Assembly: GCA_016748015.1 (NCBI GenBank)
Contig: JAAOMT010000577.1
Coordinates: 540,666-604,665 of the forward strand
Length of the DNA stretch: 64,000 bases
Direction of reading: 5' to 3'
DNA from: Geosiphon pyriformis uo1
Lineage: Eukaryota > Fungi > Glomeromycota
Positions 1 to 64,000 of this stretch are shown here, piece by piece. A program made the position numbers and the translations under genes. The number at the start of each line of letters is the position of its first letter. Within the stretch, counting starts at the first letter, position 1. The notes under the pieces were generated by a model. That model was not told the DNA's origin and did not search any database. It saw nothing but the letters and a program-made list of their open reading frames with translations.

Positions 1-3000
1 AGTGGAAATTTAATGTCAAGAATGCTGATAGAGTTAAATGGGAACAGTATAAGACTGCATCTTATGATAATTTTACCATGTTTTTCGATGAGTTTACAGG
101 TTCTTATTGTTTGTCTAATCTGGACAGCATGTGGAGTGTTGTTCATAAAGCCATTTGTTTCTCAGTAAATGAAGTTTTCTTGAAAACCTGGTCTAAAGAT
201 TTTGATGGTGGCTTTACCAAGTGTTCTTCCCACTATTATAGATTGAAACTTTTGGTTTCTAAGTTGGTGAAAGCTTCACATTCTGTGTCATCTAATGAGT
301 TTGTTTTCTTGTTAGATGTTTGGGTGTCTTTGAACTTTGTTAATACTACTGTTATCAAATTTTTTTTTCTTTTGGGATCTCATTTTGATGCTATTAGATC
401 AGCTTTGGCAAAGGTTAGAAAGTCTTATTATTCTCTCAAGATAATGGAATTGAAACATGTTAGGGACTCTCAAATCAGACTAGCAATTAACAAAAAGATG
501 GAAAACTTTGAGTTGAATAAAGACCAAACTATTAGGAGTATACTTGAGTGGCCATTTTGTAAAGTCACATTAGATCATCTAGTTGTGAATGAAAATCTTA
601 TTTTGGAGCCTGGTTTGGTTAAATTTCATGTCAATAGAATTATGGAGGACTGGACCAGAAAGCATGTGGTGGTTGACAATGTTTCAAATAAATGATGTTG
701 CCAATTTTAACTCTTGGAATATGTCTTTGATAGTGTTTTTTTGAATGTTATGCACCCAATTGAAGTGGAAGAATTTCTTAGTGTGATTTTGAGTTTGCCT
801 GATAATAAAGCTGTCGGCCTTTCTGGTATTATAAATGAACTATAAAAACATTACAACAGGTCTGTTCTGGATTCACTTTTGGCACTTTTAAACTCTTGTT
901 TGATTTGTGAATTTGTTCCAGGTCCTTGGAAGAAGACCTGGGTGTCTATAATTCCTAAACTTTATAACTGGAAGGGAGTTTTTATGAACACCTGACCCAT
1001 AGCACTGATTGAAACTGCCCATAAAATTCTTTCTAAGATCCTCTTTGATAGAATCTCTGTGGCATGTAATAAATATGACATTCTTCATAATAACAACTTT
1101 TCAGTTCTTAAAGATACAACAACACAGTCTCCTATTTTTGCTATTGGTTTGGTGATAGAAGATGCTTTAGAAAAAGATCGTGAACTTTGGTTAGTTTTGC
1201 AAAACATAAGGAAAGCATATAACTCAGTTGGTTGAAAACATCTGAGGAAAAGTTTGGTCAGAATCAAAATATACAGTAAATTCATAAGATTTTTTGAGAG
1301 TATTCACAATGACTGTATAAACAGAGTGATGACTGATTTTGGGCTGACTGATAGTTATAGTGTTCATAATGGCTTGGATCAGAGAGAAGTGTTTTCACTT
1401 CTCTTTTGGCGTATTTTTTACAACACTTTGCTGTGTAAAGTAAAAAGACAAAAAGCAGTGTGTAGTTATAGGCTGAATTTACATTATGTTGCCAAAACTG
1501 GTCACATAAATTCCCAAGATAGTTTGATCTCTTTTTTTGCTGCAGGTGTATTTGTTTATGATACTATATAAGTTGGTTTTAGTCAGATGGCTATACAACA
1601 CATTTTCAATGTTGTCAGTGAATTTTTCAGAATAAATGATATCTTGATCAACAATGACAAAACTGTAACAATCCTGATTAATTGCAGAGTGGTGGCTCTT
1701 TTTTTATCTGTCAGTGGTGCCCCTATTTCCATCATCAAAAAGGGGGTGTCTTACTAATATCTGAGTATTTTTCTTTCTTCTGATGAGTTATCTAAGTCTA
1801 GCTTGGCTAAAGCATATTTGAATGTTAGGTTTTTTGTCAATCTTGTTCTAAGGAAAGCAATTTCAGACAAACAGTTCTCTTACTTGGTTTCGACAGTTTT
1901 TTATCTTATCATTGGTTACAAGATTCAGTTTAGCTTTGTTTCTGCTAGTGTGTGCCAAAAGTGGAATGTTTTAATTCAAAAGGACTTGAAATTAAAATCA
2001 GGTCTGTTCCTGAACTTTCTTAACAATGTCTTGCACCATTTTTTATTTTATGGCTTAAAACTTTTAAGCAGATCAAAGCTGAAAGCAAGATTGCTGCTGT
2101 GGTATGTTTCACTAATTCTGTTGGGATTTTGGGCCAATTGTTCATGTATAAGTCACATGACTTACAGGTCTTGAGTTGGTGTCCTGTGCATCTCTTGTGT
2201 TCTCCAGTTTGCACTAGTGTTAATTCTTTGAACAACTTCTTGGTGGATGTAGTTTGAGTCTTTCTCAGTTTTGGTTTGTCTTTGGGCAATTTTATGTGTA
2301 ATGCTTTTCGCTTCTAATGTAAAACTCTTTTATCTAATATTCTTGGTGAGTTAATGTATTTCAGGTGTCTTCCCTCTATTTGTTGTTATAGAATTGCTTT
2401 TGTTGAGCAGCTTTGGTACCAGAATGGTGCTGTTTTTGACTGGAAAGCTTTTAAGCAGTAGAAAAGACTTGATCCACATGGTCCTGTTCCTGTCTGGTTT
2501 GTTACTGTTATTTGATATCTCCATGATTCTGGTTCTCTTGGTGCCTGCTTTTTCTCTCTGGATAATGCTGCTGTAGAAAACATTCTTAATTCTCATAAGT
2601 TTAGGTCTATGCATGATTGATTGTCTGGCATTGGTGCCTCTGGCTTTTTTGTGTACATAGATGGTTTTTTTTGTAGCTTGGGAAGTGTTAATATAAAAGC
2701 TGGTGCTGCTGTATTCTTTGAGGACATTAACTTAGATTTTGGGGTAAAAGTGACTGGCATAGTGTCTTCTATATTAGTGGAGCTTCAGGCCATTGCATTG
2801 GCCCTTGAGTGTGTGCCTAATTCGAGTTCAGTCTGTCTATTCTCTGACAGCCAAGCTGCTTTGGATGTGTGTAAAGCTGAATTATTGTGTTGGCTTTGGA
2901 TTTTTGGAACAAATGTTGAGTTGAACATCAGCATATTACTGGCATTATATGAAAAAGAAATTTGAATGTTGGCTGATATAAGATTAAAGAATACTTAGAT

Positions 3001-3879
3001 TTTTTGGGTAATGATCAGGCTGACTTGCTTGCTGGTATCTCTTCTCATTCAGGCTGGCTTCTTTTTCCTTGGCTCAAAAAATGCTTTGTTATGGCTAATG
3101 GCAGTATTGTTTTTGAAAACTCTAGACACTTTGTTCATAATGTTTTTTGGTCTATCTATTGTGCATACTGGGAATTAGGCTCTGGTGCCAAAATTGTGGA
3201 CAGTTGTCTGCTTACAGATATTAATTGGTTTAAATCATCTCTTGTTTGGCATCCTGACTCCTACATGGCTGCTGGCTTTACAAGTCACCACTCTGCTGGC
3301 TTTTGTTTCTATTTTATGAAAGCATTACATAATAGACTACTTGTTGCTGTTTGCAAATGCCTCTATGATAAACATTATTCCAGTGTAATGTGTCTGTATT
3401 GTAGTGATGTCGAAGTGTCAGATCATGTTTTTTTTTGTGCATTTGATGCTACTGTTTGGCTTTAATTGTTTGTTGATTTTGTTTTTGCTTGGAGAGCTAT
3501 TTCTGACCTATTCCATGCCTCCTCTTATGTATCACAAATGCTATCCAATTGTTTGACTAATTTGGAACTGGTTGCTTTATTGTGCAAAAGTTTTGTGCTC
3601 ATGGATTGGTACCAGCAAGCTGTTTTCTGTTTTGATAACTCTAAGACTGTGTCTGATAAGGTGGTTGAGTTTGTTCATAATTTGTGCCTGTTTTTTAAAA
3701 ATAATATTTGGCTGGTCTGCTCTAAACATCGTGCTTTTATGGAAAAACACAGTCTGATTTCTCATAATAGTTTAATTTTTGTCTCAGTGTTTGGTAGTAT
3801 GTCAACACTTTTGGCCCATGTGATTAGATTACTTGGTATTAATAATGCATTTGGTGTTAGCTTTGGGCTGCAGATATAG
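1..3879 (+). pseudogene. LINE ORF2 remnant (RT, RNase H, C-terminal zinc finger)
   Basis: ORF fragments 78-695, 1254-1571, 1803-2174, 2621-2965, 3004-3465 and 3466-3879 are colinear with the other ORF2 copies. RNase H motifs: VYIDG, ELQAIALAL, FSDSQAAL, GNDQAD. Confidence 0.9.
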
Positions 3880-4048
3880 GTAATTTTGTTTCTATGTATA
3901 TGGGTGTATAGTGTAGTCTTGGTTGGCTTGAATGGCTAATTACATGTAGAAAAAGCATGATTTACACCTAGTATAGATTATTATTTTGATGTATTGTCAC
4001 TAGACAGTATTTGAATTTTGCTCATTAAAATTAATTAAAAAAAAAAAA
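1..4048 (+). mobile_element. LINE (non-LTR retrotransposon) copy L-a, 5' part outside window; degenerate ORF2, 3' UTR and poly(A)
   Basis: RT motifs in broken frames (QNIRKAYNSV ~1200; GLDQREVFSLLFW ~1370; AAGVFVYDTI ~1540-1570 = FVDD box), RNase H, CLYC-x7-H-x3-C finger ~3390-3440, 3' UTR homologous to the other copies, A-run at 4037-4048. Confidence 0.92.
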
Positions 4049-5991
4049 CATAATAAAAAAAAAAACAAAATATTAGTATAAATATTATCTAATATTATAA
4101 TTTTTTCTAATAGTCAAGTGTTTTTAAATATTTATAATATTAAGTTAATATTAAAAAACTTTGATTTTTACAATAGCTGCTAAATTAAATAATATTATAT
4201 TAAAAACTTGATCAAATTTAAATATTTTTGTTAAATAAATAAAAATTAAAAACTATTTAATATTTTAAACAATAAACAAATTAATATATTGATTAATTTA
4301 ATTATGTTTTTAAAATTTATTTTTTTAGCAAATATTAAAAAAAAATTTTAATGATAATTAATTACATAATTTTTAATAATATATATTATTTTATTAAATA
4401 TATAAATTATATAATTAGACATTTTTTATAAAAGACTAATCTGAATTTTAAAGTTGTGAGTTTTTTACTTATTAGTAATATTAGTTTTAAGATTAATTTG
4501 TTTGGTTTTTTTTTTTATTACTATATTTTTAATCTATTTTCAAAAAAATCAAGTCTAGTATTTTTTATTATTACTAAAGTGTTTTTTAAATTTATTGTAT
4601 ATTTTCTTAAAAAACAAGGTATAAAATTAATGTTTAACATAGAAACAAAAACTAATAAACACAAAAAACAATATATAAAATAAAAACATATTTTTTAGTC
4701 ATATTATAAAAAAATTTGATTTAAAAATCAGAATTATTATAAAATAATTTCAAAAAACATATATTTAATTATATATATATATTAATTTTATTTCGATTTT
4801 TATTTAGATAAACTTTATCTTAAAAAAAACATTTTTAACTACTAATACTAATTCACTTTTTTTATTTATTTCATTAAAATAAATAAAGTTATTAAGTTGT
4901 ATAAATTAATAGTTTTTAAAATAAAATAATATTGTTAATTATAAATAAATTAAGAATAGCTAATATAAAAATCAAGATCATATTTTTTTTAAATCCAAAT
5001 AATTAACTATAAACAGCTTTATAAAAAAAGGCTTATAAATAAGACTTACTAACTGGTCAGTATAAGTTAGTTTAATATTGAATAACTAAATAAAATTTTT
5101 ACATAGAAACTTAGTTTTGTTAATTTTTATTCTTTAATTTATTAAAAACTAAAAATTATTAATATTAATATATAAATCTGAATTAAAAAATACAATACTT
5201 AAGTGTGGTTTTTTTGCAGAATATTTAAGTTTTATAAATAAAACAATATTTAAGAATATTGAAATTATAAGTACAATATACATAAATTAAAATTATTACT
5301 TAAAATCATAAATATTGTTTTAATATTTATGTTATAAGTTATAAAATTTTTATTTATTTTAGTTATTTTTATTAAAAAATTTTATAGTTTTTTTATTTGC
5401 AACTTCCATTTATCTTTATTTTTTTTTAGCTTTTTTACTTTTTTTTTAGATTTTTTTTCTCTTTTGTCCTTTTTTTTTTTGCTTTTTATTCATATTCTTT
5501 TTTTTTCGACTTTTTTTTTAATTCACTTAATTTATTTAGCTTTTTTACATATTTTTTATATTCAATTTTTATATTTTTTAATTCAAGTTTAATATTTTTA
5601 ATACTTATTATATTGTTTTGGGTATATATTATAGTGTGAAAAAATAAGGCATTAATATATATTTGGTTTATACCAATAATATTTCAGATTTTTAATTTAT
5701 TTGTATAAATTTACTATTTAAATAATAAACTCACTTTTGTTAAATTATTATAATAATTAAAGTTTTTATTCTCTGTTATATGTCTATATAATATAATTAA
5801 ATAAATATATTATATAATAATTATTAAATTATTTTTGTTTTTTTAAATTAATTATTATTATTGTTTTATATATTTTAATATTAAATAAAATTTGTTTTAT
5901 TATTTTAAAATAAAAATAATTTTAAGTTTTAAAATTGAAAAAAATTAAATCAGTATTAAATATATTTTTATTATTATTTTATATATATATA

Positions 5992-8302
5992 TTTTTTTTT
6001 TATTATGTTTTAACAAAGTGTGATCAAATACCATCTAATACACTGTGTCACTATAAGATTACAAATTAGATATGTTTCATGCTCTTTCTACATGTGACCA
6101 ACTACCCAAGTCAGTTAAAGCACCAACTAAAGTGAAACAAAAAAAGCCGGAAGGAAACCCAGCTTACCAAGTCTCTCAATAACACCATTCAAATTTTTAG
6201 AATTGAAAATAAATTTACTAAAAAACAATCTAGTTTTTTCACTGCTATCTTTAACTTTAGAACTACACATTTGCCACAAAGCAACTGCATAGTCAACTGT
6301 GTCTTCACTCAATAGAAAAGCCTTGGCAACACCAATATTATTTTCATTAAGATTACCAAACCCTACTTTAGCCTTAAGATTGGCAAAATCTTTAGACACA
6401 CCAACCAAAAGATCAACAAAGCCCTTGGAGGCATTACATATAGTCAAAAGATCTTTTTCAACCTTTAGAGTCTTGGCAGCATTGTTATTCAGAAGAATAG
6501 TAACCAAAGTAACCAAAGAACCAATTGGCTCAATAACAGACTTAACCAAAGCAGTCAGATCCAAAATCTGTTTTTCCATAGAATTTAACCTAAGCTCAAT
6601 AGCAGAGTTAACAACAGAAGCAGCAGTGAATGCAGCAAGTGGAGAAGCCAGCAGATCAGAGACCACCAAAAGAAAAAATCCAGAACCACTTAAAGTGGCT
6701 GAAGCTTTAGCATAAGAGACATTACTCACAAAATAGAAATTGAACACTCTGGGAGTCTTGAAAGGAGAAGGCAAAGACATTTTACAGTCAACAGCCAGAT
6801 GGCCAGTCTTTTGGCACCTAAAACAGCACTTACAACCAGGAGTTTTTCACCAGATACAGCACTTTCTCAGTGTACCAGTTTTAATAACAGCAAAATCCAA
6901 TTCAGCTTGAGAGCCAAATGTCACCAAAACAAATTGGAAACAATGACCAAAATCAGGAGACTGAGGAATAAAACAAGTTTGACCACCAACTTGAGAAATC
7001 ATATTACTGATTTCAAAGGCAGTGCAACCAGAAAGAAGGTTGACCAACTTGGCCTTAAATCTATTATGAGACACAATTGCTTCTTGTTGATTTACAAGAG
7101 AAAGAATCCAAACACTATCTTTGCCCACCAAAACTGACCAGTAATTAAAGGCAGATGTGACAGCAACCAAATTCTTAAAATAAACCACCACATATTGCCA
7201 AATGCTAGCAGGCTTCAGCACAACACAAGTAACCACACCAAAAACACTGAGATTTTTTTTAATGTCAGCAGCAGATACATCTAGGAACATATCATGTAGC
7301 ACAACAGCAGCAAAAGGAGAACCAGACTCAGAAACCACCAAAGATTTGGCAATTTTAAGAGTGGCCAAATGTACAGAGCTTGTAAGCTCAACCAAAAATG
7401 CAGCTTTCAAAGAAACTTGAGAAGCAAACTCTATACAAAACAGCTTTACACTGTCTTTTGATACTGACTTTGTACCCAAAAAACCATCTACTGACTGAAA
7501 AACAGTTTTAACATGAGCCAATTTGATCTTAAAAGTAGCACCAGACACCAGAGTGGAGGCCATCCACCCAGCAAACCTTTGACAACTAGTAATAGTTTCC
7601 CAAGCACCACCAGAAGTAGCACCAAAAACTAGAGAAAGAGATGAATCAGTTTTCATTTGATCAGCTGAATTCCCAAGAACAGGTGATCCAACAGGAAGAA
7701 ATTGCTTTAATTCTAAAACCAGTGATAATCTACTGGAAGACACCACATTTGGCAGCACAGCCAGTGGTTAATCTTGGCCTATTTTGAATGACGTGCTGGA
7801 TAATACTATAAAAATTTCATTGTGAACCACAAAAAGGTTTGGTGTAACAATAGCAGAGGCAAGCAACTGCCCCCACTTTTCTGAACTTTTGGTCTTTTTG
7901 ACTATTTTTTTTAAAGAGATGATACTAGAAACACCAGGTGTTGAATCTATAGAGAGAAAGATCAGCTTATTAACTGGTCTATTATTAAAAACTTTTGGGC
8001 TCTTAGTTAAAGTGGAGACAACACTGAGACTAACCCAAGTGTGTCTCTTTGAGGGAACTTTGACTGGTGAGAAACCAGCCAAAGATAAGAAAGTTGCTTC
8101 AGTAGCTATCAAAGACAGCTTATCACAATTACTGAGTAATAGAAAGACTTCTAAAACGTTCTACCTAGTTGCTTCTACAATAGAGAGAGCTTTTCTGATT
8201 GAAATTTTATTAGATATCTCAGGACAGATATCAGGTGCAGCTTTTTTACTCTTTGCTTTGGTCATGGTCATAAAATTAAAGAAACAAAGAGTTTTTTATT
8301 TT
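5992..8302 (-). mobile_element. Non-autonomous ORF1-only LINE-like element with LINE 3' tail and poly(A), flanked by (TA)n
   Basis: A single ORF1-like frame is followed directly by ~130 bp (6126-5992) matching the 3' UTR of the full LINEs (ttggtcacatgtagaaagagcatga...ctttgttaaaacataataaaaaaaaa). TA repeats lie at 5981-5991 and 8303-8316. Confidence 0.85.
6127..8271 (-). pseudogene. LINE ORF1-like nucleic-acid-binding protein (~714 codons, three in-frame stops, no frameshift)
   Basis: ATG at 8271 (MTMTKAKSKK). Track ORFs 7768-8112, 6847-7758 and 6127-6780 are all in this frame. RRM-like segments, CCHC knuckle CFRCQKTGHLAVDC (~6785-6826), coiled-coil-like C-terminal part. Confidence 0.85.
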
Positions 8303-8798
8303 TATATATATATATAACTTTATATGAATTTCAAATTTATTAAATAAGTTATATATTTAATTTATAAATAAAACAAATTTAATTAAAACTTAAAATATGT
8401 AACAAAAATATTACTAGTATATTTTTTATAAATAAATAATAATTTAAACTTATATTAAACAATATAAATTAAAAAAACTATTTGTTTTTATTTTATTTAA
8501 GTATATAACAATTTTTTATTTTAAATATATTTATATATTAAAGTTTAATAACTTTTATATTAATACTTTATATTTTTTACAAAATTATTAATTAATTATT
8601 TTTATTTTTATTAATAAATTTATTATTTTTATTATTTAAAAGACATATATTATAGTTTTGTGAATTTTTAAACAACAAAATAATTATAATAATACTTTTA
8701 ATTTAAAATTTTTTTTGTATTTTTAATAATTAATAAAAAAATAATTTAAATTATTAAAATACTAATAAATTTAATTATAAATTTATTAAACAAGTAAA

Positions 8799-8892
8799 TT
8801 TTTTTTATTTATAAGTAAAGTTCAATTATTATTTAATATAATATAACTATTTAAAATTCTAAATTAAATATAATTTATGCACTTGCTATATA
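8799..8892 (-). mobile_element. Distal 3' UTR and poly(A) of LINE L-c, separated from its body by L-b
   Basis: Reverse complement (tatagcaagtgcataaattatatttaatttagaatt...gaactttacttataaataaaaaaaa) aligns to the distal 3' UTR of the other copies and starts where the 15691 fragment stops. Confidence 0.7.
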
Positions 8893-9034
8893 CAATAAAT
8901 AATTTTTTTAACTTTTTTTTTTATCAATTTTTTGGCCACAACAGAAGCAAAGATTTATCAAAAATTTAATTAGTCTTTTTTTTTTTCTTTTGTATCTCTT
9001 TAATTATTTCTTTTAATTTTTTTTTTTTGTTGTA

Positions 9035-10895
9035 ATAGAACCAGTAGACTCTTCTGTTAGTAGTTTTAGATTTAGGTTTAGCTGGTTTGAGAACCAACTT
9101 AAATGCTAAAAAATAATATGTAGAAAGTGTTTATTTTTACATTGTATTTCATAAAAAACTGAAAAAGTCTGATGTAAATATTAGTATAGTTAACTTGTCT
9201 ACTGGTCTTTTAAGTTATAATGATATTAATGTTTCTAATAAAAAATCTGTAGTGTTTTAAAGTAACAAAACTAATAGCAAAGCCAGTAGTATCAACAGTT
9301 TATTGGATGTAAAAAATATAAAAAATATGGTTGCCAAAAAAATTAGCTATGCAAATTCAAATAATTTAATAGTCAACAATAATATGAATAATACTACATT
9401 GCAAAAAACTTACACTCAAACATATGTATTGGGTTACTTACCAAAAATCTTTTCATTTGTAGATTTAAGCAATAATAATGACATTTTATTACTTTTATTA
9501 CCTAAGTTTAATGGCTTTAAGCAACTCTTATTGATTAGATTATGTGTGTCAGAAAAATAAAGTTTTAATTTGGCAAAGTTTTTTGTATTAGATATTAAGT
9601 TGTTCACTGTTTTTAACAAAACTAATAGTGATAAATTATTATATGTAAAAAAAAATTTTTATTATGTGGATGGTTTTGGAGAAGCTTCTATTCTCTTAAA
9701 GTTTTCGGAAATAATTAAATTTTTTTTCACACCTAAGTTAAATTTGAAAAAGACTAGGGAGATAACTGTTAGTAAGAAAATTTTAGTTAATAATAATGTA
9801 AAAAAAACAAACAGCTACACAAATTAAATGATAATTGTCAAGAAAATTCTAGTAGATTTTTTCAAATTATCAGTAAAATCAGTTTTTTCCAAAGTTGGCA
9901 AAATTACTTTAATTAAAATACAGTTTATTGGTTTATGACAAAAAACTCTAATAGAATTTGAGTCATTAGATGTTGTTAGTTTGATTGTATCTAAGTAGTC
10001 TGTTATCATAAAAAAAAATTTTGTACATATGACTTTGGTAATTAGTAATAAACAATTATGGGTTTCAAAAAATCTTCATTGAGCTTTATTGTATATTCTG
10101 CTAATTGGCATTACTGTTCATAACTTTTCTAATTTGTTGAAATTATACAGTAAAAAAACTTGTTCTATTAGCCACAATTCTAGTTTATATGTACATAATA
10201 GATGTGTTATGGTTTGTTTTGTTAATAAAGCATCTAAAAAAACTGCTATTAGTTCTATTCTAGTTTTCAAGAATGTGAATTTGTATTAGGCTGGCCTTTT
10301 TTTGGCCTGTTGTGCTCAATATAAACAATTTGATCATGTTTTTGGTATATGTTTAGTGAATAAGAATTTGGATAATTACAGAAAATAATTAGTCACCTTT
10401 TAGAATTAAATAAGTTTGGTAAATATATATAGAAAAAAACAGACATTAATTGCTTGTCTAGTTTTATTTGGTAAAAAGATTTAGGTTTAAATTGCTAGTA
10501 GTTCTACTTTTCATGTAGTGTTTTTAGTTTTTCTACTGGGTTTTTTAAATATAAATAATAAGTTTGTCACTTTTAAATACAGTTTCACTAATCTTATAGA
10601 GCAAATTAACAAGCTGGCTAAAAGATTAGATGCACTTGGGCCAATAATTTCTCAGCTTAGCTCTAAATATTAGCTGTTAGTAATTTTTTTATTATAGAAT
10701 TAAGAGGTGGATATAGTAATAAGTGAGAATTTAGGTGTATTTACTAGTGGTAAAACTATTATAAAAGCAGTATTTATAAATTTATCTGTAGTTTTTAAAT
10801 TGAAGGACAGTTTGATAAGTCTTTTAGATATAGTTATAGACCTTTTGGCCAAAATAGACAATCTTGTTTTGGGGTCAAAATTTTTTTCTTATTAA
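9035..10895 (+). pseudogene. LINE ORF1 remnant (L-b)
   Basis: Begins ATA-GAA-CCA-GTA like L-d; fragments 9303-9560, 9570-9827, 10089-10289 and 10707-10895 are homologous to L-d ORF1; decayed CCHC knuckle ~10310-10352. Confidence 0.8.
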
Positions 10896-13800
10896 TTGTT
10901 TAAAAGTTTGCTATATATAATGTTAAAAATATTAATGTTTCTATTAAGCAGAAGAATATTGTTTATTGGTATATAAATTCAGATAATATGGTTTCTATTA
11001 TTACAAAAACAAAATTAAAATCTAGTATTAGGCCTTAAATTGTAGACAAATTTGATAAAATGTGAATTTTTACATCTGGTTTAGATAAAGGCTTTTTTGA
11101 AACTAAAATAATGATTATTATAAACAATTTTTTAACTTAGTATATTTCTAAAATAAAAAAAGTTCTTGATTAAGTTGTTTCTGTATAGCTTTTTTTCAAA
11201 AACAAGTTTTCAGTTATGATTCTTAGTTTGTATACTGGTGTTTTTGCTAAGATCAGATTTGGTTTAGCTTTAAAAGTTAACTTTTTTATAGATAAAGCAG
11301 TTAACTTTAACAGTTTTGTGGTTTTGGATGAAAATTTTAACAAAGATAGATCTTAGAAAAATGCGAGTTTCAAGTTTTGTTTAGATTTAGATTTGGTCAA
11401 TGCATTTGATAGGAATATATTGGTTAATGTTTCTACTTAAAACAATTTAAAAAGTGTTAAGAAGATTATTGATTACATTTTTGTAAGTAAAAATTAGTTG
11501 TCTGCAATTATTGATTATAAGATTAAATTTATATCTGAATTTTTTAATATTAATTACAAAGCTGTTTCATTTTTGATTGGTTTGGATGAACTTTTGAATG
11601 TTTAATTGAATAGCATAAGAAAGCAGTCTAACAAAAATTACTAAAAATTCAGAATAAAAAATACAGATAAAATCAAGTAGACTTATTTTAAGAAGTGTTC
11701 TTCTAATAAATTGTCAACTTTAACAGATATGTTTATAAAAATGGAGATTTCTGGAAATTTGGATTTAATGTAAAAGATGTTAAAAAAAGTAATGATAGAT
11801 TTGGCTAATAAATTTTTTCTAGATATTGGTTCAGTATTTTTGATTGCTCAAGAAACAAACAGTCATCAAAATTTTTTAAGTTAGAATTGCTGACTGCTAA
11901 AATGGCTAAGACTTTAAGATTAAGAAATGTGTCTAAGTTGTAATTTTTATTTTACACTTGGTTGGCTATTGATAAAAACAAAGCTTTAAAATACAAGACT
12001 TAATTCAAAATAGCATTAAGTCAATAAAAATTTTTAGCTGTTTGTCTGATATATAAAAAAGTTATTGCAAGTCCAAAATACATGAATTTAAAACTTTTGA
12101 AAATATTGCTATTAGGTGTAGAATCAAAAAAAAAATGGGAAACCTTTGTTCAAACAAAAGATACATAATTAAAAGTATATTAGAAAAGTCTTTTCATAAG
12201 ATAGTGTTCGATTATTTAGTGGTTAATAATAAGCTGGTTCTGAAATCTGAGAATATTAAAATTAAGATTAATACTATTATAGAAGATTAGACCAGAAAGT
12301 ATGTGGTTCTTAAGTCTTTGTCTGGACTTTAAGTTAATTAATATGTTTCTTTGAACTATATAAACAATAATGTATTTTTAAATATTATAAAAATTATCAA
12401 TTCTAGAGAGTTGGTACAAATGGTCAAAAATTTGCCAAATAAAAAAGCTGCTAATTTAAATAGTATTTTTAATAAGCTGTAGAAACATTGTGATAATAAT
12501 ATTCTTAAGTGTTTTTTAGGTCTTTTGAATATATATTTAATTTTGAATATGGTTTGGCTCTATATAAAAGAGTATGGGTTTTAATAATTCTTAAGTTTTA
12601 TGATTAGAATAAAATTTTAACAAACACTTGACTTATTGTTTTAATTGAGATGGCCAAAAAAAATTTTTCTAAGATTCTTTTAAATCAAATTTTTTTTATC
12701 TACAGCTATTTTGGTGTGTTTTATAAAGACAACTTTTCTGTCTTAAAAAATACTTTAACACAATCACTTATTTTTACTGTTAGGTTTGTGATTAAAGATA
12801 GTTTAAAAAATAACAAAAAAATTTGGTTGGTTTTGCAGAACATGTAAAAAGCATATAACTTTATTGGCTAAACTTATTTAAAAGCTAATTTGTAATGTAT
12901 TAAAATATGCAAAAAGTTTATTGGTTTTTTTGATATTATTTATGAAGATAAAATAATTAAAATAATAACAAATTTTGGTCTTTCTGGTGATTATTAGATG
13001 CATAATAATCTGAGTTAGGGTGAAATGTTCTTTCCTTTTCTTTAAATGATTTTTTATTACCTTCTCTTGTGTGAGATAAATTAACATAAATATTTGTGTA
13101 AATACTGTATTAACACTAGTTTTGTGATTAAGACAGATAAAATTAAGGCCAAGAGTAAAAAAACTTTTTTTTTGCAGTTGGTGCTTTCATCAATGACATT
13201 ATCTGAATTGGAAACAGTCAGGCATCTACACAATATATATTAAACATTGCCAGTAAATTTTTTTTGATCAATAATATTTTAATTAACAATGATAAAACCA
13301 TAACTATTCCTATTAATTACAAAGTTAAGAATGTCATTTTAAAGATCAATGGTTTGCTGATTTCAATTGCCAAGAATAGTGAGCCATATAAGTACTTGGT
13401 AATTTTTTTGTTAACTAAAGATTTATTCAGATCTAGTTTGGTTAAAGCTTATTCTGATGTTAAATTTTTCTCTAATATGGTGTTGAAAAAAGTGATTACT
13501 AATAAACAGTTTTTATATTTGGTATTAGCAATTTTACAATCTATTGTTGGCTATTGATCACAATTTAGTTTTGTTTTATCTAATATATGTCACAAATAGG
13601 ATATAATGATCAAGAAAAATCTCAAGCTAAAGACTAATTTGCCAAGAAATTTTTCCAATAAGGCTTTGCATTATTTAGCTTTGTATAATTTAAAGCCTTT
13701 TAACCAGATTTAGGCTAAAAAGAAGTTAGCTTCATTGGTTATTTTTTCTAATGTTTTTGATATTCTTGGATATCTATTCAAATACAGATTTTTGGATTTG

Positions 13801-15557
13801 TAGATCTTAGAATAAACTTTCTCAGATTTTTTGCAATTTCTTGTTAAGTTGTATGTTAGTTCAGTAAACAATTTTTTAGTTAGAATGGTAAAAATTTTCT
13901 TACTTAATAAATTATCTATTATAAACAATTTGTTCAATGTATTCTGCAGTCTGAAAAAGTTTTTAATATCAAATATTCTAAGTGAATTCTTATACTATAA
14001 TTTAGTGTACTCTCCAAAGCAATTCAATATCATATTTAATAACAAACTTCTGAACAAAAAAAGTAATATGATAGATTGGAAAACTTTTCAACATTAAAAA
14101 AAATTGGATCTCAAGAGTTCTGTGTTTTATTGGTTTAACTTGGCTTCAAGATTTTTGCATGATAATAGTGCTTTGAAGTTGAATTTTATAGAAATTAATA
14201 GTTTTTTTGGTACAAATATTGTAAAATCTATTGGATTTTCTAAAGTACATGACAATTTGCTTGAGATTTGATCAAGTGTTATTGAAATGTATATGGATGG
14301 TTCTCTAAGGAATATGGATTGCTGGTAAGACTGTAGCATATTTTTCTGTGGTAGATATGGGAGTTGGTGTTGTAATTCATAGGCTTTTGTCTTTTATAAT
14401 AACTAAGCTACAGGCTGTAACTCTGTTCTTAATGTGTATTTCATTTTCTTATATAATAATAGTGTATCTAAACAGTCAGGCTGCTATTGATGTTTGTGTT
14501 TCTAAGGTTAAATTTATTAAGCTGAACTTCCACAATTAATATTGGATGGAAAGAAAGCATATTGTCAGATTAATAAAGGTTAAATATTTTTCAATTTAAT
14601 AAATAAAAATTAAAAGTTATTTAAATGTTCATAACAATATTAAGACTAACTTTTTGGCAAAAGTAGTTGTTTTTTTTCTTTTTTTTTTGTCAATTGAAGT
14701 GATTAATTATTTTGTTATGGTTGAAGACATAGTTATATTTGGTAACATTCATTATTTTGTTTATAATATTTATAGATCAATTAATTGTGCTTAGTAAGAG
14801 ACTAGTCCTGGTCACAATATTCTTCTTGATTCCTTAATTAATAAGGTAGATTGGGTGTTTATTATACAGATTTGGCACCTTAATTCTCATATGCTGTTTA
14901 AGTTTATTAGCAAGAATTCGGCCAATTTGCATACCTATTTAATAAAAGCTATACATAGATGTTTATCAGTAGTAATTATGAAAAAATTGTATAATAAGTT
15001 GTATTTTAGAGTTTTGTGTTTGTTTTGTGAGAAAATTGAGTTGCTAAATTATGTTTTCACTTATACTAATGATGTTAGCATTTAAGAAAAGATTTTATTA
15101 AAGGCTTTGGATGTCTAAATTTTGTTAATTAGAACCTGTAACTCTTTTTTTGCTGTTTTAAAAACTTTTTCTGAGTGCTCATTGAATGTAAGATTGTATA
15201 TAGTGATTTGTAAAAGCTTTGTATTGAAACATTAGTATAATAAAACTGTTGTATTTTTTAAAAAAAAGGACAGGCTGTTGTAATAGTAATTAGATATGTA
15301 AAGTATTTAGTAGAGAAATATTGTTTAAGAGTTTGATTTATGAAATCTAGACATAAGATAGATATAAAAAAGGCTGATTTAGTTAAAAATAGTGGTTTGG
15401 TGTCTAAATTGTCTTGTGATTTGGCTGAAAGTTTGTCAAATAGAATAGTTTATCTATTCAGTATTATTGAGTTTTTTGCTGTTAGCTTTGGCAGGCATAA
15501 GCCATGTACTTTTTTTTTGGTTTAGGTAGTTATATTAGTGTTTATGTAGATATATAG
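10896..15557 (+). pseudogene. LINE ORF2 remnant (APE endonuclease, RT, RNase H, zinc finger) (L-b)
   Basis: APE-type motifs (KFAIYNV, ITKTKL, VLDENFN, IIDYIFVS), RT (QNM*KAYN, GAFINDII), RNase H (MYMDGS, LNSQAAI), CLFC finger ~15015. Confidence 0.85.
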
Positions 15558-15690
15558 TATTGTCTTGTCTAATCCAAGTGATTGGTTACATGTAGCCAAT
15601 AAATGAATCATGTTTAGTTAGAATTATTAAGTTTGATTCTGTATATTAGATAGTAGTTAGACTTTACTTATTAATTATTAATAAAAAAAA

Positions 15691-18600
15691 TACATATAAC
15701 TAGTTATTTGGCCAATTAAGATAATACTATACAGCTATATTAATTAAAACTTTCTTAATTGTATCTGTAAAAAACAGATAACTTATTCTTAATTCAAAAT
15801 TAATAACATAACTCTTTTTAATTCTTAACAAATAAGCAACTTTATCTAAAATTCTAACAAAAAAGTTACAAACAATATCAAATATAAAACTATCTTTATT
15901 TAACAAACTTTTATAATCTATTTTAGCTTAAAGTTTCAAATTAGGTATCCATATCTACTTTTTATAACCAATAACTAAATTCTGAATAAACTTAACTAAT
16001 TTAAACATGATAAGCTTAGTATCTTTAAAAAAAGTCTTAGTTTTTATCAACCAATTTTCAAAAACAAATCTTTTATACAAAATTATATACAAATTAATAT
16101 TAAAAACCCATATAATTAATGACTAAAGAACTATAAATAAAGCCAAATTTGCATTAGTTAAAAACTACTAAATAGTAAAATAGTCATTTAATAAATTCTG
16201 ATAAACAGAAAAATCTGAACTGTAAACAAAACTATAATCTAAAAACTTTATCTTATTACAATACATATATAATACACTTAAATAACTGTAATTATATAAA
16301 TGCTTTCTAACTACTACTGGCAATCTTTTGTGTAAAATCTTTATTAAATCTATCTATAAATCAGTAATGGCTTTGCTTATGTATTCAACAGCCATATAAG
16401 AATTAGGATACCAAACTAAAACAATATGTTTTTAATTAATATTACCAATATACAAAAAATCTATAACATTAAAATTTAATTTAACTTTCTATTGAAAATG
16501 TTTTATAGTATTATTCATAGTTTTAATAAAATAATAAACATTATTAGACATCATTTTATTATCAGTTATTAAAAAATTTTCTTTAATATTTACTGAAAAG
16601 ACAAGTTTTAAAAAAGTAGTCTAATTTCCCAACTTATTAGCATGCTTATTGTTTAATACATCCAAATAATTATTTATCTTGGCCCAATTTACAGAAATGT
16701 TTTTATTTCTGACCAAATTATTAACATGATAGTGTTTTATCCAATATCTGTTGTAAAAATTAGATGTTACTATTTTAATTTAGTTTAATATATATTCAAA
16801 AAAACTTAACTGTTAGAATAGATTGTAACTTTGGATAAAATTAGAATACACTTAAGAGTTAAAGCAATAATTTGTATCTCAACCAGAATTAAAGACAATA
16901 ATTCATTAATTTTTACACCTATATACAAACTCAGATCAGAAAAGTAGGCAGTTATATCATTTATAACACCAAAAAGCCAAAGTTTTTAACTAAACTATTA
17001 GTGTAAATTGAGATTTTAAGCAAAAATACATTTTTTAAATTAGAACAAACAATACCAAAGTTATATGTATTAATTATACTTATTTTAAAAGAGTGTTCAG
17101 AAATAGATAAAAGATCTTAAACTAAACCAAATCTGTATAAACCAAAAAAGAACTAAACTCTAAAATTCAATTATTTCTACTGACAAAAATTTTTTCAACC
17201 AAAATATTTTCTATAACTATTTAAAAGTTGGTTAGCAAAAATAATGTCAAAGTATTTTAAAAATTTATAAATTCGAAAATAATTTATTTGATTCAGAATA
17301 TTCAAAATAGAAATGTTATGTTTAAGATAAAAAACATTGAGTAAATTAATAAACAAAAATATATTATTGTGCAAAAATATTTTAGTAATACTAGCCAAAA
17401 AATTGTTTACAGAATTGATTTTCAACTTGATAGAAAACTGAAAAAAATTTTAAGGAATTCAACTTAAGATCTGTAAATCTAATAATTTATGTCTAAAAGC
17501 CAGCCAAAAATATTTTTAGTATTAGCAAAATTTATTATTAATGCCATTTTTTTTTCTGTTTAAACTTGAATAAAAAGCTTTAAATTATACAAAATAAATA
17601 ATACATGGCTTTGTTAAAAAAGTTTTTATATAAACTGGCTTTAGATTTTAACATTTTTTAGTTAAACAATCTTATTTATTACATATACTTTTACTAATAA
17701 AGTTAAACTGTATTTTGTATCCAAAAATAGACTATAAAACAGCTAAAACCAAATAAAAAAATTGTTTATCTAATATAGCTTTGTGTAAAACTATGAATGA
17801 AAAAAACTTTATATCTAAATTTGCTTTTTTTAAAAGTAAGCCAAAAAAACTTTTAGTTAATAAGATAATATTCAAATATTAATAAGCTTTGTCAGTTTTT
17901 GCAATTAAAATAAAAACTTATTTATACTTAAAAAAACATTATTGGCTTTTGGATTAATTAAAATAACTACTGTTTTGTCTATATTTATTGAAATATTTAT
18001 AATATTAAAAAATTTACTAGCAATATTCAAGATATTCTGTATTGTTGTTTTACAGTTACCAATTTAAATTATATTATTTACAAAAACCCCAATTACCAAA
18101 TAAAAAATCAAACCAAGATTAAATTCAATTTTGTTAGTTCTAGCAACAAATCTGAAATTTACTTAATATCTGAACAGAGATTTATCCTTTTTTACTTTGC
18201 ACAAAAAAAAGTTGTAAAAAATTCTCTAAAAAAGAGACAAAAAAACTTTATTTTAATCAAGTTTATCATGAACTTTATAACTTTTAAACAAACTAAAGTT
18301 TGTTATAACTTTATTTATATAATTATTGTAAATATAACCAAAAAATTTCATAAATTTGTTACATATTTTTATTTAATTGAAACTGTTTTTCAAATATGAT
18401 TAACTCATTAAATTATAAGCTTTGCTTATGTCTTAAAGCACCAACCAGATCTTTCTACTTTTTTCTAAAGTATTTTTAATAACAGATTTAATAACAAAAA
18501 TAAGAAACTGAGTTGAAATACTTTTCAAAATTAAGAAATTATTTTTATATAAAATCTTGTATTTGCTATAAATTTTAAAAATACAATCAGACAAAATCTT

Positions 18601-20955
18601 TAAAAAAATTTTTCTTGTAGTTTTAATAAGAGCAATAGATCTGGTGTTTATTAAAATGGTTTTTTATTTATATGGTTTTGGAATCATAAAAACACAGATT
18701 TTTTTTAGATATTAGAAATCAATTTAAACATTAAACACAAATTAAGTAAATACAATAAATAATTCAAAACAAATTTGTAACTATGTTTTTATATTTTATT
18801 AGAAATATTAGACAATTCAGTAATTTTACTATTAAAAAATTTTTTGATCATTAATAAAAATTTATTAAAACTAATTTACAATATTATACTAAAAAATACA
18901 TTATTATTAACATACTTAAAAAGTGCAAATTATTTCTGCTAATAAAAAATAATAATAGTTTTAACTACATATTTTCTGATCTAATTTTTTATAATTAAAT
19001 CAACTTTATACTTAACCAAATTAAATTTTAAAGTAGTTTACTATTATCAACTAAATAATTTAATATAACTTTTTTGAAAGGTTTTTTTAATACATTTAAC
19101 TCTTATTATTAGCAAAAGCTTTTATGTATTAAGTAATAACAATTTTAATACAAAAATTTTCAATAGTTTTAAATTTTAACATTTTATAAAACTTATAAAT
19201 TTTTTTAAAACAAGTTAATAATTGTTTAATTAAGATTTTGCCATAATTATTATTTAAGAATTTCTTAAATTTTACTGTTTAATTAGAATTCAGAAAAATC
19301 TACTTGTTGACCAAAACCTAAAATTCTTCTAAATCTCCCAATTAATATGTTTTTAAGATTCTTAATATTAGCAATTATAATCTGTAAAACTTAGAAAATA
19401 CAGCACTTTTAGCTATCTTATTATTTTAATATCATGTTTTTAAAAAAGCAGTATTAGCTATAGAGTATACTATTTTACTAAGCAGCTATTATATTTTATT
19501 AAAATTAGCTTTTTTTTGTAATTATTAAAGTTTTTAGCAGTAGTCAAAACAGCAGCCAGCAACAAATTCTCAAACTTTTTCTAAACTTTCTTATTAATCT
19601 TACAGATTTTGTACTTTCATTTATTTTTAGTAAATTGTTTATATATTAAATTAAGTTAAAAACTAAAAAGTTTTTCCAAACTAATGTTCACTAATATAAC
19701 AAAATAATTAATATTAAAAAACTCATCTAAATAGTAAATTTGTTGATTGAAAAACAAACTCTAAATATTATTACTAATTAAAACAAAGTTTATGCATTTT
19801 TTAATTTTCTTAAAATTAAACTATATAAAAAGCTTATATAATAAAAACCTAATGAGAGAATCAAATAAACTTATATTCAAAAATTTTCTAAAACTTATAT
19901 TGTAATCAAAATTATTTTTATTGAAATTACTATCAAAAACCACATACATACTATTATTTAAAGCTTTTGTTACTATAAAATTAATATTATAAAACTGAGC
20001 CAATCATTTTTTCAAAGTAATACTAATATATAAACCCAAAATAAAAATAAAAAAATAATTTTTAATAACAAACATATTAATAAAAGTCAATTAGCAATCT
20101 TTAATACTTTGCATATATGTTTAACAATATTATTATTGATTATTATTATAATATTAGAATTCAGATAATTGAAATTAACTTTTGAAGTAAAAACTTTAAT
20201 TTCTTTAAATTTACTTATAATTTAAGAACAAATCTTATATTTTAGTTTTGTTTTTGTTATAATAGATACAGAATTGTTTTTATTTTTATATTAGCAAATA
20301 ATATTTTTTTGTTTAGCAAAATTGTTTATTTTCTTAATATTATATGTAATAATTTTTCAAATGAAACTAGTTATTGAGAAAAGCAAAAACTTAAAACCAA
20401 ACCAAAATTATTTATTTTGGCCAAAAGTTCTAAAACCATATTCAATAATTTTTTTATTTTATTTTTTAATTTCAAAAAACTTAATGAATTTAAAAGCACT
20501 GCTTTCACAATAATTCTGTTAGTAACTATATCTGAACTTTTATTTATTATTATATTTACTCTTTAATTTTGTAATAAAAAAGTTATTAACAATTAATATT
20601 CAGAATTAAACTAAAAAACTATTGGTTTAAGTATATTTAACTTCTTAACTAACCAATTTGCTTTACAAGACCAGCAAAACTGTGCTCAAAAACAGTAAAC
20701 TTATTATTTATTTCTAATATAACTGGTAAAAAAAACTTTATATTTATAAAAAAACCAATTTTTAAAGACTTATTATACAGAAAAAAAAATAAAAATAAAA
20801 AACTATCAACAATTTTTGCCCAAAAGACTACCAAAAAAAACTAAATAAACAATAGAAGTTGAATATTTAGTGTAAATAGTAGTAAGTCTGCTTTTATCTA
20901 CTTTTAAAAGAATTTTATAAGAAAAGCCATTTAAAAAGACAATAAAAATCTTTCT
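15691..20955 (-). mobile_element. Main body of old, heavily decayed LINE L-c (ORF1 end, ORF2, proximal 3' UTR)
   Basis: Reverse strand gives the APE start (SFI*KIITYNIKKINNFAKQ ~20370), the RT box GVFVNNII (~18070-18090), and the proximal 3' UTR (aattggccaaataactagttatatgta) ending at 15691. Confidence 0.85.
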
Positions 20956-21073
20956 CTTGTTGATCCCTTGGTTATAATAAGACTAAAAAATTTATTAAAG
21001 TTATAGCTTTCTTTTTTTTTTTTTCTCTTTGTTTCCATCAGTTATTTTTTCAAGTACTTCTAATTTTGTCATA

Positions 21074-22970
21074 ATAGAACCAGTGAGCACATCTGCTAAT
21101 GGGTCTGGTACTAGTTGAACTGGTTTGAAGATTCATTTAAGTGCCAAAAAGAAACATGTAAATACTATCTACTCTTATAGTACATTCTACAAAAAACCAA
21201 GAAAATCTGTCGATGGTAGTGTAATTGATTCATCTGCTGGTTCTTTGAATTTGAATAATGTTGGTAGTACCAGTGTTAAATCTGTGGTTTTCTGAAAAAG
21301 CAATATTGGCAGTATTGCAAGCAGTATTAGCAGTTTATTGAACATTGAAAATATAAGAAACACAATTGTTGAGGAAATAAACTATGCAGATTCAGATGCT
21401 TTAAATAATATTGAGACCATAGACAAATTTATGCCAAGAAAAACTCACACTTAAACATATGTACTAGACTACTCTTCAAAGGCACTTTTATTTAACAACT
21501 TGAGTGATAATAATAGCATCTTGGCTCTCCTATCCCCTAAATTTGCTGGCTTCTGTTAAATTGTTTGCATTAAATGTTGAGCTATCTGCTATGCTGAACA
21601 AAATTAATAATGATAAGTTGATTGCTATTAAAAAAATCTTCTATCAAATTGATGGTTTTGGAAGAGCTTTGACTTTTTCAAAATTTTCAGGAATTATTAG
21701 ATTATCTTTTATGTCAGAATTTAGTTTAGATAAGACAAAGAAATTGGCAATCTGTAAAAAAATTTTTGTTAATGATAATCTCAGAAAGGTAAATAGCTAT
21801 TCAAATCAGAAAATTATTGTTGAGAAGATTCCAGTCAATCTTCCAAAGTTGATTGTGAAGTTAGTTTTTTCTAAATTTAGTAAGATTGTATCAATCAAAA
21901 TACAGCTGATTGGTCTTTGACAAAAAGCTTTAATAGAGTTTGAATCATTCAAAATAGCTGATTTGGTTATAGTTAAATGATCTGTGCTTATAAGAAAAGA
22001 CTCTGTTTATGTGATGAAAGCAATTGATAATAAATAAATATAAGTATTCAGAGATTAACATTGTGCTTTGCTATATACATTATCAGTTAGCACTATGGCC
22101 CATGATTTTTCTGATTTATTGGCTTTTTATGGTGAGAAAATTTTTGTTATTGGCTGCAATCTGGTTATATATGTTTACGATAAGTGCACTGTGGTTTGTT
22201 TTAATAATAAGACATCCAGATTGACTGCTGTTGGTTCTGTTCCTGTTTTTAAGGATGTGAATTTGTGTTAGACTAGTCTTTTTTTGGCTTGCTATGCTTG
22301 TTGTAAACAATTTGGTCATGTTTTTATTAATTGCTCAGTGGATAAAAATTTTGGTGTTTATGATAAGCAGATAGTAACTTCTCAGAATCAGATTTGTCTG
22401 GCCAATATTTATAAGAAAAAACAGACACCCATCACTTGTTTGGTTTTTTTCAATAAAACTTGGGTCCAAGTTGCTAGTGGCTATTTATCTCATGTGATCT
22501 CATTAGGTTTTTTTAGCACTGGTTTGTCTTTGGATTTAAAACTCATCTCAGTGGTTTCCAGTCTTCTTGACATTTCTAGTTTAACTAATTGTTTGAATTT
22601 TTTAGAGCACTTTTTAAATCTTTTGGTTAATTAAATGTCTGGTATTTTGAAAAAATTAAGTTTTGTTGAAATGGTGCTATTAGCACCATTTTTTTATACT
22701 TCCTTTTTAGTTATTCCTAAGTCTCTGGTTTTGGGTTTAAATAAAAATATGACTTTAGATAATACATTGATGTCATCTGTTTCCTTTTTTTCAGTTGTTG
22801 ATAATGCAATTGCAGACCTTAGCTCAAGTAGTTCTAAAGTGTTGACTTCTAAGGTGAGTGGTTTAGAATTGAAATTGATGACTTTGAAAGTGTTAGTAAA
22901 TTTGGTCTTGAAAAAATTGTATTGTTTGTGTTTTGGTCTGGGTTTATCAGCTCTTTCTTTATCTCAATGA
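21074..22970 (+). pseudogene. LINE ORF1 remnant (L-d)
   Basis: Fragments 21504-21920, 22068-22271, 22284-22634 and 22635-22970; knuckle CYACCKQFGHVFINC. Confidence 0.85.
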
Positions 22971-25900
22971 ATGAGTTTGTCTAAAAATTTGCTACATACA
23001 ATGTTAGAGGTATAAAAAATCTTGCTAAGCAAGAGGATATTATTTATTAGCATAAGGAAATAAACAATCTGATTACTATTATCATTGAAACAAAGTTAAG
23101 GAGTAAATTTTGTCTTTGGATTATGAATAAATTTGATGGTGTTTATGTATTTACTTCTGGTTTAGAGTTTAACTACCTGGGCTCTGATGTTGCTGTTATA
23201 ATAAACATTGGTTTGGCAAAATACATATACAAGATTTCAGAGGTGGCTGGCAGATTTTTGTCTATAAAACTGCTTTTCAAAAATAAGTTGTCTGTTTTAA
23301 TTTTGAGTCTTTATGCTGATGTCACTCTAGCCTGCATCTGTTTCAAACTTGTAATGTCAACTCACTGATTGCAAGAGCAGTAAATAAATCTTCTTTTGTT
23401 ATTTTGGGTGAGAACTTCAATAAGAATAGTTTACACAAGTGTGCCAGTTTCAAAAAATGTTTTGATTTGGAATTGGTAAATTTTCTGTTAGGTAGTTCAA
23501 TTGTTAAAAGTTTTATATGGAAGAATTTGAGAAGTGCCAAAAAAACAATAGACTATGTGTTTGTTTCTTCAAACTTGGTCAATACAGTAGTGAGTTATGA
23601 TATATTGAATGTTAGTGAACACTTTAACACTAATTACCAAACTGTTTCTATGTTTGTGAATCTGAGTGGTCTGTTAGATACACAGTTAAATTTTCTCTGT
23701 AAATAGGTAAATAGGAATTGTTAGAAATTCAATATCAAAGGTGCTGGTAAAACAGATTAGTGTAGATTTAAAAAGTCTATGACAGCTAATGTGGCATTGT
23801 TTTCTGATAAGTTTGTTGTTTCCAAGGGGTTTTTAGATTTAGATGTTATATAGATTGTTGTTCACAAAGTGATGTGTCTTTTGGTGAATAAGGTCTTTAA
23901 GAAAAAGTGGTTCAAGAGTTATGATAATGTCTTCACCAAGGGATTTTCTAAGTTTTATAAGCTAGAAATTTTGGTGTCAAGAATTGTTAAGTCTTTACAT
24001 AAAGATGTTAATAGTGTTTTTGAATTTTTAATAAGCCATTAGGCATCTTTTGACATTGATAAGGCTTTGCCTGTTTAGGCTCTGTTGAATTCTGGTGCAG
24101 ATTTTGATTGTATATGTTCGGCTTTTTTTAGTATAAAAAAATTATATCATGCCTTTAAGTTTGCTGAGTCTTTGTAAGCTGAGGAGTCTTGGATTAGGTC
24201 AGTTATTGTTAAACAGATAAAAAGTTTTGCAATTAATAAGAGTCACATAATTAGAAGCATGCTGAAGTGTCTTTTTTAGAAAGTAGTTTTAAACCATCTG
24301 GTCATTAAAAATGAACTGATTTTGAACTCTGATCTGGTTAAGACTAAGGTGGATGTAATTATGGAGAGCTGGACTAAAAAGTGTAAAGTGGTGGCAGATT
24401 TATTCAATAATTAGTCTTATCAATATCAATTTCTTAGTTTTAAAAAATATATTAACACAATCTCCCATTTTTGCCATTGGTTCAATTATTAAGAATGCTT
24501 TAAAGAAAAACCACAAACTTTGGCTGGTCTTGCAGAACATGCAAAAGACCTACAATTTTATTAAATAGAAGCATCTTAAAAGAAGCTTGGTCAGGATAAA
24601 AATGTGTGACAAGTTCATTAGATTTTTTGGTAGTCTTTACAATGATCATGTTAACAGAATTATAACTGATTTTGAATTAACAGATAGATATTAGGTACAT
24701 GATGATCTGGATCAGGGAAAAGTGTTCTTACCTTTTCTTTGGCACATATTTTATGATCTACTTTTGTGTGAAGTCAAGAAACAAGAAAGCATTTGTGAGT
24801 ACAAGTTGAATTTTTATTTTATTGTTAAAACTGGTCACATAAAATCTCAGGCTGAATTGTCATCTTTTCTTACTACTGGTGCTTTTGTCAATAATACTAT
24901 TTGGATTAATAGCAGTCAGACTACAACCCAATACATTCTCAATATTGCTAGTGAATTTTTTTAGTTTAATGATATTTCTATAAACAATAACAAGACAGTA
25001 GTTATTACTATTAATTGCAGAGTTAGAAGTCTTTCATTATTTATTAGTGGTTTGTTTATTTCTATTGCCAAAAAGGAGAAATTCTATTATTATCTGAATA
25101 TTTTTCTGTTTACTAAAGAACTGTTAAAGCTTAGCTTAGCCAAAGCACATTTAGATGTTCAAATCTTTTTCAACCTTGTTTTAAAAAAGACCATTTTGAA
25201 TAAACAGCTTTTTTATTTGGTATTAGCTGTTTTTTATTCTATTGTTGGTTATCAAACACAGTTCAATTTTGTGTCTATTAGTGTATGCAATAAGTGGAAT
25301 GCTTTAATTTACAGAAGTCTGAAGTTGAAGACACTATTCTTTTTTGTATAGTCTTAAGACTTTTGAGCAAGTTCAGGTAAAAAACATGCTGGCCTCCATA
25401 GTGTGGTTTGCAAATTCTGATGAGATTTTTGGTTATTTATTTTCTCACAGATTTTGTGACTTGTAAGCTCTGTGCTGATATCTGGTGCATTTTTTGAGTT
25501 TTCTAGCTCATATCAAGATCAGTCCATATAATAACTTTTTGACAGGTGTGGTTCGTGATTTTTATGAATACAAGTTGTCTTTGAGTGGTCCAATAAGCAA
25601 TGTTTTCTGTTTTCAGGGTGATACTTTCATGTTAGCAGTGCTTAATAAGTCCAATTTTTTTAGGTTTCTCTCTTTACTTTAGTAATATAGCATTGCTTTT
25701 GTGGAATAGTTTTACAGTTATAGTGGTGCTATTTTTGATTAAAAAACTTTTAAACATTGAAAGAAGTTAGATCTGTATGGCCTTATTCCTGACTGGTTCA
25801 GACTTTTTGTTAATTTTCTGAATGGTATCACTTCTTTTTCTGTCTGCTCATCCTCTTTGGATGCATTTGAACACTTGAATATTTTAAAGTCTTATAAGTT

Positions 25901-27230
25901 TGGGTTAGTTTGTAATTATTTGTTGAATGTTATGTCTAATAGTTTTTTTGTCTATATGGATGAATCTCTAAAGAACTTAGGAAGTATTAACATAAAAGCT
26001 GGTACAGCAGTTTTTTTTGAGGATATAAACTTGGGTTTGGAAGTTAAGATTTCTGGTCTAATATCTTTTATTTTGGCAGAGTTGCAGACTATTGCTTTTG
26101 TTCTTGAGTGTGTTTCTTCTCAAAGCTCAGTTTACTTTTTTACAGACAGTCAAGCTGTTTTGAATATATGTAAGTTGAAATTGGGTCTAGTGTATCCAGA
26201 TTTTTAGAATTGGTATTGGATTGAACATCAGTATATTATGAACATAATTAGAAAAAAGAATATAAATATTAGCTAACACAAAATGAAAAGTCATTTGAGA
26301 GTCTTAGGTAATAAATGTGCTAATATATTTGTTAACACTGCTTTTTTTTTCCCTAATATCTTTCTCTCTGCTTAGAAAAGTGTTGCATTTTGGCTGAGGG
26401 TAATGTTATTTCTGGTAATCCTAAACATTTTATTTATGAAGTCTTTTGAGCTATTTATTATGCACATTGAGAAGTTGGTTTTGGTTTTAAAGTTTTGAAT
26501 AATAATTTGCTTTTAAATATCAATTGGCTTAGTTTATTTTTGGTGTGACATCCCAACTTACATATGGCTGTTGGTTTTACTAATAAGCTTACTACTGAGA
26601 TCTGTATATATTTTATAAAGGCTTTACATCATTGGTTTTTTGTTACTGTTCAGAAGTGCTTATATAATAAGTATTATCTTAGTGTATCATGTTTGTATTG
26701 TGGTGATGTTGAGATTTCGGATCATGCTTTTTTTTGTGTAGTTAATAATTTTGTTTGTCATTGATTGTTGAATGCCCATGTAATTGCTTGGAATGTGATT
26801 TTTGGTCTTTTTCTTTTTTCTTTATGTGTGTTTTAGTTGTTGTCTTCCTGTATTACAAATGCTGTGGTGTGCACAACTTTATGTAAAGACAAAGTTTTTA
26901 GAAATTGGCTTCAGGAAGTTACATCTGTCTTTGGTGGTTCTAAAATAGCAGTTTGAAAGGTTAAGAACTTTGTGTGTGACTTCTGTCTTGCTTTCAGAAA
27001 TGAAGTTTAATTGATCTGTGCTAAACATCATACTTTGATGAAAAAAAATGAGCTTATATCAGTTGATAATTCAGCTCTAGTTTTGGTTCCTAGGCTGTTT
27101 TTAGTGCTTTCTGCTGGTATGGTTAAGTTGTTAGGAATTGTTAAAGCATTTGAAAATGGTTTTGATTTTTGTAGATGTAGTTTGTTTTTTTAGATATTGA
27201 GAACTCAGTCTTGGTTTATGTAGGTACTTA
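22967..27230 (+). pseudogene. LINE ORF2 remnant (APE, RT, RNase H, zinc finger) (L-d)
   Basis: MNEFV*KFATYNVRG start, IETKL, ILGENFN, TIDYVFVS; RT GAFVNNTIW; RNase H VYMDES, ELQTI, FTDSQA; CLYCGDVEISDHAFFC. Confidence 0.88.
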
Positions 27231-27360
27231 ATGTTGTTCTAATTGGCCCAAGTAACTGGTCATATGTAGATAATATATAATTCATACTTAGTTTAGATCA
27301 ATTTTTGATGTATAGTACTAAGCAGTGTTTGGACTTTACTTGTTAAATAAAAAAAAAAAA

Positions 27361-27630
27361 CTTTCTTACCATTAGTATAACTAATTAATATATAACTAAA
27401 TTTCTTATACTTAGTATATTTGGCTATATTTAAATAAAACCAATACAGATTGTATCTTTTGAAATTAGTATGGTATTTATAATAGTATTTAGTAAGTTAG
27501 CAGAATTAAAACAAATCACTACATACTTGGTCTAAGCATATATAATAAGATGAATATTAATTACACATGTTTTTCTACTTATAAATCCAATAAAGTCCTA
27601 AATATTATGTGTATTTGTTTTTATTAACAG
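27361..27630 (-). mobile_element. ORF1 fragment of LINE L-c, continuing across L-d and cut at 27631 by the LTR nest
   Basis: Reverse strand reads LLIKTNTHNI*DFIGFISRKTCVI...YVVICFNS, aligning with LYTLSVSTMAHDFSDLL...CTVVCFN of L-d ORF1; begins with the TSD. Confidence 0.75.
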
Positions 27631-27669
27631 TATTACCTAAGTAAAAAAACCAAACCAAGTTATGAAAAA

Positions 27670-27910
27670 ATGTAATCAAAAACATGATAACACAAAATAA
27701 CATAAAAGAACACAGAATAATACATAATAATATGGGATAACACAATACAAAATATAATAATATAATATAGCACAAAATAATAAGAATAACTAGTAATAAC
27801 ATAAAAAAATAAAGCAATAACAAAAAAAACAAACAAATAATGAAGATAATTAGTAATAACATAAAAAAACAAAGCAAAAACAAAAATAGCAAACAATAAT
27901 TAGCAATAAT
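27670..27910 (+). repeat. Degenerate tandem array in U3 of LTR E
   Basis: Recurrent ataattagtaataacataaaaaaa..aaagcaa units. Confidence 0.6.
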
Positions 27911-28679
27911 AAAACAATTAAAAACAGTTTTATAAAACTAAGAGAAATATATAAAAAAGAGTATTTATAGAAGATAGAAAAACAAACAGATAGACAAAAA
28001 TCAACTTCCTTCTACCTATATTTGTTACATATCTTTTGTTATATCTTATATTTTATATTATAGAAATAAAAGAAATATTAACAAAACTTAAAATTTTTAC
28101 CTGTATGATTCTTATATTTTACGTATTATAGCTAAATTAATCTTATTTTTTTATTCCCAGTCAGATGTTTTTGGCATAAAACAGTTTTAAACTATTATAA
28201 CTTAAACTAATTATACTTGATTATGGTAATTAATAATACTAATTTATTTATTTTTATTTTTTTTATCTTTTTTTGATTTTTTTTTTGATTTTTTTTATTT
28301 TCTCTTGTGAAATAACAACATAAGAAAATTGACTGTCTGAAAATAGACTTTGTAATAACCTGGTAAAAGAAAAAAGCTTTCTTTAAGATTGAATATTAAT
28401 ATTATCTTATTAGCTTATCAAAAAGACAAAAAGACACCACCAAACTCTAATGACTATGCTTAACTATTTTGAAGAAAATAGTTTATATACAAGAAATTAC
28501 AACATTGTAAAACCATTTCTTTGTGCTTTATAATCAAAGAACTCCATGGGTAAATTCATATTAATTAGAAAGATCTTCAGAGACTAATAATACTAATACT
28601 TTAAACAATTCTACCAAAAAAAATATTAAAAGCTTACCAAATATTATTACCATATATTATCAAATTTATTCATAACATT

Positions 28680-28697
28680 TGGTGCTTTTTGTGAGGT
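28680..28697 (+). promoter_or_regulatory. Primer-binding site of element E (probably elongator tRNA-Met)
   Basis: tggtgctttttgtgaggt 2 nt after the LTR end. tRNA assignment is from recalled 3' ends of elongator Met tRNAs (..GAGCACCA) and is not verified. Confidence 0.6.
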
Positions 28698-28836
28698 TAT
28701 AAAATTCACAGAAACAGAACACTCCAGAAATTCACAAAAGTGGCAACTATTGGAACAGAAAAAAAAATTATTTACTATACAAAAAAGTTTTATTTTAACA
28801 CTTTAAGGAAGATTTAAGGATACCATTAGAAATCAT

Positions 28837-31022
28837 TGTTACAGATAATTATTTGAGATCTTAAAGCAAATAACAAACCTGTAATTTAGTGCTACTATGA
28901 TGATAATAATCTCTAAAGGTTTTGTTACTCTGAAGGTTTTGTTAATTTGAAGGTTTTGGGTTTGAGTTCTTTGTATAATAGACAGAGATTCAATAGTTGT
29001 TTTATTCATAGCCTCTTGGAATCACAATTTCATCAAATTTTTTTCTTCAGTATATTAGCCAATTTATTCTAACAGTCATGCTTTTCTGATAAGTTATTCT
29101 CAATTTTCGAGTTTCTTACCCTTATTTTTGGGTCTTTTATCAGGCTATTTTTGATGTCTATAATTCAGTGCTTAATTCTTAATCAATTAGTAAACAATAA
29201 AAAACAACAAAAGAAAATAAAGAAATAAAAGAAAAATGCATAAAATAAAGCCAAGGTAATTAAGTTAATATCCCATTAATAGCTATGATTAAGAGCTATT
29301 GTTCTAGTATAGTCAAGTATGGATTACTATTAACATAAAGTATTGATAGTATACAATTGGATTGATATAATTAATAAGTATATTTATTGATAGTGTAAAT
29401 GTATGAATGCTAACTAGAAAATAGAATTCAGAAGTCTGTCTTTTCTGCTTTTAATGTTATTACTATATATATATAATTGAGATTTCTCAATTTCTGAAAT
29501 TATGCAATTTCTTGAGAGTAATCCTAGAATTCTAGAATCCTGCAATTCTTTATATGAAAATTTTGTAATTCTGGAATTCTGCAATTTTTTTGAAAAAAAT
29601 CCTAGAATTTCCTATTTACTATGTTTACTTCTGATTGGCTAATTTATATGCTAATATAATTTCTATATTTTATAAGTAATATTATTCTCTTTTTTTAATA
29701 TTGAGCTTTATTAAAATCTCCTAATTTCTCTAATTCTCCAGATTAAATCATATTTTGAATTTTTTTTTCAAGAATTACTTGTGTTATTTTGATCTGTAAT
29801 TTCTTAAATTGAATATTGGTTATTTTACCATTTGATTAATAGTAACTGTATCCATTTCTGAATTGAATAGTATTTCTGGTCAGTCTTGGAATCCAGCTTG
29901 TAATTGATATATTGCTTGTGCTTATGTGGTTAGATTGTTTTTTCTCAGAAATTATTTAAGTTGTTGTAATATTTTTGTATTAAATAATTATTTTGTTTTA
30001 TTTGTATATAAATTCTAAATGTTCAGGTGTTGTTCCAAGTAAAAATAATAAAAGTTTTTTGAAAATTGTTGTGTCTACCAGTTTCAAGTTTCTTTAATTA
30101 ATCTTTAATATAATATGGCTTTTGTTTGTACTTCTATTGCTATTTTTACTTTTAAAATTATCTTGTCAACAATATTTTCTGGTTTTTTCTGTACTTTATA
30201 TTGGAGTTTTTTTTGTATTTTTATATCAAATGGTTTGCTGGTTAATTGTAATTTTCATATTTTGTTGTTGAACCAGTTGGAAGAGTTGTTGTGCTAATGT
30301 GTAGATATTGTCAGTAATTTTTATTTTTCTGGTATCTTTTGTTATATGCTAATTCTTTATATAGAGTTTTGATATTTCAATTTGATATGTTCGTGTTGAT
30401 GATTATTATTGATTCTAGATCTCATAGAATTTCTTTTAGTTGAACTAGTATTTTTTGTATTTCCAATTGTAGAATATTATTAGTTAATAATAATGCTATT
30501 CTATATTATAGTTTTAGTCAATTACCATGTGCTGCTTTGATTATAATTTTGTTGTTCCATCTTAATTTATAAGCTCTATTTCCTAGAATTTTTTTTATGT
30601 GAAATAATCCATCTTATTTGGAGTCAAATTTTCTATTCTATTGTTTTTCCACTTTGGTATTATATAAAAGTACTTTGTTTCTAATTTTAAATTCAATTGA
30701 TTTGTCTGATAGTTGGTTATTGTGTCTTTTTTTTGTTTTTTTTGTGACTTTTTGATATTGTTAACTGTTCTTTACCATTTGTTTTTTAGTGTTTCCATTA
30801 AGTTATATGTTTTTTTTAACAATGTTTCTTGAAAATTCTCTTCTGTTATTGGTTTTGTTGGATATGTTTTGACTTCTATTTTGACTGGTACTATTGCTGT
30901 TTTATTATATACTAATTCAAATAGTGTAGTTTGTGTAGTGTCTTGTTTCATTGTCTAATAAGCAAATAATATTGATAGTATAAACAAATCTTATTCATCC
31001 TGGTTTTCTTGGCTGATTTTGG
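28837..31022 (-). mobile_element. Ty3/Gypsy element D remnant (B-related): integrase C-terminal half, ORF3, PPT and 3' LTR (28837-29681)
   Basis: LTR edge tgttacagataattattt as in B; 29682-31022 colinear with 42946-44297 of B; ends abruptly at the LTR of C. Confidence 0.88.
29695..30324 (-). pseudogene. ORF3 of element D (unknown function)
   Basis: Homologous to B ORF3 (AIYQLQAGFQD*PEILFNSEMDTVTINQ vs TIYQLYNIFQNYPEVLLHSDMETITINQ). Confidence 0.75.
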
Positions 31023-31968
31023 TGTTACCAGTAGAATTTTAGCTATTAATTAGCATAAAATTACCCTTATAATTCTTATTATTAATTAGCATATATTATT
31101 ATTATTTCGAATATCACTTATTAATTAATCAAATTTTCCAATATTATTACTCAATCAATAATCCGATTTGTACCATAAAAATTAAGATAATCAAATTACA
31201 CAATACCCTAAACTATTTAACATAGTCAAAATTCGCCGAAATTAATAAAAATTGGCCGAAATAATCAATAGTTTAGTGAAATAATTTGTAGTTTACTAAA
31301 ATGTATCTTTAGTTCACCCAAATTGTAGCAAAAAGAAAAAATGCAAGTTCAAAGACTAGTATTATAACAAGTTGTATAAAAAAAAGCTTTTCTCTTTAAA
31401 AAAATGTATTTTCTCATAATATCTCAATATAGTATCTTAATTTAGATATTTTAATTAAAACAAATTATCTTTTACACATTTCAAATAAAAATTATTATAT
31501 TTGAAACTTCCTTATTACAACTAACGTTTTAAAATTGATTAGCTACCAATTCCAATAATTTGTTAGTGACTTCAGGCCTGGATAGAAAATGTTTTCTTTG
31601 ACACAATTCTATTTCTTTATATTTCTTTTATTTTTTCTTTTTTTCTTATTATAATCATTAGGGTAGCCTACAGACAAGATTTCTGTAGAAGAGTTGACTT
31701 TTACAGCAAAGTAATTACACATTTTTAGTGAGCTTTCAGATGAGCAATTCCTGAAAAAAAGTTGACATTTACTACAATGTAACTACATAAAATAACTGAC
31801 AAGGAATTGGCTATTCCACTTATAAGCCCAGCAGTTCAAATTATAAGAGATAATTTGAAGATAAATTCAGTTACTGGAGGTCCAACTACTTCTAAAAAAC
31901 GTGAATTCACAGCAAATCAACATTAACAACATTCAAAAAAAAAAAAAGACCAAAAACTTTTAGTAATA
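31023..31968 (+). repeat. 5' LTR of element C
   Basis: tgttacc...tagtaata termini; direct repeat of 59881-60823; inverted homologue of the A LTRs. Confidence 0.9.
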
Positions 31969-31970
31969 TT

Positions 31971-31979
31971 TGGTGCTCT
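31971..31979 (+). promoter_or_regulatory. PBS of element C
   Basis: tggtgctct 2 nt after the LTR. Confidence 0.7.
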
Positions 31980-32013
31980 CTCATGGAAATAATACAGCAA
32001 CAACAAATTCAAA

Positions 32014-32224
32014 GTGGTGACCATACCAAACACAACAACTCTAGAGTATTATCAGTCAATTTACACCTACTGCAAGCAAAGATTCAACATCTCAGATGGA
32101 ATTAAAGTTGTCAAGAAATCAGTATACCAATACATTGAAAATCATATCAACAATTATCTTTTTGGAAACTACAATATTTCAGAAGTTAGAAGCAACCTTT
32201 ACAATAATTTAGTGCACTATTCAC
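32014..32224 (+). pseudogene. gag: gag N-terminus of element C (continues at 52223)
   Basis: VVTIPNTTTLEYYQSIYTYCKQRF matches the start of the A gag ORF. Confidence 0.85.
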
Positions 32225-32349
32225 TGTTACAGATAATTATTTGGGGTCTCAGATCAAATAACAAATCTGTAACATGGTGCTTGGTTGGTATTCTGTGGTT
32301 GATATCTGAAAGTTTTATTGTAGAGTTCTTTGTATAATAGACAGAAAGT

Positions 32350-33335
32350 TGTTACCAAAGGTTTTTGGTCTTTTTTCTGTAATGTTGTTGATACTTATTT
32401 GCTGTGAATTCACGTTTTCTGGATGTGGTTGAACCTCCAGTAACTGAATTTTTAACTTCAAATTATCTCCTATAATTTGAACTTGCTGGGCTTATGAGTA
32501 GAATGGCCAATTTCATGTCAGTTGCTTTATATAGTTATATTGTAGTAAACGTCAACTCTTTCCCAGGAATTGCTTGTTTAGAAGCTCACTAAAAATGTGT
32601 AATTACTTTGCTGTGAAAGTCAACTCTTCTACAGGAATCTTGTCTGTAGGCTACCCTAATGATTATAATAAGAAAAGAAAAGAAAAATAAAAGAAATGTA
32701 AAAGAAATAAGATTTTTATCAAGGGAACGTTTTTCTATCCAGGCCTGGAGTCACTAACAGTTTACTGAAATTGGTAGCTAATCAATTTCGAAATGTTAGT
32801 TGGGTTTTTGGAAGTTTTTTCAAGTACAATAATAAAAAAATTTGGTTTTTCGAATTATTTGATATTTATTTCTTTTTGTGTATATAGGAACGGTTTTAAG
32901 AGATAAATTTAAAGTAAGATACATTTTCTCAAAGAGAGAAGCTCTTCTTTTATACAACTTGTCATAACACTATTCTATGAACTTGAACTTTGCTATTTTC
33001 TACAATTTCACTAAACTAAAGATACATTTTGGCAAACTACAAGTTATTTCTGCGAACTATTAGATATTTCGGTAAACTATCAATTATTTTAGCAAATTTC
33101 TATAAATTTCGGCAAACTTTTGAATGTTACATAGTTTGGGGTATTACATGATTGATCATTGCAATTAGGTTACATTTGTGTTGTGTACAATTTGGGTTAT
33201 TAATTAAATGATAATTTCGGACATTCTTTGTTAATGTAATAAGTAATAATTTGAAACAATAATATATGCTAATTAATGATAGGAATTATAAGATAGTTTC
33301 ATGCTAAATAATATCTCTAATTTCGTCTAGTAATA
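32350..33335 (-). repeat. 3' LTR of element A
   Basis: 986-bp direct repeat of 41219-42204; PPT gaggaggagatta immediately upstream on the minus strand. Confidence 0.95.
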
Positions 33336-34023
33336 TAATCTCCTCCTCAAGACTGAGTTTTGTCGAAGTCCAAGTACTGTCTGTTATTTCCAGATAGTAA
33401 TCCAAAATTATTGAAGAAATTTGGTCTGAAAATTGTTGAAATTTCAGTTCTGTGAGCTTTCCGATGTATTGAATCTTCAAAGATTGAAAAATTAGGTTTT
33501 GTAGTATATTTTCACAGGTGTGAAATAGGTCATAAAGTCTAAGAGCAGCTCTAAACCTGTAGCGACTGTTTGTTGATCCAGCTATTGTCTTGAATTCATT
33601 GTGGAGTTGTTTCTGAATAGCTTCTTTTGTGAGGTTTGCTGTTGTAAGTTCCAGTTTCCATTTGTAGAGTGTTTTTCCAATATGAAAATATCTATAGATT
33701 GAAGGATATTCAGTGTTTTTCTTATTGAGACACAGTTGAAGTTTTTGTTGAATTGTAGCATTTGGTGGAATACTAATCAGAGTGAGCATTAGGTTTTCTC
33801 TTAAAGCAAGCTTTAAAAGTTCTGGCAGGTGAATTCCAGTATAACTTCTTGTGTTTTTTTTATACGGGTGATATTTTCGTGAATTTGGGGCTAAATTTGT
33901 AACTACTTCTGTTTGGGTATAATTAATGTGGTTTCCAGTAACAGTAATGGATAATTTGGGTATTGTTTTTAAAGCTAACATTAGTTTTTGGGATAATTGT
34001 TGAATGTTTTGAGGAATAGTCAT
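33304..34023 (-). CDS. ORF3 of element A: intact ~239-aa protein of unknown function, reading through the PPT into the 3' LTR
   Basis: Uninterrupted frame from ATG 34023; homologues at the same position in C, B and D; no signal peptide or transmembrane stretch apparent. Confidence 0.8.
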   Translation of the reverse strand: MTIPQNIQQLSQKLMLALKTIPKLSITVTGNHINYTQTEVVTNLAPNSRKYHPYKKNTRSYTGIHLPELLKLALRENLMLTLISIPPNATIQQKLQLCLNKKNTEYPSIYRYFHIGKTLYKWKLELTTANLTKEAIQKQLHNEFKTIAGSTNSRYRFRAALRLYDLFHTCENILQNLIFQSLKIQYIGKLTELKFQQFSDQISSIILDYYLEITDSTWTSTKLSLEEEIILLDEIRDII

Positions 34024-34139
34024 TATAAGCAATTGAAAAAAATAAAAAATTATTTTTGGTGTATGGGTTTTTATGTTATTTTTGTTTTGTTTTTGTGAGA
34101 TTGTTTCTAAATTATAAGAGAATAACTAGTAAAATTAAA

Positions 34140-35525
34140 TTAAGTGTTCAGGTTAGAAGATTGTTCAATAACAACTATTAGTTCTAAGTTTTGGGGAATA
34201 TCTTCAGGACTAACCAAAGGGGAATGTGTACCAATTTGTGGAATTAATGGTTCAGGATTGTTTCTGGAATGATAGTGTTTCAAATGATCTCCATATACAA
34301 CTTTTGCTAGGATTTTGTTATCAAGTCTTAACTTGTATGATCTGTTGTCTAGGACTTCATGGATAAAGAATAGTCTATCCCATTTATTTTCAAATTTTCT
34401 ACTCCATTATTTTTCAGCTTTAGTTATGTGTAAGAGAACTTTGTTTTCAATTTTGAATTTATTGGTAACTGAAGGCAATTTGTCATCATGCTGTTCTTTT
34501 TGTTGAGCTTGGGAGTGTTCAATATGGGTGGCTGCTATTTGTCATTTTTTTTCCAATGTGCTAAGCAGAGTGTAGGCTTTTCGCTGAAGCATTTCTTGGA
34601 AATTGTTTTCATTGATCAGTTGTGCTGGGTATGTTTCCACTGTGAAACTAATTGGTAACGTTGCTGTCCTTCCATAAGTTAAATCAAATGGTGTGTGTTT
34701 CATAGTATCTTGTTTTAATGTCCTATATGCTAATAACACTGATAGAATAAAAAGATCCCATTCTTGCTCAAAATCGGTTGAGACTTTGGCTAATAACTCA
34801 CACAATGTTCTGTTAAAACGTTCTACAAGTCCGTTTATTTGTGGATGGTAGGGCAAAGACAGAGGTCTTTTGACATTGAATCGTTCACAAATTTCTTGTA
34901 TCAGGTTGTTCACAAAGTGTGTTCCCTGATCGGATAAAAGTTCAATTGGACATCCATGTCTACAAATGATGTCTTCATAGATGAAATTTGCTACTGATTT
35001 TGCATCTGCTCATTGAATGGCTCTGGCTTCAGGCCATTTAGTAAGATAATCTACAGCTACTGCAATATAATGGTTTCCTTGAGTGGTAATAGATAGTGGT
35101 CCGACTAAATCAATACCAACTCTGTCAAAAGGCTGTTCAACTTTGATTGGATTTAAAGGTTCTGTAGGGCAAGTTCCTCCTCTTCTTTGACAACTATCAC
35201 AAGATTCAACATATTCATGAATGTCTTTTCTCATTCGAGACCAAAAGCAGTATTCTAGTGTTCTTTGGGTGGTGTTATCTTTTCCGAAGTATGCTGATGA
35301 AGGATCTGAGTGCATATTGTATAAAATGGTCTCTTTTTCCTGTTCTTGTATTAATCTGAGTGGTTTGGTTGAGTTTTTGAAATTTTGATAATAGATAATG
35401 TTGTTGTGTAAAAAATATTGTTTGGCTTGTTGTTGTAACCGATGTTTTTTGTCTAGGAACCAATCTGTTGGGATTGTTAATGTTTCCAAATATTGTTTGA
35501 GATTGTTGTAGTTTTCGGGGTTCAT
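34140..35525 (-). pseudogene. Integrase of element A (separate ORF)
   Basis: ATG 35525; zinc-binding region (HSDP...CDSCQRR), VGIDLVGP, VDYLTKWPEA, SDQGTHF, YHPQINGLVERFN, GPY/F-type tail. Confidence 0.93.
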
Positions 35526-35574
35526 TGTTTGTTGTTTTGATGCTGTTAATTCAAATGGGTGTTGGTTTTGTTTT

Positions 35575-37001
35575 CTAATCTTGCCTCATTCTTGAGAGAC
35601 AATCAACGTTAGTGTGAAGTTTTTCTGGTTTGTGGTGTACAATGTATTGGTAATTAGCTAAAAATTCTGTCCATTGGATTTGTTTTGTGTTCAGCTGGGT
35701 GTTTTTGTTTTGAAGCCATTTAAGTCCAATATTATCAGTGATAATATCGAATTCTTTGGGTCTGAGGTAAAGGTTGAAGTGATATAGGGCTCAGATTACT
35801 GCTGCAGTTTCTAATTCTGTTGTAGGGTAGTTCTTTTCGGCTGGCTTTAATGTTCTACTAGCATAAGCAATTACTCGCTCATTTCCATTGTCATCTAACT
35901 GTGATAGGATGGCACCAAAGGCAGTATAAGAGGTGTTAGTTGCTAACTGAAATTGGTTGCTGAAATCTGGGTAGGCGAGGATTGGAGCTGTTGTGAGTTT
36001 TTCCTTAAGTATCTCGAAGGCATTTTGGTGTTCTTCTGTTCATTTGTATTCGACATTTTTAGTAGTGAGCTGGTTGAGGAGTTTTGCAATTTCTGAGAAT
36101 CCTTTGATGAATTTTCGGTAATAGGATGCTAATCTAATAAATCCTCTTAATTCTGTGGTATTTTATGGAGTCTTAAAGTTCTTGACAGTACTGATTTTTC
36201 CAGGGTCTGGTTTAATTCTATCTTTGCTAACAATGTGACCAAGAAAAGCTAAACTTGTTTTTCCGAAGTAGCATTTTTCAATGTTCAGTTTCAATCCTGT
36301 TTTCCGTAATCATTGAAAAACTTCTCGCAGGTGAATTAAATGTAGCTTGAAAGATAGTGAATAACATCAGTGTCATCAAAATAAACTACTACTGATTTCC
36401 AAAGGAGGCTTTTGTAAACAACATCCATGAGTCTTTGAAATGTTGCTGGTACATTGCATAATCCAAAAGGCATTACATTAAACTCGTAATTTTCTTCTTG
36501 AGTAGTGAATGCTGTTTTGGGGCAGTCTTTAGGATCCATAGCAACTTGCCAGTATCCACTCTCTAAATCTAATATTGAAAAGTATTTGGACTTCCCAAGG
36601 GCATCCAACATGTTATCAATTCGGGGAAAAGGGTAGGCATCTCCAATAGTGACACTGTTGAGTTGTTGGTAATCAACACAAAATCGTATTTTTCCATTTT
36701 TCTTTTTAACTAGGACCACAGGTAAGGCCCATGGGCTCATTGATGGTTGAATAAGCCCATTGTTAAGCATCTGTTGTACTTCTTCTCAAATAAATTGGTG
36801 ACTTTATGGGGCAACTCAGTAGGCTTGTTGTTGCTTTGGTTTGGCATCTTCTGTATAGATTTGGTGTTGAACCAAATCAGTTCTTCCTAAGTCATTGTTG
36901 TTTTTGGCAAAGATGTCAGCAAATTCTGCAATTAGCTCTTTGAACTGGGTCTGTTGTTGTGGTTCAAGTTGTCCCATGTTGATTCGAGATAGTTTTTCCA
37001 T
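35575..37001 (-). pseudogene. pol: Reverse transcriptase and RNase H of element A
   Basis: SPWALPVVLVKKKNGKIRFCVDY, LDLESGYWQ, MPFGLCN, VYFDD, FLGH; RNase H ends NVDCLSRMRQD* at 35575. Confidence 0.95.
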
Positions 37002-37413
37002 GACAATATGGTAGTTTTCGGAGCTGGGGTTTGGGTTGGTTTTTGGTATTGAATGTTCAATAATTTTAGAGAAATCGGGAACTATTTGGGGTAATTCTTG
37101 TTGAAATATATTACTGTGAATAACTCCAATTTCTAAATTATTTAATAAAATTATGGGGTAATTATTGGGGTTGTAAAAAGTAACTCAGACTTTTTTTATT
37201 CCTTCTGGAATATAAATGTTTGGAATCAAAATATTATGTTTCAAGCAGACTTGTTTATTGGACTCAAAAATTTGTTGTGTGGCTGTTGGCTTTGAGCAGG
37301 TGTAGATTTCCAGATGTTCTCCAAAGGGTGAGATAGTAATCGGTTGTGGAAGTCTGAGAATCTGGTGGGATTTGTTCTGTGTATTAAGAGCTATATTAAC
37401 TGGAACTGTGAAT

Positions 37414-37805
37414 TGTCCAGTTGAACCAAAACCTTGGGTTTCTCTATTGCTTTTTCCTAATTGTTCTCTTTGATTGACTAGTTGCAAACCCGAAATGTTG
37501 ATTAAGGGTAGGTAAATAGCTTGGGCAATTTTTTCAGTATGTTTGATCTTAAATGGTTTGTCAGTTTCATTTTGAAGTATCACTTTTATGTCTCCAGTAT
37601 ATTTAGCATCGATTATTCCTCCTCTGATATTGATTCTTTTGCTTGCCAGAGAGAACCGGAAGGCAATTTGAACCATTGCTCCTGGCGGGTTTTCGAGTGC
37701 AATTTTGAGATTGATTTTTGTGAGAGATTTGGGTTTGAGAACAAGAGTATCCTTGCCTGGATATCTTAGGTCATATTCAGCATCAATTTCGTGTGCTTTT
37801 TCGGG
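37414..37805 (-). pseudogene. dut: dUTPase domain of element A polyprotein
   Basis: Five trimeric dUTPase motifs in order: DAEYDL, RFSLA, GGIIDAKYTGDI, KIAQAI, RETQGFGSTG. Confidence 0.93.
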
Positions 37806-37949
37806 TTTTATTTTTTGTCCGTTGTTGTTAAAGTATTTAAGTTGTAAGGCAGGCTGATTTTCGATAAGGTAGATGGTTGTTGTTTCAATTTCTTCTGTTT
37901 CTTCAGGTTCTCCAAATTCAATTTCATTCTCATCATTTTTGCTAGGCAA

Positions 37950-38590
37950 GAGGATACTAAGAGCATAGCATTTAGAACACCATTGTTCATCACAAGGCAT
38001 AATATATTCTTCATATAGCCTAATGTTCATTTGCTCTAATTGTTGAATTTGAGCTTCTTGGATTGGATAGGTGTGACTTGCAATTTGGTGGTAGACTTCT
38101 ACTTCATCTTCATAATCAAATCCAGCTAATTCCATAATGTATTCAATGTATTCTGCTTTCTTCATTTGATGAACATCTTCTTTGATAGCTTCATTAATTA
38201 ATGCCATTGCTAAGTTGAAAATCATCTTGGCATCATGAGGATAGTGATAAAGTTTGTTGAGAGCATTGTTGTATGCTGCATTAAAGAGTGTTCCTCTTTT
38301 TACTTTTTCTGAAATTGATAAAGCATATTGGCAGGTCTGATCACAGACGCCTCCTCTCATTGCTACATCAATCCAATTGCATTCTTCTGGTAACATATTT
38401 CCACAAGTCAAACAAGAGGTGTTGTCTCATTTTCCGCTCCTTTTTATTAGATGGCTCCATTGCTCTCTGTGGCAAGTCTTGCAGTAATAACAAGTATGAT
38501 TCTCATATTCTTCTTCAGATAAAATGCAGGCTCCCATTGACGATAGTTTCTTGTGGCAGTCCTTACATTTAAGGGGAATATAGGGGTGTT
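37950..38590 (-). other. Cys-rich putative multi-zinc-finger domain between protease and dUTPase (element A)
   Basis: CKDC, CKTC, CLTC, CDQTC and a later MPC-x4-CSKC cluster; Cys pattern conserved in B and C. Confidence 0.7.
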
Positions 38591-38821
38591 GTTTCTTTGG
38601 TTTGGGTTTTGAGTAAAATATATTCCATCCAGAGGTTTTGGGTTTAGTATGTGGGGTAAAATGTTCTTGTTCTGTTTCATCGACCCAGTTGGACGTTGAT
38701 CCAAGAGCCATGAATGTTTTGATTATTGGTTTTTTTCTTCTGGTTCAAATTCAAAAGCCAGGGCTTTTTCAGAGCATTTGTTAAATGTACCACAAATGGC
38801 AGGTACCTGGGCGTGTTGTCC

Positions 38822-39199
38822 TTAGTAGGAGATTGTTAACTCTTGTGTTTCCCAATTCAGATTAGCATTGGCTTTTTGAAGCCAATCATTTCCGATGAGA
38901 GCTTGGTACTGGGGTGCATCCATTACAAGAACTTTGACTGGAATGGTGATTTCATTAAGAGTGAATAGAAAATTGTCAATTTCTCCTACTGGGGTCTTTT
39001 TCATGCCATCAGCAATAACGATTACTGTTTGAGCTGGTTGGTTGACATTTCTTTTCAACTGTTGCATTAACTGGTAGGTGATAATGCTTCCGGTGGATCC
39101 ACTGTCTAAGATCAAGCAAATTGGCTTTCCTTCTACTTCAGCTTCTGTGTACATTGTAGTGATGGCTTTTTGCTCATTAGCCGCTGCATTGCTAAGCAA
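38822..39199 (-). pseudogene. Aspartic protease of element A
   Basis: LILDSGSTGSII and ALIGNDWL motifs; in frame with gag. Confidence 0.92.
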
Positions 39200-41176
39200 G
39201 AATGGTGATTCATTTGCTTCAAATTCAAAAAAAAAGATATCAGAGAGATTGGCGTTTTCAGCAATTCAGGCTAGTGGAATAGTGGTGTAGTTATGAAAAG
39301 GGTTTTGTTGTTGTTGTGCTGCAGCTCTACCTTCCAAGAGTGCAGTATGGTGAAAATCCTGTTCTTCCGGCATTGTTAAATAACTGGGTTGAGTGTGGTA
39401 GTGGTTGGGTCTTGGTTGAGTGGTATTTCGGGAAACCAATTGGTTGTTCGAACTGATTTTACTGTTGTTTACTTGGTATCGGTTTTGTGGTGTGAATTGA
39501 TTTTGTGTAATCAGTCTTCGAGCAGGTACTTGATAATGTTGTGTGGGTGGTTGTTGGTATTGCTGTTGGATTGGTTGTGGGGTGGGCTGATAATAGTTAT
39601 TTTGGTATTGGGGTCTTGGTGGATAGTAAGCTGGTGATAATGGTTGATAATAAAATTGCTGTGGTGGAGAGTAACATTGATTACCTCTATTTTGTTAGTC
39701 TCGTTGTAGCTTTCTGCAATTTTTTTTCTAGTGGCCAGAGATTCCACAGTAATGGCAATTCTGGGGCTGGTTATTGGAAAGTGGTACAAAGTTATTTTGA
39801 TTTCATCTTTGGGGTGGTTGATATCTTTGTTGTTGTTGGTTGGTAAAATAGTTTTCGACCTTCTTTGTGAGTTGGTCAATTTTTTTCTTAGCTGCTGAGC
39901 TGGTTTCTCTAATTGCCAAATTTACAAGTTTTGTATGATTGGCCTCTTCCATGGCCATTTTGTATCTTTTTGCATGCTGTATGGCAAAGTTTAAATCTTC
40001 TGGCGTGTGTGAGCAAACCTTTTTAATTAGTTTATCTTTTAGACCAGCGATAAATTGATCCAAGATTTAAGCATCGGAATAATAATTGTTTGTCTCAAGT
40101 TGGCAAATCTGTCTGAGAAGTTTGTTGAATTTCCCAATATAAGTCATAACGGATTCGGAGGGTTCTTGTTTGATATTTCAAAAATAATTGTGAAGAGTGA
40201 TGGAGGTATTATTGTCGGTGAACTGTTCAAGGAAGGCTGCTTTGAAAGCGTTCCAATCATTGAATAGGACGGCCAGGTTTTCAAACCATTCTCCTGCTGT
40301 TTTTTTGAGAAAGTATGGAATTGTTCTTAACATTCTGGTGGCATTCCATCCATTTGCATCTCCGGCTTTAGTAACTTGGTCGAGCCATTCTTGAGAACTC
40401 GTTTCAATGTCTTCTCTATTAAAGTCAGGGATTTTTGCGATGTATGTTGTCATTTTGTCTTCTTCATTTTCACTGTCTATTAATTCTTTTTCAGTTATTT
40501 CAGAGTTGTTTTCTTCATTTGCTGCTGTCTCAGAGTGTTCACTTTGATTTTCAGCTAAAAAATCAAGGAGATTGGAACTAGTTTGAAGGGGTTCTTGTTG
40601 TCTGGTGAGACTTCTGAGTAATGTAAAATCTTCTGGTCTTGCAAATTGATTCAAGAGTGAATTAGGTGTTTGTGCTTGTGCAAGTGAAGCTGGAAAAAGT
40701 GTAATAGTAAGTGGAAGTTTTGAGCTGGTTCCTTGTTCAGGTGTTTGTAGATATTTGAATGATATTTTGGGAGTATTGGGTGTTGTGTGAACAGGTTGGT
40801 TATCTTTTTGTCTTTTGTTGCTACTGGTTTCAGGTTCAGATTTGAGTTCAAAGGCAAATTGTGTGTTTGCAGGATATTTTTCTTCACAGAATCGAATAAT
40901 ATTATAATTGAGTTCCTCAAAATAAGTAGTGCAAGCTTCAGCACTAATGTTTTCTGATTCAGTGTTGGAATAGTGTAGTATGTTCTCAAGAAGATCTCTT
41001 TTAACTGTTGTAATGTTATAGTTCTCAAAGAGGTAGTCATTGATTCGATTTTTGATGTATTGAAAAAGTGTTTTCTTAAAAGCTATGATTCCGTCACATA
41101 TTTCAAATCGTTGTTTACAGTGTGTGTAAATTGATTGATAGTACTCTAAGGTTGTAATGTCTGAGGCAGTCACCAC
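39200..41176 (-). pseudogene. gag: gag of element A
   Basis: ORFs 40178-41176 and 39803-40063 share a frame; capsid-like WLDQV...ANGWN...AGEWF, DQFIAGL; knuckle CHYCGISGH*KKNC; Q/P/N/Y-rich tail. Confidence 0.9.
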
Positions 41177-41207
41177 TTTAAATTTGTTACTGTGTTATTT
41201 CCGTGGA

Positions 41208-41216
41208 AGAGCACCA
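41208..41216 (-). promoter_or_regulatory. PBS of element A
   Basis: tggtgctct on the minus strand, 2 nt from the 5' LTR. Confidence 0.7.
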
Positions 41217-41218
41217 AA

Positions 41219-42204
41219 TGTTACTGAAGGTTTTTGGTCTCTTTTCTGTAATGTTATTGATACTTATTTGTTGTGAATTCATGTTTTCTGGATGTGGTTG
41301 AACCTCCAGTAACTGAATTTTTAACTTCAAATTATCTCCTATAATTTGAACTTGCTGGGCTTATGAGTGGAATGGCCAATTCCGTGTCAGTTGCTTTATG
41401 TAGTTACATTGTAGTAAACATCAACTCTTTCCCAGAAATTGCTCGTCTGAAAGCTCACTAAAAATGTGTAGTTACTTTGCTGTGAAAGTCAACTCTTCTA
41501 CAGGAATCTCATCTGTAGGCTACCTTAATGATTGTAATAAGAAAAGAAAAGAAAAATAAAAGAAATGTAAAAGAAATAAGATTTTTATCAAGGGAACGTT
41601 TTTTTATCCAGGCCTGGAGTCACTAACAGTTTACTGAAATTAGTAGCTAATCAATTTCGAAATGTTAGTTGGGTTTTTGGGGGTTTTTTCAAGTACAATA
41701 ATAAAAGAATTTGGTTTTTCGAATTATTTGATATTTATTTCTTTTTGTGTATATAGGAACGGTTTTAAGAGATAAATCTAAAGTAAGATACATTTTCTCA
41801 AAGAGAGAAGCTCTTCTTTTATACAACTTGTCGTAACACTATTCTATGAACTTGAACTTTGCTATTTTCTACAATTTCGCTAAACTAAAGATACATTTTG
41901 GCAAACTACAAGTTATTTCTGTGAACTATTAGATATTTTGGTGAACTATCAATTATTTTAGCGAATTTCTATAAATTTCGGCAAACTTTTGAATGTTATA
42001 TAGTTTGGGGTATTGCATGATTGATTATTGCAATTAGGTTACATTTGTGTTGTGTACAATTTGGGTTATTAATTAAATGATAATTTCGGACATTCTTTGC
42101 TAATGTAATAAATGATAATTTGAAACAATAATATATGCTAATTAATGATAGGAATTATAAGATAGTTTTATGCTAAATGATATCTCTAATTTCGTCTGGT
42201 AACA
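41219..42204 (-). repeat. 5' LTR of element A
   Basis: TGTTAC...GTAACA termini; repeat of 32350-33335. Confidence 0.95.
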
Positions 42205-42945
42205 GAGTTAATTAATGAATTTATCCATAGCTTCCCAAAACCACAGTTTTGTCAAATTTTTTTCTCAGCATAATGGCCAGTAATCTTCTTAATAAGCTAT
42301 CTTCAAATTTATGAGTATTCCACCCTTGTTTCATGGGTCTTTTACCAGTCACTATAACATCTGTATCTCAGTGCTTTAATCCTTAATCAATTAGTATACA
42401 ACAATAAAATCAAAGAAAGAGAAGAAAATAAAAGAAAATAAAATAAAAAAATGAACCAAGGCAATGTATGAGTTAGTATTCCGTCAATAGCTGTGATCAA
42501 GAGCTATTGTTCCAGTGTGATAAAGTATCAATTACTATCAATATAAAGTGTTGATAGTGATGAGTGGATTGAGATAGTGAATAATTATTTATTGATATTT
42601 GTGATGTGGAAGGTTTTTAACTAATAAATTCTGTTTTTTCTACTTCTAATGCTACTACTATATATACATAATTGATGTTTTATGAGATTGCTCATATTCC
42701 CGAGCAATGTGCTATAATTTTTTGAGCAATGCTCACATTGCTGAGTGATGTGCTCTTATTTTCTAACATCACTCCACATTGCTGAGCAATGTACTGTGTT
42801 TTCTAATATTCCTCTATATTGCTAAGCAATATGCTGTGATTTCTATCATTGTTCTATATTGTTAAGCAATGTGCTCATGTACTACATACTATTTTCTTAT
42901 TGGTTTACTATTTTTCTATATCTGTTTTTTTTTCTATAAGTAATA
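42205..42945 (-). repeat. Larger part of the split 3' LTR of element B
   Basis: Aligns with ~51473-52218. Confidence 0.93.
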
Positions 42946-42959
42946 TTATCTTCTTCTTT

Positions 42960-43595
42960 TTAATATTGAGCTTTGTCGAAATCTTTGTTTTGAATTAATT
43001 CTAATACTTCTTTTTCAAGTATTGTTTGTTCGACTCTGTTTTTCACATCTTCTACTTGTGTATTGTTCATTTTTCTCCATTGGTTGATGGTTATGGTTTC
43101 CATATCAGAGTGTAACAGTACTTCTGGATAGTTCTGAAATATGTTGTATAGTTGGTATATTGTTCTAACATGTAGTGTTGAATTTGTTTTCTTTTCAATA
43201 AATTCTTCAATTTGTTGTATTATGTCTTGGTTAAATATTTTCTTGAATTTGTTGATATACAACTCCTGAATATTCAACTTTTAATCTAACTGGTAGTAGC
43301 AATATGATATTGGAAGTCATTCTGTCCATTGCTTCCAATTTTCTTTCATAAGCTCTTCTGTTGGTGCCATAACAGAAATTTTCCCAAAAGTGTTCTTCAT
43401 TTTTTCTATTAAATTATCTGTCCAGTTTTTATTGTTCTTTGGTAGTCACTGGTATGATGTATTCTTTGTTTTTTTTTGGTTGTTTCAGTAGCAAATTATT
43501 TGGTTGTTAATTACAATTTCCATATTTAACTGTTGTTCACTTAAGGCCTAAAATAATTGTTGAGCTATAGTGTGAATATGATCTGATATTTTCAT
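42960..43595 (-). pseudogene. ORF3 of element B (unknown function)
   Basis: ATG 43595 (MKISDHIHTIAQQLF*AL) resembles the A ORF3 start (MTIPQNIQQLSQKLMLAL); RTIYQLYNIF resembles RAALRLYDLF. Confidence 0.75.
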
Positions 43596-43650
43596 TTTTC
43601 TTGGTTGCTTTTGTTATGTATACTGTGTCTTTATATACTCTTCGGTTTGT

Positions 43651-45034
43651 TCAATTTGATGTGTTTGGTTCAATAACTATAATTGGTTCCAGATCTCATG
43701 GTATCTTATTTGGTTGGACTAGTATTCTTTGTACTCCCAGTTATAGAATGTTATTGATAGATGATAATGCTATCTGGTGATATGGTTTTAGTCAATTACC
43801 ATGTGCTGCTTTGGCTAAAATTCTGTTGTTCTATCTTAATTTATAAGCTCCATTTTCAAGAATTTCTTCAATGTGAAATAGTCCATCCCATTTGGGGTCA
43901 AATTTTCCACTCCATTGTTTTTCTGCTTTAGTATGATGTAGAAGTACTTTGTCTTCAATCTTGAATTCAACTGGTTTGTCTGGTAGTTGGTTATCATGTC
44001 TCTCTTTTTGTTTCTCTTGTAACTTTTAAATGTTATTAGCTGCTCTTCATTGCTTGTTTTCTAGAGTTTCCATCAAGTCATATGTTCTTTTTAGCAATGT
44101 TTCCTGAAAATTGTCTTCAGTTATTGGTTCTGTTGGATAAGTGTTAACTTTTATCTCGACTGGTAATGTTGCTGTTCTATCATATACTAATTCAAATGGT
44201 GTTGTTTGTGTAGTGTCTTGCTTCATTGTCTGATAAGCAAATAGTACTAATAGTATAAATAAATCCCATTTGTTCTGGTTTTCTTGACTGATTTTGGCAA
44301 CTGCTTCACACAATGTTCTATTGAATCTTTCAACTAGTCTATTGGTTTGTGGATGGTATAGTGATAACAATGGTCTTTTAACTCCAAATTTTTGACTTAA
44401 TTCTGCCAGTGTTCTGTTCACAAAATGAGTTCCTTGATCTGATAATAGTTCTTTTGGACATCTGTGTTGACAGATCAAATCTTAATAGACAAATTCAGCA
44501 ACAAATTCTGCATCTGCTCTTTGAATGGCTTTTGCTTCTGGCTATTTAGTGAGATAATCCATAGCTACTGCAAAATATCTGTTGCCTCTGCTGGTAATTG
44601 TTAATAGTCCAACTAAGTCAATTCCAATGTGATCGAATGGTTGTCTCACTTTGATTGGTCTTAATGGTTCATTGGATCTTGTTTCTCCTCTTTTTTGACA
44701 AGCATCACAATTTTGAACATATTGAATAATGTCTGGATACATTGATGGCCAATAGTATCTTTTTCTGGTTCTTTCTATGGTTGCTTCTTTATAAAAATGT
44801 CTTGCTGTTAGGTCTGAGTGCATGTTGAATAATATTGTCTCTTTCTCTGGTTTTGTGATTACTCTGATTGGTTGATCTGAATTTCTTCTGTTTTTTCAGT
44901 AAAGTATATTTTGATGATTGATAGAATATTTTGATTGTTGTTTTATGTTGTTTTGTTCTTTTTTGAGATAATTTCTCCTTGAATAATTGAGTATTTATAT
45001 AATGTTGAAGTTATTGGTATTTTTGTATATTCAT
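43651..45034 (-). pseudogene. Integrase of element B (separate ORF)
   Basis: ATG 45034; HSDLTARHF...CDACQKR, IGIDLVG, SDQGTHF, YHPQTNRLVERFN, WDGLFHI. Confidence 0.92.
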
Positions 45035-45064
45035 GTTTTGTTATATTTTTGGGTTAAAATGTTT

Positions 45065-46480
45065 TTAGATTTGTCTTATTTGCAACAATCTGTCAGCATT
45101 TCTATTGTCTTTTTCTTTTTTATAATGTATTGTATAATTAAATAATGAAAGTTCTATTTTCCATCTGGCATAACAATCATCTGCAAATTCTTGTTTCTGG
45201 ATTGAAGTCAATCCCTTGTGATCTATATATATTTCAAACTTTTGGTTCAAGTATTCTCTCCATTTCATAACTGCTTAATAGATTGCTAAATGTTCTAGTG
45301 CTGGTGTTACATAGTTTTTTTCGGCTGGACTTAAGCTTTTACTGGCGTAAGTTACTGGATGTTCTCTTTCATCTGGTCTTTTCTGTAATAGTACTGCTTC
45401 CAATGCTTAACTTGATACATCCGTAATAATGATGAATGGTTTGCTGTGGTCTAAATACATCAACACTAGAGCTTGAATAAGCTTTCTTCTCAATGTGTCG
45501 AATGCTTCTTGTTAAGCTTCAATCCATTCATACTTTACATTCTTGGTTTGTAGATGGTAAAGTGGCTGGACTAGTTTAGAAAAGTCCTTGATGAAATGGT
45601 AATAATAGCCTGCGAATCCCAAAAATGTCCTTAATTCTGGCAAGTTTGTTGGTACTGGAAAGTTTTTTACTATTGCAATCTTATTTGAATTCATTTTGAT
45701 ACCATCTTTGCTCATCATATGTCCCAAAAATTTGAGCTCAGTTTTGCCAAAGAAGTATTTGTTGGCATTTAGTTTCAATCCTGTTCATCTGAGTTTTTCA
45801 AATACTTGTTGGAGATAATGTAGATAGTCATTAAATGTCTTAGAAAATACATTTGTGTTGTCTAAGTATACAATTACTGATTTCTATAGTAATCCAGTAT
45901 AAACAATTTCCATGAGTCATTGGAATGTTGCTGGAGCATTCATCAAGCCAAATGACATGACTTCAAATTCGAAATTCTCTTCTCTTGTCGTAAATACAGT
46001 CTTTTCTTTGTCGGCTGGGTCCATGGCTACTTGCCAGTAATCACTATCTAAATCTAGTATTGAGAACCATTTATTTCTTCCAAAGGTGTCGAATAGTTCT
46101 TGAATTTTTGGAGTTGGGTAGCTGTCTTTTTTGGTTACTCCATTTAATTTCTGGTAATCTGCACAAAAGCAGATTTTTCTATTCTTCTTTCAAACTAGTA
46201 CTACTGGTAATAACCATGGACTCATTGATGGCTGAATTAGTCCATTGTCAAGCATCCAATTGATTTCTTAACAAATAATCTCATGACTAGCTGGTGGTAC
46301 TCTGTATGCTCTTTGCTTAATTGGCATTGCATCTCCAGTCTTGATCTGATGCTAAATAATATTGGTGTGGCCAAATTCATTTTTGCTTGCAAAGATGTCA
46401 TTGAAATTACTGAGTAACATTTTTAGTTGCATTTGTTGGAGTGGGTCTAGATTCCCTATGTTGATCTGTTTTAATTGTTC
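45065..46480 (-). pseudogene. pol: RT and RNase H of element B
   Basis: LKFLGH, LRTFLGFAGYY, YIDHKGL, NRNADRLLQIRQI*. Confidence 0.92.
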
Positions 46481-46894
46481 TGGTTGGAGTAGATAACATT
46501 CACTTCATCCATATATAGTCTGTAATGTAATGTCTATATATCCACAAAGCTGTAAAAAGTCTGGAATATGGTTTGGTGGTTGATTCTCAACTTCAGTGGT
46601 TAAATATTCAGTGATGATTCCTTTTGGTATTTTAATGACATTTTCTGTTGTGTTGTAGATGGGAATTTTGATATTTTTGGGGCTTTTGGCTGATATATAG
46701 AGATTTGTGAATCTAATTTCTTCTGATTCGCAAATGGTGGCTTCTGCTTCAAACAACTAAGCTTGATTCTTTACTTTTCTTTTTATTGCTAACATATACT
46801 GGTCATATGGTGGAATAAAAATTAATTGATGGGTTAAGATAATTTCTCCTTTGTCAATAACCTCTTCCTCTGCCATATTAACTGATATGTCTAT

Positions 46895-47290
46895 TCTACC
46901 CATTGATTCAAATCCCTGTATCTCTCTAGTAGTAATCCCTAATTCTTCTCTGTTTTCCACTAACACTAATTGAGCTATTTTTACCAGAGGTAGGAATATT
47001 GCCTGTGCTATCTTTTTGTTTAGATCTATAGTATATGTTTTTTCTGAATTATTTTGTAGCATAGCAATAATATTTTCTACATATTCTGTGTCAATTATTC
47101 CTCCTCTGATGTTTATTCTTTTTTTTGCTAAACTACTCTTGGATGCTAATTGAACCATTGTTGTTGCTAGAATTTCCAGTGCTATTTTTAGATCAATGCA
47201 AGTGTGCAAATGTGATTCCAATTTGATGGAATCTTTCCTTGGATATCTCAGATCAAATTCTGTATCAGTATCATGCATGTGTTCAGGCAT
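46895..47290 (-). pseudogene. dut: dUTPase domain of element B
   Basis: DTEFDL, SKSSLA, GGIIDTEYVENI, KIAQAI, REIQGFESMG. Confidence 0.9.
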
Positions 47291-48564
47291 AATACCTTCA
47301 TTATTATCACTGAACTATTTCAGTTCTTGCTTCTTGGTAAGATCAGAAAGAGTGATATATGTTTTAGAGTTTGAATTGGGGTCTGAATTGTTGTTATTTT
47401 TGTTGCTGTTTTGAGCTGAGCTAGAACCAGTGTTTTCATTGTTGTCATTGTCAGAGTTTGAATTGGAATTGAAAACTGATTCTGATTCTGATGCACAGTT
47501 ACTGATTGGCTCTTCTTTCTCTGGGATTGTGTAGATCATGCATGGTAGTAAATTGTAAATGAAGTCACATTTATTACAATATTAGAAGTTACATGGGATT
47601 AAACAGTGGTCACATAATTGAGTGTTGATTTCTTTTAAGCATTGCTTCTGCTCTTTTCTAGTGGGTGCTAGACACTGGTAGTGTTCGTGAAATTTTTTTG
47701 GATTGTCCTCTATGTTGCCAAAGATGTCGAAAGTTTATACGTATTCAGGTTTAGGAAGAGACAAAAGGTTGTTTTTGATTTCTAGTAGTTCACTGGTTGT
47801 CACGCTTTCTGCTTTCACATATGTCAATCTCTATAGTTTATTTTTGTTGTAAGAATATCCTTCCAATTGTCGCAATGCTCGTTTCCAGACATCATCGATT
47901 AGTGTTCTTTGTTTACCCAGTTGTTGATTAGAATCGTATACTGACACATTTTATTGCACGTTCCTCTATGCCCAGGAATGTCATTCCACATTTCTTTGTT
48001 GGGCAAAATGGTTCCACATGTGAGACACAGTTGGTTGCTTCACTTTCTTTGTTGTTTCAGTCATCCAAAGCGTTTTATGACGCATGGGTGGCAATAAAAT
48101 TTTGTTGCCATGGAGTATTCCTTGTTATTGCCACAGCATGCACCCATTGACAACAATCTCTTGCCACAATTGACACACTCTCATTTTGGTTGACAATAAT
48201 TGGATGGTGGTAATGAAGTGTAAGCATATGGACTATAAGTACTACTGGTGAAAGAGGTTTCTTTTTTTTTCCTTTTTTTTTTTCCCTTATCAGTTTCTTC
48301 CCACTTCCAGTTTGCTGGTTCATCTTGGTCATTATCAGTTTCCTAGTTTTGATTGGTATTCTAGGTAAGTTCTTTGATTTCCTTTCCTTTTCCCTTGTCA
48401 TTCCAAGAAAGTATTGGTGGTAGCTTATTGTAGTCTTTGTTGGCCCAAGAGACTTAGTACACTTCGCAGGTAGGTTTCTTTTTTTTTTCTTTGAATTTAA
48501 TAAGTGGAGCTAATGGCATAGTGATGGGTTTGAAATGGCTACATGTGGCTGGTACATGTGTATG

Positions 48565-51291
48565 TCATCTGTTCTGGCTAAGCTGAAGCTTTTGGGTGTT
48601 CCAGTCGAGTGTTGCATTAATTTTGAACAGCCAGTCATTACCTATTAGTGCTTGATATTGAGTGGCTTCCATGACTAATATCTTGATTGGTACAGTGATG
48701 CCATTGATTTCTATGGACAAGTTATCTATTTCATCAATTGGAGTTTTGGTAGTTTTATCAGCTGTAATTATCCTTGCACTAACAGCTCGATCAACTTGGC
48801 AATCTAATTGGTCTATGAGCTGTCTTGTGATGATACTGCCAGTTGATCCACTATCTAGGATCAGTTTGATGAACTGACCATCAATTTTGGCATCTATGTA
48901 CATCACCGTAATAGATTTTTCCTCGAGTGCAGCTCCACTGAACAAAAAAGTTTCTGTCAGTTCTTTGATTTCGAAAGGAAATATAGCTGCTAGAAACTCG
49001 TCTTCCATAACAATGGCTGGTAGAATATTGGTAAGTAATTGCTTCTGTTTGGGTTCCCGAGTGTTGGATGAGACGTCTTTTGTGGTAACCAGAAGACTTA
49101 AATAGTTCTAGGAACTCGGGTTTTGAGTATACCCAGTTCCTGAACTCTGCTGTCATAATCTTGATGGCTGGTTGAATGAACTGGGGATCAGTTGGTGAAC
49201 AATCATCACCGATCTCCAGTTTTGGGTGATTCTTGATCTAGGGTTTTTTATTGTTATTTGAGCTGAGTTTGATGGTGGTGTTTGAACTGTGGGTGTCTGA
49301 TAAATTATTTGTGGCTGCAGTGGTTGATATATTATTGGTGGCTGTGATTAATAAACTGGAAGTTGATATATAGGTGGTTGATATATTGGCTGTTGTGTCA
49401 TTGGCAGATAAGTCAGTTAATAGGGTGCTGGTTTAGATTGGTAACTTAGAGTTGAGAACTGGTGATTAGGGTTTTGATATTGATTTCCTAATTGTTAGTT
49501 ATTATTATAAAATTAGCAGTCAGCTCTAATGTGGCTTTGTTTACTACAGTTATGGCAGACATGTATCTCTTGTTGCCACAGCTGATTTGGAGATGATAAT
49601 GAACATAACTGATTTTGGAAATGATTCATGTTTTTTGAATTATTGCATTATTGTGGTGGTTGATAAATTGCATGATTGTCAGTTAAGTATCCTTCCAATT
49701 TTTAATTAATTGAATTACTGAATTGTTTCAATTTGGAATTCAATTCAGATGATCCATTCATCACTAGGTTAACAGCTTAGGCATGGTTAGCTTTGAGTTC
49801 AACTACTTCAAAATCTCGGGTGTTGATAACTGCAGCTTAAAGATCTGTTGGATGCATTGGACATATGCGTTGGAGGATGCTCCTGTGCAGGCCTCTAATA
49901 AATTGGTTTAGAATTTGGGACACTGTAAAATAATCAGTCTGAATTGCTTGAATTTGGCACAGATTTTTATGGAAGCATCCTAAGTAAATAGTGACTGCTT
50001 CATTTTCCTTTTGTTTGATAGTGGTGAAAGTGTTTGCTAGCTAATTAATACTATTATTGTTACTGAAGTATTGTAGGAATGCAAGCTTGAATGTAGCAAA
50101 ATCTTGGGGTTTGTTAACCAAGCTTTAATACCATGAATTGGTGGTATCTTGGAGAAAGTAAGGAATGGCCTGCATAGCTCTGGCGTTATTCCAGCCATTG
50201 GCTATGATGGCTTTCTTCACATCATTTAGCCACATTTGGGCATCATCTTTTTCACTAGTGAATTTCTCAAGTTTTGCTATCAGAGCATAGGCCATTAGAT
50301 CAATATTTGGTTGTTGTAGTTGTTGTTGCTGCTCTTGAAGCGGCTGCTGTGGTTGTTGAGATGGTTGAAGTAGCTGCTGTTGCTGTTCATCAATTGGTGG
50401 AGCTGGATTAATCATGATTACTGAAGGTAAGTGTTGTTGATTATTGATGTCAGGATTGCAATCATTCTGATTGTGCTGTGTTTAGAAATTTGGAGTCTCA
50501 ATTTTTGGATTTTTCAAATTTGGATTTGGCTGAGTCTGAAAATTTGGGGTTTCAATGTTTGGGTTTTCTGAGATCAGTTTCTGGTAAGTAAATTCTTGAT
50601 CTTCAGATTCTTTTTCCTCTTCTTCTTGTTTTTTTTCTGAATCCATTACTTTCCAAGGACTCACGATTCCAAAATCTGGTTGCAGTAGTGGAGATCAAAG
50701 TCCTGATGGCGTTAAAGATTGTGACTTAAATCCTTTAAAATATGCACCATATAGTCCTAGAAAATCTTTTTTTCTCTGTTTACACTGAAATAGGAAGCAT
50801 TCAAATGTGGATGTTGTATTTGATGTGAATGTGCTTGTTGATGTGATGTTGATGGTGCTTCCAAGTGTATAGTGGTATGATGGATTTGTTGGTGATTCAA
50901 TTCTGTGTTTCTTCCAAGTAGGTGGTTGGATCTGTTGAGGTGTTACTGCTGGTGTTTGTAATTTTTCTTTGTCTTTATTGGCATAAGTGATTGGGTATCT
51001 TTGTTGTGTGTGATGTTCAATTTTTTTATTAATTTTAGTGATGATAGATGCGAAATTATAATTTGTTAGTAAGCTGGTGTTTTGGATTAATTCATGATAA
51101 AAAGTTTCTCTTGCTAATTCAATGTTTACTGGTGTTTTTAACAAATAGGCAATTTTTTTGTTAATGTAGAAATTAAAGACTGATTCTGCTAATATCTAAT
51201 TATAGTTCAATCCTAAGTGTTGACAGTAGTATTAAAATAAGAATTTTGTGAATCCTAAATGGTTTGCTCCTATACTTTCTGATTTTGCCAT
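48565..51291 (-). pseudogene. gag: gag and protease of element B
   Basis: ATG 51291 (MAKSESIG); WLNDVKKAIIANGWN capsid-like segment; CHNCSKQSHIRADC knuckle ~49515-49560; LILDSGSTGS and LIGNDWL. Confidence 0.88.
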
Positions 51292-51331
51292 TGTTGATTT
51301 ATTTGTTGATGCTGGTTCTCTGTAAGATTAT

Positions 51332-51349
51332 ATCTTACAGGGAGCACCA
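51332..51349 (-). promoter_or_regulatory. PBS of element B (probably elongator tRNA-Met)
   Basis: tggtgctccctgtaagat 2 nt from the LTR. Confidence 0.7.
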
Positions 51350-51351
51350 AA

Positions 51352-52218
51352 TGTTACAGATGATTATTTGGGGTCTTAGATCAAATAACAAATCCGTAAT
51401 ATGGTGCTTGGTTGGTATTTTGGAGTTGATATCTGAAGGTTTTGTTGTGAAGTTCTTTGTATAATGAACAGAGAGTTAATTGATGAGTTTATTTGTAGCT
51501 TCCCGAAACTGCAGTTTTGTCAAATTTTTTTCTCAGTATGATGGCCAGTAATCCTTCTGGTAAGTTATTCTCAAATTTATGAGTGTTTCACCCTTGTTTC
51601 ATGGGTCTTTTACCAGTCACTATGACATCTGTATTTCAGTGTTTTAATTCTCAATTGATTAGTATACAACAATAAAATCAAAGAAAGAGAAGAAAATAAA
51701 ATAAAATAAAATAAAATAAAAAAATAAGCCAAGACAATGCACAAGTTAGTATTCCATTAATAGCCATGATTAAGAGCTATTGTTTCAGTGGGGTTAAGTA
51801 TCAATTATTATCAACATGAAGTGTTGATAGTAATGAGTGAATTGAGATAGTAAATAATTATTTATTGATATTTGTAATGTGGAAGGTTTCTAATTGATGG
51901 ATTCTGCTCTTTCTACTTCTAATGCTACCACTATATATACATAATTGATGTTCTATGAGATTGCTCACATTTCTGAACAATGTGCTATAATTTTTTGAGC
52001 AATACTTACATTGCTGAGTAATGTACTCTCATTTTCTAATATTGTTCCACATTGCTGAGCAATGTGCCATGTTTTCTGATATTGCTCCATATTGTTAAGC
52101 AATATGCCGTGATTTCTATCATTGCTCTACATTGTTGAGCAATGTGCTCATGTGCTACATATTATTCTTCTATTGGTCTACTATTTTTCTATATCTGTTT
52201 TTTTTTCTATGAATAACA
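51352..52218 (-). repeat. 5' LTR of element B
   Basis: tgttac...ataaca termini; equals 32225-32349 joined to 42209-42945. Confidence 0.95.
51955..52155. repeat. U3 array of CATTGCTnAGCAATG palindrome-containing units (also 42680-42880)
   Basis: About six units spaced ~30-40 bp, e.g. cattgctgagcaatg, tattgttaagcaata, cattgttgagcaatg. Confidence 0.8.
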
Positions 52219-52222
52219 TCAC

Positions 52223-55200
52223 AATTGAAAACAGAAGATCTGAACAGTAAAACTCTTGCCACCTACTTCTAAGAACTTAACTTTAGCATTATTCAGTATT
52301 GTGAAAAAAAATACTCAGTACAATCTAGATATTCTATTGATTTTGAATCAGAAACAAAAATAAGCAACAGAGATAAACAAAAACTAAAGCAATATTTAAG
52401 CATTATCCCAACCACCCCAAAGACACCAAAAATAACTGCCAAACACTTGCAAACTTCAGAACAAAAAACCAGCACCAGACTTTTACTTTCAATTACATTC
52501 TTTTTAATTTTACTTGCTCAACCACAAACACCAAATTCATCACTTATCTGCTTCTTAAGACCAGAAAATTTTTAGTCACCCAAAAGTCCTACTTAACAAC
52601 AGAAACCCATATTAACCAGCACCAATATTATTGATTATTTACAAAAAGATGAAAGTAATCATTCAGAGAACTTGGAAAGTAAGAAAACTGAATCAAAACA
52701 AAAAAAAACTACAGAAAACAAAAAAAAATAGCAACTGCTTATATTGCAAAAATCCCAAAATTTACTAATAAAGATAATAATACCAGCCCTTAAGAATGAC
52801 TTAACAAAGTTCAGAAAACAGAAAATGCAAATGGTTGGAATACAGTAAAAATGCTCAAAGCAATCCCATATTTTCTTCAAAAAACTGCAGGAGAATGGTT
52901 TGAAAACTTAGAAAAACTATTTAAAAACTGGCAAGCATTTAAAGATGCTTTCTTATAACAATTCACTGACAACAACACCTCTATTAATTTTCATAATTGC
53001 TTTTACAATATCAAACAAAAAACATCTGAAACTGCTATAATCTATCTTGAGAAATTTAACAAACTTCTTTGACAAATTTAACAATTAGAAACCAATAAAT
53101 ACTATTCCAATGCCCAAATTTTGGATCAGTTCATAGCAGGATTAAAGAACAAATTAATCAAAAAAGTTCACTTACATGCTCCTGAAAACTTAGTGACAGC
53201 CATTAGACATGCAAAAAACTATGAAATGGCAATAGAAGAAGCAAATCATACAAAACTTGTAAATCTTGCTATTAGAAAAACCAGCTTAGCAGCTGAAAAA
53301 AAAATTGACCAACTTACAAAAAAGATTGAGAACTATTTCACCAATTAGCAACAACAGCAACAATCACAAAAATATTAGCCACCACAACAACAAAACCAAA
53401 CCAATTATTCATCATCATCAAACAATCAAAACCAAAGTTGTTATTATTGTGGGATTTCAGGACATTGGAAATGAAATTGCAGAAAGCTACAAAAAGACCA
53501 ACAAAACAGGAGTAATTAGTATTACTTTTTAATACAGCAATCTCATTATTAGTCTCCACTACCAGCCTACTATTCCTCAAAACCCCAACAGCAAACCAAT
53601 TACTATCAATCTGCTCTACAGTAACAATATTAACAACCTCTACCAATTCAACAGTATCAGTTACCTACACAATAATATTAAGTACCAGCTCGAAAATTGG
53701 TTCAACATAACCAATTCATATTTCAAAATCAATTTCAGAATAACAAACCCAAATAACCAGTTGGTTTTCTGGAATTCTGGTTAGCAAAAACCCAACTACT
53801 ATCACACTTAATCCAGTTATCTTACAATGCTTAAAGGATCGAATTTTCAACAAACTGCACTTTCTGAAGATAAAGTTGCAGCACCAAAATCAAACCCTTT
53901 CAACAATACTATTCTATCAGTTCAAATTGCCCAAATGCCAATTTTTTAGATATATTTTTATTTGAATTTGAAGCAAATAAATCTCTATTTTTGCTTAGCA
54001 ATACAGCAGTCAATGAGCAAAAAGCAATTACTATTATGTATACAGAAGTTGAAATGGAAGACAAACCCATTCAATTAATTTTAGACAATGAATTAGCTGG
54101 AAGTATTATTATCTACCAACTAATAAAACAACTTTAACAAACTGTTAACAAACCAGCTCAAACTGTAATTGTTACAACTGATGGTATAAAAAAAACACCA
54201 GTAAAAAAGATAGACAACTTTCTATTTACTATTGATGAAATTACTATTTCAGTCAAAGTTTTAATCATAAACACACTTCAATATCAAGCTCTTGTCAAAA
54301 ATAATTGACTTCTTAAGACCAATGCAAATTTAGATTGAAAAATCCAGAAATTGAAAATTTCATACCAAAGACAATATATCAAAGTACCTGTTATTTGTGA
54401 TATTTTTAATAAAAAATCCGAAAAAGTCCTAGTATTCAAATTTGAAGAGAAAAAAAAACTACCAATTATTGAAAACTTTATGGCTCTTGGATTACCATCC
54501 AATTGGGCTGAGGAAACAGAACAAAAAATCTTTGAGGAAATCAGAAGATAGTATATAGTTATATATTTTATACCAGAACCATAAAAACAACCACCCTATA
54601 TTCTACTTAAATGCAAAAATTGCAACAAGAAACTTTCATCAATGAGAGCATGTATTTTTCCAGAAGAGAAATATAAAACTTATATTTATTACTACTGTAA
54701 AACATGTTATAGAAAATAATTTGAATACTCTAAACAAAGTGGAAAATAGGACAACACTCTATGTTTTACATATAAAGATATGCTACCAAAAGAATACAAC
54801 TGAATTGATGTTGCAATGAAAAGAGGAGTATGTAATCAAATCTGCCAATATGCTCTATTAATTTCGGAAAAAATCAGAAGAGGAACACTCTTTGATGCAG
54901 TATATAATAGTGCTCTCAACAAACTCTACTATTATTTTTATAATGCTAAAATGATCTTTGAACTAGCAATGGCTTTAATCAATAGAGCCACACAAGAGGA
55001 TGTCTACCAAATGAAAGAAACTGAATATATTGAATACATAATAGAATTAGCTAGATTCAACTATAAAGATAAAATAGAAACATACCACTAAATTGCAAGT
55101 TACACTTATTCAATACAAGAAGCTCAAATTCAATAATTAGAGCAAATGAATATTCAATTATGTGAAAAATACATCATGCTTTGTGATAACAAATAGTGTC

Positions 55201-57596
55201 TAGAATGCTATGCCTTTAGTATCCTCTTATCTAACAAAGATAACCAAAAGAAAATTGAGTTTAGAGAATCTAAGCCAGAAGAAAAAACTACAACAACTTC
55301 AATCTATCTTACTAAAAATTAGTCTGCTATACAACTCAAATACTTTGATAACAATAGACAAGAAATAAAACCAGAAAAAGCCCATAAAATTAATGTAAAA
55401 TATGACCTAAGATATCTTGGCAAAGACACTTTGGTTTTCCAACCAAAATTCTTAACCAAAATCAACTTCAGAATTGTTTTTGAAATACTACCAAGAGCAA
55501 TGATACAAATTGCTTCCTGATCATCATTGGCAAGCAAAAAAATTAATGTTAGAGAAAGAATCATAAATGCAGGATACACTAAAAACATTATTATTATGTT
55601 ATAGAATAAAACAGACAAATTATTTAGAATTGAACATGCTGAAAAAATTGCTTAAACAATTTACTTACCTTTAATCAACATTTCGAGTTTATAATCAGTT
55701 AACAACAGAAAACAATTAGGAAAAACTAAAAGAGAAACTCAAAGTTTTGATTCAACTAGACAATTTACAGTTCCAGTAAACATAGCTCTTAATACACAAA
55801 ATGAATCTCACCAGATTTTTCAACTTTCTTAACCAATTACTATTTTACTTTTTGAAGAGCATTATGAAATCTACACTTGCTCAAAATCTATTACTATCCA
55901 ACAAATTTTTGAATTCAATGAATAAATCTGTTCAAAACATGAAATTTCAATTTTAAATGTCTACATACCAAAAAAAATGAAAAAATTTCTACAATCTCAA
56001 CAACTACCCCATTGTTTTATTAAATAAATTAGAAATTAAAATCATACATAGCAATATTTTTCAAGATAAAAACCCTCAAATTGTCAGCAATTTCATCAAA
56101 ATTGTAAGACATACACTACTTTCAAATTCAAATATCATTGCTATTACTGAAAACTACCATTTTTTGAAAAAAAAACTATCTCAAATTAACATGGATCTCT
56201 TGAAACCTTAACAACAAAGACAATTAAAACAGTTAATAGCTGAATTTGCTGATTTATTTGCAAATGACAACAATAATCTTGGAAAAATTAATATTATTCA
56301 ACATCAAATCATACAAAAGATGCTTCACTAAAACATTAACAAGCTTATTGAGTACTACTTGTTAACCACCAATTTATTAGGAAAGAAATTTAAAGAATGC
56401 TTAATAATAGATTAATTTAATTATTAAGAAGTTTTTGGGTCTTATCAATAGTTCTTGTCAAAAACAAAAATAGAAAAATTAGATTCTGTGTAAACTATCA
56501 TCAGCTCAATAGTATAACAATTGGAGATGCCTACTTTTTTTTAAGAATTAATAACATGCTAAATGCTCTAAGAAAAGCCAAGTTCTTTTCAACTTTAGAC
56601 TTAGAAAGTAGATACTGACAAGTCAAAATAGACCCAAAAAATTGACCCAAAACAGCATTTACCATTCAAGAATGAAACTATGAATTCAATATTATGCTTT
56701 TTAAACTCTGCAATATACTAGCAACATTTTAGCAATTCATAGATGTTGTATATGAAAAACTTTTATGGCAATCAGTAGTTGTTTATCTTAATAACACTAA
56801 TGTATACTAACCAAGCTTTGAAGCTTATCTTATTTATTTGTAAAAAATTTTTCAATAATTACAGAAAGCAAGATTGAAGTTGAATATTGAAAAATATCAC
56901 TTTGAAAAAACAAGTTTAATCTTTTTTGGACATATTGTTAGCAAAGATAAAGTCAAACCAAATCCAAGAACAATCAGTATTGTCAAAAACTTTCAAACTC
57001 CCAAAAATACTATAGAGCTATGAGGATTTGTAGAATTAGTCTCTTACTATCGAAAATTCATCAAAAAATTCTCAGAAATTGCCAAACCACTCAATTATCT
57101 TATCAACAAAAATGTGCTATATCAATGGACTAAAGAACAACAGAAAGTCTTTAAAACTCTTAAAACAAAGCTGACAATAGCTTTAGTTCTTGCTTATCCA
57201 AACTTCAACAAATAGTTTCAACTAGTTACTGATGCTTCACACATAATATTTGGTGTTATCTTATTACAATTAGATGAAAATGACCAGGAGCAAATCATTG
57301 TTTATGTTAGTAGAACACTCAAATCAACAGAACTCAAATATAATTTAACAGAATTATAAGCTGCTGCAATTATTTGGGCTCTTAAACACTTTTAATAATA
57401 CCTAAAAAATGGAAAAGAATTTGACATTATAACTAATAATATTGGCTTCAAATAACTCAATAAAAAGAAAACAGAACAAAATGCCAAACAGTTGTAATAG
57501 AATAATTTTTTAGCAGACTACAAAGATATTGTATATTACAAACCAGGAAAACTACACACCAATATTAATAGCCTTTTAAGAATAAGACAAAATTAA
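52223..57596 (+). pseudogene. pol: Rest of gag-PR-Cys-rich-dUTPase-RT-RNase H of element C
   Basis: Colinear with A: DQFIAGL 53121, PR ~54000-54370, CKNC domain ~54610, dUTPase ~55370-55760 (INAGYT, KIA*TI), RT ~56180-57190, ends SLLRIRQN* at 57596. Confidence 0.9.
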
Positions 57597-57654
57597 TACC
57601 AACAGCAATTTCACCACAACTTACTAACTTATTAACAAAAATAACCAAACAACA

Positions 57655-59038
57655 ATGGATCCCAGAAATTACAACAACATCAAAAACTATTTGGAGACTT
57701 TTACTATGTCAGAAAATTGGTTTTCAAGTGAAAAACATTGACTACAACACCAAGCAAAACAATATTTTATACATCATAACAAAATCTATTATATAAATTG
57801 CAGAAATCTAAACCAATTACTCAGATTAATACAAGAGAATGAAAAAAAAAATTTTATACAACATGTACACAGATCTATTTTCAGCACACTTGGAAAGAGA
57901 TAAAACAATTCAAAAAACCCTTGAACATTATTTTTGGTCTTACATGCAAAAAGATATTTAACAATATATAAAATCTTGTGATAGTTATTAAAGAAGAAAA
58001 AAAATTTGTCCCACAGAATCTTTAAATTTAATCAAAGTTGGACAACTTTTTAACAGAATTAAAATTAATTTAGTCGAACTATTATCTATTACAATTCAAG
58101 AAAATTGTTATATTGCAGCTGCAGTAGATTATTTTACTAAATAGCCTAAAACTAAAGTCATTTAAAGAGCAGATGCAAAATCAATAGCAAATTTTATTTA
58201 TAAAAACATTATTTGTAAACATAGATGCTCAATTGAATTTTTATCTGATCAAAGAACATATTTTGTGAACAATTTGATACAAAAAATTTGTGAACAATTC
58301 AATGTCAAAAGACTTCTATTATCATCTTATTACCTTCAAACAAATAGTCTTATAAAATGTTTCAACAAAACATTATGTGAATTTTTAGCCAAAGTCTTAA
58401 CTGATTTTGAGCAGAAATGAGATATTTTTATTCCATCAGTGTTACTAGTATACAGAACACTAAAACAAGATACTATAAAACATATACTATTTGATCTTAC
58501 ATATAAAAAAACAGCAATATTACCAATTAATTTCATAGTAAAAACATATTCAATGCAACCAATCAATAAAAAAAACTTTTAAAAAACACTTTAAAAAAAA
58601 ACCTATACTCTTTTTAGTACACTAAAAGAAAAAAGATGGATAGCAGCAACTCATATTAAACACTTTCAAGATTAACAAAAAGAAAGACATAACAACAAAT
58701 TGCCACCAGTTACCAACAAATTTAAAATTGGAAATAAAGTTTTTTTACATAAAACTAAGACTAAAAAACAATGGAATGGAAAATTTAAACATAAATAAGA
58801 TAGACCATTTTATATTCACAAAATTCTAGACAATAGATCATACAAGTTAAGACTTAATAACAAAGTACTAGTAAAAGTTGCACATGGAAATTAATTGAAA
58901 TATTACTATTTCAGAAACAATCTTGAATCATTAATTTCACAAATTAGTATATATTTTCTTTTAATTAATCCTAAAGATATTCTCCGAAATTTAGAACCAA
59001 TAGTTATAATAAAACAATAACCAAAGTTGAACACTTAA
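57655..59038 (+). pseudogene. Integrase of element C (separate ORF)
   Basis: ATG 57655 (MDPRNYNNIKNYLET); VDYFTK, SDQRTYF; colinear with the A integrase. Confidence 0.88.
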
Positions 59039-59194
59039 TTTAATATTTTTACAATAATTCTTTTAATAATACACAAAAACAGAAAACAAAAATAGTAAAA
59101 TAACTACAAGAAACACTCAAATTCAAAAACAAATAAAAACTTTATATCCAAAAAATAATTTTCTTTATTCTTTTTATTAGTTAGTTATTTTATT

Positions 59195-59900
59195 ATAATT
59201 ATTCTCTGAAATATTTAACAAATATCTTAAAAATTAATATTAGCTTTAAAAACACTTCCTGATTTATTCATAACAATTAATGTAAGTCAAATTAACTACA
59301 TTCAAAAAAAAACCACAGCTCCAGTAGTAAACAATTCTTAAAATTATCACCCCTATAAAAAAACACAAGAAGTTATACTAGAAATCAATTACCAGAACTT
59401 TTAAAGCAAGCTTTAAAAGAAAATTTTTTATTTGTCTCTATTGAAATTTTGCCAAATATCACAATTCAACAAAAACTTTTACTATTTTTCAATAAACAGA
59501 ACAATGAACATACTCTTATCTATAAATATTTTTATATTAAAAAAACACTTATGAACAAAAACTAGAACTTAAAGCAACAAACCTTACTCTTCAAGCTATA
59601 CAAAAACAAATTCACAATGAATTCAAAAAAACAGCTAGACCAATAAACACTTACTACAAATTTAGAACAGCTTTTAAATTCTATAATTTGTTTAATACTT
59701 GTAAAAACGTTCTACAAAATCTAATACTTCATCCAATAAAAATTCTGTATATTGGAAAGCTCACAGAACTGAAATTTCAACAATTTTCAGATCAGATCAC
59801 TTCAATTATTTTGGACTACTATTTCAATATTACAGATAGTGCTTGGACTTTGATGGAGCTCAGTCTTGAAAAGAAGATTATATTACCTGTAAAATTTTAG
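59195..59900 (+). pseudogene. ORF3 of element C
   Basis: FNTCKNVLQNLILHPIKILYIGKLTELKFQQFSDQI closely matches A ORF3; also runs into the LTR. Confidence 0.85.
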
Positions 59901-60823
59901 TTATTAATTAACATGAAATTATCTTTATAATTTTTATTATTAATTAATATATATTATTATTATTTTTATTATTACTTATTATTTAATCAAATTATCAAAT
60001 ATTATCATAAAAATTAAGATGATTAAATTATACAATATCCTGAACCATGTAACATAGTCAAAATTTGCTAAAATTAATGAAAATTGGTCGAAATATTCAA
60101 TGGTTTAGTGAAATAACTTGTAGTTTGCCGAAATGTATCTTTATTTTACCAAAATTGTAGCAAAGAGAAAAGTACAAGTTTAAAAACTAGTACTATAACA
60201 AGTTGTATAAAAAAAAAGCTTCTCTCTTCAAAAAAAAGTATCTTTTCATATTTTACTATAGTAGCTTACTTTAAAATATTTTAATTAGAACAAATTATTT
60301 TTTACATATCTTAAATAAAAATTAAATATTTAAAAACTAAATTCCTTAATCATTACACTTGAAATTCTCTTAACACAACTAACATTTTAAAATTGATTAG
60401 CTACCAATTTCAATAATCTGTTAGTAATTCCAGGTCTGGATAAAAAACGTTTCCCTTGACAAAATTCTATTTTTTTTACATTTTTTTTATTTTTTATTTT
60501 TTTTCTTATTGTAATTATTAAGGTAGTCTACAGACAAGATTCTTGTAAAAGAATTGACTTTTACAGCAAAATAACTACACATTTTAGTGAGCTTCCAGAT
60601 AAGCAATTTTTGAGAAAGAGTTAACATTTATTACAATATAATTACATATAGTAATTGACATGGAATTGGCTATTTCACTTATAAACTCAGCAGTTTAAAT
60701 TATAGGAGATAATTTGAAGATAAATTCAGTTATTAAAGGTTTAATTATTGCTAGAAAACGTGAATTCACAACAAACAGACATTAACAACATTTAAGAAAA
60801 GAGACCAAAAACCTTTAGTAATA
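59881..60823 (+). repeat. 3' LTR of element C
   Basis: tattacc...tagtaata; direct repeat of 31023-31968. Confidence 0.9.
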
Positions 60824-63800
60824 ACACAAACAATTATTTGCCTTAATCTAATATTCTAATATAATATGGGTGTAAAATGACAATTGTCAATACAAAATTT
60901 TCCAAAAGTATAAATTTTTATATTTTGTTTAAAGTTAAGTGTTATTAATTCTAGTATTTCAAGCAAAACATATACTAAAATAATTAAAGTAAAGTGATTT
61001 AGCATTTAAATTAAACATAATTTAATTTTAAAAAATATTTTAAGCTTTTTACTACCATTCAAATTATGTTCAACTGTAATAATATGTTAAAGAGCTTTAT
61101 TTTAAAGTTGAAAATCATAAAATTCTTGAAGTTTTGGTTTTATAATCTTAAAACATCTTTGAAATTTATATTCAAATTTTTTTTATATATTTGATAAAGA
61201 ACTAAGATATTTTTTTTATTTTTCCAATATTTCTGATTTCTTAATAATTTTTTTTTATAGTTATAAATATTATGTTACCAATAATATAAAATCTTGCTAT
61301 AATAAAATCAAAACTATTTTGTTATGACAAAATTATTTTGAAAATCATACCTGCTAATTTTCAAATAAAAATACCATAAATTTCCAGTCTAATAGCTTAT
61401 ACTTTACTAAAACAATAAGCACTTGTAACAATTTTGGTGTATTAATAAAATTTTTTTTTGAAAAAAAGTGTTTTATATTTTTTTTGAATAAAAATTTCTG
61501 TTGATTTTTGTGATGTTATTTTTTTTGACAAAAAAATTTTCTTTAATTTTTAAAATAGGTCATGATAAAATCTTTACTTATTGAGTTATAAGATTTTTAT
61601 GAACATTATTTTCTGTTAAAACAAGTCTTAAATAAGCTAATGCTTTAAGATTGCCAAAATGTTGAGAGAATTTCTATAGTGTTATTACTTAGATAAACTT
61701 TAATACAAAAAGAAAAGCAATAAAGTATAGCTAAAATATACAACTTCTTTTTAATATAAAGTACTGACTTTTGGTGTATTTTTACAACTAAAATCATGTA
61801 AATAATAATTTTGGTATGAGTTCGAAATATTTCCAACAAGTATATTCAAATCTTGTAAAATTTTAACATAGAATTTATTTAAAAGCAATCATGTAATAAG
61901 ATTAATAATTGATTAATTAATTTAATTCAATTAATTATTAATATTGCAGAAAATTTTTTTTTGTAATTTAGTTGTTTATTTATCTATTTTTCTCTTAATA
62001 TAACTATAAAAAAGAAAGAATATTTTTGAAACTTAAAATAAAAAAAAAATATGCCAAAAAATAAATAATATTAAAAATGATATTGTTTTATTAATACTAA
62101 AAAAATTATTTTATTGTATTATCAATTCTTGGAAAGTAAGCTTGCTTAATATGAATTGTATTAGAATTTGGCTTTAAAAAATATTTTTTAAAAACTGATT
62201 AACAAAATTATAAATGTTTTAAATAATATATATGAACTTGAAAATTTTAATTTTAATTTTTAAAGAGTTATATCAGTTTTATTTGATAGCTTATTAAATA
62301 TATAGCATTTATAAAATGATTAATATTTATATTTAAAGTATATAAATACAATTTTAACTGTTTACAAAGTTTTTATAAGAGATTAAATGCTATTAAAATT
62401 CTAAAAAATGTTTTTATAACAAATATTAGAATAAAAATATAGTTATTAGTTATATTTACTTAAAATCTTAAGTTATTTAATAAATACTTTTAATAAAAAA
62501 ACATAGCATAATACAGATTGATAATTTTAAATTAATGCTAAAAAAACAGTAAATTTAAATACTTTTGAACCTAATTTCTTTCAATATTAAAAATTCAATT
62601 TAACAATTTAGAGTAATTTTTAACTTAAAATTAGCCAAAAAATAAGACAAAAAACAAATAAATAATATATAAAGTGTTTTTTGGTTTTTTATAAATCATA
62701 TTTGATATGTTTTAATATATATTTTCTTGCCAAAATATCAATTATATTTTTATTTTTCTAAAATATATCAATCATTATTTTTAAAAATTATAAAAAATTC
62801 TGATCTTGTTTTTTATTTTAATATTTAACTGCTAATAATTTAAATACAAATTTAATATATAATACTAATTAACAAGAACTAATTTAATTTTTTCCTAAAT
62901 TATTTGAAAATTTTTTTTAGAAATACCAGCTAAATTGATACTCTTTTTATTAGTTTTTTTCTTTTTTTTAGCATTAAATAATCAATAGAATTAAGAAATA
63001 GCTGATCAAAAATAGTTATACTGTTATTGATAAAAAGAAAAATTTTTATAAAAAATAGTTGTCAAGTAGATAAAGTGAAAAAAAAATTCATAAAAAAATT
63101 TATACAACTTGGATTGGCTATTAAAAAGAATTTTTCAATAGATTTAAATTATTTGTTAATCAAAATTCAAATTTGTCTTTCACTTTGTCAAAACATGAAC
63201 TTAGTAAGAATATGTCAAAAATTATTAATTATTTCTTATTAGTAGTAAAACTTTTCTTTTTGTAGTATAGTCACAATAATATTTGTAATTTAATTATTGG
63301 GATGCTATAATTTTGGTGTTTTTACATATTATTAATTATATATTGACAATGAAAAATTTGCAAATTTTATTCGACTTTAATTAACTTTGGTCAATTTATA
63401 ATATTCTATGTTATGTTTGTTAAAAACACTATAATAGACTGACTTCTTATTCTGAATACTAAAAGACTTATATTAATACAAGATTTGTCTTTTTATGTTT
63501 ATTACAAAAGTGAATTTTTGAATATAAATTAAAAGATGAATTAGAAATAGAATTTAAAAAGCTTTTTCAAAATAAACTATTTTAGATACCATTTAATAAT
63601 TTTGAGATCTTTTTATATTAATTGAAATTTATTATTTGCTTTTTTAGAGCTATATAGCAACTGGTTAAGACTATAAGAGTTTTATAATCTATGTTAAATT
63701 TAAATCTTTAAAAAATTTAATGCTGGTTCAAATTTCAAATTATTTATATTAGAATTAATTTTAATTTTTACTAAATATATATACATGTAATATTAATATT

Positions 63801-64000
63801 GCTCTAATTAACTAAAGTTAATAGATATAAAATATTATTTTTTTTCCAAAAATATGTGTATATATCTAAAATAAAAATAACCCAAACTGCTATGGATTAA
63901 CTTTATAGAATTTATATAAGTATTTGATATAGAAGTTTTTATAAATTAAAGTAAAAAATTAGTAAATAATAAGTAATAAAAATTTTTTATTTTGTAAAAA

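Follow-up and report, generated by a model that had tools for sequence, protein, structure and literature searches.

A Ty3/Gypsy-type LTR retrotransposon lineage with a split integrase in Geosiphon pyriformis

The window analysed in this work (the whole stretch of 64,000 nucleotides of Geosiphon pyriformis DNA) contains four elements (A, B, C, and fragment D), all decayed copies from an LTR retrotransposon lineage of Ty3/Gypsy type in which the integrase is split off. In the layout of these elements, the free-standing integrase is almost certainly a separate gene with its own AUG. The group of retrotransposons is widespread and probably belongs to fungi of the mycorrhizal type, and a third gene that seems, from sequence, to have an unmatched fold often follows the integrase. 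In LTR retrotransposons and retroviruses, the Pol polyprotein normally carries integrase into the particle. A large clade with a separate integrase gene needs another route for translation, dosage, and packaging, and the integrase of this lineage is likely made and packaged in a way that was not found in the literature searched. That literature yielded no account of a split pol for this element group. LTR sequence has been reported to make up 41% of the Geosiphon genome in the available text of PMC11952901.

The elements are nested rather than placed side by side. Element A is inserted in the 3' LTR of B, B is inserted in the gag region of C with a 4-bp duplication (TCAC), and C adjoins the integrase of D. 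The stretch 31023-32224 was considered as a separate fifth element and was rejected, being the 5' end of C. The elements are as follows.

32350..42204, minus strand: element A, bounded by LTRs, with TG..CA ends, PBS, and PPT
32225..52218 (32225-32349 plus 42205-52218), minus strand: element B, interrupted by A, with the same layout as A
31023..60823 (31023-32224 plus 52219-60823), plus strand: element C, interrupted by B
28837..31022, minus strand: fragment D, with the C-terminal part of integrase, an ORF3 remnant, and a B-type LTR

The copies in the window are heavily decayed by C-to-T/G-to-A changes and carry many stops. Element C is 72% identical to A, and the identity of the RT-RH protein among the copies goes down to 53%. 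The features of element A are listed in the order in which they are read.

41219..42204, minus strand: 5' LTR, 986 nt
41209..41216, minus strand: PBS core, TGGTGCTC, common to A, B, and C
40454..41194, minus strand: gag N-terminal extension, an open frame without a surviving ATG in copy A
39266..40453, minus strand: Gag, with a capsid-like part, a zinc knuckle at ~39757, a Q/P-rich region, and internal stops
38822..39265, minus strand: aspartic protease, DSG at 39106
37900..38600, minus strand: Cys/His-rich putative zinc-binding insert, with codon-position bias between A and C
37416..37805, minus strand: dUTPase domain, Pfam PF00692, E 2e-18
35575..36900, minus strand: RT and RNase H, with the stop TAG at 35577-35575 and a single frameshift near 36363
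35526..35574, minus strand: spacer from the RNase H stop to the integrase ATG, 49 nt, non-coding and ATG-free
34140..35525, minus strand: free-standing integrase ORF, 461 codons, with H2C2 finger, DDE core, and C-terminal domain
34024..34139, minus strand: spacer between integrase and ORF3, 116 nt, non-coding
33304..34023, minus strand: ORF3, 239 aa, intact, overlapping the PPT (33348-33340)
32350..33335, minus strand: 3' LTR

The two 986-nt LTRs of element A differ at 44 sites, all of them transitions, and the target duplication is 4 bp with one mismatch. The PBS core in five relatives is TGGTGC[C/T], and no tRNA genes were found within the 64-kb window. The Pfam domains of element A are in the order gag, protease, dUTPase, RT, RNase H, integrase zinc finger, and rve. 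The gag match in the decayed element is weak (PF03732, E 0.005), and PF03732, PF19259, and PF00098 were matched on intact gag homologues. Pfam matched neither the gag N-terminal extension nor the Cys/His-rich insert, and detected no chromodomain in the integrase. Every coding frame of element A except ORF3 has internal stops (three in the integrase ORF), and there are two frameshifts. ORF3 covers the PPT and continues into the 3' LTR for 32 nt.

The initial annotation described a polyprotein that ends after RNase H and is followed by a separate integrase ORF, and this description holds for all three junctions that can be inspected (A, B, and C). In these copies, the polyprotein frame continues for 3-4 codons past the end motif of RNase H. 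The integrase Met follows a spacer of 49 nt in A (+1 frame), 30 nt in B (same frame, behind the stop), and 58 nt in C (+1 frame). The RNase H stop and the integrase ATG are located at ~45065 and 45034 in B, and at ~57596 and 57655 in C. The junction is not visible in D because this fragment consists only of the integrase end, ORF3, and LTR.

The split was also recovered as a feature of the lineage. All metagenome loci with RNase H detected upstream of the family integrase (34/34) are split, with relative frames 0/+1/+2 in 10/15/9 junctions and a gap from stop to ATG that ranges from -20 to several hundred nt (overlapping or at most 2 nt in 9/34). These loci were collected with a free-integrase profile, which favours the family, and the RT-RH search is an independent check. 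Among the 120 RT-RH matches, integrase is present in none of the 68 at 53% identity or above, compared with 50 of the 52 below 53%. The reading of one continuous Pol is excluded because the intact relatives are split and the 68 close RT-RH homologues carry no integrase. As a control, eight more distant elements taken from a genome-contig scan (L084-L090 and L092) are all fused, with RNase H and integrase unbroken in one frame. A Met start is found in 118 of 120 integrase matches, mostly at the same MDxxxY position, in a search limited to 253-807 aa; the homologues end at ~420 aa. The RNase H stop is mostly UAA or UAG without a fixed context, most integrase frames have a further in-frame stop shortly upstream of the ATG, and U-rich tracts follow many Pol stops.

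Both trees delimit the same group. The integrase tree places 26 split or free rows on one branch (support 97/99), and the RT-RH tree places 38 split rows and one fused row on one branch (support 96/98). The fused row is L090; the RT-RH tree nests it within the split clade (95/93), and the integrase tree places it outside. The references of both trees are unclassified animal, choanoflagellate, and metagenome elements, with no Ginger sequence. Among solved structures, RT-RH is closest to Ty3 (E 9e-103, versus 8e-61 for the next entry and a strength of at most 1e-36 for retroviruses), and the likeness to complex retroviruses drawn in the initial annotation is an analogy. Among viral contigs, 13 pattern matches were obtained and none was confirmed.

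The lineage appears to work like, and to be derived from, Ty3/Gypsy. It shares with canonical Ty3/Gypsy elements the LTRs, PBS, PPT, zinc-knuckle Gag, PR-RT-RH-IN order, and Ty3-type RT/RNase H. However, the integrase of canonical elements is inside pol, whereas here it is a separate ORF, accompanied by a third gene that is not Env. The genes admitted by the Metaviridae profile are gag, pol, and env, with integrase inside pol (PMC7879559). The present elements are not filed as canonical Metaviridae because their integrase is not encoded within the pol gene. Troyka is likewise a divergent LTR lineage with the Gypsy domain order; it differs in its CG..CG ends, 3-bp duplications, and occurrence in animals, according to the available text of PMC12440569, whereas the present elements have TG..CA ends and 4-bp duplications (A and B).

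The spacers evolve as non-coding DNA, judging from sequence divergence. Transversions between A and C amount to 0.31 and 0.23 in the two spacers, which also have out-of-frame indels, compared with 0.05-0.12 across the coding domains, gag through ORF3, and 0.17 in the gag N-terminal extension. A purine is present at -3 in 52 of 58 integrase starts, compared with 34-39 of 58 at -1, -2, and -7, and A is present at -3 in 40/58 starts compared with 116/361 internal Met codons. The spacers contain 34 ATGs compared with a shuffled mean of 52, and 20 of the 24 spacers shorter than 100 nt have none, where related spacers are non-independent samples. Short AUG-free leaders with a good start context are equally expected for subgenomic RNA. 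Three long spacers (365, 521, and 727 nt) have 7-12 ATGs and are therefore not crossable by simple rescanning. The HAG splice acceptor is missing in 5/29 spacers and also in that of B; a splice acceptor could sit inside RNase H.

A covarying RNA motif of ~40 nt is located right before the integrase AUG in 21 relatives and ends 3 nt before it. Six of its 11 pairs have changes on both sides, and its covariation score was reached by 0/500 shuffles. The covariance model recovered 21 loci at E under 1e-7 and one weak locus. Because it gave no match in the window, the motif does not account for A, B, or C. A search of 10 loci against Rfam at E up to 1 left the motif unmatched; the sole match, MIR397, is below the cut-off and located elsewhere. 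A hairpin that ends 3 nt before the AUG would hinder scanning unless it is melted or bound.

The layout may be combined with restart of ribosomes (stop-coupled reinitiation) or internal initiation behind the Pol stop, a reading from sequence to which we give about an even chance. The element RNA would then be polycistronic, and ribosomes that restart or enter internally would produce free integrase from its own AUG. Such an integrase could not reach the particle as part of Gag-Pol and would be packaged by binding genomic RNA or Gag/Pol. The covarying hairpin would be a control or packaging element in one subgroup, and ORF3 would act in trans as a nucleic-acid-binding helper, either of downstream-gene expression or of packaging, and would not serve as an envelope. 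These steps are testable, since Rhizophagus irregularis has annotated homologues whose frames are open. Partial parallels are known: foamy-virus Pol is packaged by RNA and expressed apart from Gag, nef lies over the PPT and U3, and TAV aids polycistronic reinitiation in caulimoviruses, which have no integrase or LTR. However, the split in foamy viruses is between Gag and Pol and the integrase stays in Pol, whereas the integrase is apart in the present lineage. Foamy-virus Pol, nef, and caulimovirus TAV are analogies only, and ORF3 showed no similarity to viral proteins in BFVD.

The same three-gene layout is also expected if integrase and ORF3 are made from subgenomic RNAs, either spliced or from internal promoters, which is quite possible although it is not the reading we favour. 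The spacers of up to 727 nt, the long ones with many ATGs, and the U-rich tracts (behind many Pol stops, and before ORF3 in A and C) agree with it; the good start context fits it equally, and ORF3s of LTR retrotransposons typically come from spliced messages according to the available text of PMC5408684. It is opposed by the spacers without an HAG acceptor, the 9/34 junctions that overlap or abut the Pol stop, and the pre-AUG motif, which covaries as an RNA helix and is not like a DNA promoter. It is improbable that readthrough or frameshifting, programmed at the RNase H stop, still fuses integrase to Pol. The frame stays the same across 10 of the 34 junctions, and elsewhere the lineage uses a fixed UGA-CUA readthrough context (after the protease in seven loci). 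However, no such context was seen at the RNase H/integrase junction, all three frames occur, an in-frame stop shortly precedes the ATG in most loci, the stop is UAA/UAG without a fixed context, the Met and the -3 purine are kept, and the spacers are non-coding.

It is highly improbable that the integrase is a Ginger-like DNA transposase or an independent passenger beside an integrase-less retroelement. Free Gypsy-type integrases of ~420 aa resemble the N-terminal part of Ginger1 transposases, and Ginger1 likewise encodes a Gypsy-type integrase of ~400 aa as its own protein, with TGT termini and 4-bp duplications (available text of PMC2836005). Ginger has been called in fungi on the basis of rve alone (available text of PMC5751038). 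However, the same portion of PMC2836005 gives Ginger1 terminal inverted repeats, extra protease domains, and no RT, whereas in the present case RNase H precedes the gene and the PPT follows it, within elements bounded by direct LTRs and flanked by 4-bp target duplications. RT-RH is upstream in 34/34 loci with a detected query RNase H, and the trees delimit the same group. Calling Ginger from rve alone could misfile these integrases, and the lineage suggests how retrotransposon integrases could plausibly have given rise to Ginger-like transposases. An ordinary single Pol broken by mutational decay is barely credible as the origin of the split, and the intact relatives refute it. The heavy decay and many stops of the window copies would suit it, but the junction stop is found in three copies with RT-RH protein identity down to 53% and in 34/34 relatives with mostly long open frames, and 0/68 close homologues are fused. 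Returning to reinitiation or internal initiation, its widest form is doubtful: an undescribed Glomeromycota-wide polycistronic LTR clade with released integrase, translation from a dedicated RNA element aided by a lineage-specific ORF3 of new fold, and trans packaging, which would be an intermediate from Gypsy to Ginger and a new case of eukaryotic polycistronic translation.

The third sense ORF that had been described beside the 3' LTR of every element is open in A and clear in C, weak in B, and non-significant in D against the A-type profile. The ORF3 of C is broken and homologous to that of A (E 2e-62), the ORF3 of B is weakly recognisable (E 0.001), and those of B and D match each other. 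U-rich tracts precede ORF3 in A and C. The changes between A and C favour the third codon position in both ORF3 (14/15/32) and integrase (16/9/40). ORF3 was detected in 23 of 39 loci, which is often but not universal, and it is not needed by all members because it is undetected in 16/39. The family has 593 clusters at E 0.001 or better, with named members from Geosiphon, Gigaspora, and Rhizophagus, and at least 120 copies are annotated as hypothetical host genes in Geosiphon. The Geosiphon ORF3 and the short ORF3 family are weakly similar pairwise (HHalign probability 13%, E 0.002; median 13.7 bits compared with 10.8 for the best decoy).

ORF3 is a conserved, non-Env family that is soluble and all-helical in the predicted models. 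An Env with transmembrane and surface domains was considered and rejected, given the low hydropathy and the soluble helical models: a hydrophobic stretch above 1.6 was found in 1 of 134 members, and the 19-residue maximum of A's ORF3 is 1.0. No match was obtained from Pfam on 25 members below E 0.01, from PHROGs, or from Foldseek of the models against PDB and BFVD at E 0.001. The best E against PDB sequences is 0.17, and the best Z of a wide structural search (VIA) with the 239-aa model is 4.3. A RegA-type translation repressor (ESM Atlas 0.93) was considered as a relative and was not relied on, being a weak lead with 134 shared features; ESM Atlas otherwise returned unnamed clusters, and its query with the post-RNase H tail gave no usable match. 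Two additions come with the lineage: a protein family that matched no fold and an RNA motif that matched nothing in Rfam.

The zinc finger and dUTPase of the proposed shared layout were seen only in the Geosiphon copies and were not supported as a core of the lineage (0/80 metagenome loci). The dUTPase of C matches PF00692 (E 3e-8), and that of B is based on translation and the nucleotide match to A. A dUTPase in this type of element has precedent. PosPlaTy3-5 of Postia has it between protease and RT, and other fungal Gypsy elements (Phanerochaete, Tuber Tmt1) likewise carry it (available text of PMC2864245). The elements in that text contain a chromodomain and it does not mention a split pol, whereas no chromodomain was detected in A, which has the Cys/His-rich insert before the dUTPase. 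The bdelloid rotifer elements Juno, Vesta, and TelKA likewise carry dUTPase within pol, together with a third ORF in sense orientation that is not necessarily Env. However, these third ORFs encode GDSL, DEDDy, coiled-coil, or membrane proteins, and the integrase of these elements is among the pol domains (available text of PMC5408684), unlike the present ORF3, which matches no Pfam, PHROG, or PDB family.

Palindrome arrays had been assigned to the U3 of all elements, which was retained for B and weakly for D. The palindromy of the 40-nt array of B was reached by 1/200 dinucleotide shuffles in both LTRs, and that of D by 8/200. Palindromic arrays in A and C were rejected, as 18-190 of 200 dinucleotide shuffles were as high. 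The 20/40-nt U3 arrays are genuine tandem repeats, and the array of 20-nt units in the 5' LTR of element A (~41853-41992) is located upstream of a TATA-like box at 41824.

Element A in the window is a single LTR retrotransposon, and it occupies the innermost level of a nest.

28837-60823: nest of four levels, D, C, B, and A
32350-42204, minus strand: element A
32350-33335 and 41219-42204: LTRs of A

The LTRs of A have 986 nt each and differ at 44 sites, and 44/44 of these differences are transitions. Its termini are TG..CA, its target duplication is 4-bp with one mismatch, and both PBS and PPT are present. The Pfam order in A is gag, protease, dUTPase, RT, RNase H, and integrase. A lies within the 3' LTR of element B, B lies within the gag region of element C where its insertion is marked by the duplication TCAC, and fragment D adjoins C. 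Internal stops are found in all frames of A except ORF3 (the third sense ORF, 3' of integrase), and comparison with C exhibits two single-base frameshifts in the polyprotein of A. The 44 transitions are mostly outside CpG; LTR differences that consist only of transitions point either to widespread deamination of cytosines or to a process resembling RIP. The LTR pair of C is only 80% identical, its flanks are mismatched, and D lacks its upstream part, which suggests recombination or deletion.

The polyprotein stop is located 3-4 codons past the RNase H end in A, B, and C. The integrase Met follows that stop after 49 nt in A (+1 frame), 30 nt in B (0 frame), and 58 nt in C (+1 frame). Transversion rates between A and C are 0.31 and 0.23 in the two spacers, which also carry out-of-frame indels, compared with 0.05-0.12 across the gag-to-ORF3 coding domains, where third-position bias is exhibited, also in ORF3. 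The spacers are therefore non-coding and ORF3 has evolved as a gene. The separate integrase ORF that the initial annotation had claimed after RNase H is borne out at these three junctions.

The same split was identified among relatives. The integrase search, restricted to 253-807 aa, yielded 990 matches, and 118 of the 120 listed start with Met, mostly at one aligned position. Since this length restriction means that Met starts are no proof alone, the DNA of the loci was examined. RNase H was seen upstream of integrase in 34 of the 80 metagenome loci with a family integrase, and all 34 are split. The relative frames at these junctions are 10/15/9 and the gaps from stop to integrase range from -20 to several hundred nt (in locus L038 the true gap is 61 nt, an apparent 943 nt being caused by an internal stop). 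Among the 120 matches listed in an independent RT-RH search (753-2398 aa), integrase is present in 0/68 with at least 53% identity and in 50/52 below 53% identity (animals, choanoflagellate, and Chara). The genome-contig scan supplied eight elements that are more distant, and all of them are fused, thus the method detects fusion where it is present. The split is a real, lineage-wide gene layout and not decay; one continuous Pol, the opposing outcome named in the initial annotation, was found neither in those loci nor in the close homologues. The hosts named among relatives are Rhizophagus irregularis, Entrophospora, Gigaspora margarita, and Geosiphon, and most loci have no assigned host.

Production of integrase by recoding at the RNase H stop is unlikely because neither the frame nor the gap is constant, the integrase Met is conserved, and a purine occupies -3 in 52/58 integrase starts. 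UGA-CUA is a leaky-stop context. It is recognisable after protease in seven loci, and no comparable context is present at the RNase H/integrase junction.

L005:2882, L006:870, L032:3290, L034:902, L054:3358, L068:1585, L091:2879: in-frame UGA then CUA, between protease and RT

The UGA-CUA sites suggest that programmed readthrough may operate in part of the lineage. With recoding unlikely, two routes are left: a long RNA on which ribosomes restart or enter internally, and a subgenomic RNA. To the former we would give roughly even chances from the junction sequences. In its favour, 9/34 junctions overlap or abut, 20/24 spacers of <100 nt are without ATG, all 29 spacers hold 34 ATGs in total versus 52 when shuffled, and acceptor AG is missing from 5/29 spacers, but three spacers of 365-727 nt contain 7-12 ATGs and related spacers are non-independent samples. 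A subgenomic RNA is a possible but rather doubtful source; in its favour, LTR elements usually express their third genes from spliced RNAs (PMC5408684). The expression mode may differ among subgroups. The free integrase would be packaged via RNA or Gag binding, and ORF3 could act as a helper. Foamy virus, nef, and TAV are possible parallels.

A motif of ~40 nt is located ahead of the integrase AUG in 21 relatives, 3 nt from the AUG in 12 of them. It consists of a closing helix, a 12-nt purine-rich bulge, and a covarying hairpin.

L010:296-332 and L011:5194-5230: structured, conserved RNA motif before integrase AUG
L012, L016, L018, L019, L021, L023, L030, L031, L035, L038: same motif
L042, L043, L053, L058, L062, L073, L076, L078, L082: same motif

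Across an alignment of 16 copies, pairing holds in 98.9% of cells, both-side changes occur in 6/11 pairs, and the covariation score was reached by 0/500 shuffles, controls that are lenient since the structure was derived from the same alignment. A scan of the motif in 10 loci gave no Rfam match at E up to 1, and the motif was not found in the window.

An ORF3 homologue is located 3' of integrase in 23/39 loci having at least 500 nt downstream, with 0 antisense matches, as counted with a profile partly built from the same families. The homologues mostly terminate either at the PPT or within the beginning of the LTR. The third sense ORF beside the 3' LTR stands as a conserved gene, but the profile detected none in the other 16/39 loci. 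The profile search yielded 593 clusters at 50% identity. Among the ORF3 matches listed separately, 120/120 are annotated Geosiphon pyriformis proteins (identity up to about 90%), which makes that fungus or a close relative the most likely host. AlphaFold models are helical and confident (pLDDT 82 for the ORF3 of A, 96 for a 147-aa member). No membrane segment was found in them, and sequence-family, PDB-sequence, and structure searches gave no significant match to a known family or fold. Scored between the short form and the longer Geosiphon form, 122 Geosiphon-type proteins have a median of 13.7 bits (best decoy 10.8); HHalign of long versus short gave E 0.002 and probability 13%, and locus L002 links both forms (E 2e-20). 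These comparisons argue for a real but weak kinship.

The IQ-TREE integrase tree (48 rows) places 26 free/split integrases on one branch (97/99). The RT-RH tree (61 of 122 rows) places 38 split rows and one fused row, L090, on one branch (96/98), and L090 falls outside the split branch in the integrase tree. Both trees were built from subsets, rooted at the midpoint, and include no curated references. L090 has fused RT-RH-IN, and its integrase frame runs on ~200 aa into a further domain. In L099, integrase is placed upstream of RT.

The initial annotation had included ZnF-dUTPase and U3 palindrome arrays in the lineage layout. Pfam confirms dUTPase in A, but neither the Cys/His insert nor dUTPase was detected in any of the 80 metagenome loci and no dUTPase family is listed among the 68 close polyproteins; this cargo is outside the lineage core layout. 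A dUTPase between protease and RT has precedent in fungal Gypsy elements (PMC2864245). Other members have alternative cargo, either a NUDIX domain or a 200-400-aa tail beyond RNase H with a Cys/His domain. The tail is found in L011:4357-5163, L021, L030, L041, L042, L053, and many of the polyproteins P0241-P0304, and consists of an acidic region and the conserved Cys/His domain with a frequent (A/I)(D/E)LD end; it has no match in Atlas or PHROG. The NUDIX domain (PF00293) is found in clade polyproteins P0333 and P0352, and L020:1945-2889, at the ORF3 position, is what we take by eye to be a NUDIX-like ORF. NUDIX would be a second nucleotide-cleaning enzyme beside dUTPase. Tandem U3 arrays occur in each of A, B, and C; palindromy is significant only in B and weak in D, and A and C do not exhibit it. 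A gag N-terminal domain with a conserved H..H..CxxC and aromatic motif precedes the capsid region.

L001, L010, L011, L032, L041, L042, L045, L054, L081: gag N-terminal domain, ORF1 start

The nearest solved structure to RT-RH is Ty3. The LTR, PBS, PPT, gag, and domain order match the ICTV profile of Metaviridae (PMC7879559). However, that profile has integrase within pol whereas here it is outside pol, therefore we call this a Ty3/Gypsy-derived lineage and not a canonical member. Troyka, chromovirus, env-bearing element, and Ginger were each rejected as its identity. Transposons of these fungi are handled at superfamily level in the accessible parts of PMC11952901, bioRxiv 2021.03.30.436303, PMC3248453, PMC13465315, PMC2774666, and PMC5751038. 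The split layout was not found described in the freely accessible literature searched; that it is already annotated somewhere is possible, though less likely than not. The layout is accompanied by an ORF3 family and an RNA motif without known match.

Loci L081-L100 are eukaryotic retrotransposons that sit in bacterial genome bins, one a Glomeribacter assembly, and this is likely contamination. Elsewhere in the window, translations of 1-4000, 6000-8400, 9000-16000, 17300-20700, and 21000-27300 resemble what we take by eye to be non-LTR (LINE-type) elements. Pfam identified a zinc knuckle alone, in the 6000-8400 copy. The five stretches are decayed repeats that are similar to one another.
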